Positions 1-64,000 of a DNA stretch of 64,000 nucleotides are shown in pieces. The notes beneath the pieces are model-generated. The model did no database searches. It worked only from the letters and a program-made list of their open reading frames with translations, and was not told the DNA's origin. Source of the stretch: Marsupella aquatica. Taxonomy: Eukaryota; Plantae; Marchantiophyta. The stretch spans positions 21,393,543 through 21,457,542 of the forward strand of contig OZ316896.1 of the NCBI GenBank assembly GCA_973895155.1. The letters are read 5' to 3'. A program made the position numbers and the translations under genes. The first letter of the stretch is position 1; every line of letters begins with the position of its first letter.

Positions 1-838
1 AGCCTCTCACATCTGATACAACGTCTCATCGGCATATCCGAAGTCTTTGCAGTGATAAAGGCATGTTCTTCAGCCGACATGATTTAATTTGGGTTCAACT
101 AGACTTCTGTTCAGAATCGAAACGTTGACTAGATATTCTGGACAAACGATCGACCAAAAAAAAAAACATTTATTGATTGAACGCACATCATATGAGGCTT
201 GAGGCAGATGGCATTCAGATCCTCCTGTTCCATTAAATTAATTTGTCCTTCAAGTTCAGTACAAATCTTATATATTTGTTCTAATATTCACTTCGAATTG
301 AAGTTGAAGCCCAATGGAACAAACAAGAACTTTGAAATGACTAAAAGAATGGAACAAATACAAACTCTGAGGTGACTAAAATATGGGTTTAATAATGAAA
401 AGATCAAAAATATCTTCGCGGAGCTTACTTTTCATCGGATAGGGAAGTGTGGTCACTTGAATCAGTATACAAGCTACTAAATTGTAGTTGAATGCCAACA
501 CTGCATAGGCTGTTAAGTAGAGTATGTTGGAATCGACACCACGGGCCTCTCTTCAACCCCCTTGGCCTGACTTTGCTAGCTAGATTTTTGAAACGTTACA
601 TTTGCCTTCATGATAGTTGCTAATTGATTCCGTTGAGGCCTTCTTCTCATTCTCAGAATTCAAGGCCTGACGATGCACTTCATTTTCCAGGCGATGTAGT
701 TCAATGTCTATTAATCATTGATCAGATCCACAAAATCTCCGTCCTCATGGACATTGGGAATACGGCAGCTTACGGCAGCTTAGCAGGGTTACGTTATCCT
801 CTCACTGCTTCCATTCTCCTTGATATAGGTATCATCCA

Positions 839-3800
839 TCAGGGCATGGCGGCAAGTTGCTGGATGTTAATGGGGCTAATAGCTGAGGTTGGGCCTGAGA
901 AAAAAGCTGATGCAATCTGTGCGTTCACAGCATCAGTGGGATGAAAGGGATCCCAGAAGAGATATGCATCTCTCTGTGGGCATGGTCTTATTCCAGTAAC
1001 GCAAGGGATTTGCCCATTATATTTGCCGAATCCACAACACCCTACGTTGACATTTATAAGACCTGTAATGAAAACCTCAGATCAGTCAGCTCTCTGCGCA
1101 GATTGTATTTAAAAGACCTGATTTTAGCCAGAGCTCTAACCAGCTACATTCTTATGCCGGTATGGTATTGAGGTTCATAATAAATTCCATGCAAGTCAAG
1201 CTCATAACAGAACTACCGGTAGTACAAAGAAGACACCAGTTATGTTCTTTTTAGATCAAATGACTCATTCTTCACTAGTTTAATGAAAGCCAGCTCTCCA
1301 GACTTCGAAGAGCCAAACAGTACGTACGTGCCTCAGAAAATCAGCTTATTTCTATCACATCGTGGCCTTCAAAGGTGAGTTAAGACTCAGCAACTCGAAG
1401 CAATTAAGAACAATTGAAGGACCGAATTGAGGGTGATTCGAACTTGGAAAATGTCATCTTACCATAACTGGCGGGACGGAGTATTTTGTCCATAACCAGG
1501 TCGTAAGCATTACCATAAACAAATGTGGATCCTGGTAGCTGCACAGTAAGCGTATTCAGGAGGAAGCTCAACGCCCTGTTGAAGCCCTGTACGTAACCAT
1601 TGATGTAGTCAACGCAAAGTCCGTCTTGGACGTTGCTCTGAGCAAGCTGCGATGGTATACACCCGAGTGGGCCTACGTTGAACACTGTGATCTTCCGAGC
1701 TCCCCAGTTGTAGAGTAGCTGGTGGGGAACGCAGTTCACGAGAAATGTGCAAGCCAATAAGCCATTTTGCCACAGCTAATCAGGGCCTTCCTAATCCGGG
1801 CCAGGCCAAATTGGCACTGAAAGGAGGCATCCAAACATATGTACGTACCTAGTATCCACATCTGAACATCATTTTAAAGAAAATTAGAAGCCATTCTAAA
1901 GAGGTAGGTAGGCAGCCAGGAGGTAAAAGGAGATCATTCTGCTTACCGTGAGCTGTCTGGAAATCTCAGCTATCAAGTAGTCTTCGTACTGCTGAGGTGT
2001 GTACTGCGGTTGTGTCGGAGAATCCGGAAGCAGATAGTTGTTGATGTAATCGTTGCTCCCAATTGCAAAGAAGTAGAGGGACTTTTGAAATAGTTGTGCA
2101 GCAGAAGTAGGAGTTAACAGCTGCTGAATCTGAGACTGGGTATTTTGGAAAAACTGTAACTGAGTGTTCATTGATATACGACCAATCTGCAGGTTCAGCA
2201 CCAAAGTTAGAGTGTTCATTGATATACGACCAATCTGCAGGTTCAGCACCAATGTTAGAGTGTTCATTGATATACGACCAATCTGCAGGTTCAGAACCAA
2301 AGTTAGAAAACTTGGTGAAACTGGAATTTTGTAGGGTGGTCCTCTAGCTGGTTCCTATTATTTTAGTTGTATATAATGTTTCTAGACATAACGCCACCTT
2401 AGTCGTGTCGTTGGACCTAGTCCCCAAGACTTGTGTGTCCTTGCTAGCTTTCCTCTTTGATATCTATTTCCACTGTAAAATCTTTGAAATGGGGTTCTGT
2501 ACCGAACATCTAGTCAATGACGTACTTACCTCAGGTTAGTTGCCATCGATCCAACCTGCAGTCTTCACATCACTTGGCTACGTTTACTTAGAAGGGTTTT
2601 AATGATGACTAAGGGTCACGTGCCAAACTCCGATGCTCGTGGTGGGTTCGCAATTTTGCGACTTCCTTGTGAAACACCGTTACATCTATGACCCAAGTGG
2701 TTTCGTCTTGCAACTTTATCTCAACATGCACGTCTTGAACAGACGCGTCAAGCAATCACTAGGTCTCAAGAAATAGGCTAACTACATAACATGTCTGGAA
2801 TGCTGTTTTCGGGTGTCTGATGGTCAAACAACTAAATTTTTAAACTCCAGGCAAGGTGAAAAGATGCTTTTAATATTAAACTTACTACGTTAATAATTAA
2901 GTCTATGTCGTTACGGGGGAACAAAACCAAACACTGGCAGAGAAATTCAATAGAGCTGGTCACGAGCGAGGGTGTAGAGTCAATGGATGATCAGACTGAG
3001 TGTACTAGCTTATTCAAATAGATCGACTCTAATTCAACTACCGTTGTGCAACATCTTTCTTCGCAGAGACAGCAGTAACTCGCAACTCAGACAAGGCAAA
3101 CATCATTGCATTGGGGATTAATTTGTCCCCTGGAAGTTCACCATTTATGACAAGCGTTTGACACGTAACTTTTAATTACTCGATAGTTGCTAGGCGTGCA
3201 AAATTTTCTGGGGAGTGTGATACAGACGTACGCACATAGTTGGCTCCTGTACCGTCGAGAATCCCAGCAGCTGCTGACGCATAGTTGACACCTTGTAGGA
3301 TGGCGAGCCCTCGAGTTGTTGGTGCCAAGTAAGCCGGAACGAAAGGCAGGTTCATCAGTTGAGCTGGTTAAACGACGGGAGACAGCTCGTTAGAATCGAT
3401 CTCGAAAATTTGAACACCCTTATTTCAACCACCAACTAATTATAAATTTTTCCTGGAAGAACCATGTCAATCTATGGCTGTAATGAATGGAAATGAAGGG
3501 AAATAAAGATACAGATTGACGTATTTCATAGAGCCACTGAGTCTATGTACAGAATGTCCTCGAACAGAATGTGCTCAAAACAATTAGAATTTGGAAGCAG
3601 TCTTGATAGATAATCTTGGAAGAAGAAAATGAGATCATCATGGCATGAGGTAAGTCCCGTACATACGACGTCTGATACCGTTCGGCCATTACAGAATCTC
3701 CCTGTAGCCTGACCATTTGGGAAGTCTATACCGTTGGGATAAAAATTAGACCGCGCGATGGTCGGAATGTAATTGTTGTTGCCGGGGTCAACCAGTGAGT

Positions 3801-3900
3801 CCCCAAACACAAACACGGCAGGCATGAGAGGAGGCACTTGCGCTCCGATTAGCATACAACTGTGCACCACGATCACCGTGGTAATCAACAACAGCGCCAT
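839..3900 (-). CDS. GDSL esterase/lipase (SGNH hydrolase), secreted, 5 exons
   Basis: Exons read with GT-AG junctions and consistent phases: 3900-3663, 3363-3236, 2186(or 2234/2282)-1947, 1718-1463, 1062-839. Signal peptide, FVFGDSLVDPGNN, ATGRFCNG, GVNYASAAAGIL, IGSNDY and FWDPFHPT (catalytic DxxH); stop TGA at 841-839. Confidence 0.93.
2164..2306. repeat. 3 x 48-bp tandem duplication spanning the GDSL intron 2/exon 3 acceptor
   Basis: The unit gtgttcattgatatacgaccaatctgcaggttcagcaccaaagttaga recurs with a 48-bp period; the peptide VLNLQIGRISMNT appears three times in ORF 1896..2300. Confidence 0.9.
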
Positions 3901-5914
3901 CGGCTAAAGTCTTCCTGATGATCAAAACCACTGCAGATTCCACCACAGCTCAATCCAACGAGACTATATAAGTGGTCATGGGGAGTGGTCATGGGGAGTT
4001 GCCCAGAACTTCAACCTAACATTATAACTCGTTTGTGAGTTCCACCACGATATCATAGATTGATTCTGCTAGATGTGCAATCCTTGGGTTCTCAGAAGAG
4101 GGCCATATCAAAGAGGTCGAGTCTGTACCATATATACAAAACTTTCCAAACCAGTTCAACAAGTGTCTAGATTTAAGGGTTACCGACGATATTGATCTTT
4201 ACTTGTTTGAATGTGCTTCTTTTGCCTGACACATACGGTACACACATGGTGAAACCGACCGACTGTAACAATAGGGCAATTCGACTTCAAGTTGAGGGCC
4301 GGTCGATCCAGCAAGACGGCCTGGTACAGCAAGAGAAACTTGCTGAAGGGAGAAGAATCAAATGCTGCGAACTAGATACAGGTACAACATCATTGTTCCA
4401 TAAATAAATAGAGGAGTACTGATTGTTGCTGCATTGGATGTTAAAAACTAACTTGTTACTGTAGCCCCATCTTGTACTGTACGATTCTCATCTCCAGCAT
4501 ATTTTGAGAAAAGTCGGATCTTACGGAAGTACCGTAGTTTCAACATCGTATTGAAGGGGAAAATATTATGTCCATTGGTTCCAGCGGCCAGACAAGCTTG
4601 TTAGCAGGCAGAAAGCAATGTCAATCAATGTGACCAATTCAAGTAACACAGCTTCAACTTTGTTTCCCAGAATAATGTGTAAAGCGTAGCCGTACCTAGT
4701 CCACGGGACAAACGGAATACCAAAACTGCAGAGTAACATTCGGCATTGCTTCTTCTGGTATTCCAGTGGCATAGTAACAGGGTATTAGTGGGAACTTATT
4801 AATATGGCGTCCAAAAGGTATGATCATTTGCATAGAGATGACCAAGGAAGCTGTTCTGGATAGATCGACAGAATGTACTTGGTGCCTCGACGCCCACCAG
4901 ACATACTAAGTGCTGAAGGGACTAGTTTTGAGTACTTCCTTTAGAAGCAGTACTGTATAATGTGTGGATCCCGGTGTAAATCTTAGGGCTCGAAACAACT
5001 TACCGCCATCCGCAAGCCAACTAATGTCTTTCGAGGAATTAAAAGGGTGACTCAAACTTAATTTAACACAGCTGCTGCCATTAACAGGATCTAGATCAAA
5101 TATTGTGGTGTTGAGTTCCAGACCTAGAAGTTCTTTATGTCTGAGAGTGGTGGAGATGGCGAATGCTTGACAAATCGTTTCCTGTAACAGCCTCAAGTAC
5201 ATCAAGTAACACTCAGAGTACAGCACCTCCAATCCTGCAGTAGGTGGGATGACTTAGATGGAGACGTCACAAATTTATATCTAGAATTGGATCGATCGAA
5301 AGACATTGTACACCCAATTGGAATTGCTTCAATGATCACTCCGTGGCTCTCTCTCGACTATTGACAGTCCCTGCAACAAGTCATGTGCTTAATTCCGTTG
5401 GTGAGGGGAGTGTACGTAGCTGCATTGATTGTATGCGTGATCGCGTCACGGGTCCAAATTGATGCTGGTGGTAGTCATACCGTGATGATTGTGCATAAGG
5501 CGGGGCAGAGGGTCCCATTACTAAAAGCTTGTACCCAGTTGAAGCTCGTGGTACTCGTACCCCAATTAAACTGTACGCCCTCGATCCCTCTAATTTAAAG
5601 GCTGCCATAGTTGATAGCGACTTATACAGCGTAGGTGAATGGTATCTCCAACGTGTCATTGCTTCCACTGATTTGATAGATATTCACTCATGGTCATTCA
5701 TTGATTCCTAGATTTGAGCTAGCGCCGAGCGCTGCCTATGGTCATTGTATTCCGTGTTTAGACGTTGATTTCTTGAGGTCCGACATTTATTTGGGTACGT
5801 CTTGGCTCTGGGTTTATTTGGGTACGTCTTGGCTATTGCTTCGAAATTCAAATCAAATTGGAACTGCATGACTCTGATCAACCTCAGACATGAGGCTCCA
5901 TGACGAACCTCAGT

Positions 5915-6392
5915 CCCGGGTATGCAACTCCCCTTTTTATAAATTAAGTTTTTAATTCTTTATAATGACCCTATATCCTTAGATCATCTTAGATTTCATT
6001 TTAGTTTACTAAAGTCTTGTACCTCTCAACTCAAGGAATCCAAAAATGTAACTAAAAAAAAATTCTGAATATGTTTTGATGTATAAAAAGTTGATCAAAA
6101 CCAAATTATATGACTTTTTTTTAATACAGGGTCTACAGCCAAACTAGCCAGCTTTTTAGGATTTTTATTAAAATTTTAAAAATCTTTTAATAAAAACTAC
6201 AACATGTATAGGAATATTTTTTAATTTCATATGGAAAAAGAGGAGAACCAAACCTTTTTATATGACTTGAAAATTTTTTTAAGTGGAAAACCCAGGTTTT
6301 TTCAAATTTTAATAATTTTGTATAGCCAACTTTTTAGTCCATATAAAAATGTAGACCCCTGCCAATTATACAAGAGTTGTTGTGTACCCGGG
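5915..6392. mobile_element. Non-autonomous TIR element (MITE-like) with 8-bp TSD
   Basis: Termini cccgggtatgcaac ... gttgtgtacccggg (14-bp TIR, 2 mismatches), flanked by the direct repeat ACCTCAGT (5907-5914 and 6393-6400). AT-rich interior. A similar right-end fragment occurs near 7563-7587. Confidence 0.7.
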
Positions 6393-8410
6393 ACCTCAGT
6401 CAAATTAATTTGGCTTAAGTAGTGATGGAGGTCAACTGGTACATCATGTAACACTTTGAAAATCGAGAGAAAAGCACGAACTCTCTCTAATTAAAGACAT
6501 TCGATCTTACATATAAGAATCTCGTGTCCTAGAGATTTTCGGAGAGGCCTATCTCTTTTTTCTAAAGGGCCTTCTGAGTATTATAGTTAGTAGTGCTATA
6601 ATACTCAGAACCTTGAATGGTGAGACTCGATCATATTCCTTGTATGCGTCGGCTTGCTTTGAATGGTAGAATTTAATAAGAGCTGCTCTCAATTGTAGAG
6701 CACTCTACATAATCTACATAATTATGTAGGATCTGTTTTGGGTTTGACTCAGTTCAGTCTTGTGGTTTATTACTACCTCCATTTGGTCAGATGAATTGCA
6801 AAACCTTAATTCTTAGAAAGACAGATGAAGGTCTTGAATGTGTGCAGAGCTTCCAATTCACAGAGAATTCAGTTTGCAAGCCAGGCTAAATGTGGCAGCT
6901 CTCGATCTTCGCAAAGCAATCCTGCACTTCATTAATTTCAACGTGAGATTCGTGAAGTTTAACCTACTGGGGGGGTTAGCAATTGCTGAGAAATGAGATT
7001 GGAAGGATTGCTTCCAGAGGATATTTCGTGAAGACGGCTCATGTGCTCTCTTTCCACCTAAACCACGAACACTAAACCACGAACTCTGCCATAGCTTTTG
7101 CTCACAAGCCCAATTAATTTCAATTTACCAATGTATGCTTGGAGCAAGTCAACTTACACGTTAATGCGTTAACAGAATCCCCTAACCCCTCTAATGACTG
7201 CAGAAAACTTTGTGAGAAAAAAATGGTAGAAACAATATTCCAAATTAACCTATCTTCACAAGTGTTTGTCTAAACACATGGGCATGTTCACTACTACAAA
7301 TTACTCGCCTTCACTGAAATTTTATCATTGCAAACTTACGACACCATATGCTTCATAAGTTTTTTCCATATAATCCATGCGTTTGTAAATCAAATGTGAC
7401 TCAAAATACTAAATATCTATTGATTCACTTCTAGGCTAGATAGGATAAATTCATATTTGATGTGATCTAATCACATTTACGTATCCAGTTTGATAAAAGG
7501 ATTATAATTGATTTTTCTTATAGTCAACTTCATAGTCAGTATAAATATGTATAAACCTGCCTATTATACAAGAATTGTGTACCCGGGAGTGTGCAACTTG
7601 ATAAATTTGACACGAAGAGTGGAAATTTGTGCAGGGATCTACACAATTTTGCAACCAGGTCTTGTCATTTATAGTCAAGCTTATTAATGAAGAAAAAAAG
7701 TCCAATAGGACTGTCACATTTGCCACTGTCTAGAGTTCTAATAATTGCACAATCATCTCTATTTCAGTCTCCCAAGCCAACTTTTAAAAAAAAAAAAAGG
7801 GTTTTTAGCAAGCCCAATTTGATATAGTTAATATTCTTTTCATTTTCATTTTGCCTACAGGGCTTTGTTAAATCTACCAAGCAGTAATTATTGGGGTGGA
7901 GTGGGCAGCAGCAACAGGGACTGGTATGGGACGGGCAGTGTACAATCTGAAAAATGGGGGAACATTAATTCAGCATAGATTTAATCCACGGTTCTAAGGG
8001 CAGACTACTATGCTATTCCATTAGTTTTGAATTTATTTGGTACTCCAGATGTCTCTAATTTTCTTTCTCTACCCTCCCTTTCATAATTCTTTCCTCATTC
8101 TAAATGATTGCTTTCTATTTTGGCCTCTTTTCAAGGCCTATGATCTTGATCAGAACAAACAGATGACTGCAATGCTGAACCCCAACCCACCAGATGCACC
8201 AGTGTGGTACACAATAACTCTGCATAGCACTTTATTGACATCATATATATTATATAAGTTTTTATTAGTACTCAGGCCATGTATCTCGCACCTGTTCCCC
8301 TTTGATTATTAAGTAGGGTGAACCATGATCTGCGAAAGCAAAGATAATTAAATGTACTATGTACTACCGAGAGAGCCTAAAGAGATCGAAGATAAAGATC
8401 TGGAGCCAAT

Positions 8411-8460
8411 GATCACTAGCAAAAGACTGATCACTAGCAAAAGACTGATCACTAGCAAAA
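8411..8460. repeat. 18-bp tandem repeat (about 3 copies)
   Basis: gatcactagcaaaagact x ~2.8. Confidence 0.8.
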
Positions 8461-8868
8461 CCCCACTAATAAGAGATTTAACCATCTGCAAGGGAGAAAA
8501 ACCCCAAAAGGAAATTACCACTAAAGTACAAGGATCACAACAACAAATAAATGTGAATCCCAGAAAAACAACCTACAAATCATTCAAGGAGGGTCAAAAA
8601 CCCAAAAAGCGCGAAGCTCCACCATTCCCTCCCTCATTCCTTCCTCAAGGAGTTACGTAACCATCCACAAGGGTGAATAAATGTGAATCCCAGAAAAACA
8701 ACCTAAAAATCAGACTTCAGTCCACCTCCCGACCAAAGTTACTTTCCAAGTTTCCCAATAACTCCAGCCAACGCTTCCCAGTCTACTTTTCTTCTCATGC
8801 ATGACTCGTTGGTTTACTTATGCCACAGTTTCTGCACTAACAACATTTTCACAGACTCACATTAATTA

Positions 8869-10569
8869 TTATGTCCTCATCATCTCCACTGTCAGGTCCG
8901 TGACATTAAACGAAACAGAATCGTGCTCCTGATCCCATGTGGGAACGAACGTGATTGTCACAGACTTTTGACGAATGATATTCAAAATCTGGAGTGAATC
9001 TCTGATGCCAATAGATTTCGTGAACTTCCGAGAGACACTCGGGTCCATTCCAGCACACAGCCCTTCGGCATCAACAGTCACGCTACCCAGAAACTCTGCA
9101 CAATGCTGAGGGGTGCTCTCGTCGGCCTCTGGGAGCTCCAAAAACATGTGGACCAGCACGCTGATGTCGAAGGGCTTTCGCACGACCCCACTAATCACTA
9201 ACACCTCATCATAGACCGACCAATCATCGTTGCTCCTGAATGCATCGGGCCTGAACACAGGCAAGGTGATTATGTCGTTCCTTGCTCGTTCTAGGGGAAC
9301 TTCTGCCCCATTCTTTTCTTTCTGGAATAGCCTTCTGACAGACATGGCAATAGCTCTATATGTGCCCCCGGTGACCAAATGACGCCAGAATTGTCTCAAT
9401 ATGCTGGCTTGGGCGTACTTGGGATCTACTTCCCGAATTGATTTCGGCGTGTAGTTCACCCAGTCAGGTTCTACTTGCTCGTAGGCGACCTTGAAGTTGC
9501 TGAAATTGAGAGTATCTCGAACATTGACACGCACCAGGTCCGCATGCTCATCATAGAAGAGGAACTCGGACTCAAACCAGTCAGCCTCATCCAAGTCGTG
9601 CCCTCCCCAGCTCTTCCACATCAACCACAATCGGTCAATTTGAGAGTGGTGGGCAAGGAAGATGGGGTCCCGTCCTGATGAGTAAGTGGGCCTCATATCC
9701 TCTCCAGCTGGATTGTCGTAGTCACCAGTCCAACGATGGACAGCGGAATGTGGACCTGACGTGAGTACACCTCCATCCAGCCAGGTCCTGACATCTCCCT
9801 CAGACCTTTGTCTCCCGTAGAAGGCGTATGGTGTTCGGACTTGGCCGATCATCGCCCGCCACAAGTTATAATAGTTATCTTGCAACAACACATCAGAATC
9901 CTTAATTGCAGGAGCACGTTCATCCTCGTAGTATTGTAAGTCGACCCTGATAGGAGGTTGGTGTAATTTAGATCGTTTTTCATCGTAAAGGCTAGAGTTC
10001 TTGTTGGTGAATATGGATGGTATGACGTTGGCGGGTGGGTTATGTTCGTTCTGCACATCCCACGCCCAGTAGGGAATGGCGAAGGTATCATCACCTATAA
10101 GACTTGCCAGAATTCTCTCGTAGAAATACACGTACCAGCGATGGAATGGAAATGAAAGCCAACTAATGTGCACATCCAGTTCTTCGGAAGAATTCAATTC
10201 TTTGTAAGCTCCTGCACCGTAGGAACAATGGAGTCTGGACTGCGCGTCGAAGGAGCGAGGGTCTTCTGGCGGGAGAGCTTTCATGAGCTCCACTGCTCGC
10301 TCATACTTGCGGACGAACTCATCGTCTAATTTGTGAGCCGGTTTGCGGACCCGCACAGGCAGGTCCAAGTCGAATTTGAAATCCTTGATGGGCCTGCTTG
10401 TGTCAACAAAGCAGCAGTCTATTGCCTCAGCAGCAGTTTTCGTAGGAGGAATCACTGGCTGACAAGTATTCAAGTCTGGGCCTAGCATGGGAAGTCCTTC
10501 GACAAATACTGCCGTTGATGAGATGAAGACCACCACTGAGCAGATGGCAGCGTGCACACCTATCGACAT
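8869..10569 (-). CDS. PPO: Polyphenol oxidase (type-3 copper tyrosinase family), intronless, secretory-type N-terminus
   Basis: CuA region (RLHCSY ... DVHISWLSFPFHRWY), CuB region (PHSAVH ... DPIFLAHHSQIDRLW), DWF (DWL-type) motif and C-terminal shielding domain (EVLVISG, EFLGS). First ATG at 10569 (the ORF track starts at a TTG, 10584), followed by a hydrophobic signal-like peptide. Confidence 0.93.
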   Translation of the reverse strand: MSIGVHAAICSVVVFISSTAVFVEGLPMLGPDLNTCQPVIPPTKTAAEAIDCCFVDTSRPIKDFKFDLDLPVRVRKPAHKLDDEFVRKYERAVELMKALPPEDPRSFDAQSRLHCSYGAGAYKELNSSEELDVHISWLSFPFHRWYVYFYERILASLIGDDTFAIPYWAWDVQNEHNPPANVIPSIFTNKNSSLYDEKRSKLHQPPIRVDLQYYEDERAPAIKDSDVLLQDNYYNLWRAMIGQVRTPYAFYGRQRSEGDVRTWLDGGVLTSGPHSAVHRWTGDYDNPAGEDMRPTYSSGRDPIFLAHHSQIDRLWLMWKSWGGHDLDEADWFESEFLFYDEHADLVRVNVRDTLNFSNFKVAYEQVEPDWVNYTPKSIREVDPKYAQASILRQFWRHLVTGGTYRAIAMSVRRLFQKEKNGAEVPLERARNDIITLPVFRPDAFRSNDDWSVYDEVLVISGVVRKPFDISVLVHMFLELPEADESTPQHCAEFLGSVTVDAEGLCAGMDPSVSRKFTKSIGIRDSLQILNIIRQKSVTITFVPTWDQEHDSVSFNVTDLTVEMMRT

Positions 10570-12365
10570 CTTCCCTTGTGTCAATTGATCAAGCGGGCCG
10601 GTGCTGCTGCTGTCCCTCGGTCATCACTATTCGCAACAAATGCCAGTCAGAACAAGGACCTGGACCAGGCAGGAACTTCAGATAATAACCAATTGATTGC
10701 TGTTCAAATCAATCCTCTTGTGTCCATGTAAATGGTCAGTTTCAAAGTGAAGCAACACAGCATGGCAGTTAAGAATCCCGTTACTGCAGCGGCAGAAGGT
10801 AATCGGGAAAATAGCATCCTGCATTGGCTTCCTTAACAAATTAATTAAGAGATTGAAGTGCTTGAATTTTCCAACAGTCTAATTATCTTCAACTCGTCCT
10901 CAATCACTAGCGTTGGTCGAGTCACCAATCCTAAGGACTGACTCCCTCAGTGTTTCGTCAGAGAGTCCAACTGATTGAGATTGATAGCATAGAAATGCAA
11001 CGACTTGAGACTGGAGTCGATGTGATTATGTCTTATCCAGTGTAAATAACCTGAATGATCAAACTAACAAGCATGATATTAAGATGATGAATACAAAAGC
11101 TTTGAACTCTCAACCTGAAATCCAACGCCAATAGAATGGGTTGACGGAACTTCTGGACGTAATGATGAAGTTACATCCCTCATCATCACCTATTTCTTGT
11201 GAAAGCAAAATATGAAAATAACCCAATCATGAAAAGAAAAAAAGAAAAAAAGGTTCACCTTCCTAAACATCGTTGTACGTTCCAGGAGTTTGTTCGGCCG
11301 TGATTCCGTGAAGATGAATGTCATCAACACCTCTAGAAGTAAAACTAGGAAAGGTTTCCACTCAATGACTCCAGCCGCATTAATACAAGAGGTTCACCGC
11401 ACTTCCATGGCCCATACATATGTAGGAAGGGAACCAAATGATCTTAACTTTGATATTCCGTGCCGCTTGAAACGGCGGTGATATACAACTCTCTGCTGAA
11501 AATGAAAACATCCTTCGTGACAAGTGCAGAAATTTTGGTACTGGTCGTGGGACGAACTGGCTGCCTACTTTTGGACTTCCATGCTCGGATTTGTTCACTC
11601 GAGCAAATACTAAAAGCAAACCAAAACAACATTCATTGGAGCTCTTGATCTCTTGCGCAACACAATAATTGTACCTTTGCCTCAGACAAAGGCTAATCGC
11701 AGACCGAAATCCCAGGAAAGGAAATCCAGAAAGGACCGTCTCTGCATAGCCTGGGTAACTGGATTATGCAGGACGTAATATCTATGGAGGGACGAGGGCG
11801 CAGAGATGTGAAATGGATTGGCGCTCATAAATGCAAACCAATCGGGCAAGAAAAAGCCAAAAAGTGCAATTGTATCTTACCTGCTGTGAACCATCAATCT
11901 CTTGAGCTCTAGGTGGAGCGCCGCTGACAAACAACGACCCGCTTCTCGGCCTCCTTCTCCTACATTCAATTCGAAACAAGATGCTTCTGGCTATCTACCA
12001 ACTCTGATTCGACTCTGCTATGTGTGAAACGCCAAATCCATTAATATGGGTGAAGCTGCAGACCATAAATCTAAGTAAAGGTCAGTTTAAGTTTACGTCC
12101 TCCACAAACAACAGCCTTTTGCATCAAAAGTGACAATGCTATTATCCACACATTTGTGGGCAATGTGTGGCAAAGGAGGGGCGAACCTAGTTCTTTCCGG
12201 TCTAGACATTATTGCCTATCATGCCTATCAGAGAGATACTTGATGGACCACCAAAATGCAAAGTGTTTCGTGATGGACCCATGAGTGATCCAGACCATTT
12301 GTAGATCCCCAATAATTGTGCCCAAAAGCTCATGGGGTTCATCAAGTATATCTTTCCAAACCTAT

Positions 12366-12538
12366 CACTTCCATGCTGACTTTCTAGGTATCAGATAATA
12401 TTGTCACATCTAATCATAATTATGATTGGAGCTTTCCGACCACTTCACAATGCACTTCCATGCTGACTTTCTAGGTATCAAATAATATTGTCACATCTAA
12501 TCATAATTATGATAATTCTAGCTTTCCTACCACTTCAC
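12366..12538. repeat. Tandem duplication of about 87 bp
   Basis: cacttccatgctgactttctaggtatca...cacttcaca occurs twice in tandem. Confidence 0.8.
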
Positions 12539-14169
12539 AGTGCTCAGTGGTATGACTACAGTAAAAGCACTATTACCGACTTTATAGATACTCAAAGCAG
12601 AGGAAAACACTCCTGAAAGAAAACATAAAGCATACACGAGGAAAACACAATCGTTTCATCAATCAGGAGTACGTTGGTAACATTAGCATGGTCAAGAGAA
12701 CATGGGGTTCCTGAGGAATTGAAACGATCTGTGACTGTTCGAAGATCTGTCGCAGCGAAATTTGACATTTAAATTTGCATTCCAAGCTCCTCGACGTAGC
12801 TGCTCGAAAAAAGTTCCATCTCCAACAAGTACCGTTGTAGTGAATGCCTCAAATTCAGTTTTCCTTCCGATGAGTGATATCGATATCTAGTGATTATACT
12901 TCGTCATTGGTTCCTTAGTCCGTTTCTAACGACGCGTCAACTTTTGATCTAAACGAAGCCCAGTATCTTGAGAAAATTAACTAAAGGAACACGGCGGAAT
13001 GCATAGTTCGTTTGTACGTAGTGGTTTCCGGAACACACTAGACAATGTGACTCGCAGACTGCCCGGTTATTAAATCGAGTTTTGTCAATCGAGTTTATGC
13101 TTTACTATACATCCATTCACTACCCAGTTGAGCACACAAAAAGATAAGCAGACGAAGATAGAAGTAGGGACCGAAATTGAACAAACCGTTGCCTAGATTC
13201 GTTCAGCAAGTGGCTGCAAACAGAACTGCGTCAGAAGCGAAATCCTAGGATATCGCCGAGCAGAGAAGAGAGGAGAGGAGCAGAGCTAGAGCGCGTGCGC
13301 GATGCTGGTGGCAAGGACGAGCCCAGTCCCAACCTGAAGAAGAAGGATGTCAAAAGCTCTTCTCACTCCGGATTGTTTGGCACCGCTCTCTCTCTTCTTC
13401 TCTCGCGTCTACCTCTCTGTAGTCCACTCCTGCAGCAGCGAGAAGCAGGAGGTAGAGTCGGGGCAGGACGGTACAAGAAGGGTCTCCCATCCCATCGAAG
13501 GACGACTCCGAATTGTTGGACACATCTCTCTCTCCTCTCGACTTCTACCCATCTGGACGCCACATCTGGACGCCACTCCAGAAACAAGAGAAAGTCAAGT
13601 CAGGGCAGGACGGTACGAGAAGGGTCTCTCGTTGAAGGAGGACTCTCGATTGTTTGGCACAGCAGAGCTCACACTCACTCTTTTCCGTTTACCCTTCTTT
13701 TGGTCTTAGGGCCTCTTGGATTACTCCGCTTGACCCTGCTATGCAGTTCACATTGGACCTATACCAGGTTCTTCACTTTGTCAATCCCTTTTTATTCTTA
13801 CTTTTTTTTGTTTTGGTGGTTTGTTTGGGGGATAATTTGCATTTATTAGAGAAGCCACTGCAGCGAAGACCAGCAAGGCAACAAACCTCCTATACCAGGT
13901 TCTTCAGTTTGCCAATCCGTAGGCCTTGGGTTCTAGTTGTTGGGGTTTGCAGTAGTTCTTTTGTTTCTTTGCTTCTTGGCCTTTCTTGGTCCTTTGATTG
14001 GGCTCCCTTGATTGGGTCTTTTAATTGCCTGTGAGATCATGTCTCCTGGTTGCGCATCCTTCATATTTGGCAGTTTGAAATATACCTATACAGCCCTCTA
14101 TGAAGGAAGGCTCCGGATTATTTGGCACAGTGTGTGTCTCTCTTGCCGTATACCTCTTTGGACTCCACT

Positions 14170-14171
<2 letters not shown>

Positions 14172-14203
<32 letters not shown>
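14172..14203. repeat. (AG)n microsatellite
   Basis: About 16 AG units. Confidence 0.95.
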
Positions 14204-14207
<4 letters not shown>

Positions 14208-14864
14208 GTACAAAGAAGCTTCATTCCACAACTCTGATTGACAGCTATATAACACTCCCAAGATCCCCAAACCAGGAGACATGATCTCAACAGTGAAAAG
14301 ACTCAATAAAAGGAGGGAGAAAAGGAAGACCCTGAGAAGATGAAAGAGGCCCAACAAACCTGCAAATCCCCCACAATAACCAAAAGCCACTAAGAAGTCA
14401 ACAAAGATCTAAAACCATCTAGGCAAAAAACTTAGAAGTTAGGTAGAGCTCCGGGGTAAACAGCAAAGGAGGGTTACGGAGGGGAATCTGTCTAGAAGCC
14501 CTTAAACCAACACCCTTGACTCTACAAAGAATAGTGAAAGCCTGGGCCCTCTAAAGTGCCACCAGTTGTGCAAACACAAGATTAAGACTGAGGGAAAAGG
14601 TCTCTGCACAAGCCTAAAGAAATTGGTCAAAGAAAGGGGAGGGCATCAAAGGTCTCTAGAGCAAAAGGGTAGAAAAAATACTCTAGGCAACGAACAGAAT
14701 TAGACCCCCTCCAGCCGGGCAGCCTTAGCTGCTGCATGACCAGGCACGTTGACAACAACCACAATGTTACTCCTATCAGTAAGATCATCAACAACCACAT
14801 CCCCAAGGACACATACTCCTTGGTGACACGGTCCAAGTCAGCCTGCCAAAGGTCAAGAACTTCA

Positions 14865-15290
14865 TGTTAGGCATTTACTCTTAACTGTCTAGGGTTATGA
14901 CTGTAACCATAGTTAGGGCTTACTTGCATTTGTTCCTAGTATAGGGTTATGACTATAACCATAGTGAGGGTTTACCTTAGCTGCCACTCACCCCATTACT
15001 AGTTGCAGAGAGTGCGACAGGTTAGGTTAACTAGGCCGCACACTATATCCCAAATAGTGTTTGCTTTAATAGCACAAACTCAAGCTCATTCTTACGGAGC
15101 CAGTTGAGAGATAAAGAAATCTTGTATTGTGGAGACTTGGTATGGCCGACCGGAGTAGAGTGCAGTAAAACTCTCGTGGGTTCCCATGGACGTAGCCTCA
15201 GTTGAGGTGAACCACATATCTCTCTATGTCGATTACTTGTGCATTGGATGGTTCATGGCTTGCCGTTATGAATGTCCTCTTTGCTCAACA
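14865..15290 (+). mobile_element. Solo LTR related to the downstream copia element
   Basis: TG...CA termini (tgttag...ctcaaca) with 5-bp TSD CTTCA (14860-14864 and 15291-15295). The 3' half is clearly similar to the LTRs at 21740 and 39891 (e.g. ttggtatggccg..tagagtgcagtaaa..ggacgtagcctca..gaggtgaaccac). Confidence 0.9.
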
Positions 15291-15308
15291 CTTCATCTCG
15301 AGGAGGAA

Positions 15309-15938
15309 CGACATGTCATCACTCTATATGGACATAATCTCTCCATGGAATAATCTCTATATGGAATTTTCTATATGTCCATATATGGAATCTCTATATC
15401 GGGAATTTGTTGCTAACCGCAACCGGAGGCATAAAGGAGAAGATTGGGACGCCCTAATAATTTAGCATGAAGAACTCTCCTGATTATTCCATATAGAGTG
15501 ATGACATGTCCATGGAGAGTTCTTCATGGTAAATTATTAGGGCATCCCAATCTTCTCCTTTATGCCTCCGGTTGCGCTCGGGGGGGGGGGGGTCACTATA
15601 TGGAGGGCCATACATCGCGTGCGACATTTTAGGGTTTGACCCCCCTAACTTATAAGTGAAAATATGTTTTTGCAAAGCCCTTTCTTTCTTTAGATTTTGT
15701 CAATTTTTATTAAAAAACCCCTAAAAACTTTAAAGAAAGTATTTTTTGTAATTAAATAGGCCTATGTGTTCTTTAAAGTTGACCAGTCAATAAAACATGC
15801 CCTATGTGTTCTTCCACCAAATTTTGGAAGTCTTCCGCCACACCCATTTAAATGGGCCTATACTTCGTCACACGTGATGTGCCACTTCCGTGGAAGTGAC
15901 CCCCCCCCCAGCGGTTGCGGTTAGCAACAAATTCCCGA
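15309..15938. repeat. Nested inverted-repeat (foldback/MITE-like) region
   Basis: Perfect 27-bp IR at 15399-15425 / 15912-15938, ~63-bp IR at 15418-15480 / 15514-15576 and 23-bp IR at 15309-15331 / 15488-15510; no clear TSD. Confidence 0.7.
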
Positions 15939-17224
15939 CAAAAAAGTGGCAGATACAAAAATGCGCACACTCCTGACCCATGACCAAAACACAAAAATGC
16001 GTGTCCACACACTTCCGACACATGACCAAAAACAATAGTTTCGCTTGTCATTTTTTTCCACAAACTTCCAGGTTTGAGACTCCCTAATGTTGTTCTCACC
16101 CACCGGTAGTATCAACAACAACCACATCACCAAGGGCACTTACTCCAGCCCGAGAAAAAGACCAGGTCAGTCTGCCAAAGGTCAATGACACCATCTCAAG
16201 AGAGAACTACATGCAATTAGGGCATGTCAAAGCACAGTTGTATAAAATGCACTTATGGCCATGACAGAATCCTTATGGGTTACCAAAATACATACCCCCA
16301 TAACAGCAGTATATCAAAAACATAAAGCCTAAACCAAAATGTTAAGAGAGGGAGAACTTTGACACGCCCCTATTAGTCCATAGGACCTCCTTCCTTACTT
16401 CCTTCCTCTGATTGAAGGAAGGTGGTCGAGAGGGTTCTTCACGCCAATACTAAGAACAATAAAATGGAGAGTGAGAGTCCCGAGTCCCGTTCCAGCTGCC
16501 TCCCGAGCAGTACGCCCACGACCACACCGCCGAAGACGAAGACGAAGACGGAGGCTATGGAGTGAGGACTGGGGAGAGAGGGCTACGGAAGGCGGGCGGT
16601 AGGGCGACCTGGAGGGCCAGTGAGAAGACAAGTCGGCCAGATCGCAGCCAGTCAGCGAAGACCAACCCGCCTCTGTCTCGCTCCCGCATTGGCCAGCCTC
16701 GCTAGCTAGGCGAACGACCCTCACCTTATCCCTCCTTGCCCACTCGCGGATTTCGCGCATGCCCCGTTGCTCTGCTTCCCTGGTCACGGAGACCGTTCGG
16801 GGATTCGGGCCCTCGTGCCACACTTCTGGACTCAATCCTACCTCCGATTCGGGTCACGGTACCACTTTACACTATTCTAGTAGAACTGTTCAGTGTAGTG
16901 CGTGCTGAAGCCACGCACCGCCATCCTCAATCAGAGACGCGGCATTGCAGGTCTTTTTCTGCGTGCCTGCCTCTCAGTCTTCGTGCTGCGTGGAAGGAAC
17001 AATAATAGATTGCGTGATTGATTCCGGATCGAGATGCAGGGGTTCGTGATTCGTCCACAGGCAGCTGAGGAACGTTGGTTGCTAACGAGGATCTGAGTGG
17101 CATCAGTTTTTGGTGGGCATTGTCGTAGATCTCTCAACTTCCGAAAATCGTTTCAATCGTCTTCCGACCACGGAGGTTGAGGGGGATTTCGTTTGAACGG
17201 CTTGGCTGAAGAGGTCAAAGTGAA

Positions 17225-17308
17225 GCGGTGGTGTAGGAGGAGCCGAACTTTTGATCGTGGGGATTTGCGGTGGTGTAGGAGGAGCCGAACTTTTGATCGT
17301 GGGGATTT
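17225..17308. repeat. 2 x 42-bp tandem repeat upstream of the HEMA start
   Basis: gcggtggtgtaggaggagccgaacttttgatcgtggggattt twice. Confidence 0.85.
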
Positions 17309-17405
17309 GAAGGGTAGAGTCCTGAGTTTGGTGATGAGTGGATAATCTCAGCCTTGCAGTAGAGAGCTCTGGGCGGGAGCCGGATTCGACCGAAGGTTGG
17401 CACAG

Positions 17406-20043
17406 ATGGGTTCGATCCGATTCGCTGGAGCAGCAGCTTCAGTGACAGCTCCCATATGTATTTTGGAGCATAATGCAAGCGGGCGGTGTAACTTGAAGAG
17501 CTCGGCTCTGTTCGGAGCTGGCTTGGACTTACCGATCTTGAACGCGAAGAATCGCTGGTCGACAGAGAGGTTCGCCTTCCAGACAGGTGGAGTAGCTCGT
17601 GCTGAAGGATCCGGGGAGGCAATTCCACAGTTTCCTGCCAGCCATAGATTCAAAAACGCCGACTTTGCATCCTTCGAGCAATTTCGACTTGCCAAAAAGA
17701 ACAGTGAGTATCTATTGTTGCCCATTCATGCGTCATGTAGTCCAGCTCTTGTTTCTCGACAATGACTCTCTTCTTCCAGTCATGGACGACGTCGGCCAGC
17801 ACTTTTCCCTTAATACCGTCAAATAGCCTCTTCATCCATGCATAATTTCTTTTTGGATTTTGGGTATAAACTTTAGCCTCATCATCCATTCATCATTTCT
17901 TTCTGGATTTTGGGTATAATCTTCCCCTGAAGGACAATGAAAAATAAGGATTCGTTCCTGCTTGACACTGCTCAATTGCCATTCAATTAGAAAGCACTTC
18001 TGGCTGGATTGCGTGTGAAGCTACGGCAAGATTGCTTTGTGAAAGGAGGCCGATGAGGTCCATGTCTGTACGAGCTACCTGTGGTGCCAGAATTTCCCTT
18101 TCGGAATCTGCCGTGTGCCTCCGAAGTTAGTTGGGCTTTGGTGTAGGGTTTTGGCCTTCAGCATTGGCTGTCTTCCTGCATGGTTGGTATGGTAGTTGAT
18201 GGATGTTTTGATTGGTTGAGGGCATGTTGTGAACGTTTTCGCTAATTGTCTCTTCTTGTTCAGTCAGTGGACATGGAATTGCTAAGGGTGGTTAGGAGCG
18301 TCCCTCTACCGACCTTAATACACTTGCATCTGGCATTTCATGACCAATTTTTTCGGGTGATATGCAGGGTACTCAAATGTCAAAAGCAGTATCATTGTTT
18401 TGGGACTGAGCGTGCACACTGCACCGGTATCAATGCGAGAAAAGTTGGCAGTTCCAGAGGCAGAGTGGCCACGAGCCATTGAAGAGTTATGTGAACAGAA
18501 TCACATAGAAGAGGCAGCCGTGCTGAGCACATGCAACCGTATGGAAATCTATGTTGTTGCGCTTTCTTGGAACTTAGGAGTACAGGAGGTCATTCAATGG
18601 ATGTCAAAGGTAATTTTGCACTCCAGTGATTCGTTGCGGAGTCTCGTGTTCATTGAATTTAGTCCTGTGCTTGGATTACTTGGCTCTCAGAAATGTTCTA
18701 GATCTTTACTCCTTACCTCGGTTCCATGGCATGAGTTTTCCTGAATGTACCGAGAAAGTCCGGACCCTACTCTTTTCCCACTCAGTGGTGACACTATTGT
18801 GCCACATACACTCGTTAGACATCACTGTAGGTAAACAAATGTCCCAATTAGATTTTGACGTTGTGAACTTATAACTTATAGTTCATTGGCACTGGGCTAC
18901 TGGATTGCGCAGACAAGCGGAGTCCAACCTCAAGATCTAAGGGAGCATCTCTTTGTGCTGCGTGACCGGGACGCAACACAGCATCTATTCCGGGTATCAT
19001 CAGGGCTGGATTCTCTTGTACTGGGTGAAGGCCAGATTCTCGCCCAGGTGAAACAAGTCTACAAAGTGGGCCAGTTAGCTCCGAAATTTGGACGCAATTT
19101 GAATGGGCTCTTCAAGCAAGCCATTACTGCCGGCAAGCGCGTCCGCTGTGAGACCAGCATTGCTGCGGGTGCTGTTTCTGTGAGTTCAGCAGCAGTTGAG
19201 CTTGCTGTCATGAAGCTTCCCCAGCAGGCAGTGGCAAGTGCTAACGTTGTCATTGTTGGGGCTGGAAAAATGTCTAAGCTGCTGGTGAAGCACCTGATCT
19301 CCAAAGGTTGCGATAAGATTGTGGTTGTTAACAGGTCAGAGGCGAGAGTATTAGATCTTCAAGCTGAGTTTTCAGAGGCTGAGCTCACATATCAGCCCCT
19401 ACCAGAGATGATGAGATGTGCAGGGGAAGCTCATGTCATATTTACGAGCACTGCTTCTGATGTTCCTTTGTTCTTCAAGGAGCATGTCGAGCAACTTGCT
19501 CCACCGTCTCAAACCTCGAATGGCATCAGGCACTTCATAGATATTTCAGTTCCCAGGAATGTCAGTACTTGTGTGGCGGAAGTGGGATCAGCACGGGTTT
19601 ACAACGTTGATGACTTGAAGGAAGTGGTTGAGGCAAATAAGGAGGAGCGCAAGAGGAAAGCCATTGAAGCACAAGCAATCATTGAAGAGGAGATGCAGAG
19701 TTTCGAATCTTGGAGGGATTCGCTGGAGACCGTACCCACGATAAAAAAACTGAGATCTTACGCAGAGGGCATTAGAACCTCCGAGCTGGAGAAATGTTTC
19801 GGAAAGATGGGAGATGATTTGACGAAGAAAAATCGCAGGCTCATAGAAGACCTTACAAGGGGCATAGTAAACAAGCTGCTGCATGGACCCATGCAACATC
19901 TGAGAAGCGATGGAACGGATGTGAGGACCGTAAGTGAGACTTTGGAGAATATGCATGCTCTGGAAAGAATGTTTGATTTGAAGTCCGATATGGCTGCCCT
20001 TGAGAAGCAGTTCAGGTCTGCTGAACAGCAAGTCAAACAATAG
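17406..20043 (+). CDS. HEMA: Glutamyl-tRNA reductase, plastid-targeted, 3 exons
   Basis: Exons 17406-17703, 18368-18609, 18913-20043 with GT-AG junctions and matching phases. Motifs [42 protein letters not shown] and DISVPRN; N-terminal transit-peptide-like extension. Confidence 0.96.
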
Positions 20044-20819
20044 CTTTCACCCTGTATGTGGAGACTCCGGTTGTTTTTGTAGACTATTACAGACGCTCTT
20101 TTTAGCAGTGTAACAGGGAGAATTCCTGCTACTTGTTCAAATTGAGATTTTGGTGAGTTTTGGCTGGCTGGGATCTCACGGATACTGTAGATGATTACAC
20201 CCTCCCTATCCAAGGTTGTGAGTGATGGAGGCCCCCATAAATGTAAGATGTCCAAGTCTTTGTGCTATGTCCTCCATGTTTGGTGTACATGTTTGGGCTC
20301 AGCTGAATGATGGTGATGCATGGTGAGCGTGTTTCAGCTCAGCTGAATGATTTGAGTATCGAGCTCGTGTGAAAGTAATCTGCCAACTAGGTGAGCACTC
20401 AGCTAGTTTGTGATCATTCGAGTCCAGTCACTTCAGTTGATGGATGCATCGACTGAGTCTATCTTCCAACCTTTTCGTTAAAGTTCTTCACATACAGCCA
20501 GGCACAAATAAAACGAATTGGTTCCCATTTTAATGAAGAGAAACCAGTCTAGTCAGGTACCGTTATATTCAGGGGGCCATCTTGCAATCTCCTCAGTATA
20601 TTAAGGGGAGGAGAAATTACTTGCATAAACCCTTCAGGGAATTGTTACGGAGCAGAAGAAGGGCGCCCCCATCAAACAGGCTTTGCCACAAGAACATCCC
20701 AACTCACCCTACAACAAAACTACTCAAGATGGCCCTAGAGTAGTTTGGGCAAATGAAACCCACACTGAGAACACTGTGCGAGGTTATCATGGTGGTGGAG
20801 AGATGTAGTGATGGCAATG

Positions 20820-21360
20820 TACGTAGTAGACATGACACGAGTGAGGCAGTGATGGCCGTGTACCTATATTAGACATGAGTGCGCCTGGCCACCAGAGACC
20901 AAACTTCAAATTATTTAGTAACCCAGCCACTAAGCCTTGGCAGGAAGAACGACATTGCGGGCCATGTACCTAGACATGACACAAGTGAACCAAGCCAATG
21001 GTTGAGACCAAACTTTAAACTATATAACTACCCTGCCCCTAAGCCTAGGCATGGAGAGAGTCATGGCATGTACCTAGACATGGCACAAGTGAGTTGAGCC
21101 GATGCCCGACGGAGAACAGACTTCAAATTAATTAATAATCTAGCCCCTAAGCAGGGGCAGGGAGAGAGGCACTGCTGGCCATGTACTTAGACATGACACG
21201 AGTGAGCCTAGCCAATGGAGACCAGACTTCAAATTAATTAATAATCCAGCCCCTAAGCTACCCATGGAGAGAGGCACTGATGGCCATGTACCTAGACATG
21301 ACCTGAGTGAGCCTGGCCAGGGGGGACCAAACTTCAAATGAATTATCCTGGCCCTAACCC
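20820..21360. repeat. Degenerate tandem repeat, about 105-112 bp unit, about 5 copies
   Basis: Recurrent gccatgtacctagacatgacacgagtgagcc...acttcaaattaatta...gcccctaagc at about 20860, 20962, 21066, 21178 and 21283. Confidence 0.8.
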
Positions 21361-21739
21361 TAGCCTTACCAACTGCCTCGAACAGTTCTGTCCACCCACT
21401 ACCAGAGACGCACCCTGTTAACAATGGGCTTGTATCCGGCACTACTAGGCACCCCCAATGGCAGTCAAACCCTCAGTCCAACCATTAGCCGATTTACCTG
21501 TTGCGTCACACATTGTAGCTTAGACCACTGTCTACCCACGGAATGCAGGTTACAAGTGTGTAACCATTTTGGAGGCACTTGCTATTCTCATAATCTATTT
21601 TCTGGACAGTAATTATGCACTAATGGAGGTCTGGGTAGAGGTTCTAGTCTGAACTTTGCTCCAGGAAAGCTCAAAACAGCTTCCTAGTTGCCGCCTATCA
21701 GGTTTTCTTCACTTTCTGGTCACAGGGTTACAAGCTAGT

Positions 21740-22083
21740 TGTTAGATATTGCTCTAGTATTGTGACTCTTGTGCTAACCACAGTTAGGCTAACTCGGGTT
21801 AGGACCTAGCTAAGGTTAGCGGTAGTGCTGTTGTGCATATAGCTAGGGCTGATGCCAGACCCTGGTGGAACTTAGGCTCATTGTTACGGAGCTAGTTGAG
21901 AGATAGGGAGAGCTTGTGATGTGGATGCTTGGTATGGCCGGTCGGCCTAGAGTGCAGTAAAGCTCTTGTGTGTTCCCGTGGACGTAGCCTCATGTGGAGG
22001 TGAACCACGTATCTCTCTGTGTCGACTATTGTGCGTTGGATGCTTCATGGGCTTGCCGTTGCGAATGTCGTCTATGCTCATCA
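21740..22083 (+). repeat. 5' LTR (344 bp)
   Basis: tgttag...ctcatca; I count 7 substitutions against the 3' LTR by eye (about 98% identity). Confidence 0.95.
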
Positions 22084-22085
22084 AG

Positions 22086-22097
22086 TGGTATCAGAGC
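22086..22097 (+). promoter_or_regulatory. Primer-binding site complementary to the 3' end of tRNA-iMet
   Basis: TGGTATCAGAGC, 2 nt after the 5' LTR. Confidence 0.95.
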
Positions 22098-23594
22098 ATG
22101 CCTGGGAGGTGACGAGGTTTTTTCATGACAGGTTTTTCCAGCATTCATTGTCGATGGTACATTCGGAGTTTCGTCGCATGAAACTCAAATGTATGTGGTT
22201 GTGCGGATAGGTTAGTGAGAGGGCTTTCTAAAGGTGGTTAGAACTCGTTGATCGGTATCCGTGGTGCGGAGGATTTGATGTTTGCATTGTTCAGGGTTTA
22301 TTCGTGTTCGACGGTATTTCGGGGGAGAAACCAGAGATCGTTTCTTCAACGGTGTGAGCTGTGCGGTGTGCGGGGCGTCGCATGTGATAGTTCAAGTTGA
22401 AGGTTGGAGCGTGCTGGTCATTTTGGTATCTAGTTTGCTGACGTTTGCGGAACGAGTGCGTCGTGACGAGTGAAGGAGGCGTTCTGATTTTTTGACAAGC
22501 TATGGTGCTTGTTTTTCCCTGAACCGGATTACTCGTCGTGACGCTTGACTCGGAGGAAGAAATGCAAAGTGCTGAGGCTCAACGGAGAGATCATGGCGAG
22601 AGGGTCGTTTTGAGTCCGGGATTGGCACTTGACGCGGAGTGAAGGCGACGCAACAGAAGTTCTTTCTCTGGTGGAGCTTCAGACGGCCGGTGTGTGCGTG
22701 CCGGTGCAATTCGAAACATTTTCATGTCAGCGGTCATCACTTTTCTCATTGGAAACCAAAGCGGAGGCGGCTGAGGTTTGTAACACGGCCTTTGTGTCAT
22801 TTTGGGCACATTTTTAAGGTTAGTTTAGGGCATTTTTTGCCCCAATACGGCCCCAATACCCGACAAACCAGGTTCACCATACGCCCCGGCGTGCACACAC
22901 CGGCCTCCCACACCCCTTTAAGCGTGGAAACGTGCTTTTTTGGGCCCAAATACGACCAAAAACGCCCATATACGGCCCAAATACGCAAAAATACGCATGT
23001 TTTGACCCCTTTAAACCCATTTTCTCACGTTTTTTGCTGTTTATACGCGATTCTGGCCGCGACTACGCGTGCCTTTGCCCCTTTAGAGTGTGTTTTTCTG
23101 AATTTATTTTTTTCTCTCCTCCTCCTCATTGGTTGTGCCTCATCCCGGGCCCTGTGACCCTCCGTTTTAACCGCTCCGACAGGGGGAACGGCCCCCTGTG
23201 AGCCCTGTTGGACTGTGCGGGAATATTCCCAAAAAATCAGAGAGCTCTTTTTTGGCCGTCCGACAAAGATTCCGTCCACCGAACGGTAACTTTTTTAGTT
23301 CTTTTTCGGCAAGGACGTTGCCACTGGAGTTAGCAACACGGCGCACCGATCACATCGCGATTCCGATGACGGGTTGTACTTGGTATTTTGGTTATTCTCC
23401 GAGGTGGTCAAAACGGGGGAGTTTCCCAAGGTTTTACCCACCTTGACCGAAATTTGAATAAATTTTCTGTCGAATTTTGATTTTGATTTTGGCTTTCAGT
23501 ATTGGACTCCTAGCTTCGTGGACTACGCGGCGGTGTTGAGTTTTGAGTTTTATGAGAAGTTTCGAAAAAAGACATTTTTTCGTGATTATTTCAT

Positions 23595-26500
23595 ATGAGT
23601 GACTCGGAGGATACTGGAAGAATTGGCGTCGGTGGAGCTTCAGGATCGCGACGATCAGACGGTGAGTCTGAGGAGGAGCTGCTACCATTTGAGGAGGAAC
23701 TAGTGATTTCGGTACGATCACTGGTGCGGCGTGCAGTGAAGGAAGCTGTGTTACTACCAGAGCTGTCGATAGTAGGGAAGAAGAGGGAGATGGCTAGATT
23801 CGGAGGAGTAAAGTTTGAGGTGGAGAAGTACGATGGTCGTACTGATTACTTGCTATGGGAGAAGCAAGTGAAGGGTGTTCTACGGGCCATGGGCTTGGCT
23901 CATCTGCTCTCTTTGTGAGAGCAGTATGATGGAGAGGAGGAGATTTCTTTGAGACAGTGGAGACAGGAGCAAGTGATTGCTGTCAATTGCAGTGATGCTA
24001 TATCTCAAGCCGCACATCATCAAGCAACTGGATGATTATGCAGATTGCATGTCACTGTTCAAGGCTCTAAGAGAGAAGTACTACCGGGAAGATGCGTTAG
24101 ACCGGCTGTACAAGAAGTTTCTCTTGATGAGCCTTAGGCTCAAGGAAGGGAGCAAGATGCAGGATCACCTAGATGAATTTGACAGCCTAGCGGTGGATCT
24201 GTCAAACCTGGGAAAAGGAGTTGAAGATGAGGATAAGGCCTTGCTTCTGCTAAGCTCCTTACCGTCGTCTTATCAGGGCTTGAAACAGGTGCTCTTGTAC
24301 AGAGATTTGAAGTCCATTTCGTATAATGAGGTGGTGAGCTCATTACTGTCTGATGATGCTCAGAAGAAGCTGGGTCAATCACAGACAACATCTTCTTCTG
24401 GCACTGCGTTGAATGTGAACAGGGGAAGAGCAGCGCAACGCACGAATGGGCAGAACAGGTTTAGATCTACATCACGGGGGAGATCTAAATCCAGAGGAAA
24501 ATTGCAAGAGAGGAAGCCTCTTGCATGTTGGAATTGTGGCAAGCCTGGCCACATGAAAAGGGATTGTCGAGTAAAGGTCCCTATTGCCTCTGCTAATGCG
24601 GTATCGAGCTCGCATGAGGTAGATTTACTTGATGATGATGACATATTGTGATATCAAGGTTATGCTCTCAACGTAGTGTCAAATCCAGGTAGTGATGACT
24701 GGATTCTAGATAGTGCATGTACTTTTCACATTTGCTCTAGGAAAGATTGTTTCAGTTCTTACACGGTTTCCAACGGGTCAGTGTTGATGGGAAATGGAAT
24801 CCCATGTCAAGTTGTTGGACTTGGATTTGTAAGATTTCAGATGTTTGATGGTGTTGTGAGAACGTTGAGGAATGTGAAACATATTCCCAGCATGATGAAA
24901 AATCTCATTTCACTTGGAGTTTTAGAGCAAATGGCCATCAGTGAAGCTCTGCTAATGGTGTCCTTCAGGTTTCAACTGGTACTAAAGTTGTATTGAAGGG
25001 AAAGAGACATAGCAATCTATACGTTTTGGAGGGCAGTGTCCCGGGCAGTGTAGTTTGTGATGAAGCCAATGTAACCTTATCTCATGAGGAGACGGCCCGG
25101 CTGTGGCACTTCCGTTTGGGCCACATGAGTGAAAAAGGTTTGGTTATTCTTCAGAAGAAAGGATTATTTTCTAATTTGCAATCTTGTAAGTTGGAATTTT
25201 GTGAGCACTGTGTGCTAGGAAAGCAGCACAGGAAACCCTTCGGAGTTGGAACTCACACCAGCAAGGAGGTACTTGAGTATGTACATAGTGATGTGTGGGG
25301 TCCAGCCCCTACTCCCTCATATTCTGGACGGTTATACTATGTCACGTTCATAGACGATTACTCAAGGTATGTGTGGATATACTTTCTACACAATAAGTCT
25401 GATGTTTTTGCCACTTTTAAGGAGTGGAAAGCCCAAGTTGAGAATCAGACTGGTAATAAGGTGAGATATCTTCGATCGGATAATGGCGGTGAATATAGTT
25501 CCGGGGAATTTGGAACGTATTGTAAGGAGCAGGGGATTACCCGTCATCTCACAACAAGTTATACTCCTCAACAGAATGGTGTTTCTGAGAGACTCAACCG
25601 AACACTATTGAACCGCTCGAGGAGTATGTTGAGTCAATCATGCTTACCACATGAGTTTTGGGCTGAAGCTATCAACACTGCAGCTTATTTGGTAAATTTT
25701 TCTCCATCCAGTTCTATTGGATTCAAAACACCATTTGAAATGAGGTACGGGCGTCCAGCAGATTACTCACATCTGAGGATTTTTGGATGTGATGCTTATG
25801 TGCTTACACCTTCCCAACTTCGATCCAAGCTGGAGTCCAAGTCGAAGAAGTGCATTTTCCTTGGTTATCAGTAAGGTGTGAAGGGTTATAGGTTATGGGA
25901 TCCAGTAACCTGTAAGCTAATTGTCAGTAGAGATGTGTCCTTTAATGAATCCAGATCATCAAAGGAGGGGGAGAGTTCTCAGGACTCCCATACTGACAAG
26001 GGGAAATCTCCCATCCCGGACCGGGTTGAGGGGGAGATTAGTCATGATGCAGTTCATGACAGGAGAGATGGAGAAGCTCCGGGCTTGGAGCTGGTTCCTG
26101 TGATGGAACAAGAGGAGCAAATTGTTGCTGAGGTACCTCAAATTCAATCAGCAGCAACAACAGATCAGCCTGAGTCGTCTACTAGAAGAACTTCCAGTCG
26201 TTCTACTAGAGCTCCTACCAGGTATGGTCAATGGGCAGACTCATCTAAGCTAGATGATATTGACATTGCACCTGATGAAGATGATATGGCTTTGATCTTG
26301 GAAGAAGGAGAGCCTTCTTCGTATAGTGAGGCTTGTGCTTCAGAGCAGAAGCATGAGTGGAATGCAGCAATGCAGAGGGAGTTGCAATCTTTGAGTGACA
26401 ACAAGACATGGGAGCTGGTGGAACTTCCAAGAGGTCAGCAAGTGGTGGACAGCAAATGGATTTACAAGTTGAAGGATAGTCCTTCAGAGGGTGGAGACAA

Positions 26501-26864
26501 GATCTACAAGGCAAGGCTTGTTGCCAAGGGATTCACTCAGGAGAAAGGAGTGGATTACAATGAGGTCTTTTCACCGGTTGCTAAGTATTCCACAATTCGG
26601 ATCTTGTGTCAGCTTGTTGTGTTTTTTGGTCTGGTGATGGATCAGATGGATGTTGTTACTGCTTTTCTCTATGGCAACTTGGAAGAGATGATCTTCATGA
26701 GACAGCCACTAGGCTTTATGAAGAAGGGCCAAGAGAACTTAGTTTGCAGATTGCTCAAGTCCTTGTATGGATTGAAGCAGTCTCCCAGACAGTGGAACAA
26801 GCGGTTTGATGATTTCATGCTTACTCAAGGTTTTACAAGGATGGTGTATGATCCTTGTGTGTAT
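23595..26864 (+). pseudogene. Copia gag-pol, 5' part (gag, protease, GAG-pre-integrase, integrase, N-terminal RT)
   Basis: KFEVEKYDG..W, zinc knuckle CWNCGKPGHMKRDC, protease WILDSACT, integrase HxxLGH..CEHC, HSDVWG, LRSDNGGEY, PQQNGVSER, and RT KARLVAKG, QMDVVTAFL, KSLYGLKQ. Frameshifts near 23915 and 24930; in-frame stops at 24649 and 25872. Confidence 0.93.
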
Positions 26865-26899
26865 ATCAGCCTATTCATTAAAAGTGTATTATTATTTGA

Positions 26900-27225
26900 T
26901 TTATGTACATTTGGGCAATGAAAAGTGTACTTTTGGGCTTGAAAAAATGTATATTTGGCCAATGAAAAGTGTACATTTGGGGATAGAAAAGTGTACAATT
27001 GGCCTAAAGAGTGTACATTTGGGCAATGAAAAGTGTATATTTGAACATCAAAATAGGTACATTTGGCTTTAAAAGTGTACATTTGAGTACATTTGGCCTA
27101 GAAAGTGTACATTTGAGTGAAAAAAACATACATTTGGCTTAAAAAGTGTACATTTAAGTGCATTTGGTCTAGAAAGTGTAGCTTTGAGTGCAACAAAGTG
27201 TACATTTGGCCTAAAAAGTGTACCA
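26900..27225 (+). repeat. Left subterminal repeat array (AAAGTGTACATTTGG, ~22-bp period)
   Basis: More than 12 copies of aaaagtgtacatttgg-like units next to the left TIR. Confidence 0.9.
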
Positions 27226-27470
27226 ACTCTTCTTATAATCATTTAAAAGAAAGGAATGAATAGAAAAATATTTTTAATTATGCAAAAAAAGTAAACATTC
27301 ATATTCATAACAATCAAAAGTTTAGAAAATGAGGAGATAGTATAACTAACACTCAATGGCATGGTCTCACATTAAAACTATTAAAATAGTAAATAACTAT
27401 TAGGTACTTGTTACTATCTAAGTAACTATCTATTTAATAATTATTATAGCTTCACAAGTAACAACTAAGT

Positions 27471-30400
27471 CTACTTGTCCATCCTTTGGAGATAACTTTG
27501 GATAGTTTGTAGAACATTTCGAGGAATCTTCAAACCTCTGCCCGCCATGTTTTCTTCTTTCATGCCAGATTTAAAACCATACATTGCAGAATTTGCATAC
27601 TGCCAATGTTGAGCGTTCTCACCAAACCCTGGATCTCGCTCCCATGTCTTAGTGGACATGAAGCAGTTTAGATACCGTGCACTCTCAGTCACATCAAGTT
27701 TAGAGTGTTTAGGCCTCCACCATTCGACTGGAAACATTGGAGCATATTGTTGAGGCAGAGGAGGGTTTGTTGGAGATGTAGTTGGGACTTCATGCTTAGG
27801 GTCAACCGAACCCAAAGCTCTCACCAACCAGAAATGACCTCCACCATTTTTATTCTCCCAGTCATCCTCGGGTCGAAGAAATACAAAGTTCCCTTGACAA
27901 ATATCCTGTAGGGGAATCCACCGTCCTTGTTCTCTCTCAGCTCGAGATCCAACAAATGGTGCCGCTTGATCTTCCATCTCTTCCAAGACCTCATTTTGAA
28001 GAGCCGTCATCTCCGCATTCTCCTCATCTTCACTTGGAGGACCACTTTGATCCGGTTGGTTGACCTTGTAACTAGTGCCATGGTTAGTCTTAGGCCAAAA
28101 TCTATTTTCAAGGGAAATTGAGTACTTCCCTCCCCTTCTAGGGCAAGCCCATTTGTCAACAACTCCACAATTCTCTCCCAATATTTCACAAGAGGAAATT
28201 TTTCCTTATATGCTATAGATGTCTCATCAGTGCAACTCCTTCTCAAAAAATCAAGGTACTTGGTAAGAAATGGGATAATCTCTTCAGATTTTTTGTGTAT
28301 CTCTCCAATGGATTTAGCTAAGGGCTCTCCACTAGGTAAAAGAAGGGAATTTGTTGTCAGATCTGTTGCCCAAATGCACCTTCCACCAACTGGAGCCCAA
28401 GCTTGCTTTACATGGGACTTATACTGAAATATTGGTACATTATCTCTCATAGAGAAAAGAAATGATACAGGTTTTGAGTGACCTTGAATATCTTTAACGT
28501 TGAAAGTTTGAAGATATTCTTTGTAAGATGCAACTTCTTGTATCAATCTGGGAACTGGATGAATGCTCTCACATTCCCAAACCTCTGCCATAAGAGCAAG
28601 GAGAGTTGCAACTTCCTTGTGCTGAACTTGATATGATACCTTCGAAAAGAGTGCATCAACATCTTCGTGCGTATGACCAACCATAAGAAAAGACATTTGA
28701 ACAGTTTCAAATACTCCTCTACTCACAAGCTCACTACAAAATGCCATGACAGTCTGGTTTTTGTTATCCTTTGCTGAGTTATCCATTTGCAATGTTAGGT
28801 GCCTTGGCAAGGGCTTGAAAGATGGACTGCCTTGTTCCCCATGCATGTCCCCTCCTTGATCCTCACCAAGTTGGGTGGAGACCGTCTCCGTCTGACTCTC
28901 GGCTGCATCTTCAGAACCAATATACCTATTCATTGGAATACTCTTTGGTTCCAAATATCCCTTAAAAAATGCATCAAAGTCAAGAAGGGCTTGAAAGAAA
29001 GGTCTATGAGGTTCCAAATAAAGGCCATCCAACATGTCACCTGTCTTGTCTCCATTGTACTCTTCAAGGTCTCGAAGACACTTAGCCAAGGATGTCACCG
29101 TGAAATCGGCATCTCCTGGCCAAAGGCCAGTGACACTAAAGTGTGCATAGACTCCTGGATCCCTTCCGTGGGTCAACATCCCTGTCAAAGCAATAGGTAG
29201 CGGCATCCCATGACCCGAAAGCGATTTAGGAGTACTAACCATTTTTGGAATCCACGTCTTTGCTTGATCCATCTTGTCGTGAATGATGCAAAGATATTCC
29301 CCTGGATGTTGCTTAGCCATCACTCGATGAGCATAGTAAACATATCTACGTGACATTTGCTCACAAAGATGTTGCGCTCGTTTTTCTTCAATTTCAGCAC
29401 GTTCTTTTTTCCTTCTTTCTCGCATCAAACTATCTTTGTATTCACAACAAAGAGTACACTTGGCAAATGCACCATCTTTATGGAAACTGAAGTTTGCGAA
29501 TGATTTGCTCCAAATCTTGTACAGAGTATTCTCTATAACTGGAGGAAGCCCCTCTTCCTTCATCTTTGTTCTCACATCTTCCAAAATCTCCAGCTTCTTG
29601 TAACATGCTGGAAGACGATATTCAGTGGAGTCTGTCCCATGAGCCCCAGCATAAGGTATATGAGGCATGGGCTCTGCATTTTGAGTCAAAAAATCCTCCA
29701 ACAGAGTTCGTGCATGCAAGGTATTTGACCTTGTTTTCATGGAGCCCGTGTTTCCATGGAACCCAATTTTGCAGCCCTCCACATATCTCCTTTTGTAGTC
29801 ATAATATTTTGTGTGGCTAAAGCCATGGATGATTGCAAATGCATGTCTACATACGACCATACCCTTGAGAACATGGTGCCCCTTATCACGAACATCATCT
29901 TCTCTGTAGTGGAAGAGGTTGAAAATGTGTGATGTTTTTGACTCACTAGACATCCCGTGAAATTCTATCCGAATATCTTCTATGTCTTCTCTTGGCATAG
30001 TCAGACAACATTTCTGCTTGCAACAATTCTCTCTTTTAATTTCATCAATCGAAGCTTCCGTTGTTTTTGAAACTGCCTTGGTTTCCAATAGCCTTCTCTT
30101 CTTTTCAATCGGATCTACATGAGTCCTCTTGTTGAAATTGTATGGCCTTGTGCGCAACATTCCCCTATCATTTACATTTGGATAGAGATCATCCCTATCC
30201 ACCGACTCCATCCTCTCTGAACCTTCAACCAAAATGTCCGACAAAAATTTCCCATTTGCAAGTAGTTTTGTTGAATCAATTCGCCACCGAACCAAAGTAA
30301 TTACTCCCCTATGGAAGTTGGGAAAGTATTGTGATTCCACCACATCTTTCACAGCAATCCCTACATGGTCCTCACCAAGCATTTCATCGTCAACTGCCGC

Positions 30401-31230
30401 CGTTTCTTGAGGCACAGTGATGGTCCCCGTGGCAACCCTATTGGTTCGATCTGAACCGATGTATAGTTCGACCAACTCTGACATCCAATTTGACCGTTGG
30501 AAATAGTCACAATTAGTTTTAGAAATTTCAACTGAGGGAGACTCCACAACAAAACTCCGCTCTATGTTGATATCATCACCCGCATCCTTTTTTGAGAAAC
30601 TCTTTCTACTTCGGACATCTGCCACGTCCCAGAGAACCCATGAGTCTTTTGCCTCGTCAATTGTTTCAGCCCCACTGTGTTTGTAAGGTAAAACCCTACT
30701 CCCATGAATGACATCAGTGACCCTCACACTGATCCGTGATTCACCAAGTAAAATGTTGTGACATCTTTCCATTGGATTTGTATTGAAAACAACTCCAAGG
30801 GCTACACAACACCCAAAGATGAACATTTCAACCTCATCCCCTTGCCTCGGAGTGATCGATGAGTCCTCCTCTACAATTGGATTTTTCTCCAAATTACTCT
30901 CGGGTCTATTTGAACAACTACCTACACTAATGCATTTTTGAGAATTTGTTGTCGTGGATAGATATGCGCAAGACAAATCCCAAATAACGCAAGAATCAAT
31001 GGCATCAAAAAGGTTTTCTGCCCGAGGCATCGGAAATGGTAGTTTTGTGGTTCGGTCAAAAACTTTCTCAATGAGAACTCCCATTCGATTCTCTCTCAAC
31101 AATATCTTTTGAACACTATCTTGCGGGTTGACTTTTTGAACTGTCCCGCTCGCAACATCGTAACCATCATTTGTCAATATCACATTGTCTCCTCTCAAAA
31201 ATATTCCGGTCATTGCTATAACGTATTCAC
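27471..31230 (-). CDS. Sola-like (DUF7869-type) DDD transposase, frameshifted near 28110
   Basis: ORF 28007..31213 plus continuation 27471..~28110. Cys motifs CCKQKCC, VCRHAF..HG and KCTLC; catalytic-core motifs HDKMDQ, LQMDNSAKDNKN and FLMVGHTHEDVDALFS. An acceptor-like site at 31231-31232 implies an upstream exon. Confidence 0.85.
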
Positions 31231-31405
31231 CTGCACAATTTTAAATGTAAAGTATTAGTTAAGAATGGTCCCAACTAGGAAGCACATAGGTGTCAACCCT
31301 CTCCAAGGACAGTGCGCATATCGGGATTATCCCCATCAAGCAAAATAATAGGTCCCCAAAAAGTCCCTATCTAGCCCTAAGATCCCTGATCCCAATTTAG
31401 ACGTC

Positions 31406-32080
31406 GGATAGGGATGATCCCTGTCCAAACGGTGGACAGGGATTGGACAGGGATGATCCCTGTCCAAACGACGGATAGGGTCTGTCAGTGTATAAATGGC
31501 GAACAAGGATCATCCCTACCTAAACGGCGGATAGTGTCTGTCACTGTCCAAAAGGCGGACACGCCTGATCCCTGTCCAAATGGTGGATCGGGTCTATTCT
31601 CTGTCCAACCAACTGACAGGGATGATTCAAGGAAACTTTTCATATTGGGGTCCAATCAAGCAAATACCTCAAACGGCGGACAGGGATCATCCGGAGAACG
31701 ACCGCGGACACGGATCCCTATTGAAAGGGTAGATAGGGATCATCCCTATCAAAACGGCGGACAGGGACCATCCCTATCCAAACGGTGGACAGGGATCATC
31801 CCTATCCAAATGGCGGACAGGGATCATCCCCATCCAAACAGCGAATACGGATCATTATCCAACCAGAGGATCCAAACGGCGAATACGGATCATTATCCAA
31901 CCAGAGGATCCAAACTGTAGAGGATCCAATAAAGTGCTATAGTTCATATGGTCCTCTACAGTACTCTACGGTGGACAGGGATCATCCCTATCCAAATATT
32001 GGACAGGGATCATCCCTATCCAAACAGCAGATAGAGATGATCCCTATCCAAATAGCAAACAGGGATGACCCCTGTACGGA
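31406..32080. repeat. Array of 21-bp palindromes with 28-bp period
   Basis: GGACAGGGAT(G/C)ATCCCT(G/A)TCC plus a 7-bp linker (AAACGGC-like). Copies start at 31406, 31445, 31473, 31501, 31529, 31557, 31585, 31678, 31731, 31759, 31787, 31815, 31973, 32001, 32029 and 32057; some are degenerate. Confidence 0.93.
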
Positions 32081-33001
32081 CAATTGACTCTACACACTAA
32101 TTTAATGTTTGAGCAAAGAACGGTTGGATTGAGATTATCCCAATCGTGAGTTGGGCTGGGATTTTTTCACTTCAACCTTAACTTAGATATAGTAATTCCT
32201 AAATTTGCGGATATCAATGGAATATGCTACAATTCTATAATTAGGTTTAAAGTTACCTGTAATGGAAATGATTCTTGAACCCAAAACTCAATTTAGTTTA
32301 TGTTGTCAAACCAAGGATTAAAATACTGTGTTGAAGGGGTAGTTATCAGTAACCTGGTAAACTAAATGCTTCAGGGGTGTGGAAGAAATTAAAACTAGAT
32401 GTTCTGTCTGGAAAACAAGAGTGTCTCAATGGGGCTCCGTAATGAACGGACCTGGTTGAGGAACAGAACAAAAATCTAGAAATGAAAATACCAAATGAGG
32501 ACCAGCCGGACAACCCCAAGTATCTTATACCAGTTGTTGAAGATCGCCCTTATGGATAAGGCGATGCGTGATCAGCCTTAAGCAACGGCGAGTGGATTAG
32601 GTCGGGCGGCGCACTTTAGGGCAGCCGTGCATTTAGGGTTTTCCACTCGCCTCGGCCTCCCACGTGTTCAGTGTGCCTTGCCTCGCCTCGGGGGGGGGGG
32701 TAAAGGAGGCAGGAGGTCCCACTTGGGCCTCATTCTTCATTCCCTCCTCGCTCCTCGCTCACTCTCCTCCTCGCTTGCTCTCCTCCCTCCTCCGTCCGCT
32801 CCTCCTCTTCTCCACTCCTGCTCTTGCGCTCCTTTGCTCGCTCCTCCGCCTCATTCGCTTCCAATCTCCTTCCGCTCCGACGCCTTTGCACTCCTTCGCT
32901 TTGCCTCCGCACTAAAGTTTATCCCCATAGCCGCCACGTTAATTGCCCTAGATCTAACGCTCTGCAATCCTCCATGTGTCCATAAGGCCACGTGTCACAC
33001 G

Positions 33002-36000
33002 ATGGAGCCATCCAGACCTATTCCAATGTGTCTCGTCAGTGAGCCAACAGAGGAGACAGACCTCTCATCCATTGAGGACGTGGTGGAGACGGCCCTCAAG
33101 GATTCCAGAGCCTTTCAATCGCTCAATCCAAGTGAGTATCCCAGTAACAAGTTGAATATTTGTGTGGTGGACAGAGATGATCCCTGTCCAAGTAGAGTCC
33201 AAATAGAAGATAGTCATCTTTATTAGGAATTGGACAAAGATGATCTCTATCCAAATGGATGGAGATCATCCCTGTCCAATTGCATAGATATCATTTATTT
33301 CCAAACTGACGATAGAGGATGTCCTATCAGACGATGCTGAGGACCTTTATTAGGAATTGGATAGAGATGATCCCTGTCCAAGTAGAGGATAGAGATGATA
33401 ATAACGATCATCAGTATCCTCTCATCGAACAGAGATGATCTTTATTACAAATTGGACAAAGATCATCGCTGTCCAAATAGAGGATAGAGATGATCACTGT
33501 CCAATTTTTGTCAATTACAAAAGTAAGATTTCCAAACTAATATGCCTGGATGGGACTATTGCAGGGAGCTATCTAAATGCATTGAAACCACAGATTTCAG
33601 ACGCAGATTGCTCTGAGGGAGTCTTGTTGGAGCAGAGCAGAGAAGATTTTTGTTGGGGCCTTGAGTTCTCCAGAGTTGATTTTGATTTCCTTAGCACGTC
33701 AACGAGACGGGATCCCATTTTGTGCATAAAGGTCAGAACTGCAGATCAGGAGACTCTTGTACTCGGACCTGTAGTCTTCATTGGAATTGAAGGAAGAGGG
33801 TTTGTTTCCGTCATTCTTGAGCTCCATGAAAGGATACGATGGGTTAAACTACATCTACCATCAAAGGCGTATTCTTCAGAATTCAATGTTGAGTGGTCTG
33901 CAGCTGGAGAACTTGGCGTGTTGGCAATGGGCTTTTTCCCTAAGTCGTATTCAACTCAAAAGGTGACTCTTGGAGTGAAGGGGATTCTTCCACTTGACAT
34001 CATGTATGGGTTTCAATATGTGAAGCTTAATATGCATAAACACCAAGGGAATTATACATTTTCGGTGACATGGATTTTAAATAATTTGCTTGACAAGGCA
34101 GGATTCCTATCATCGGAATCAGGTGTTTTCCTTGACAAGAAAATTATATTTGCGGAGGAGTTTGCAATGGATAATGCAAAAAAGTGGGTAGAATCATTAC
34201 CCAAGCCTACAAGTGCTGCACCAATAGTGGTGAACAAGCCTACAAATGTTGCACTAGTAGTGGTGAACAAGCCTCCAGTAGTTGTTAACAAAGAAGTTCC
34301 GAAGCCTAGAAAAATATCTCAGGAGACAACAACCGGGACTGCAGGAACAACGGCCGGGATAGCCTCCAAACAAGTGGTAGGGAAGCAAAGACAAAGAGAG
34401 AAGAAGGAGCGCAAGAAAACTGAGACACTGCCGAAGGAACCCGAGAAGAAGCCAGTAAAGAAGAAACATAAAACTGACAAGACTATTGCGCGGTCAACTC
34501 CGACGGACGTACAGATGCTCCCAGAGGATGAGGGAGACAAACTTGATGCCCCGGAGGAGAAGAAGGTCTTAGAAGGGAATGATGTTCTCCAAAGAATAGA
34601 GCAGTACTATACTTTTGGGATAAATTAAATATTTTCTATTCCAGTGGAGAAAATTTATCCAGCTCCGGCAAGGTTATGTTACAGGATGCTCAACAGTGCC
34701 CATGTGAAGCACATAGCCGAATCCATGGTGAAAAACCCTGGACATGAACCTCACGTTGCGGACCTTCTTCCTTACAATCCAAAACTTAGAAATCTACTTC
34801 ATTTTGACAGCACGGAGAACGACCGCAAAGACCTTCTTGCAGGAGTGAAGAAAGGCGAGATTGTTTTCCTTGCCGTCAGTGGGCAACATTCTGCTAGGGC
34901 GGCCAAATGGGTTCTTGAGTGGGCCGAAACGGATGCCAAGCTCACAATTTTGGCAAAAAAGTTAAAATATAGGAAGGCTAGATTATTGTCAAACCTTACG
35001 CCATCGGCTATACTGGTTGAGCACTCAATGAGATCAAATGCCATCAATTCTTTGATGGTGTTTCAATCGTGCTTCAAAGATACAATTGTTCATGCAAGAA
35101 AACAATTCCTTGAAACTGGAAGACCAAGAAAGCCAAAGCACGGGGACAACAAATCAAACGCCCAAGAGAGTCAAAAATTTCAGGTGAGAAACATTTTTCT
35201 TGTTTGGACAGAGATGGTCTCTGTCCAAGAGTGTGACCGTCCGTTACATTGATTTTAGTTCAATATGTTTTTGGTTATGACTTGGATGGAGATGGTCTCT
35301 GTCCAAGAGTGAGACCTTCCATTATGTAGATTTTACTTCATTCTACTTTTGGTTATGGCTTGGACGGAGATGGTCTCTGTCCAAGAGTGAGACCTTCCAT
35401 TCTGTAGATTTTACTTCATTCTACTTTTGGTTATGGCTTGGACGGAGATGGTCTCTGTCCAAGCAAGCGATTGTGTGTTGTCAAATCTCATTGATTGTAG
35501 ATAACTTACAACATTCTCCCTAATTTTTGACTGTAGGATTATCTGGCATTGGCAAGGATGACCATGGGGAGAAAAGACTTGAAAAATGTATACTGGTTAC
35601 TTTTTGCCGAGAATGATCTTTTCGAGTTATGGCGATTAGTGTGCCAAATGTGGATTGATGGAAAACTTCTTGATGGGGGTGGTACACAGGGAAACAAAAG
35701 GTCCGAAAAGGCGATAACCGTCGCCATGTTTTGTTATTTTGATGGTGAAATCTCAAATAGAGATTTGACCAGAATTTTGAACAAGGTGAAGTCGGGTCAG
35801 ATTTTATTGAAAAAAGATCCGACTAATAAGTCAGATGTTCCAGCGATGGAGGAGTTTGCAAAGGAGGTGAAGATATTGATCAAATTGAAGTCTCGTATTG
35901 GAGATTACTACTTCAAGAAGGATCCAAAACACTTCCCAGCAGATACTGATTGGGCTAAAGTGATTGAAGTCCTCCCATTATTGGGTCCCGATTCGGAGTT

Positions 36001-37906
36001 GAACAGGTGCCGAAGAGCAGCTGGCGATGTATGGTTGACAAATTTGTTGAAGTCGAATCATACAAAGGAGAGTGAGATATTGCCAATGACATTGGTGATG
36101 CATCTAGATGATATTTACTGTCAAAAGTTTGGCGGTGGGACAAGTTCTCGGACCCAGCCGTGGGTCACATTTTTTAGTACCAACCTAATGAAGACTGTGG
36201 ATCCGGAGTCGTTGGAAGAACAATCTCCAACATGCCCTCTTGCAATTGTTGATTTCAGCCGACTTCAGCAAAAAGAGTGGACTGAAGTAGAGATTTTGGT
36301 CCTCTTCCAATATATAGTAGAGCTACCACGGAATCCTACCATTGTTGTGATGATAACTGTCCATCCGGGTTATCTTGTACTGAATGTCCTAAGCGCTCTT
36401 CGTAAATTAGGACATTCAAAAACTCTGAGTATTCACATTGAGTATGGGAGTTATTACCGAGATGATCAACCTCACCCTCAGGACTCATGTTGGAAGGGAG
36501 GAATAGAAGAGGTTATCTTTGCCGGAATTTCTCGCGAGGAGAACGTCAGCTGGGATGAAGTGTTCAAGCCCAACCAAATGAAGCCAAAATGGGTGTACGG
36601 TGAAAAGGATATTGATTTCGTGGTTGAGAAGGTCAAGGGAAAGGGAAAGGCCAAGGACGCGGAGGAGGAGTCATTGCATGAAGATCTAAAAAATATGATG
36701 ACCCCAGAAGAGGCGGCAATCCTTTTGCACATGGCACCTCGATTTGAGACTGTCGGCGCTCGGGGTGGGTGGGTGAATCCTCACGCCAAACCCACACGGA
36801 TGATCCAAAAGATCATCCAAACACTGTCCGAGCTGGGGGATTTGATTCTTGACTTTTTCTCTGGCGGTCAAGTGATGAAGGCATCCCTTTTTTCTCAACG
36901 TGAATGTTTTGTTTATTGTGACTCTCAACATGAGAGACATTTTGTGGAAGCATACGCTTCGTTCCTTTGTGAGAAGGTTCCCACCATCAAAGATCGTTAT
37001 GATCGCTATGTCGGTGGAAGTTCTAGACATTGGGAACCCTCTTCTGCCGCTGTTGCTATTGAGGATGAATCAGATGGTGATCAAGAAGATGGAGCTGACC
37101 AATCAGTCAAAGACGATGGGCCATCAGAGGCATACGTGAAGAATTTGGATGACTGAGTTGGCGAGGGTGAAAATATTGACCTTGTGGACGACGATATGAT
37201 TGTTGGATCTGCACCTTGTAGTTCACCAATTACAGATGCTGCCCCCATGGGCCCCAACGAGGGCCATTATGATGATAACTTGGATAGAGATGGTCTCCAT
37301 CCACAAGTGCCTGGACAAGAGATGGAAGTTGATACTTTTGAAAAACTTTCTTCAAACAACCTTCTCAATCAAGGTGCGGAGAGGCATGGTGAGTCCAATG
37401 AACTCGACACATTGGGATTGAGACCACAGCCCATCCAAATAGCTGACATTCCCGTGAATGAAGCAAGTGCATCCACGACTGCTGACAACCAGGCAGGTGC
37501 TTCAATTTGTCCCAATACACTCTTTTCCGCTTCTGATGACAAATTGGTGTTTGTTCGATCACAATCAAGAAGTCCCGTTATCCTTCCACTCTCAAAAAAG
37601 AAAGGGAAGAGAGTAGGATCAACTGGATATAAGTCACTTGAATATGATTGTCAATGTTACGTGTGGAAAAGTGGACCCGATGTAGGAACTGAAGTTGCGT
37701 TGGATGTTGCTCAATCAATTTTGAACAATGACTCGTACAAAAAGCACAAGAAAGATCCAACTTATAGAAGTGGAGAATTGGGATTGATAACTCCGGTTTG
37801 GTCTGCACCTTATTGGGTAGAGGAGAGTACCTCCGATGTCAATTATGAGATCCAACAAGAACTCGGTGATGATATCTTGATTGATGAATATGGATCGCAT
37901 TGTTAG
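33002..37906 (+). CDS. Transposon cargo gene: ParB/Srx-like domain fused to a beta-class N6A/N4C DNA methyltransferase-like domain (two premature stops in this copy)
   Basis: Proposed exons 33002-33131, ~33601-35183 and 35537-37906. Intron 35184-35536 is GT-AG with phase 0 at both ends; the first intron's acceptor is less certain. ORF pieces on either side of TAA 34626 and TGA 37154 are in the same frame. ParB-like segment: R.LN..HV..IAESM..NP...FLAVSGQHS..AA. MTase-like segment: NPHAKP...QKIIQTLSELGDLILDFFSGG..MKAS...R. Confidence 0.72.
33169..33503. repeat. Second cluster of the 21-bp palindrome (inferred intron 1 of the cargo gene)
   Basis: ggacagagatgatccctgtcc-like copies at 33169, 33232, 33257, 33359, 33387, 33454 and 33482. 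Confidence 0.88.
35206..35462. repeat. 4 x 78-bp tandem repeat, each unit carrying the palindrome variant (intron 2 of the cargo gene)
   Basis: ttggacagagatggtctctgtccaa-like copies; palindrome cores start at 35206, 35284, 35362 and 35440. Confidence 0.9.
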
Positions 37907-38529
37907 CCAAGGTCTAGATTGAGCGATGTGACCTTATCAATTTGATATAATATAGTCTGTATAATTATACTTCAAGTTTAACAATTAGAGCATCGTATAT
38001 GTAGTTTACGTCCTGAGGCAGAACTTGACGATGCACTTGTCACGTCACTTGCTAAAGCATTTGTAGGAAGGGACTATTCAGGTCCGCATAGAGAAAATCC
38101 CAGACACTTTTTGCGAGAGATTATAGCCATTAGGAACAACACCACCAAGTTTCAGCTCCTTGAAGATAAAGGGACTTGCAACCGTGACACTAGGGTAGAT
38201 AGTAAAGGAGACAGGGGCACGTGCTCAAATACACATTGTAAGGAGCACTTTGTTTAGAGATATGACTCATGTTAAGCCCCTTAGATAGAAGAAATACATT
38301 GTAAATTTGGAGATAATTGTATATTATTTTATAATCTATTTGGAGTTATGTCATTTTGTTCACACATATTCAAGGGTTTATTTGTGATGAAATGTTTTTA
38401 TAAGTATGATCTCTATCCTACTATTCTTTGTGAATTCATAAATAATGATCTCTATCCTATTATTCTTTGTGAATCAATAAATGATATAATATGTATTATT
38501 TATTAATATAATACTTATATGATTTGGCC

Positions 38530-38612
38530 TATAAAGTGTACATTTAGAGACCAAAAAGTGTACATTTGGGTTTCTTAAAGTGTACATTTGGGGACATGAA
38601 AGTGTACATTTC
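38530..38612 (+). repeat. Right subterminal repeats (AAAGTGTACATTT x4)
   Basis: Four copies next to the right TIR, on the same strand as the left array. Confidence 0.88.
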
Positions 38613-38666
38613 AAGACTGATTTGTGAACAAAAGAAAATACACTTTTAATGAATAGGCTGATGTAT

Positions 38667-39683
38667 ACGAAATCAGTCAAGAATGATGTATTTGGTTTCA
38701 TCATTATGGTTATCTATGTGGATGACATGTTGATTGTGGCTAAAGATCAATCTGAGGTTGACAGTCTCAAGGCGAAATTGAGTGTTGAATTCATGATGAA
38801 GGATCTTGGTAAGGCCAAGAGAATCTTAGGGATGGAGATTTTTAGGAACTCTGAGACTGGACAGTTGTGCTTGAGTCAAGGCCAGTATGAGAGGAAAGTA
38901 CTTGCACGATTCAACATGGAAAATTGTAAGCCAGTGAGTATTCCTTTAGCTTCACATTTTAAGTTATCATTGGCTTTCTCTCCTACGGATGCTGTGGAGA
39001 AAGGTCTGATGGCTAAGATTCCTTATGAGAAGGCAGTAGACAGTTTGATGTATTTGATGACTTGTACTAGGCCTGACTTGGCCCTAGCGATGGGCAAGGT
39101 TAGCAGATTCATGTCAAATCCATGGAAGATACATTGGGAAGCTGTGAAGTGGATTCTCAGGTATTTGAAGGGAACACATGACTATGGATTACTATTTGAT
39201 AACAGATCAAATAGAACGTTAGTTGGCTATGTAGATTCTGACTATGGAGGCTGTCTGGATACAAGGAGATCTACAACTGGGTTTGTATACACTCTTGGAG
39301 GAGGATGTATCAGTTGGAAATCTATCTTGCAGAAGTGCATATCTCAGTCTACTACAAAAGCAGAGTATGTTGCAGCAGCAGAAGCTGCAAAGGAAGCAAT
39401 TTGGTTGGATAAGTTGATCGCGGATATGGGTTTAGAGCATGGAAAAATGACTCTAAACTGTGATACTCAGAGTGCTCTTCACTTGGCTGCTAACCAGGTG
39501 ATGGATAGCAGGGTGAAGCACATTGATATCAAGTACCATTTTATCAGGCAAGTAGTGTCTGATAAAACTTTTGAGCTAGTCAAGATTGATGGAAAGCTCA
39601 ATCCCGCTGATGCTTTTACCAAAGTGATTCCTTTGGAGAGTTTCTCAAGACACCGTGCTACTTTGCAGGTTTTGCAGTTGTAG
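38667..39683 (+). pseudogene. Copia pol, 3' part (RT catalytic YVDD and RNase H)
   Basis: IYVDDML, MKDLG..KRILGM, TRPDLA, GYVDSDYGG, RRSTTG, CDTQSA and KHIDIKYHFIR. Confidence 0.95.
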
Positions 39684-39879
39684 TGCAAGTAGAGTTATTT
39701 AGCAATGTGTGACTATTTGTATATGGATTACTTATTCCTGTTAGGCTACAGCTTAGTTCTAGTTAACCCTTAGTTAACCCTTGTGGTTTTTAGGGGGAGA
39801 CCTGGTTTGGTGATTGTCTAGAACTTCCCGCTGAGGATTCCATATGGTAGCATTTAGTCCAGTCCCCAAGACAAGAGTC

Positions 39880-39890
39880 AAGGGGGAGTT
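39880..39890 (+). promoter_or_regulatory. Polypurine tract
   Basis: AAGGGGGAG(TT) immediately before the 3' LTR. Confidence 0.9.
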
Positions 39891-40234
39891 TGTTAGATAT
39901 TGCTCTAGTCTTGTGACTCTTGTGCTAACCATAGTTAGGCTAACTCGGGTTAGGACCTAGCTAAGGTTAGCGGTAGTGCTGTTATGCATATAGCCAGGGC
40001 TGATGCCAGACCCTGGTGGAACTTAGGCTCATTGTTACGGAGCTAGTTGAGAGATAGGGAGAGCTTGTGTTGTGGATGCTTGGTATGGCCGGTCGGCCTA
40101 GAGTGCAGTAAAGCTCTTGTGTGTTCCCGTGGACGTAGCCTCATGTGGAGGTGAACCACGTATCTCTCTGTGTCGACTATTGTGCGTTGGATGGTTCATG
40201 GGCTTGCTGTTGCGAATGTCGTCTATGCTCATCA
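39891..40234 (+). repeat. 3' LTR (344 bp)
   Basis: tgttag...ctcatca, near-identical to 21740-22083. Confidence 0.95.
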
Positions 40235-42120
40235 GTAACCCTAGATCAGACCATCATTTTCTAAACATTGAGTCACAAGTGGCAAGCTGGGAAATGTCAG
40301 GGTCAGGAGAGTGGAAACTTTACTGCAGGGGGTGGTGGGAAGGAGTGATAAAGTCACCATCTGACCTTGAGGAGTGGTTGCCACCAGAAGTCCAATTTGG
40401 CAACAACAAAATCCTTTGTTAGAGTAGCCAACAATATCTTGAGGTAAGTATTTGGTGAACATATTCCCCAGTAAAACATGCTGGTCTTTAGTGTACAGCA
40501 ACAAGTTTGGAAGCCCATGGACAAATGTACTTCACTTCTGCACAATTGAAATTGAATTGGCCTTTCAATCTTCAAGCATAGGTTTTCAATTGTGCAGAGT
40601 GTCTGATTGCGTTGACAAACTGGTGAAGTTTGGGGGGCTCTATGGCAACATCAAACAGACAATTCTCCTTGTTTTTCTGTTCCCTAAGAGTCTTCTAACA
40701 GGGTCCTTAATCTAAGTGTCCCATTTCTTTGTGACGTGAAGTTCATTGGTTCTTCACCTGCTTCTCTCTCCTCTCAAATTTACATGGTGCGGAAACTTTT
40801 CTTCTCTGCCTCCACCAACTGCAATTTCCTGATGCATGAAATGAAGGTGTCAGAAGATGAGTGCTTTCTGAGCAGCAATCACACCATCCCACTCTAAAAG
40901 AACCTATTGGAATTGGTTCATTTTCTTAAATCTGATGAATATTATGAGGTCCGCTAGAGGACTTTGTGCTGAAGCGGAAGGAGATAAGTGGGCACCAAAA
41001 AACATATGATACCCTATTTTCAAAGAAAGGCAGTTGAATAGACAACCCCTACTAGGTTTAGTAAATTTAATTTAATTTCCAAAAAAATTCTACATTTTTT
41101 TAAAGATTCAAATGAAAAAATGGTTACATTAAGTTTCTTTCACCCCTGCTCTTTGTAGTTGGGGATAATCCCATCTTTGTCTCTATCTAGTTCCGTTCAA
41201 GTAATGGGTAAATCACTCTAATGCTAACATTCCATTCCTTCTTTCCTGTCTCCTTTTAGGCAGTTGTTAGGTTTTGGTTGGGGTCCCTTTGCTTTGTTTT
41301 TCTTGGGGCCCTTTCCCCTCTTTTCCTCCTCTTCATTGGATTGCTTTGCCTTTGGGACCATGTCTCCCTGTTGGCCTGGCAGTTTTCTGCCTTGTGCAGT
41401 GTGACATATCGTTGGTTTGGAAGTCATGGGTCCTCTTTCCTTTCTCTGGGGGGTGGGTGCTCCCTCTTTTCTGCCCCCCTTTATATTGGTTTTTTCCTCT
41501 CCCGTCTCTTCCTCTCAGACAGGTTTATTGTTCTGTTTCTTTCGTGCAATAAAGTTTCTGGCCTTGGCCTATCTCCAAAAAGAAGAAGAAAAAACAAAGA
41601 AAGGAAATAAGGGTAATCAGGCTAATGCTAACAATTAATGATGACACTGGGTCCTGCTGCTGGTTGGAATCTGGCCGTCTGTCTGCCTCTCTCTCACCAC
41701 CACGTGGTGACGCCCTCAGCAATTCGCGCTACTCTCTTGTAGTTCAACGAAGCTATGGGAAGTTCCCGCCTGTCGAGTGGAAGCAAAGTCATACTGCAAA
41801 GAAAGAAGGGACGAAGCTGAAAAAATGACGGAGAATGAACGACATTCTCGAGAGCCAACAAGCATTGCTGGAATTCGAATTATGCTAGTGGACTGAAGCT
41901 CACAGATTTGCCCCTCTACAATCGTGTCGATGCGTTTTGTGAGGTACATGATTGTAACGTTAGGTGGGACTCGAGTGACGAGTTGGGTTCTGGCGTTGTG
42001 GGTGGGCCGAGCTATCATGGCCCGGATTGATTTGATGTGACGAGGAAAGAGGGGTCTGGGTTGGTGTCACTGCAGGAAGTGATCGAGCTCCCTCAGGATC
42101 GGAGCGGAGCTGAGGTGAGG

Positions 42121-45100
42121 ATGGATCGGTTCTTGAACAGCTTGAGTGAGAGTTTTGAGACCTTCTCCGACTACCGGCCCCAGCTGAAGGTCCCTAAGTG
42201 GAGCATCCTCGGAGGGGGCCTGGTGTCGCTCGTGAGGGACCGGCTGAAAACCCCCCGGCGTGCCAAACGAGATGGATTGCCGCTCTTGTTACCGTCGCCT
42301 TGGCACCCATCCGTCACGTGAGTATTCATCTTTGTTGTGCGTCGGTCAGTCTTGTCTGCAGCTTCCTTTTGAGTCCCCATTAAGGTTTTATGATGGGTTT
42401 ATTTATGTAACATCATCAAGAAACGTCGTCTCTTGTTTGTTGTGGCTTCGAAGTCTGCCCAATTGCATGCATGAGCTGTAGCGTGCCAGCCGAGTAGCAG
42501 GATGAAATGATTCGTGGGGACATCACTTGTCCTTCCTGTCTCATTTCAGCCATTTTTCGTACCATAGGTTTGCTACTGCATTAATTGTAACTCGGCATTT
42601 GTAATCTGTTTTAGGCTCATTGATCGTTTAGGTCCTCACAATTGAGGCCGAAGTCGTGATTACTCTGGCAAATCTCGAGGCAAATAGCTTGTAGCCAATG
42701 GTGATAGACAGCAGTCATTCACATCACCAGTAAATCTGCCTTGGAATACTTTATGGGGCAATTCGGTCAGGACGACTTGATTCGACTTTTTGTGGTTTAC
42801 TGTCTATTTCCTGATTTTCTTCTACCCGTTGTAGATTCCTTCATGAATTTACTCTGCTCAAGGTTTGAGTTAGGAAATGGAGCCACATTGTGCACGCTTC
42901 TCATCAGGAAAGGCGAGAGTATGGTTTCTAATTCAGGGTTTATGCTCCGCTCGCATTACGAAATGATGGCATGTTTCGTTGTTTAAAGATCTGTTGGATG
43001 ATGGAAAGCTATGGAAGGAGAGCGTTTCTGAAAAGTTCACTAGCATAGTATGTAAACCGTGAAGCTTGTTGGGTCTATCAGTGGGGAGCAAGCTGCCGAG
43101 GTCGAAAAAGTTATGGAGGCCTTGAGAGATTTTTCAGCTGATTTGCTCTCACTGTTAAATTATGTATGTGGTCATTTAAATTTCTGGCGGGAATGCAATG
43201 AGGTATTTGCCTTCTCTCTGGAGCCTGTTACTCCTTTACTAATTCATTCTTCATCTAGAGATCTAAGAGTTTCAGTCGCCCATGGTCTTAATCCGACTCT
43301 AATGTGTGAAGTGGAAGATACCAATTTCGTATGTTTTGCAAAGTTTGTTGTTTTATTCATTTATAGGCTTGTCAAGTGATGGCTTCTCACGCAGGCCCTT
43401 AGTGCTCTGTACGCTTTCTTGCTAGCAATCACCTGGAAATATCCTGACGGGTTGATATTGATTGTACAGGCCACAGATGGAGCTAAAGTTAAGTTTATGC
43501 TACTTGAGAGGGGCCCATGGGCATTTGTAGTGGGTGCTGCACGACTTTTGCGAGCTTCGATTCGCGAAGAGTCCCTAACAAAGGCAATCCATTTATTTGT
43601 ATCGACGCGAATCTCATCACGCGTTGCTGTCCTCACTGCTGTACAATGTAGGCTTGCAACTCTTCTTGGCCTGGTTAGTGCACAGAAAAACCCCAATGAT
43701 GAGTAATAGAGTTTCCGCTCTTGAATGCCTTTTGACATTTTGATAATCGTCCCAATCACGGTCAGATGTTCATTCTCAGCTGATGGTTTGGTCATCCCTA
43801 GTCACATTTCCGTGGTATAAATTTCTAGCTACCTTTCTTTATCTGTTCAGGTTCATATGGAGGCTGACAGACTAGGAGCGGAGTTGACTAAAGGCAATAA
43901 TGTCCGACCGGCAATTTCGGCGTCACTCTTGGCTGTGTTCAAAGCACTAAGTGTTTTAGAAGGTTTATATGACCTACCTCAGGCAGGTGACTGGTTTACA
44001 AACTTCCGAAATTGCAGTCACTTCTCGTTCGTCTACTCTGTTTGTTCGCTTCGTTTTGAGTCAATTCCGAAAATGAAAAGGGACTCTCTTCTCATCCTTC
44101 TTCTGTGTTCGTCCGCTTCGAGTTAATTGTCATTTACGAGTCTTTCCAAATCTCAAAATTTTCATACCAGCTCTAGAAAACATAGAAAATTCTCCTCCAC
44201 AATAAAGAACAGCACATATCTTGACTACTTGACTGTTTTGCTGATTTGTGTCACAGTAGGAAGTATTGAATTGTGGATTTCACATGCGCTGAGAGTCTAG
44301 AGAACAACTAATTAAGTTCCATTGGTATTGATTGGCAAATAAAAACTTGACTAACCTGACTTCCTCAAATTCGATTATCTTCTCTTAATTCACGCCAAAG
44401 ATACATATTACAGGTGACAAGGAGACCTGTAGCCGCCCCACAAAATGAAGGGTATCCCTACTATCAATATGTCTAAGATTGGCTGCTGTCTGCAGTGCCT
44501 GAAAGTCGGCATAATGTTTCTCAATGTCGTGATTAATGAGGGTACCTTGAACATACTCCATCTCAAATGTGTCCCTTGATTTTGTCCGCGCAGACTGATA
44601 GCAATAGTTTTGACAACACAAGAACAACATCAAGTGTAAGCCTGCAATTTGATCACACCCCTCAGGAACTCGCGAGGAAATCAGAATGGACCGATACGGA
44701 CATAGAACTGGGTATTGAAGTACTGGCGCACAATCTGGAGTTGCTCCGATACATGATAGATTGCCTTGTGAGTACTCGGAAAAAGCATGGCAAAACTCGT
44801 CATAAATGTTCGTATCTTGCAAGTATAGTCAGAATGCTTGAACCATACTCAAATTGAAGAACGACAACTTGGTTTCATTTATGTGGCTCATGTCAGTATT
44901 TTCGAAATTGGCGCGTTTAAAACTTAATTTTCATTTCAATGATAGTATTAAAATTTCGCTTATTTGTGGCGGGTATGAGACCCGTATTTCAGCAGGAAAA
45001 CATTTGCGGATCTGATTTTGGGTGTTTTCTTAACAGATGCTACATCACCAAAAACCAAGCAAATTAGAAAGGAAATGGATACGCTACACTGCAAGTGCAG

Positions 45101-47762
45101 CAGTTATTGCAATGGCGTCTGGTTGGGTCATTCGACATAGCCGTTTGGCGGGTAGCGATGACCTTGACCGCTGGCTAAGAGAGGGTAACGCAGCTGTGGT
45201 GTCATTCACCAAAGAGCACGTTGAACAACCGGTAAGAACTTCAGTACCTACATTCTACGTGCAACGGTTTGTTTTTAGATTGTTTTGCCGAAGCCATTCA
45301 CGGAAAGCTTATGAGACAAATTGGTGACTCTCCCATGCCAACCATATTACCTGAATCTTGATTTCTACAAAGTGCTACTAGAATTCGTGTAGGCCAACAG
45401 TTTTGTTCCTCTTCGCTTTCCAGGTTTTTTGTTTTGTTTGTTTCATTGGTTTGCCACATATTGTGTGATCGCCACTGTTGTGATCTGGGGTGAGTTTGAA
45501 AACGAGCTCCTTCATTTTCTCCAAGGGCTGTTATTTAGTTTTGTTGAATGAACACTTTACTGCTTTGGAGTTGGGTAGAAAATCACCACATAAGGAATTA
45601 TCATCTTGCCTACTTGTCCAAAGTTTTTGTACGGATTTGGCTTTTTGTCAGCTTGTGGCTATCAGGGATGAGCTCTTTGACACTTTCAGGAAGCGGCGCA
45701 ACAAATCAGATGTAGTGGTTGAGGCCCAACTCACAGCAGAATCATTACAGCGGTACCGTGTTTGTCTTGCCCTTGTCCTTTTTGGCAATCTCTGATGTCA
45801 TCTTGGAGCGACTAATTGCATTTTGTCACATTCTATGTTTGATTTTGAAAGCGGGTCATAATAAATCTTTCTCTTGCAGAATGTTGCAGGATTATGTCAA
45901 ACAAACAACTGGGAATGTGTCGGAAGACCTTTCGCAAGAAGAGATGATGGCTATCATGATGACCAGGTTGGTCACAAATTTGGAAAGAAAATTTCTTATT
46001 GTTCTGTTTTTAGAATTTGCCAGAGTCCTTCCTGTCTAGTGTCATTTGAGACAAGGGATGAGACTTTGGATTACACAGGAATTCATACTACATGCAATGC
46101 AGGAGAGATATGGAAGGTTTACGATAGGGTAGGCAGTTCAGCATACCATTCTTGGTGTCCTCAAAACGCTTGTGCTGATGTTGAGAACTGTTTATGCTTA
46201 GATATGAAGATGAAGTAGTGCACCCCCTGAGAAACCTCGTAGGTGGGCAACTTGCTCGAGCTCTCTTAATTCAGGTATCTCTGTACACCAATTTAGAAAC
46301 TTCTCTCGTGATTGATCGTGATCTTAACATCTGTGCAGATTGTCATTGCCGTAGAGAACATTTCTTAGCTTCTGGAAATCTGTTTTCTCGGCTCTGCTCT
46401 CGGGCCTTTTGTAACTTTCAATCAGATTTTACGTAACGTTCTGTGATACCTGAGTTTCCTCACTTCCAACCTCTCATATACAGGTTCAGAAGCTCAAGCT
46501 TGACACTGAAAGGTGGGTATTTCATCTGTTTTCATGTCAATGTACTTCTATCCAAGCCAATCGAAAATGTCCAGACTACAACTATTTACGAACTGCTTAG
46601 TTAGCATCTCTAGGCCTTGAGAACGCAGTTTTCTTTCTTGCAGGGCAATGGTCGAGTTAAATCAAATCATGAGGGCCAACGAAATCAACTTTGCCATGTT
46701 GGCAGCCTTTCCTGCTGTTTTGCTCATGTTTCTTATTGGATCCATCGTTCCAAAAGTGCTAGCGAAGGTGTGTTCCTTGCTTCCAGGAGCTGCTCAATAT
46801 CATATCGGAGCCGGCCTACATTTGATGCGCTCTCTTGAATCGTGTGGTTCGTAGACCTGCCTGTAGTACATACATAGTTGTAAGTATCACTCTGGGCTTG
46901 TTGCCAATGTGATCCACTTTAGAAGTGATCGAACACAGAATTTGATTCCCACCAGGAGGGCAAAAAAGTAGGGCGCGGTAGAGATGCGCAAGCTGCGCGA
47001 CGGATGCTGATGGCCGAGGTCGAGAAGGCAATATTATGTTTTCAAATGACGATTGATGAAGACCGGGTAGGTTTGCTGATTCTGTCATGACCTGAAAGGA
47101 AAACATCTGCTCTTTTCTTCTGGGGGTCTTTGTACACTTGCCAATGAAAAGGATCATCAGCCATGAGTGGGCAATCTTGGCATGGATGTGAACTAGCTAC
47201 ATAAACGAAGAAATTCGACAATCAATGTTTGAATAATTCGATATGTTCACAGGAAAATGAAGCTGCTTGGAGATTCGGTATGGTGGTATATGCTCTTGAC
47301 ATGTTACATAGAAGTGTGGAACAGGCTGCGAGATCAACTCATGAATGGCCTAGGCAAGTTTCTCTTTGCCCTAAACTGGGTGCCCTAGGTTGCCTCCGAT
47401 ATCACATCAGTGGTTCCTTCTTTATGCAACGAAGAGAGATGCAAGCTATCTCGATAGCTATAGTCACCTCCCGTCAGAGGTTCGCGCTTTCCGGCTGGGA
47501 ATCGATTGTTGGGAGTGCCCACAAAGTACGGGAGAGCGACATGCAGTGGTCACAGTGCTCTTGAGAGCAGTAATTACACAATTTAGCATGGCATTACTCA
47601 CTACAGATGACCACAACTAACATCTCCTCTGCTGTCTGCAGCTTGCGTGGGGATATCATGGACCTTGCAAACCCTAGGCTGGGCACTTCTTATAAGCTAG
47701 CAATTACGGCTAGAATGGAGCGTATCTATGAATGCCTTGTTCCATTGCCCAAGTATAAATGA
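42121..47762 (+). CDS. DGS1: DGS1-like mitochondrial protein (NCA2 family), 14 exons
   Basis: Exons 42121-42317, 43082-43202, 43470-43673, 43851-43982, 44594-44767, 45037-45231, 45652-45752, 45880-45966, 46202-46274, 46484-46512, 46644-46767, 46956-47066, 47253-47353, 47642-47762. Motifs HQKPSKLERKWIRYT, IRDELFDTFRKR, LARALLIQVQKLKLD, ELNQIMRANEINFA and SYKLAITARMERIYECL. Confidence 0.88.
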
Positions 47763-49309
47763 ATAAGTTTGTGGTAGTTCTGAGAAGAAGCTGACTGGGG
47801 AATTTTATGGAAACCGTTATTTGTGACTGTTAGTTTCTGTAGAGTAGTAATCGTGTCGCTCCGGTATTGCGCTCTATTAGAACATGAGGCAGTGAGTACA
47901 AATTCGGCAAACCAGCTGGGAGCTAATCAATGCCAATTTATGATTGATGATTCTCCAGACATGAGTCGGCTTAATCCATTGCACAACAGACGTCTGATAT
48001 GAATGTGGTCTGATAGAAAATGAAGACCTGACTGTTTGGCCACACTGAGTTTGTTGCTAGTGTCAGCCGTGGCATGAAAGCCATTTTTAAAAGGAAAACA
48101 CGCACATGGCTGTCTGCAACAATCCTGACTTCTTGAGGCTTAGTGGACAAGTTTATGTATGAATGACCGTAAGGTGCTCCGTGGATGTTTTGTCAGAGCT
48201 GCGTCTTGGGTGTTTTTCGAAGTTCGTTTGAGCGTATGTTTTCAAAACAGTGACGCAGGAAAGCTCATGTGAACAAGCTGACGGGAAAAAAGAATTTGTT
48301 TCCGAAAGAATAACATACTAGTGTACTGTCCTGGTAGTTTTTCGTCATATATGCAATTGTGCAAGTATTGTTTCGACATAGGATAGGCTCCATATGTCAC
48401 TTTTAAATCACAACTTAACTAAACAACTTAACGTCAAGTTCCTCTCTCCATATTTACAATTGTGCAATTGTTTTGTCCCTTTTTTGCATAGGATACGCCT
48501 GATACACTTGTAAAAGCTTTTTGAGTGATAGCGTGTGAGCAGTTGTCAGTGTTTAATAATTCGATTCAAAACAGCGACTGCTGATGTATGTGATTACCTA
48601 CATCCACTGACATTTATATTCACTTGCAGCTAACCCGATATCAACAGGTATGAACTACTTCGAACAGGACCAATGTCTTTGTTGACGTCTAACCAGCTAT
48701 ATGGTCGCCCGTATTGTTTCATTTTTCAATACAGGGAGTATAGATCGGGATCACAGCATGATCGAGGGGAGCTCGAGAATGGAATTGATTGTGCGGTTGT
48801 AAGGAGTCCTAGGCAGGGGTTTCGATGTGTTTCGTCCTCTCGATCGTTCCCAGCTGTGGGGTATGCGTGTCCTCTTTGGTCCAACTAACGCAGTTTCGCT
48901 TACCAGTGGACCGGCACTATGCTCGATCTGGTCCGCAATTGATCGCATTCAATGTTGCATTTAGTCAGTCTCCAGTCGTGTATAAAATCCCAGCCTGCTG
49001 CTCAACCCCTCCTCAACCTACGGTACCTTCCAGTGCCTGTTACTTCCACAGGAGTTCGGTTGTGGTTCTACTACTCATCTACCCACAGTAAAACATCTAC
49101 CTCAGCTTTGGACTTGGTTTGGCACTTGGTAGGGTAGGGGGCACATTAGTAAAGTTGCTTTTTGAGCTCGGGTTCAGCTTTTCGGGCTCTGGAGATACGA
49201 TTCTCTGCTTTTCGCCGAGATTCGGGGGAATAGCTGCTGGGCAAAGTTGTCAATGGCAAGCAAAGCAACGGCACGGGCCATTCAGGTGTCAACACACCCG
49301 ACATTGATG

Positions 49310-49618
49310 ATGGGAGTATTACCATCATCAATGTAGTAGTGCTCCTAGTTAGTAGCCTTATTAATATCAGGGGAGCGAACGGGCAAGCAGTTGTAACACT
49401 GCCCAGACGGTATCGCAGCTACTACCTTGTCTGCCCGCAGTGAAGAGCAATCCTGAACCTCCATCCGGTGAATGTTGCGCTCGCATCAAAAGCACATCTG
49501 CCGATTGCCTCTGCTCTTGTCTGCAATCGCCGTTTGCTCAAGGCATTGATTTTTGGAGACCGCCCTTCAACTGCCACGCAAGTGCAGGCAAGTGGTTCCT
49601 CCCGCACCAAGTGTGGCG
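49310..49618 (+). pseudogene. nsLTP-like (8-Cys motif) gene with several small indels
   Basis: Signal-like N-terminus, then SCNTAQTVSQLLPC...PPSGECC...ADCLCSC...ALQLPRKC...TKCG spread across frames; paralogue of 59984-60335. Confidence 0.75.
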
Positions 49619-49930
49619 GTACGTAAAAGTCTACAAGACCAAATCTATGATACACTTCTGCAAAATTACATTCACATCGTAGGCCCACCGAGTTCTTTCC
49701 TCGTAACCTCGCGTTGCCTTGATACGCAACTGTAAGTCCTTCACCACTTTAAAAGTTAACCTAACGAGGGTTATTCTCCCTGTGGAAGTGAACTGCTCCC
49801 CATATTTACTTGCAAAGCACCTTGCGAACCTATCCGAGTAGGTCACTCGTACGTGTACAAAATTTGATCTAATTTGATCTATGGAAGTGGAAAGTTTCAC
49901 TCAGCTCCTCGTTGATTACTTCAATTTATT

Positions 49931-50224
49931 AGAGAGCACTCTTGGACAAGATGCTCCGTTCCATCAAAGCCTAACTGTAGAGAGCACTCTTGGACAAGAT
50001 GCTGGAAACAGAGTCAGGACTCACTCTTGACCCATCCGAGGACTCATCTATGTAATCCCGCACTCCCATGCTAAATAGATTTTCAATTTATGTCAGTTCC
50101 ATCAAAAAGCCTAACTGTAAAGAGCACTCTTGGACAAGATGCTGGAAACAGAGTCAGGACTCACTCTTGACCCATCCGAGGACTCATCTATGTAATCCCG
50201 CACTCCCATGCTAAATAGATTTTC
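49931..50224. repeat. Tandem duplication (~141 bp) plus a partial third copy
   Basis: agagcactcttggacaagatgct x3; the following ...ctaaatagatttt block x2. Confidence 0.8.
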
Positions 50225-53200
50225 AGAAGACATCATTTTAACAGTATCGAGTGTAGCTTATGCACATTTCGTGAACCAATCGTCATGACATTTAAATTTT
50301 CTGACGTATTTGTTGTGGACAGTCCACGGCGTTTGGTCAAGATCATCATTGAAGCAAAGGTTTTCGTTGAGAGGACAGAGATTTAGCTTTTTTTTTCTTT
50401 TGCTGACACTTGATATGCAAATGACATCCCCGGGTCCAGCGACTAAAGCGAGTGATCTCGCTAGATTGACGCACGTCATCACTCTTCGACTACTGCTCTT
50501 CGATCTACTGCAAGGTCACCAGTCATTAAGACTTAGACGGCGCCGACTCAACTCCTGCAATTCTCGTTGGGCGAAGTGAGTTAAATGCAATAGGGTAATG
50601 CAATGTGTTGACATCCAGCGTGCTTTCGGAGGTGAAGACTAGGACCGAAGATTACCTTGCTACCTGTGGAATACCGGCAGGAACACAGAAACAAGCAGAT
50701 TGCTATCAGCAGGCGTTAGTTACCAATGTGCTTGGTCTGCACATATTAAGCTTCTTCTCCTCTTGGCCGTGGATGTCAAATATCAATGTGCCAGTTTTGA
50801 TGCTCTCTTTTGCCGGTGGAGCTGTATGGACATACTCTGGAGTACTCTGGAGCATTGAGAGATCTACTACACCCGTATTTGAGAAGTCTTCTTAATTAGT
50901 GTCACATTTTAGATCAGCGAATGTCCTAGGATCGGAGAACTTTCCTGGCTCACGAATTAAGCTAATAGCTCCAGTATCCTACTCACATGAGCAAATTCCA
51001 TGGGTGCAAAGCTCTCGCATATGTACTGATCATCAGTGCTGTCTATAACCACCTTTACATGAGTCACCCTGTATTAGTGACGAAAACGGTTTGATTTGAT
51101 GCTTCATCGGTTGGTGTGGAACTAAAGGCCCCTAAAGTTGCTCCATTGAGTGAAATTAGTCTTGCATAAGTGAGAGGACACATGATATCGTCTTATATGT
51201 TTGTCCAAATGATTCCAACACATCTAAATGTCAAAGTCTCAAAAACATTTACTCGAGACCACGACAAGTATGGTAATGTGGTCATGTCCTGCATTTTATA
51301 TGATCGTAAGCACTGATTTTAGATCGTTGGTACAGAACATCCAGAATGTGAAGAGAGAATGAAGCACTTTCTGTGCGAACTCAATCTTCAACATTTAGGC
51401 TGAAGCGCAGCACAACAAGAATCAATTGCATTCATGTATCACCCTCATGACGGTGCAAGTTCGGCGCTGTTTGCTAGGATTTATAATCACAACTGAACTG
51501 CATTATCCAGTATTTCGTAATCTTACAATTTGGATCATTCGTATTTTTGTCGAGCGTCGTTCACATCTATGCCTTGAACAATGGCAGTTCATGACTCTTA
51601 GAGACAGTTTAAGGCAACCTAATGAAAATTTGCAATTAAGTCAATATCTCAACCGAGGAGCTTCAACCACTGTGAATCGATTTAAAGTTGAGGATTAACA
51701 TTGATGCTAACGGTTGATTGTCTTTCTGTCTTTCTAGGACAAGTTTGATCTTAACCAACGTCAGGTTACTTATAAGTATTGGGCCTTTGTGGTTTAAATT
51801 GGATGGCACGTGGCTTGTAGATAATGCCGACATCATGTCAACATTGTTGTCGCTACACTTGTCTGCATTCGTTGTCTGCATTCGTTCTCTTCTATCATGC
51901 TTGAGTTCCACGCGGTTTAGTCGCGTGTACGTCGGAAAACAGGGAATGGGACCATATATGTGGCAAAGATTCATTTTGCGTGTGCACAAAGACACGTTCA
52001 AGTCTGTGACCATCGAAGGGTAATCCTGGTCTGTCAAAACTAGGCTGAAGTGGACAACGGTAAGCATCATGACGCATGGGGGGACGAAAACTTCAACAAT
52101 CTTCATGACATATTTCATGTGAAAGTGCACTTTACTGGATAAAGCACATTAATTAACAACTTCTGCAGGACAAGCTTCTGTTTATGAGTTCCATTATTGA
52201 TGTTCTCTTTGTGTTGTTTCCTATCTTTCTGTGAACAGTGGTACTTAAAGCAAATATATATCTTTTGAGTACCAAACCCATCCTGAGACAAGACTCTCAA
52301 GCTGTGTGTCCTTATTGGCACATTGTCGCCCGGGTTGTTGCCTCCTCTCTAATGGAGGGATCACCAAAAGGTATGTTGTAATTAATCCCAAGGATATGCT
52401 GACATAGTGTTGCGTCATCCCCAGCATATATTGAAGACAAACACAATGGCGAGGCAAATTCATGTGTTAACACCTGCTTAACTTCGGACGGCTACCCGAG
52501 CCCGAGCTGAGTATATCATGTACTGCAGACAAACCTCTGGCCCGACCTGTTCCACCCAACGGACAGTTGAACTGGTCATAACTCATACAATCAGTGTTGT
52601 TCAATTTACCAAAAGGCTAGATTATTCGACTAACCGGTTGAGTCTATCGGTTTGGATAGCAATACCCACTGGCCCCACATGGCCGTTATCCTTTTAGGAG
52701 CCATTGTGTAAATATCCACTGTGAACTTTGAGGCAATAAAAAATAGAAATTGTAGCCATAGCCCATTTCGTCAGAAAAATTAAGACAGTACAGTACTGTA
52801 ATGTAGGTGGCTGATTGACGCAACTTTTGTTAGTATGTACGTACGGGCCTCAGCTTTTCATTCGTAAAAGTTGCCCTTTCTTTTCCCGGGGGGACATTTA
52901 TGACATGACGTGATTGTTTCACTCACCTAGAGATACCCGATGGCATCACAATCGCTCTGGTGCTGTAGCCAAGCACAGCCCCTTGTTCCCAGATCAACTA
53001 CTGTCCAGAGTGCAAACTTACGTCGACGTGGCAGTCCCAGTGTAGCGTAAGTAAGTTATGAAGTACGTGCCTGAAACATAGGACTTCGTAGTCTTTGACT
53101 GATGGAGCGAGAGCGCAATTAAACAAACTCAATGGTCAGAATTCCAGGCCATGTGTCATCGTACATCATCAGGAACCAAAACCAACGGTAGCGTTAATGT

Positions 53201-56200
53201 AGAAATTTCTCATGTAGATTATTACCCCCCTTAGTGGGTTTGAGCATTTACATGTCTGGGCATGTACAAGTTCGAGCATCGGACGTCCCTCAGCGAACGG
53301 GACGATCGATAAGAGAAGACGATCCATAAGAGAAGAGTGGCTGGATAGGAGTAGCCCAGCGAGACATGGATATGCTGCGTGCCTAATATAACCAGGCAGC
53401 CCACCTTAATCTAAGGGAGCCTGTCATCCTAATTAATCACGGTATCCTAATTAATCACGGTCAGCAAGATTTGCGTGCTAATTTCCAACAGTTAGGCTAT
53501 CATGGGACTAGGGAACTGTAGATCACTTTACAAGAAAAATGATGAATTGAGATTCTGAGCTTCTATGGCTGGAAACGTTAGGTTCGTTTCGGGATCACCA
53601 AGTGTACCATGGCACCTCATCTGAGATACGTCGTCCGTTTGATCCAACCAAGAAAGAAACAGTGGCTCAGACCAGCGGCCCAATCGCTCACGGAGTCTTG
53701 CAGAATCATCCAAGTTTCGTATTTGTTGTGGTCCTGCACGTACGACTTGTGGACCCAAGAATATCTGCTAAAGGCTACCGTAGCGTCTCAGTGGAGGAAT
53801 GATGAAACGAGATGTCATCGGAGAAACCGCCCCACAGTATTTCACAAGTACTGTACCGCACTGAGATTCGAAATCGAGCGCTGTTGGAGCTCGTCTACTG
53901 TTCTGCTCCGCGTGTCGACAGATTGCTGATGCAAGGCACGATGGGTCGGATCAATATGTCTTTCTTCTTGGAGAGTGAAGGCCCCGTTGCCAGGAGTCCC
54001 GATAACTTCCGATAACCGCTATAAATTGGGACGGGTCTACCCAGTTTCTCACCCTGGCGTTCATCTTCAAAAGTTTTGCAAGACATTGTTTCGGATATCT
54101 TTCTCCAGTCTTCACTTCTGTGTGTTCAGATTTCCTCAGTCTACCGCCATCATGTCTTCGTGCGACTGCGATAGGAAGGACAGCAATGGAGGAAATTGCG
54201 AGTGAGTAGATTGGCCTCAGTTTGAACTCTTTGCACAACAGTTCTGAGTGCGAATTGGCTTCTTACAGGCTCTCGATTATTCATGATGCACGTTCATGAC
54301 TAGCAGACATAGCAGACAATCTTTATTACAGCGGACTAATGCGTTTCATTTGAATGCCTGAATTTCCTTCGTAGCCGTCAATCAGGGTTGATTTGCTGTT
54401 TTGTCTAGATCTGCTGAATTGATTCACTACTATGTCGGCAAATTTGTTTATTTGGGTGGCTCATCCGATTGCATTGAGCTGATGCTGCAACTCGTTCCCT
54501 GGAAACTGAAGCTCTTGGCAAGCTCCCATAGGACCATGCTTGCCAAGATGCTGACAAGGATCACAAGAACCATAGCCGTCTCAAACATTAGTTTTTACTG
54601 CGCTACCATTATTTGGAGAATTCCCATATTAGGTCCCCCTTCTCACTGAAAATTATTTCTCAATCTGATTACTGCGCATGGCACCTCTGGATGTGTACAA
54701 ATTGACGGTTAATTGGGATTTATATCGAAGTCCAATTAGAAGCACCTGCTTTTGCAGGCCGATAGTCTGAATAGGTGTTCGGGTACATTGACTTCCTCCT
54801 ATTTAACGTCAAGTTAACTTCCGATGATAGCGTTTGAAATTTGCATGCTGACCAATAGACTAAATGGGTGAATGGATACATTGCAGTTCCTCCTGCAAGG
54901 AAGAGTCCTTCGGAATCGTGGAGCAGACCTCCAGGTGAGCAAGTCTTCTCCGTAAATTAGATATATAAGTAGACACAAAGGATAAAATAGTTAAAAGAGT
55001 CATGACTAATCTAACTTGTAGTCATCGGCACTTTATTGCATCAATGTTTGTTTACTGTGTCAGTGAACTTTTTATTCAGAATGAGCGGTCCTATAAAGCT
55101 TCTGAAAAAAAATGAGCGATCCTTCTCTTTGCCTTTTTGACCTGCAAGTGTTCTGATTAGCTGCAAAGGCAAGTAGAATGAGGTAGGTAGGGTTCGTGGA
55201 GGTGAAGAAATTGTTGGCTCTTGATTGTATCAACTTGTGGACATTTCTGTCCGAATTTAGAGTCGGCCCCCTTATTACCTTTCAAACCTCACTAGAACTT
55301 TTCTGATGAATTAGCCGCCAATCGAACTTATAAGTACTGTAAAGTCAAATTATGATGCAGGGTCCTCTGCGCGTTATATTTGTCGAAAGGGAACTCAAAA
55401 TCATGCATTCGATTCATTCTGTAATCTGATAAGCCCCCTAGGCGGCAACTTTATTTATCAATACTTCCCGTGTGTTCATTTTGCAGCCCCGTGAGCTTTG
55501 CACCCATCTTGGCTGTAAGCAAGGCAGCTGGCGTTGAGGTCGTCGTTTCCTTTGAGGGACACGCTGAACATGCCTGATCTAGTCCTGGGTCCTCAGGCCC
55601 ACCAGGCTGGCCTTACTAGTCTGTTCGTCCTCCGGGTTGAGCTGTGGATATGATCTTAAAATCGATCAGAAGGGCATTACAGACATGTATAAATACCAAA
55701 CAAGTTGTGGAGCAGCGCCTGGTTGGGAGCTTGGGATCGGGTAGTTGGAAGGGTTTAGATTGGATAGTTCAGTACAGCCGGAAGTGATAGCATTGAGGAT
55801 GGATGTATTGTATCTTTTGGTCATTTAAGGATTTGATTAGAACAGTATTCCAGCCACTGATCTTTCGCTTGTCTGGACTTTCCTTCGTCACGTTCTCTAG
55901 TCTTTCACCTCGAAGTAAACGGTGAATAAAAATAAAGTGTGCGCTATTTTTAAGTTGTACATGCAGGGCGTTCAAATTTGTCACAAAAACACGAAGTCTC
56001 TGTTGGAGTTTCTGAATTTGCAGGATTGTCAAGGTGTACATCCACCCCTGCATCTCAGGGGTTTGTCAAAAAGTCTGTGTTTGGAGTATCTCAATACAGT
56101 TCTGTTCCAATCTTTGCACTTTTTGAGATGATTGGCATTCAAAGCAAATTTCACGAAAAACTTCTTGTTCTTTGTATGCTTAAACTTTCCACTCAAATAA

Positions 56201-57125
56201 ATTCTTGAAGACTGAAATTTCAATGCCACTCGACCGTTTGTGGTTTTGCTATTTGAGCTAACTCATTACTTGCCTGCTTACACCGTCCAAGCAAAATGAT
56301 TTTTACGACTACACTTTCAATGCCAATCCAACTGTTGTGGGTTTGCTTATCATGAGTCTAGCTATTCAGAATCTGTAATTTCACCATATGCACCTCTCGA
56401 TTTATGTGCTTTGTCTTTGAACAACATGGTCCCGCTAAACTTGTATACCACTCGAGATACTACCTGTCACTAATTGAAGTGCTAAGGATCAACCGGAACC
56501 TGAGGTACAAATGTGTTGTCCTGCTAGCTACGGTCTGACTATGTTGTACAATATATGATCGGCTTCAGCTAGCTGGTTTGCGAGTCCCATCAAATCCAGA
56601 GTAGAGGTCCTCTCATTTATCATCTCTTTTATAGAGGTAATGTAGTCGCCGGCAATTCCTAACTCCAGATAATTTACATTCCTTTTGACCGGAGATGATT
56701 TTTGAGTTAGATGTGCCTTTGAAGGAATTGAACATTAAAAATAGAAGCTGATGCTAGGATAAACGTCATAACCTACTGCGATAAACAAACATTTGCCAAA
56801 CATGTCTTGCCCATAAAGGTGAACAATTATACAAAAGAAATGTAAGGCAGAAGAACCTATTGTCTATGAGAACTTCACTTTCATTCTAAAGTACTATAGC
56901 TATGCAATTCGGGAAATATGCTAGAGAATGCGCGAAGTGCATTGCAATTAATTCTTAAAGTAGAGTAGACTTATCAGAGAGGAGAGTAGTCATGCATCTC
57001 ACGAGTTTGGCTAACGTTGATTCACAGATTTCGAACTAAAATTCTAAGGTAATCCCGAGTTTTTTCCCAGTGCCGATTGTCCGCGATCGAAGTCCAATAC
57101 CCATTCGAGCATTGCAGCTGCAGAG

Positions 57126-57224
57126 AATGTGGGATGTCTTCGATCACTGCCCTTTCTTTGTATAATTCCGATTTCAATGTGGGATGTCTTCGATCACTGC
57201 CCTTTCTTTGTATATTCCGATTTC
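57126..57224. repeat. 2 x 50-bp tandem repeat
   Basis: aatgtgggatgtcttcgatcactgccctttctttgtata..ttccgatttc twice. Confidence 0.85.
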
Positions 57225-59955
57225 GCATCAACTGAATTCCGCCGTCTCTCTAGCTTCCGTTCTACATGCTGGGACATGGCTATGAATCATAGATGTGTCA
57301 AAAAGTTTTGTATATTGGCTATTTAAATGGAATTCATGGAGTTCTTTCGAGGCAAATTTTGAATTTTTCTTGCGTATTTGTCCTTTACCCGATCATGAGC
57401 TTGCAAATCCACATTAGACTAGCTAGACCACATCTCCTCCGGGAGGGACTTTCGCGGGAGAGCAAGACATAAGCCGTAAGGAACGCGAGGTCGAGGTGGT
57501 GTGTTGTTGCAGCCCTGGCATGACATGTAGTCCGATTCATTGACAGTGGGCCACCAAATGCAGGGCTCTTTAACATTCTCTACGAGTTATGCCAAAAGTT
57601 CAATTCTTTCACCTGGCTTTTACGATAAGTGACTCTTAATTTTATATAATAAATCGCGATCGAAGTATATATATTCGTAGCAATCCAAGTCTACCTATTC
57701 ATGACCTACTAGACACAGATTGTAATTTATCTGGCAACAATTTTTTTGGAAATCTAGGCTATATTTGTGAGTACTTGCAGTCTTCTATGCTAGACGAATC
57801 TTCGAAATCCACTCAGGTAGGTAGACTAAAGCGACGACACCTGACTATGGTGAGACTTGTTGTAAAGGTATGTGTGTAAGCGGTGCATTCCCGTCTATAC
57901 TTGTAAAGTCACTGACAGAGTGACTGGTGATGGTGGGAACATAGAATTGGTGATATCATATTTAGCTGTTGGCAGTAGACAGTGTTACAGTGTAATGTGG
58001 GTAACACCATGTTTGAAAACAAATTGGTATTGGAATCAGTGTGGGACCATACGAAATACTATAGTGAACGATTGTCAGATGAATCACGAAGTTCCGCAGC
58101 CAATAATCTACTCAACTGTTTTGAATTGAGTTGTCGTAGTGGTATCTGTTAGGTATGGTGAGGCGGAAGGACAGAACATTGATTCTAGTATTTTGAGGCC
58201 GTCTGTACCAATTCTGCCACTGAATCAGCCCCGTCTTCGGGTGGCTGAGGAATTAGGACGGTTGATCCTGCACCATGAAATGCTCATACTTTCTACAGCT
58301 CCATGTTTTCCTCGGCACTCCATATGTATAATCGCAATCATCCAGTATATATTAAAACGTAAAGAGACACTACACTCACCTCTAGTTTGCCCCTTGATTG
58401 ATTATAAGCATCTGGCCACCCATTTCCATTTTTCACAGCCCCTGATTTAGAATTACTCCTGTGAGTGTAATTGTGCGTTTATACCTGTGATGTAGTTATC
58501 AGTGTTATATTATACTGTCTAAGTTGTCATTTGGAAGATTCGAGGAGCTTGATAACGTACATACTGAATGTGAAGTTGTTAACTTTCAGCCGTCCATGCC
58601 ACGGATCTCAGGTAAGAAGTCAGTAGAATTTATACAACCATGAGAGCAAGCTGATGTTGACATAGAAAAACAAGTGCGAGTTGGTGATGTAGAACAAGTA
58701 CGAGGGTTGGATCTGTACGTGTAGCTAGGCTTTGAATCCCTCGCGTCAAATTAAGCAAACTCACTGGCGCACCAAGAATCTCTGGCAATGCAGCGTGGGG
58801 ATAACGATTTCAGCGAGCTTGAGCACTGAAAAGGATTGCCAGAACCGCGATCTACATGCAGGGAACCGGTTTTGATATATCGAGGACCAAAACTCTTGCT
58901 CGTCGGTCCAGGATTCATGTTAGCTAGCCAAATCCATCTCTGACACCCTGTTCTCTAAGAAGTGTTTCAGTGACGTTGAAATATGTGACTTTGGAGTATA
59001 TGTGTGTCTAGTCAAATGGTGCTTGGGGTGCCCTAAACCCTAAACTTGAAGGTTGTGATGTAGTGAAAGTTCCCTTCGTGCTCATCAAAACTTCGACCCG
59101 TTCTTCCAGGTTTAGGTTATATAGGCCGCAGTTTACATACAATAGTGACATTCTTACAGTCGCCGCTTTGTTTGTCTTTTACCATTGCCAAATGGCTGCC
59201 GTGGGACAACGGTTGAGTAAGGACCGAGGTCCATCCCGAGTCTCATCTGTACTCCCGCTCTGGCTTTGTTTCGGATTTATGGAATTTACATTTTTGCATA
59301 TTCAAATTGCTTGATCTTTGAGTCTCTCGTTCTCGTGTCCACGCTCTTGTGCATCGATGGCGCTGACAGATGTGAATCCCACCCACCTTAGAATAGGCAC
59401 TTTTAATTATTGAAATCGGCTTTATGCATATAATTTGCCTAGTATTAGTGTGTTTCGGGTTCAGGGTATGTGAGCATTTCATCTACTTTACGTACTCCTG
59501 CAATAAGCATGTGATATGCGACATTCCTGCGGGTATCACGGGACGTATGCGTGCGTCGCCAACGACCTAGGAAACCTTGAGTCGGTCGTCAATTCGCTCC
59601 CTGGCACGCCAAACCATTCCAACCAACAGAATCAGATCTAACCTGAACCGATCTCAGTACGTTTCTCTTTCGTGTTATAAACGGCCTTATCCATGCATCG
59701 CGTTCAGGCAACTCGAGTAAACGTTCGATTATAGTGACATGATCAATATGAATGCCTAGCAAGGAACTTGCAATGAACGATAGCTGTGGCATGAAATGTT
59801 CACAGGCCCAGGGCAATTGGAGCTTGCTCTCCAGCTCCAATCGTTTCCAATGTTGTAATGTTTGTAGCATTGGCATTGTTGAGATTCGTAAGAAAGCTCG
59901 CTCTGGGATTCAATTATATAGACCTATATAGATAAATCTTCATCGATCGATTGTA

Positions 59956-60335
59956 ATGGCTGCTGCTGCTGACCGTTTCATCAGTGGCCCTTGGGCTGAT
60001 GCTGATACTCACCAGCTACTACACGGCGAGAGCTTCAAGTGTTGCGAGGACAGAAGAGAATGCCCAGTTGCGATCGTCATTGATGTCAACGATGTACTCG
60101 GGGTGCGACACGGACGACACGGCCGTGCGGCTGATACCGTGTCTGCTTGCAAGCAGGAAGAACCCGGCGCCTCCCAGTCGTGAGTGCTGTGATCTCATCC
60201 ACATTCTCTGTGCTGATTGCCTCTGTTCTTGCGTACAGTCGTCTCTGGCCAAATTGGAGGGCGTGGACTTCAAACCCGCCCTGCAGCTGCCACGCAAGTG
60301 CAAGCGCTTCGTCCCTCCTGGTACCAAGTGCGCAG
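59956..60335 (+). CDS. Non-specific lipid-transfer-protein-like (8-Cys motif); start uncertain
   Basis: GC..PC..PPSRECC..ADCLCSC..ALQLPRKC..PPGTKCA followed by the donor gtacgt at 60336. The ATG at 59956 is out of frame with the signal-peptide frame; the first in-frame ATG is at 59999. Confidence 0.75.
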
Positions 60336-63300
60336 GTACGTACCACTGACTCTAGCTAGGGTCTCCGGCCCTCCGAACCTGCTCGCTCGTCAGGTAAAAG
60401 ACAAACAAAGCGGCGACTGTAAGAATCATGTATGATCGAGGATGTGTGACCATGATGTGAGATCGGTATTCCTCGATCATACATGATTGAACTAACCCTC
60501 TACAGCTACCTCGTGCCTACATAATTCTATGATTGCGAAAATTCGAAATTTCGAAACGTCAAACTTGAAACCTTGCATGCAATCCATTGACAAAAGCAGA
60601 CCAACCACACTCGTAGTATCCCATACGTACAGGATATCAAAAGGCTACTCAGATATGCATCCACAGATATGCGGGGCGCCGGGTCACCTTGTTGTAGACG
60701 GATCTGGAATTAGATTATCGTATCCTGACAAGTCAAATAAGTCCTGGAGTTTTATCAACCCACTAATCATTATCAAATATCTGGCCTGATCACTTTCTGA
60801 AATCTATCTTCTAGTATATATGACAGTTTCTCGTTTTCCCCTTCTCGACGACCACCAAGCTCCTTTATCAATCATTCAGATCGATCCAGTTATAGAGATC
60901 CACAGAGTTAAATGAAGTCTCGTTCATTTAACTGCAAAACTCGGGAAAAAAATAGCTACAGTACGTACGCTCTATATACGTGGATGGAACTTTTCTGTTC
61001 ATCGCATGCTAGATTCTATTTTATCCGAGGTTTACTATTGGCTATGAAAATGAAGACGAACCCACTCCGTGCGGAAGCTTGACTAGTTTGTAGTGTCACT
61101 AACCGTTCCATAATTGCACTTTGAGTCGATTGCAGGAGTAACTGTGCCCGGGTTGGCACTCTGACCTGCTAAGCAAGACCGTCCGGTGTACCGCTAGCTG
61201 CTGCTGAACTATCAATCCTGATGGCAATGACGACGAGTTTTGATCTAGTGGATGGAGGGGGAAGTGAAGCTACAGGGTGCTATGATTGTGGTTCTTCACC
61301 GTTAGACATCACGAATTAATAGATTAATAAATTGAGCATGCAACTGTCAGCGAGCGGAGGCTTTCATATATGGTCCCGTATATATATGGTCAAGCTTTTC
61401 CACGCGCTTGCTTGAGCTATTGGATGGCCTAGTTAGTACGCTGACTGCTGGACAATGCGTATGATAATGTGCATGGACAATGCGTCAGATAAATTGACAA
61501 TAACATGCAGGACCATGGTATCACGCAATGCAACGTACACTGAGATCCACTATAGGAACATCTGTACTGACATACCATGGAGCAATTAAAGATGGTGTAT
61601 ACCATGTTGTTTCTACGAGTTTGAAAGCTTTTACGCACAATACTGTAGAATTTTGGCGCTCGAAATCGACTTGTGCCGAGACATGGATATTAGGTGATGA
61701 TCAAGCATGTAACAGTTCTGAAGTCCAAGCTGGGAACTCTGCTCAGAAACTACGCCTGAACTATGCTCGATCCTGTCTCAATTTCAGATCATTCTATTTC
61801 CCAAATTAATTCTAGTCGAATTCCTTTCAAACGGTCTCCAATATTTCTTCCTAAATGTGCTCCGTGGTGCGTTTATCACAGCGCTAGAATCATTTGTCCG
61901 AGCAAACCGTATATCGTGAGTTCCATTTCTGATTCATCTTAGTATAGACTATCCACAAAGGTCTCTAGGCCCCCATAGACTGGCTCTTATCGCGTTCGAA
62001 CGTGAGAGTTTGCAATGCACTTCAGGGTATTAGATCACTCCGCTGCAATTTAGCTTTCCTACAAGGAATCGTGAGTGAATAATGGAAAGTTCTTATTTAT
62101 AAGGGCAATCTGTGTTTCTACTTTTACTAGACACTGTTATATGCAATCTGCCAATTCTTCGTCGAACTAAAAGCAAAACCGGAGTGAACTAACTGGTCAT
62201 GGTTGTTAGATCAGTCTTTCTACTTCTACTGGACAATATAATAAGCAATCAGCCAATTCTTCGTTGAACTAAAAGTCAAACCGGAGTGAGCTAACTAGTC
62301 AAGGCTGTTGGCTATCACGAGGGTTGGATTTGCCAAAAACCCACACTGTATGCCTGCCCTCTCTCCCAACAGCCCTGCAAGACCATGCCCCTCTCTCCCC
62401 GCAGCATCACGCAACCTTGCCTGGACCCAATAATTCTGCAGTTGCCATAGCTGGTCTCATGCCCCCTTGGCGTCCCCGGCATTCTTGCACCCTCAGTCCC
62501 TTATGAGCCCTCTGCAACCCTCCTCCTCCCTCTCACATGTCATTGCATTCCCCTGCACCCTCTCAAAGAATATCACCCTGAGACTCTGGAGAATCTGTCA
62601 AAAAGCACTAATGCCAAACGGAGAGACATGGTCCCAAAGGCGAAAGAACCGGCAAGGAAAAGACCCCAAGAAGACCGAAGAGGCCCAGCAAGTCAAGGAG
62701 TAACCCAGAAGAACCTTAAATAAGAGTAAGAAGCAAACAACTGAGACTCTGGCTTTCGATGCGATAACCAACCAGACAAACCGAATCTCCAGAATCAATT
62801 CTGTAGATTTTAGGCTAGTTTGCGTCTTGCAGTAAAGCTCTCTACTGTAGACAATTCTCCCTTCGTGGCTTCCCCAAGACTCCTACTTTTGGGAAGGTAA
62901 GGTTTTATAAGTAGTGAATCGATTTGAGTTCATCCGAGGCAACTTGGGAAAAGAGATTGATTGCATGACAAAGAGGTAGGCCGAATCTTCAGGGCTTACT
63001 CTGGCTACTCACAGATACAGGTTCCTACTTAGTTCACTTTAGTGGTTGCATACTTGCTCACGAATCTATGGGGTCTACTGTGGGTATGCACAAAGTTCTT
63101 GCAATTTACTCTGACTTTCTTATTAACCAAAGTGGTCCAATTTCTATGATTGTCATGCTACTTGAATTGAAGCTCCATTTCTCAGTCAACTGCTTTCTCA
63201 GTCAAGTGACTGAGTCGATTGTGCTCTCGCACAGGACGTCTATCCTCTCTTGGATGGTTCTACTTTTGGTTTTCAAGGCAAAAACATTTTGTGCTCTTGC

Positions 63301-63642
63301 ACTCTAGGCCCAGCGCACGGAGCATCAAAAGGAAACGTCTAACAGAGGGCCAATGTGAATGAAAACTGACAAAGGAAGGGAACCTTGTTTTCAGTTTTGT
63401 GGAGTGGGATGAAGGAGCTCTATTTACTTTGAATTGAACTGACTTTCAGATCCGATTTCCCGACCCCCACCCCCACCCCATTCTGCCATAGGGTTGCTCC
63501 AACTTTAAACAATCTACTCCTAATGATAATAGAAAGCCTTTACAATTGTTGTATCGAGATAAATGAGAAAACAAATATTCTTTAAGGTACCTAAAAGTGT
63601 GAAGATTCCTTTAAAAAGGTAAAATAGTTTATTATAATGTTC

Positions 63643-63916
63643 ACATGTTGAGAAGAATGCCCTTCTAGAGTTTGGATGGATTTTTTAGTAACCCCTTTAA
63701 AGCAAGAATAATTTAGCTTTGGATGACTTCAGTTGGTACTTGTGCCTCATTCAATGCTTAATATATATCCTTTACAAAGTGTCATGTTGAAAACAATGCC
63801 TTTGTAGAGTTTTGATGGATTTTTTAGTAACCCCTTTAAAGCAAGAATGAATGAACTTTGGATGACTTGGTAATTGTGCCTGACTGGATCAAATGAATGC
63901 TTACATCTCCTTTACA
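63643..63916. repeat. Tandem duplication of about 140 bp
   Basis: catgttga..aatgcc..tagagttt.gatggattttttagtaacccctttaaagcaagaat...tcctttacaaa twice. Confidence 0.75.
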
Positions 63917-64000
63917 AACTAGTGACTGTCCTCTTTTGATAGCTTATTCGATTACAATGTGTTGGCCCATCCCTATCCTCACATCTAATTTTCTAGTAAC

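Follow-up and report, generated by a model that had tools for sequence, protein, structure and literature searches.

A Sola-like transposon of a liverwort with a ParB- and methyltransferase-like accessory gene and arrays of its own palindrome

The analyzed window, a 64,000-bp stretch of the liverwort Marsupella aquatica, contains a Sola-like DNA transposon in which a transposase gene and an accessory gene diverge from a region flanked by arrays of a 21-bp palindrome. We propose, with a probability of about 0.45, that the accessory protein has lost catalysis and serves as a site-specific DNA-binding helper through which its transposon family stays expressed. It would bind the family's own palindromes, as a predicted dimer, and in the bound state would keep both element genes expressed against host silencing, not by writing 4mC or 6mA; the transposase would use the terminal inverted repeats (TIRs) and a separate class of 22-bp subterminal repeats. 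The element is a land-plant variant, likely enzymatically dead, of systems already published from algae.

The transposon, its insertion site and its genes

The transposon spans positions 26865-38662 (11,798 bp), with all 26 bases of the two TIRs identical and GTAT on either flank. It lies within a Copia retrotransposon whose reverse-transcriptase frame is restored once the transposon and one GTAT are removed in silico: a young Copia has been split in frame. Empty sites show the mobility of the transposon: runs X1 and X3 contain contig joints at which 11,802 bases are skipped, and a single X7 contig spans both flanks. The TIR identity, the restored Copia frame and the empty sites confirm the precise bounds drawn in the earlier note. 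The transposon belongs to a multi-copy family that is abundant and recently active; copy number and co-occurrence were judged from relatives and from public run contigs, and summed contig depth was left out as a copy-number measure. The features are as follows.

21739..40234, + strand: interrupted host Copia retrotransposon, with 345-bp LTRs that are 97.97% identical
26861..26864: left target site duplication, GTAT, 4 bp, based on comparison of the duplications and the empty site
26865..26890, + strand: left terminal inverted repeat, 26 bp
26900..27230, + strand: 13 copies of a 22-bp subterminal repeat around AAARTGTACATTT at the left end, likely sites for the transposase
27471..31213, - strand: Sola-like DDD transposase, ~1,250 codons, DUF7869, with acidic motifs; frameshift near 28104 in the window copy
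31233..32259: array of 14 21-bp palindromes, mostly at 28-bp spacing; it precedes the transposase ATG and lies in a promoter or a 5'UTR intron
32260..33001: stretch between the divergent genes, rich in GC and CpG and free of palindromes; probably a bidirectional promoter
33002..33131, + strand: accessory gene exon 1, a prediction based on ATG, donor site and frame; covered by no homolog
33132..33564, + strand: accessory gene predicted intron 1, with 8 palindromes
33565..35183, + strand: accessory gene exon 2, with a stop at 34626 and the ParB-like region from ~34629 (SGQHS where ParB has GxxR)
35184..35536, + strand: accessory gene intron 2, with 4 palindromes in 78-bp units; position shared with the L001 intron, spanned by P0002 and P0113
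35537..37906, + strand: accessory gene exon 3, with a helical region, beta-class amino-methyltransferase fold, acidic linker (stop at 37154) and conserved C-terminal region
38533..38611, + strand: right subterminal 22-bp repeats, 4 copies
38637..38662, - strand: right terminal inverted repeat, 26 bp
38663..38666: right target site duplication, GTAT

DUF7869 is a domain that we take to be the Sola transposase. Its acidic motifs in the window copy, IHDKMD (aa 644), QMDNS (aa 809) and HEDVD (aa 849), are conserved across relatives. Together with the 4-bp target site duplication (GTAT) and the 26-bp perfect TIRs, these three motifs support the earlier assignment to a Sola-like DDD transposase. Reported TIR lengths in Sola range from 11 to 1,124 bp, and a DDD transposase is given as the defining feature of the superfamily in the available text of PMC10741241. 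A scan of viral contigs with the transposase alignment returned no locus.

The divergent layout of two genes described earlier stands, and the spliced cargo gene then put at ~1,350 codons is corrected to a model of 1,372 codons. The window copy is defective, because this gene has in-frame stops at codons 398 and 1123 and the transposase has one frameshift. The first stop reads as a sense codon in 92-98% of the depth in runs X2-X4 and in 42% in X1. In the ParB-like part, 17 of the 33 listed differences are synonymous against 8.7 expected (P 0.001), and comparison of sequences indicates a family-conserved gene under purifying selection. Scans with the accessory alignment found one locus in metagenome contigs and none in genome or viral contigs; a search for longer homologs, limited to 1,578-4,505 aa, returned none and is uninformative. 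We considered a captured host-gene fragment and rejected it, because the gene has its full length, shows selection and is found repeatedly next to the transposase.

The accessory protein

The predicted fold of the accessory protein aligns with CcrM over 208 residues (residues 202-487; Z 17.8, rmsd 3.8). A methyltransferase fold is also recovered by Foldseek (E 1.2e-6), and Pfam PF01555 matches at E 5.5e-5, below its cut-off. The model has a beta-class amino-methyltransferase fold and the corresponding motif order, in which the catalytic region precedes motif I. Motif IV would be DFSR (36242-36262) and motif I DFFSGGQ (36851-36871). The DPPY-type motif IV, [DNS]PP[YFW], occurs in 0 of 153 family sequences, 45 of which cover the position. 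These 45 aligned rows read DFSR, DFGR, DLTH and similar, with the Asp retained in nearly all and followed by PP or an aromatic residue in none. Most of 61 rows conserve motif I as DFFSGG(Q/V), which lacks the final Gly of FxGxG. The protein thus appears catalytically dead and probably writes no 4mC or 6mA, because no family sequence has a DPPY-type motif; the marking of element copies suggested in the earlier note is correspondingly less well supported, with DPPY retained in none of the 45 aligned members. Since the whole family has lost DPPY, the predicted function is to bind and not to write methyl marks.

The second half of the label ParB-methyltransferase agrees with the predicted fold, shared with CcrM; the ParB-like region is weakly suggested. 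In atlas features the region lies at 0.93 to DUF3723 clusters (31% of members) and at 0.90 to a ParB_N cluster (35%), and its profile aligns with five canonical ParBs in hhalign at E 0.046, against 0.63 for a reversed control. No match was found in Pfam, PHROGs or PDB sequences, nor in phages with the ParB-like piece. A single-sequence structure model of this piece reached an unusable pLDDT of 41.6 and gave only background-level fold matches. The arginine of the NTP-binding GxxR P-motif is missing, with SGQHS, SGAHS, GGLHT or GGNNS at the corresponding place.

The palindromes and their reader

The palindrome GGAYAGRGATSATCYCTRTCC has 21 sites in the window at up to 2 mismatches, 22 at up to 3, 27 at up to 4 and 29 at up to 5, which agrees with the roughly 30 copies counted earlier. 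All 29 fall within the transposon and none in the remaining 52 kb, whereas the mean expectation over 30 Markov simulations is 0 to 0.2. Fourteen lie upstream of the transposase ATG, 8 in intron 1 and 4 in intron 2 of the accessory gene, and one each in the transposase CDS, accessory-gene exon 3 and the 3' region. Non-coding DNA therefore holds 26 of the 29, flanking the shared promoter region on both sides (GC 0.58 and CpG o/e 0.83 at 32500-33000) or in the next intron. The earlier placement in introns of both genes is borne out for the accessory gene; on the transposase side the largest array precedes the ATG, in a 5'UTR intron or promoter. The two arms of each palindrome vary largely independently, as expected of protein half-sites: 22 of 38 are paired in the window against 17.1 after shuffling (P 0.07), and 39 of 69 against 37.8 in the moss-type palindrome (P 0.41). 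The 22-bp subterminal repeats, a class absent from the earlier note, number 13 copies on the left, 4 on the right, 2 internal and 1 outside the element.

Relatives carry both the linkage and the arrays. Of the 12 accessory genes in Riccia sorocarpa, 4 have one of the 72 listed transposase tags no more than 5 locus tags away, where 0.3 are expected (P about 1.5e-4), which shows linkage of the two genes there; the other 8 have no nearby transposase among those listed, the list being incomplete. The methyltransferase-like piece in P0278 was kept out of this count because the accessory-gene profile does not detect it and it may be a separate insertion. Arrays occur in 4 of 15 transposase loci. L002 and L003 have 19 and 6 copies of a different 21-mer. 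The arrays of L011 and L014 adjoin a divergent ParB-like exon and consist of two further palindromes, with 57 copies in L011 (48 of them in one minisatellite) and 30 in L014. Different lineages thus carry different, family-specific palindromes, in moss-type and animal-type elements alike. Three of these four array-bearing elements show weak traces of the same accessory gene (E 0.003 to 0.07 in L002). The other 11 transposase loci (1.5-6.4 kb) revealed no repeat family above 4 copies, with a detector that also missed the L011 and L014 arrays. The L001 intron homologous to accessory intron 2 contains no palindrome. In L031, a ParB-like ORF has neither transposase nor palindrome array detected within 20 kb; an apparent array there was rejected as a 63-bp minisatellite. 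Both the L001 intron and the L031 ORF count against the preferred reading.

The accessory protein, not the transposase, would be the reader of the palindromes: two repeat classes, one at the ends and one inside, together with two candidate DNA-binding proteins, were counted in its favor. It is unlikely that the palindromes are internal transposase sites, for autoregulation or as synapsis enhancers, with the accessory protein acting otherwise, for instance as a transposition cofactor. Every array found does adjoin a DUF7869 transposase, in L011 and L014 the arrays are placed near the outer ends, as transposase sites would be, and the N-terminal domains of the transposase are repeated, one with a weak Transposase_23 match in a relative (E 0.03). 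Separate subterminal repeats are, however, already present in the window element, whose palindromes avoid the ends and fill the accessory-gene introns. The L003 array, with no accessory gene seen in its 4.3-kb contig, might also point to the transposase, but this absence is uninformative because the contig ends 900 bases past the transposase. An active, non-canonical amino-methyltransferase that marks the palindromes or their surroundings with 4mC or 6mA, the role suggested for an Ectocarpus protein, is quite unlikely. The full beta-class fold in the model, the conserved motif I and motif IV Asp, GATC in 16 of 22 palindrome cores, and a Riccia transposase model to which a more distant methyltransferase-like piece (DMPTG) is joined would all suit such an enzyme; set against it are the residues missing after the Asp and at the end of FxGxG, and the TSPPY kept by the active 4mC enzymes of Marchantia in the available text of bioRxiv 10.1101/2021.02.12.428880.

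Operator-like palindromes directly downstream of both predicted promoters could also serve an autorepressor or copy-number control, in which the bound accessory protein shuts down both genes as it accumulates, and the accessible text of bioRxiv 10.1101/2025.10.10.680097 describes ParB-fold proteins as regulators of gene expression in bacterial mobile elements. We regard this as improbable: dozens of sites spread over introns would be easier to reconcile with spreading or a role in chromatin than with a simple operator, and the family's abundance and recent activity speak against it. It is highly improbable that no protein reads the arrays and that they are neutral minisatellites or act by forming RNA hairpins or DNA cruciforms. 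Many copies do sit in tandem units of 28, 43, 50 or 78 bp, and the excess of arm pairing in the window is borderline, but one core persists across different unit lengths and in lone copies whose flanks are unrelated, palindromic cores have been retained independently by three lineages of this kind of element, and Rfam gave two matches, both under the cut-off, with no family reaching it. Under the preferred reading of a DNA-binding helper, the outcome would be activation or anti-silencing, by analogy with VANC. A wider version is doubtful: an old cross-kingdom Sola module shared by liverworts, mosses, invertebrate animals and brown algae. In this version a ParB-methyltransferase of phage origin would have lost its two signature catalytic motifs and turned into a reprogrammable reader that co-evolves with each family's private palindrome and de-silences its own element. 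If true, the module would stand beside VANC as a second and independent case of sequence-specific anti-silencing, and as the first for bryophytes and animals. The sites differ among relatives, and therefore a cross-specificity comparison, each protein against each palindrome, is feasible in a transformable liverwort or moss.

Comparison with known systems

The comparisons below follow the available text of the sources. Phage ParB-N6_N4 methyltransferase fusions (bioRxiv 10.1101/2025.10.10.680097; PMC4738411) have the same domain order, ParB-like and then beta-class methyltransferase, and such a fusion is a plausible origin of the accessory gene; they keep the GxxR P-motif and predicted methylase activity, whereas the window gene has both signature motifs altered and contains introns. 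Marchantia MpDN4MT1a/b (bioRxiv 10.1101/2021.02.12.428880) share the beta-class fold in a liverwort, but are host genes outside transposons with intact TSPPY and demonstrated 4mC activity. The DIRS1 methyltransferase domain and METTL14 (PMC4738411) are precedents for the retention of an amino-methyltransferase fold that is likely inactive, in one case within a transposon, although they belong to other methyltransferase clades and have neither a ParB-like region nor palindrome arrays in the text available.

Arabidopsis VANDAL elements (PMC5735166) combine an accessory gene, VANC, with family-specific short motifs tandemly amplified in introns and upstream regions. The layout of the window palindromes is that described for VANC21 sites, and the window family likewise has family-specific motifs amplified in non-coding tandem repeats. 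VANDALs differ in being Mutator-type, in their 8-9-base non-palindromic motifs and in a function shown experimentally, and the VANC protein is probably unrelated to the accessory protein, whose predicted fold is that of a methyltransferase. A second class, of ParB-type accessory genes, has been put forward from algae, and the accessible text reports no test of it. Plavaka elements of Bostrychia (PAG2 and PAG3; bioRxiv 10.1101/2025.02.11.637652) place a ParB-like accessory protein next to tandem inverted-repeat arrays, and that study already proposes self-binding and draws the VANDAL comparison. They are red algal, with an EnSpm/Plavaka transposase; the ParB-like domain is fused to a 2OG oxygenase, and the methylase is on a separate gene, fused to SET.

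The closest counterpart is Sola1-1_Ec32 of Ectocarpus (PMC12477816), a Sola element with a 4-bp target site duplication and an opposite-strand accessory gene for a 1,104-aa protein, ParB-like plus N4C/N6A methyltransferase, whose architecture is by description like that in the window; it was proposed to bind and modify its own element. Because these algal counterparts with the same self-binding idea are already published, the window element is not the new system that the earlier note had suggested. Our literature search found no paper on land plants, a lost DPPY motif or family-specific palindromes for such modules. The window element is a compact example from a land plant whose 21-bp site is defined, beside moss-type and animal-type relatives with other sites. 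Sola1-1_Ec32 differs in its brown algal host, its 21.5-kb length and its 282-bp TIR; its domain is treated as an active methylase, with no palindrome arrays mentioned in the available text, whereas the window family has no DPPY. A binding-only function would correct the published methylation guess, at least for this branch.

The element and its insertion site

The element is bounded by 26 identical bases of terminal inverted repeat (TIR) with GTAT at either side, and its excision in silico leaves a Copia reverse transcriptase reading frame intact again, confirming the transposon bounds, perfect TIRs and target site duplication (TSD) proposed in the earlier note. The insertion was probably recent, because the LTRs of the interrupted Copia are 97.97% identical. 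An empty site is seen in contigs of three of four sequencing runs, and three runs display some depth across all 30 bins of the stretch. The features discussed are as follows.

8869-10620 (-): polyphenol oxidase host gene, a single long frame
15418-15576: near-perfect hairpin (arms of about 75 bp, -117.6 kcal/mol), either a MITE or a small-RNA hairpin; its MIR847 match is weak, far under the cut-off
18859-20043 (+): glutamyl-tRNA reductase exon of a host gene
21739-40234: young Copia element (98% LTR identity) that the transposon splits; it has in-frame stops
26865-38662: the Sola-like element, with transposase (-) and divergent accessory gene (+)
about 30250-31213 (-): transposase N-terminus, where a small domain occurs in as many as three repeats

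The transposase matches DUF7869 (E 1.6e-43) and carries three acidic motifs; its DDD, with the 4-bp TSD and TIRs, agrees at superfamily level with the Sola definition in the available text of a review (PMC10741241). Its relatives at E <= 0.001 number 83: Riccia supplies many of them and Ceratodon two, and invertebrates contribute distant ones. The nearest named relatives of both element genes come from Calypogeia fissa and Riccia sorocarpa, two liverworts, so that the host, a plant by its polyphenol oxidase and glutamyl-tRNA reductase genes, is likely to be a liverwort. The window copy has a frameshift near 28104; copies lacking it make up 2975 of 3810 in depth in run X1, 4304 of 16173 in X3 and 36 of 36 in X6. 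The small N-terminal domain is a precomputed PF26133 in relatives, with a weak Transposase_23 match in one protein (P0266), and moss-type relatives apparently have one copy.

The accessory gene

The accessory gene is modelled with 1,372 codons in three exons, two stops interrupting the window copy; intron 2 lies at an identical position in the contig locus L001 and is spanned by protein relatives P0002 and P0113. At the first stop, 92-98% of the depth in runs X2-X4 and 42% in X1 has a sense codon, and past the second stop four homologs continue to the same C-terminal motif. Of 106 differences in the gene, 40 are listed, 33 of them in the ParB-like part; among these 33, the expected number of synonymous changes is 8.7 and the observed number 17 (P 0.001). 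The gene is therefore maintained in the family; on the same grounds, a captured gene fragment was rejected as its origin. A NIF/FCP1-like phosphatase domain closes two Riccia models, P0154 (E 2e-13) and P0199 (E 3e-12), through either a true fusion or the merging of gene models; such a Pol II CTD-phosphatase-like domain would suit a role in transcription.

The gene had been described as a ParB-methyltransferase, a label whose methyltransferase half holds for the predicted fold but not for the catalytic motif. The C-terminal half is predicted to fold as a beta-class amino-methyltransferase: the top Foldseek matches to the model, which was built from 6 sequences and has a mean pLDDT of 59.4, are M.MboIIa and CcrM, the latter aligning at Z 17.8 and rmsd 3.8 over 208 residues. 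A profile search returned 212 clusters at E <= 0.001. The [DNS]PP[YFW] motif occurs in none of the 153 family sequences examined. At the motif IV position, located from the strand position in the predicted model and not by residue-level superposition, the catalytic strand reads DFSR, DFGR, DLTH and similar in 45 covering sequences, and motif I is DFFSGG, the final Gly being absent. The domain is probably catalytically dead; likely inactive folds of like kind are described for DIRS1 elements and METTL14 in the available part of PMC4738411. In the Riccia gene model P0278 (R1sor_024984), a transposase is joined with a methyltransferase-like segment that is more distant; the motifs of this segment, DMPTG and DFAGGWG, come nearer the canonical pattern, and it possibly represents a second accessory clade.

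The ParB half of the label is a lead only. Atlas features relate the region to DUF3723 clusters (0.93), an auxiliary gene of Starship elements in the paper text available, and to ParB_N clusters (0.90), but it has no match in Pfam, PHROGs or PDB sequences, and its profile reaches E 0.046 against five canonical ParBs. The arginine of GxxR, required for nucleotide binding in ParB according to the accessible text of bioRxiv 10.1101/2025.10.10.680097, is replaced by SGQHS-type motifs. Full fusions of this region with the methyltransferase fold are found in Riccia and unnamed records.

Linkage and palindromes across lineages

The transposase and accessory gene are linked. Of 12 accessory genes in Riccia sorocarpa, 4 have one of at least 72 transposase tags no more than five locus tags away, against 0.3 expected (P about 1.5e-4, under uniform and local-shift nulls alike), and only 2.9% of the transposases lie as close to each other; the remaining 8 have no neighbour among the transposases listed. 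A 47-row tree, from which no row was lost, places the linked transposases in three liverwort subclades and, with weak support, in the moss clade.

The reported abundance of one 21-bp palindrome, about 30 copies, is borne out: 29 occur at <=5 mismatches (21 at <=2), all within the element, and none elsewhere in the window; simulations gave 0 to 0.2. The transposase ATG has 14 of them upstream, introns 1 and 2 of the accessory gene contain 8 and 4, and the other 3 are scattered. The element ends carry a distinct 22-bp subterminal repeat.

Judged from their sequences, the palindromes are family-specific. Loci L002 and L003, whose transposases cluster with Ceratodon at 100/99 in the same tree, carry a different 21-mer on both sides of the transposase, 19 times in L002 and 6 times in L003; it is compatible with the window palindrome at just 3 of its 21 positions. 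A convergent 82-aa frame at the end of L002 weakly resembles motif I and has no Pfam match. The intron-rich L011 and L014, with transposases nearest to invertebrate proteins, each have a divergent exon that matches the ParB-like region with E 8.9e-5 and probability 59.6, weaker matches downstream, and palindromes of their own sequence (57 and 30 copies); in L014 a 45-bp inverted repeat encloses both genes. These four contigs come from bacterial genome bins yet look eukaryotic (spliced genes, moss- or invertebrate-type transposases), probably through binning contamination. As a counterpoint, L031 has a ParB-like frame (8225-8773, -) with no DUF7869 transposase or palindrome array detected in 20 kb, and may carry it on another kind of element; the homologous intron of L001, too, has no palindrome.

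Possible role and known systems

Two repeat classes alongside two proteins suggest that the transposase would take the element ends and the accessory protein the internal palindromes. That the palindromes are themselves transposase sites is unlikely in the light of this pairing, although the L011 and L014 arrays lie toward the outer ends. The arms of the window palindromes vary largely independently, a pattern expected more of dimer half-sites than of hairpins; neutral or structural repeats are the least probable account. The arrays sit either side of the CpG-rich stretch separating the divergent genes, a placement resembling that of the sites of VANC21, an Arabidopsis VANDAL anti-silencing protein, in introns and upstream regions (PMC5735166, as far as its text was available).

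Repeat classes, independent arms and VANC21-like placement together favour, at roughly 45%, an accessory protein that is a catalytically dead reader and would keep its own family expressed. An active, non-canonical writer would agree with the predicted fold but not with the missing catalytic motif, and is less probable than transposase sites; an autorepressor, which would also bind the palindromes, is a slightly poorer prospect again.

A search of full-text literature, with Repbase reports and subscription journals outside its scope, returned no report of a bryophyte or animal module, a lost catalytic motif or family-specific Sola palindromes. The boldest reading, a cross-kingdom pseudo-enzyme anti-silencing system, is rather improbable. 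The earlier suggestion of a new system has to be withdrawn for the basic combination. In the available text of PMC12477816, Sola1-1_Ec32 has an opposite-strand 1,104-aa gene with ParB-like and N4C/N6A methyltransferase parts, for which self-binding and modification are proposed; a term search of five of its supplementary files found no ParB text. Similarly, in the accessible part of bioRxiv 10.1101/2025.02.11.637652, which cites Iyer 2011 for green algae, the ParB-like PAG3, a Plavaka accessory gene of red algae, adjoins tandem inverted repeats.

Follow-up and report, generated by a model that had tools for sequence, protein, structure and literature searches.

A role in binding and modifying the element that carries it has been proposed, in the available part of its description, for the accessory gene of the Ectocarpus transposon Sola1-1_Ec32 (PMC12477816). 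Similarly, the excerpted Bostrychia report proposes that the inverted-repeat arrays next to the accessory gene PAG3 are binding sites (bioRxiv 10.1101/2025.02.11.637652), and the VANC proteins of Arabidopsis VANDAL elements attach to tandemly repeated motifs within the elements that encode them, according to the text accessible for that system (PMC5735166). A transposon-borne ParB-methylase accessory gene is already known from seaweeds; what is new here is a land-plant form, apparently devoid of enzyme activity to judge from its motifs. The surprise is limited because the general design, as far as these excerpts go, is already published. A literature search found no land-plant report of such cargo, and Table 6 of the Bostrychia supplement may bear on novelty.

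We analysed a window of 64,000 nucleotides of the liverwort Marsupella aquatica (contig OZ316896.1). The best explanation of the locus as a whole, with a probability of roughly 0.55, is a broken transposon accessory gene whose product would bind palindromes and act as an anti-silencing helper.

The host transposon

The gene is carried by a Sola-like DNA transposon with terminal inverted repeats (TIRs), of about 11.8 kb (~26865..38662, no strand assigned), delimited by the inverted repeat I7, an empty site and the flanks. I7 is 88% complementary over 40 nt, target site duplication (TSD) included, and provides the left (26865..26898, + strand) and right (38629..38662, - strand) TIRs, which bound the element as is required of Sola transposons. 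The ends lie either at 26865/38662 with a 4-bp TSD (GTAT) or at 26866/38661 with a 6-bp TSD (TGTATA); both are compatible with the one insertion from which they were read, and the Sola1 criterion is a TSD of 4 bp. Two subterminal arrays of a 22-bp repeat lie in the same orientation, one with nine core matches (26904..27223, +) and one with four (38528..38611, +). The element is multi-copy and here splits the reverse transcriptase of a Ty1/copia retrotransposon (21739..40189, +), whose LTR segments differ at 5/300 nt. The empty copia site was recovered in 4/4 sequencing runs, in which contigs skip 11,802 nt with six letters shared; introns, spacer and flanks were covered in the four runs as by DNA, and none of the listed joints was a splice junction, a result with no bearing on expression.

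The transposase gene (27474..31240, -) is divergent from the accessory gene and belongs to the DUF7869 (Sola-like) group, as supported by PF25273 (E=1.6e-43), 90 homologs and their alignment. A two-frame tblastn match indicates a frameshift near 28100. The acidic motifs HDKMD, QMDNxxKDNKN and GHTHEDVD are present, and by eye their layout looks like the Sola2 alignment. The Sola1 label for the element is our assumption, prompted by the Ectocarpus parallel.

The sequence-only reading had described the accessory gene as integrated in a eukaryotic genome and not a contaminant. It does lie in eukaryotic DNA, bacterial contamination being ruled out by the intron, the copia context and plant host genes. 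An integrated host gene it is not, however: a TIR transposon present in several copies carries it, and the copy in the window is a pseudogene.

Structure of the accessory gene

The gene is larger than had been recognised, extending upstream at least to about 33594 and downstream to 37906. A candidate first exon (33002..33131, +) is inferred from an ATG at 33002 and a donor GTGAGT at 33132, with an uncertain acceptor near 33564 or 33600. It would be followed by an N-terminal region and a basic linker (33594..34625, +), identified by homology to the relatives P0006 and P0008; this region has no Pfam match and no assigned domain, and reads in the same frame as the ParB part. A premature in-frame stop (34626..34628, +), across which relatives align, precedes the ParB/Srx-like domain (34629..35183, +). 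Then come a phase-0 GT-AG intron of 353 nt (35184..35536, +), an all-helical linker domain of about 200 aa evident in the secondary structure of the model (35537..36140, +), and a methyltransferase-like domain (36141..37000, +) with DFSR at the motif IV position and DFFSGG as motif I. Beyond a second premature in-frame stop (37154..37156, +), across which P0002 aligns in one frame, an acidic linker and a conserved C-terminal domain (37157..37906, +) lead to a natural gene end at DEYGS; this domain matches P0001, P0002, P0005 and P0018 by blastp at E<=6e-10. The motifs named in the sequence-only reading were all found in place, namely AVSGQHS (34872-34892), LAIVDFS (36239-36259), NPHAKP..IIQTLSELGDLILDFFSGG within an ORF that starts at 35537 (35537-37156), and DFFSGG (from 36851).

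The intron has a donor CAG|GTGAGA at 35183/35184, an acceptor TGTAG|GAT at 35536/35537 and a branch-point-like CTAAT at 35520-35524, and it contains a 78-bp tandem array with four palindromes. Its proposed role in fusing the two ORFs held up, as seven natural proteins read through the junction at the same place: five (among P0002, P0035, P0099, P0100, P0108, P0011 and P0109) are Calypogeia or Riccia gene models, which may be ab initio predictions, and two are uninterrupted ORFs on ENA contigs of 4.5-5.5 kb. Four other ORFs stop 3-17 residues past the donor position. Both parts are likely spliced into one protein in intact copies, as these alignments suggest, and the copy in the window, with its two in-frame stops, is a pseudogene.

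These two stops could also mean that the element carries the gene as a neutral passenger or a decaying relic with no function for it, and many homologs are indeed fragments. The synonymous differences among copies (16/41 observed against 11.4 expected, P=0.08) gave no significant sign of purifying selection. Such a relic is nevertheless very unlikely, as Calypogeia and Riccia share the architecture, the intron position and the motif columns with this genome, open relatives reach 901-1009 aa, and the same layout recurs in algae.

The methyltransferase-like part

The ParB and methylase exons were modelled separately. The N6_N4_Mtase match in the window (E=5.5e-5) is under the Pfam cut-off, and the family profile matches M.RsrI at E=2.4e-10. 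The methylase model aligns to CcrM with Z 17.6 (rmsd 3.4, 215 aligned), and to the bdelloid structure with Z 15.1 at 13% identity, no closer than to the bacterial ones. The case for a permuted beta-class amino-methyltransferase fold, with motif IV before motif I, is therefore strong at the level of predicted structure, in agreement with the class first suggested from the motifs.

M.CcrM, M.RsrI, M.PvuII, MboIIA, the bdelloid N4CMT and the Marchantia DN4MT1 share this permuted fold class (structural Z 15-17.6). The beta-class enzymes, N4CMT and DN4MT1 included, are active and keep [DS]PPY, with 9-15% identity to the window protein. Mutation of SPPY abolishes N4CMT activity (PMC8885841). In the accessory protein family, [DNS]PP[YFW] is absent at all positions of 106 sequences. 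At the motif IV column PP occurs in 0/39, and in the SAM loop of motif I GxG occurs in 0/42. The motif IV loss first noticed in this copy, when checked in relatives, turned out to be family-wide among those sampled, and by these motifs the accessory protein probably does not transfer methyl groups.

An enzyme still active through a non-canonical catalytic loop, DFSR, could instead mark its own element with 4mC or 6mA. The fold is preserved in full, with the motif IV Asp conserved in 36/39, the Lys of the KP motif in 31/32 and the initial DFFSGG in 24/42, and a variant loop, DLPF, exists in the cargo of a related locus (L040). Activity is still quite unlikely, because both prolines and the aromatic residue of motif IV are missing in 39/39, RsrI has one more residue in its SAM loop than this family, and the acidic residue past the next strand is D in just 18/39.

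The comparison with Marchantia and bdelloid 4mC enzymes made from the sequence is misleading: DN4MT1 and N4CMT are host enzymes that retain TSPPY/SPPY and have no ParB domain, and the window protein differs on all these points. A host methylase acquired by horizontal transfer and then domesticated, as with DN4MT1, would fit the shared fold class and the apparent liverwort host, but is largely refuted for the window copy, which lies within TIRs in a copia reverse transcriptase, is multi-copy, is broken and lacks TSPPY.

The ParB-like part

Sequence searches with the ParB part in Pfam, NCBIfam, PHROGs and PDB sequences gave nothing significant; the window ORF had no ParB model match in Pfam, NCBIfam or PHROG, and P0008 has a weak DndB match (E=0.052). 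Structure was more informative. For the model (pLDDT 78.8), the eight best VIA rows (Z 5.0-7.2) comprise KorB, ParB-N, PadC, SerK, Srx, SbnI and Atu1540, and the next unrelated match has Z 3.6; the top value of 7.2 falls in the range that the tool calls common. ParB/Srx dominates the Foldseek lists with matches that are each weak (best E=0.016 in PDB and 0.003 in BFVD), and the Atlas assigns the part to a ParB_N cluster at 0.90. There is thus moderate support, from modelling, for a ParB N-terminal fold, and the ParB/Srx pattern proposed earlier gains support to the same degree.

The GxxR motif is absent, being SGQHS in 7/8 relatives and SRQHS in 1/8. Because its arginine is Ser in 8/8, the CTP clamp may be lost in the ParB part. 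No HTH profile match was obtained in fused relatives, although a helical region follows the ParB part; structure comparison of this helical linker domain gave no fold and, judged by eye, it possibly prolongs a ParB-type HTH.

Related loci

Two other loci combine DUF7869 transposases with comparable cargo, found by Pfam searches on 89 hand-picked of 210 listed ORFs and by scanning all 80 transposase loci for motifs. L071 encodes OTU, ParB (DGMHR) and methylase (DPPW) domains divergently from its transposase, the methylase being catalytically intact, and L040 has an N6_N4_Mtase (E=1.5e-7) and a SET domain beside its own. The window family is not significantly similar to the L071 cargo, as 26/300 and 14/300 shuffles score as high, and only marginally to that of L040 (0/300 shuffles as high, hhalign probability 16%). 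The family profiles found nothing in 80/80 transposase loci, many on contigs too short for cargo, and passed a positive control on the window. No usable pair of ends emerged when 32 loci were searched for TIRs and TSDs. In Riccia, 2/11 family loci are no more than two gene numbers away from a listed DUF7869 locus (45 listed, P ~0.004), and 9/11 are not adjacent to a listed transposase. A single-protein scan of metagenome contigs gave 113 pattern matches, none related, and no relative of the accessory protein was found in viral contigs or prokaryotic genomes. As no close prokaryotic donor was found, any transfer from prokaryotes is ancient.

Palindromes and the proposed role

A 25-bp palindrome, TTGGAYRGRGATSRTCYCYRTCCAA, occurs 21 times in the element (30178..37304) and 0 times outside it, as well as 0 times in 100 shuffles. 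Nine of the 21 copies lie in the spacer between transposase and accessory gene, directly upstream of the transposase gene, six at 33167-33504 in the inferred first intron of the accessory gene, four inside the ParB/MTase intron and two within coding DNA. The palindrome is thus a concrete candidate target.

In the mechanism that we propose, intact copies would make one spliced protein composed of ParB, the helical domain and a likely inactive methylase domain, all predicted folds. By binding the palindromes of its own element, this protein would help that element to stay expressed or mobile in the face of host silencing. An active ParB-methylase that marked its own element was probably the ancestral cargo, of which the liverwort lineage likely retained the scaffold for binding DNA or reading methyl marks. 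Palindrome binding, suggested by the sequence pattern, is slightly favoured over its absence; an anti-silencing or activating outcome, by analogy with VANC, is put forward more tentatively, at a little under even odds. The long-conserved loss of the catalytic motif separates binding from writing and, if liverworts of different classes do retain the dead version, its useful part would be binding or reading.

A more far-reaching version is doubtful. In it, the Sola-like transposons of liverworts would bear an anti-silencing machine of prokaryotic origin whose two enzymes are now pseudo-enzymes, ParB loading at parS-like palindromes and the dead methylase fold reading or shielding cytosines or adenines, possibly liverwort 4mC/5mC marks, and so protecting the whole element from host methylation. 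If true, VANC would have an unrelated counterpart, the second system of its kind and the first from land plants that do not flower.

The accessory protein may alternatively serve transposition itself, through end pairing, transpososome assembly or target choice, and have no epigenetic role, while the palindromes are possibly bound by the transposase. Related transposases in L015-L017, L044 and L070 have arrays of palindromes, GGTGGCCACC, nearby, and family profiles detect no ParB or methylase cargo there, which would suit binding by the transposase; the cluster directly upstream of the transposase gene also fits. Binding by a transposase is expected at element ends. Here, the palindromes are internal and intronic and a separate 22-bp array occupies the ends, and related transposon cargo bears the chromatin-type domains SET, OTU and FCP1/NIF, both of which make a transposition role unlikely.

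Comparison with known systems

The working model of a palindrome-binding helper resembles VANC in having a transposon-encoded protein and repeated target motifs in the non-coding DNA of the element; VANC differs in that, in the portion of the report available, it belongs to Mutator-type elements and its function is shown, whereas here the function is a proposal and homology is not expected (PMC5735166). With the ParB/Srx superfamily (KorB, PadC, Noc, Srx, SbnI) the accessory protein shares a predicted N-terminal fold, and the phage ParB-methylase loci, in the excerpt of their description, likewise have ParB fused or linked with an amino-methylase (PMC4738411). It differs from both by SGQHS in place of GxxR and by the lack of a close viral or prokaryotic relative in our searches.

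The fitting comparison is with the accessory genes for ParB and methylase that Sola1 and Plavaka elements carry in algae. In the accessible text on Bostrychia, the Plavaka genes PAG2 (N6_N4_Mtase and SET) and PAG3 (ParB and 2OG oxygenase) are also transposon cargo with ParB and PF01555; PAG3 has inverted-repeat arrays beside the ParB gene, and its ParB score is also weak (HHpred E 0.29). There, ParB and methylase are separate genes on EnSpm-type elements, whereas the window gene joins the two, on a DUF7869 element (10.1101/2025.02.11.637652). Sola1-1_Ec32, as far as the available part of its description goes, is likewise a large TIR element and has a 4-bp TSD, with which the ends of our element are compatible; it has a gene for a ParB-like domain and an N4C/N6A methylase on the strand opposite to the transposase. 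Our element differs from it by its land-plant host, its size (11.8 kb against 21.5 kb) and its termini ((A)TCAGCC against AACCG) and, in terms of that description, is set apart by the degenerate catalytic, SAM and GxxR motifs across the window family (PMC12477816). With this family, the ParB-methylase cargo design is brought into land plants.

The transposon and its insertion

The feature is real: the plus-strand gene is one of the ParB-methylase accessory genes carried by Sola-like transposons, in a land-plant version that is putatively a pseudo-enzyme and is present here as a broken copy. It lies in an 11.8-kb element that is bounded by a pair of inverted repeats (26859-26898 / 38629-38668) and has landed in a copia retrotransposon (21739..40189), breaking up its reverse transcriptase; the LTR segments of this copia differ at 5/300 bases. 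The empty insertion site is seen in 4/4 sequencing runs from 2 studies, where contigs pass directly from 26859 to 38662 and six letters are common to both sides; from this single insertion, the target duplication may be either GTAT (4 bp) or TGTATA (6 bp). Each run holds hundreds to thousands of variant contigs on the element, which is therefore a multi-copy family. On its minus strand it harbors a DUF7869 protein gene (E=1.6e-43), frameshifted near 28100, with three conserved acidic motifs in alignment, typical of a cut-and-paste transposase. The transposase N-terminus (30170-31240, minus strand) has an apparent internal repeat, and PF26133 is present in many of its relatives. Host coding regions for a polyphenol oxidase (8869-10620, minus strand) and a glutamyl-tRNA reductase (18859-20043, plus strand) lie near the element. 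Two perfect 34-bp inverted repeats separated by 1.2 kb (59150-60426) may mark a MITE.

Structure and state of the accessory gene

The accessory gene spans at least ~33594 to 37906. Every motif named in the sequence-only reading was found in place, and its phase-0 intron (35184-35536) was borne out, with donor CAG/GTGAGA, acceptor TGTAG/GAT and frames joined in phase 0; the intron also contains a branch-point-like word, CTAAT. In protein comparison, seven natural relatives cross the junction at the same place (the window's SQKFQ-DYLALAR corresponds, for instance, to SRFQ-DWQVLAK in P0002 of Calypogeia fissa), five being genome gene models and two uninterrupted ORFs on short ENA contigs, one of which (P0109, 1009 aa) has ParB, methylase and C-terminal end. 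Four more ORFs end a few residues past the donor position. From these comparisons we infer that the ParB and methylase exons are spliced. In-frame stops at 34626 and 37154 are both read through by the relatives, so the window copy is dead; the two stops and the transposase frameshift are consistent with decay after insertion into a copia ~1.7% diverged, by our own estimate. The named relatives belong to liverworts only, to Riccia and, with identities of up to 58%, to Calypogeia, which makes a liverwort host likely. The N-terminal (33594-34200) and C-terminal (37450-37906, DEYGS) domains are conserved, with no Pfam match. One Riccia sorocarpa gene model (P0081) carries a degenerate methylase and, after it, an FCP1/NIF phosphatase domain (E=2e-13), which may be a second cargo gene fused by annotation.

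A likely ParB fold and a degenerate methylase

The predicted model of the part upstream of the intron (34629..35183; pLDDT 78.8, built from nine sequences) matched KorB, ParB-N and PadC at Z 7.2 in VIA comparisons, followed by SerK, Srx, SbnI and Atu1540, with unrelated folds from 3.6 downward. The Foldseek lists are mostly ParB/Srx, but none reaches E 0.001, and no Pfam, NCBIfam or PHROG profile matches ParB in the window ORF; the proposed ParB/Srx identity is upheld by predicted structure but not by sequence profiles, and a ParB fold is likely, not certain. The GxxR arginine position is Ser in 8/8 relatives. The Atlas clusters nearest to 34629-35183 are eukaryotic, from Basidiomycota, Porifera and Ascomycota; 31% of the Ascomycota members have DUF3723, a hint that it may be a ParB-like mobile-element protein. 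No literature joining DUF3723 and ParB was found.

The third exon, from 35537, is predicted (pLDDT 85.7) to form ~200 helical residues and then a beta-class amino-methyltransferase, the fold that had been proposed. Its best Foldseek matches are CcrM, RsrI and PvuII (E 2e-8 to 4e-7); in VIA, CcrM scores Z 17.6 (rmsd 3.4, 215 aligned), 11 beta-class enzymes lie above Z 14 and unrelated folds at 5.2 or below, and the family profile matches RsrI at E=2.4e-10. The suspected loss of motif IV proved family-wide: the Asp is retained in 36/39 sequences, PP in 0/39, and [DNS]PP[YFW] occurs in 0/106 family sequences. Motif I is without GxG in 42/42. A methylase of this fold active by a non-canonical route is quite unlikely.

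Palindromes and proposed function

The window has 21 sites of a 25-bp palindrome, all within 30178-37304 (0 in 100 shuffles) and concentrated in introns and in the spacer that separates the divergent genes. By analogy with PAG3 of Bostrychia and VANC of Arabidopsis, the intact protein is most likely a transposon-encoded, sequence-specific DNA binder: the palindromes would be read by the ParB and helical parts, with the dead methylase fold touching DNA or modified bases as well, and the element would be expressed or mobilised more readily. Against this, GGTGGCCACC palindrome arrays also surround related DUF7869 transposases with no detected ParB or methylase cargo (L015-L017, L044, L070). Both element ends carry a distinct 22-bp repeat; that the accessory protein acts in transposition is a possible but unlikely reading. 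Against the binder reading too, a selection test on the differences listed between copies finds 16/41 synonymous where 11.4 are expected, short of significance (P=0.08). A neutral passenger seems very unlikely.

Related elements and known systems

In Riccia, where 45 DUF7869 loci are listed, 2/11 family loci have one of them at a distance of two gene numbers (P ~0.004, assuming 26,500 evenly spread loci and with an incomplete transposase list), and 9/11 have none that close. Window-family profiles matched none of 80 metagenome loci with related transposases, and searches of viral contigs and prokaryotic genomes yielded no close relative. At the metagenome locus L071, a 1191-aa ORF (708-4283, minus strand) with OTU, a ParB region (DGMHR; GmrSD_N E=0.007; Atlas ParB_N 0.92) and a DPPW methylase lies divergent to a DUF7869 transposase (4645-6764, plus strand); judged by sequence, it represents a eukaryotic counterpart with the catalytic motif intact. 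At L040, an N6_N4_Mtase (DLPF loop) and SET ORF (2360-5746) lies upstream of a DUF7869 transposase (6743-9466), and its N-terminal methylase part resembles that of L071 (0/500 shuffles). Both share their architecture with the window family, to which L071 shows no significant sequence homology and L040 a marginal one. At L077, an ORF (6190-7356) without Pfam match shows C5-methyltransferase-like words (ELWSG, PVC) by eye, and two long uncharacterised ORFs lie upstream of a DUF7869 transposase; contig L078 looks alike. An FCP1/NIF phosphatase ORF lies divergent to the transposase at L015.

The element is probably to be filed under Sola1. In PMC3627910, Sola2 has a 4-bp TSD and its alignment a motif layout that, judged by eye, is like that of the window transposase. 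L040 has the architecture of PAG2, but on a Sola-like element; PAG2 and PAG3 are described with inverted-repeat arrays in bioRxiv 10.1101/2025.02.11.637652. PMC4738411 covers ParB-methylase loci of phages as well as inactive methylases carried by DIRS elements. A domesticated host methylase is extremely improbable here: Marchantia DN4MT1 and bdelloid N4CMT (PMC8885841) are host enzymes retaining SPPY, whereas the window family lacks [DNS]PP[YFW]. We found no land-plant report of ParB-methylase transposon cargo in the literature. According to PMC12477816, Ectocarpus Sola1-1 carries a 1104-aa ParB-methylase gene opposite its transposase, and proteins like it occur in green and red algae. This kind of accessory gene is already known; its land-plant, putative pseudo-enzyme form is the new part.
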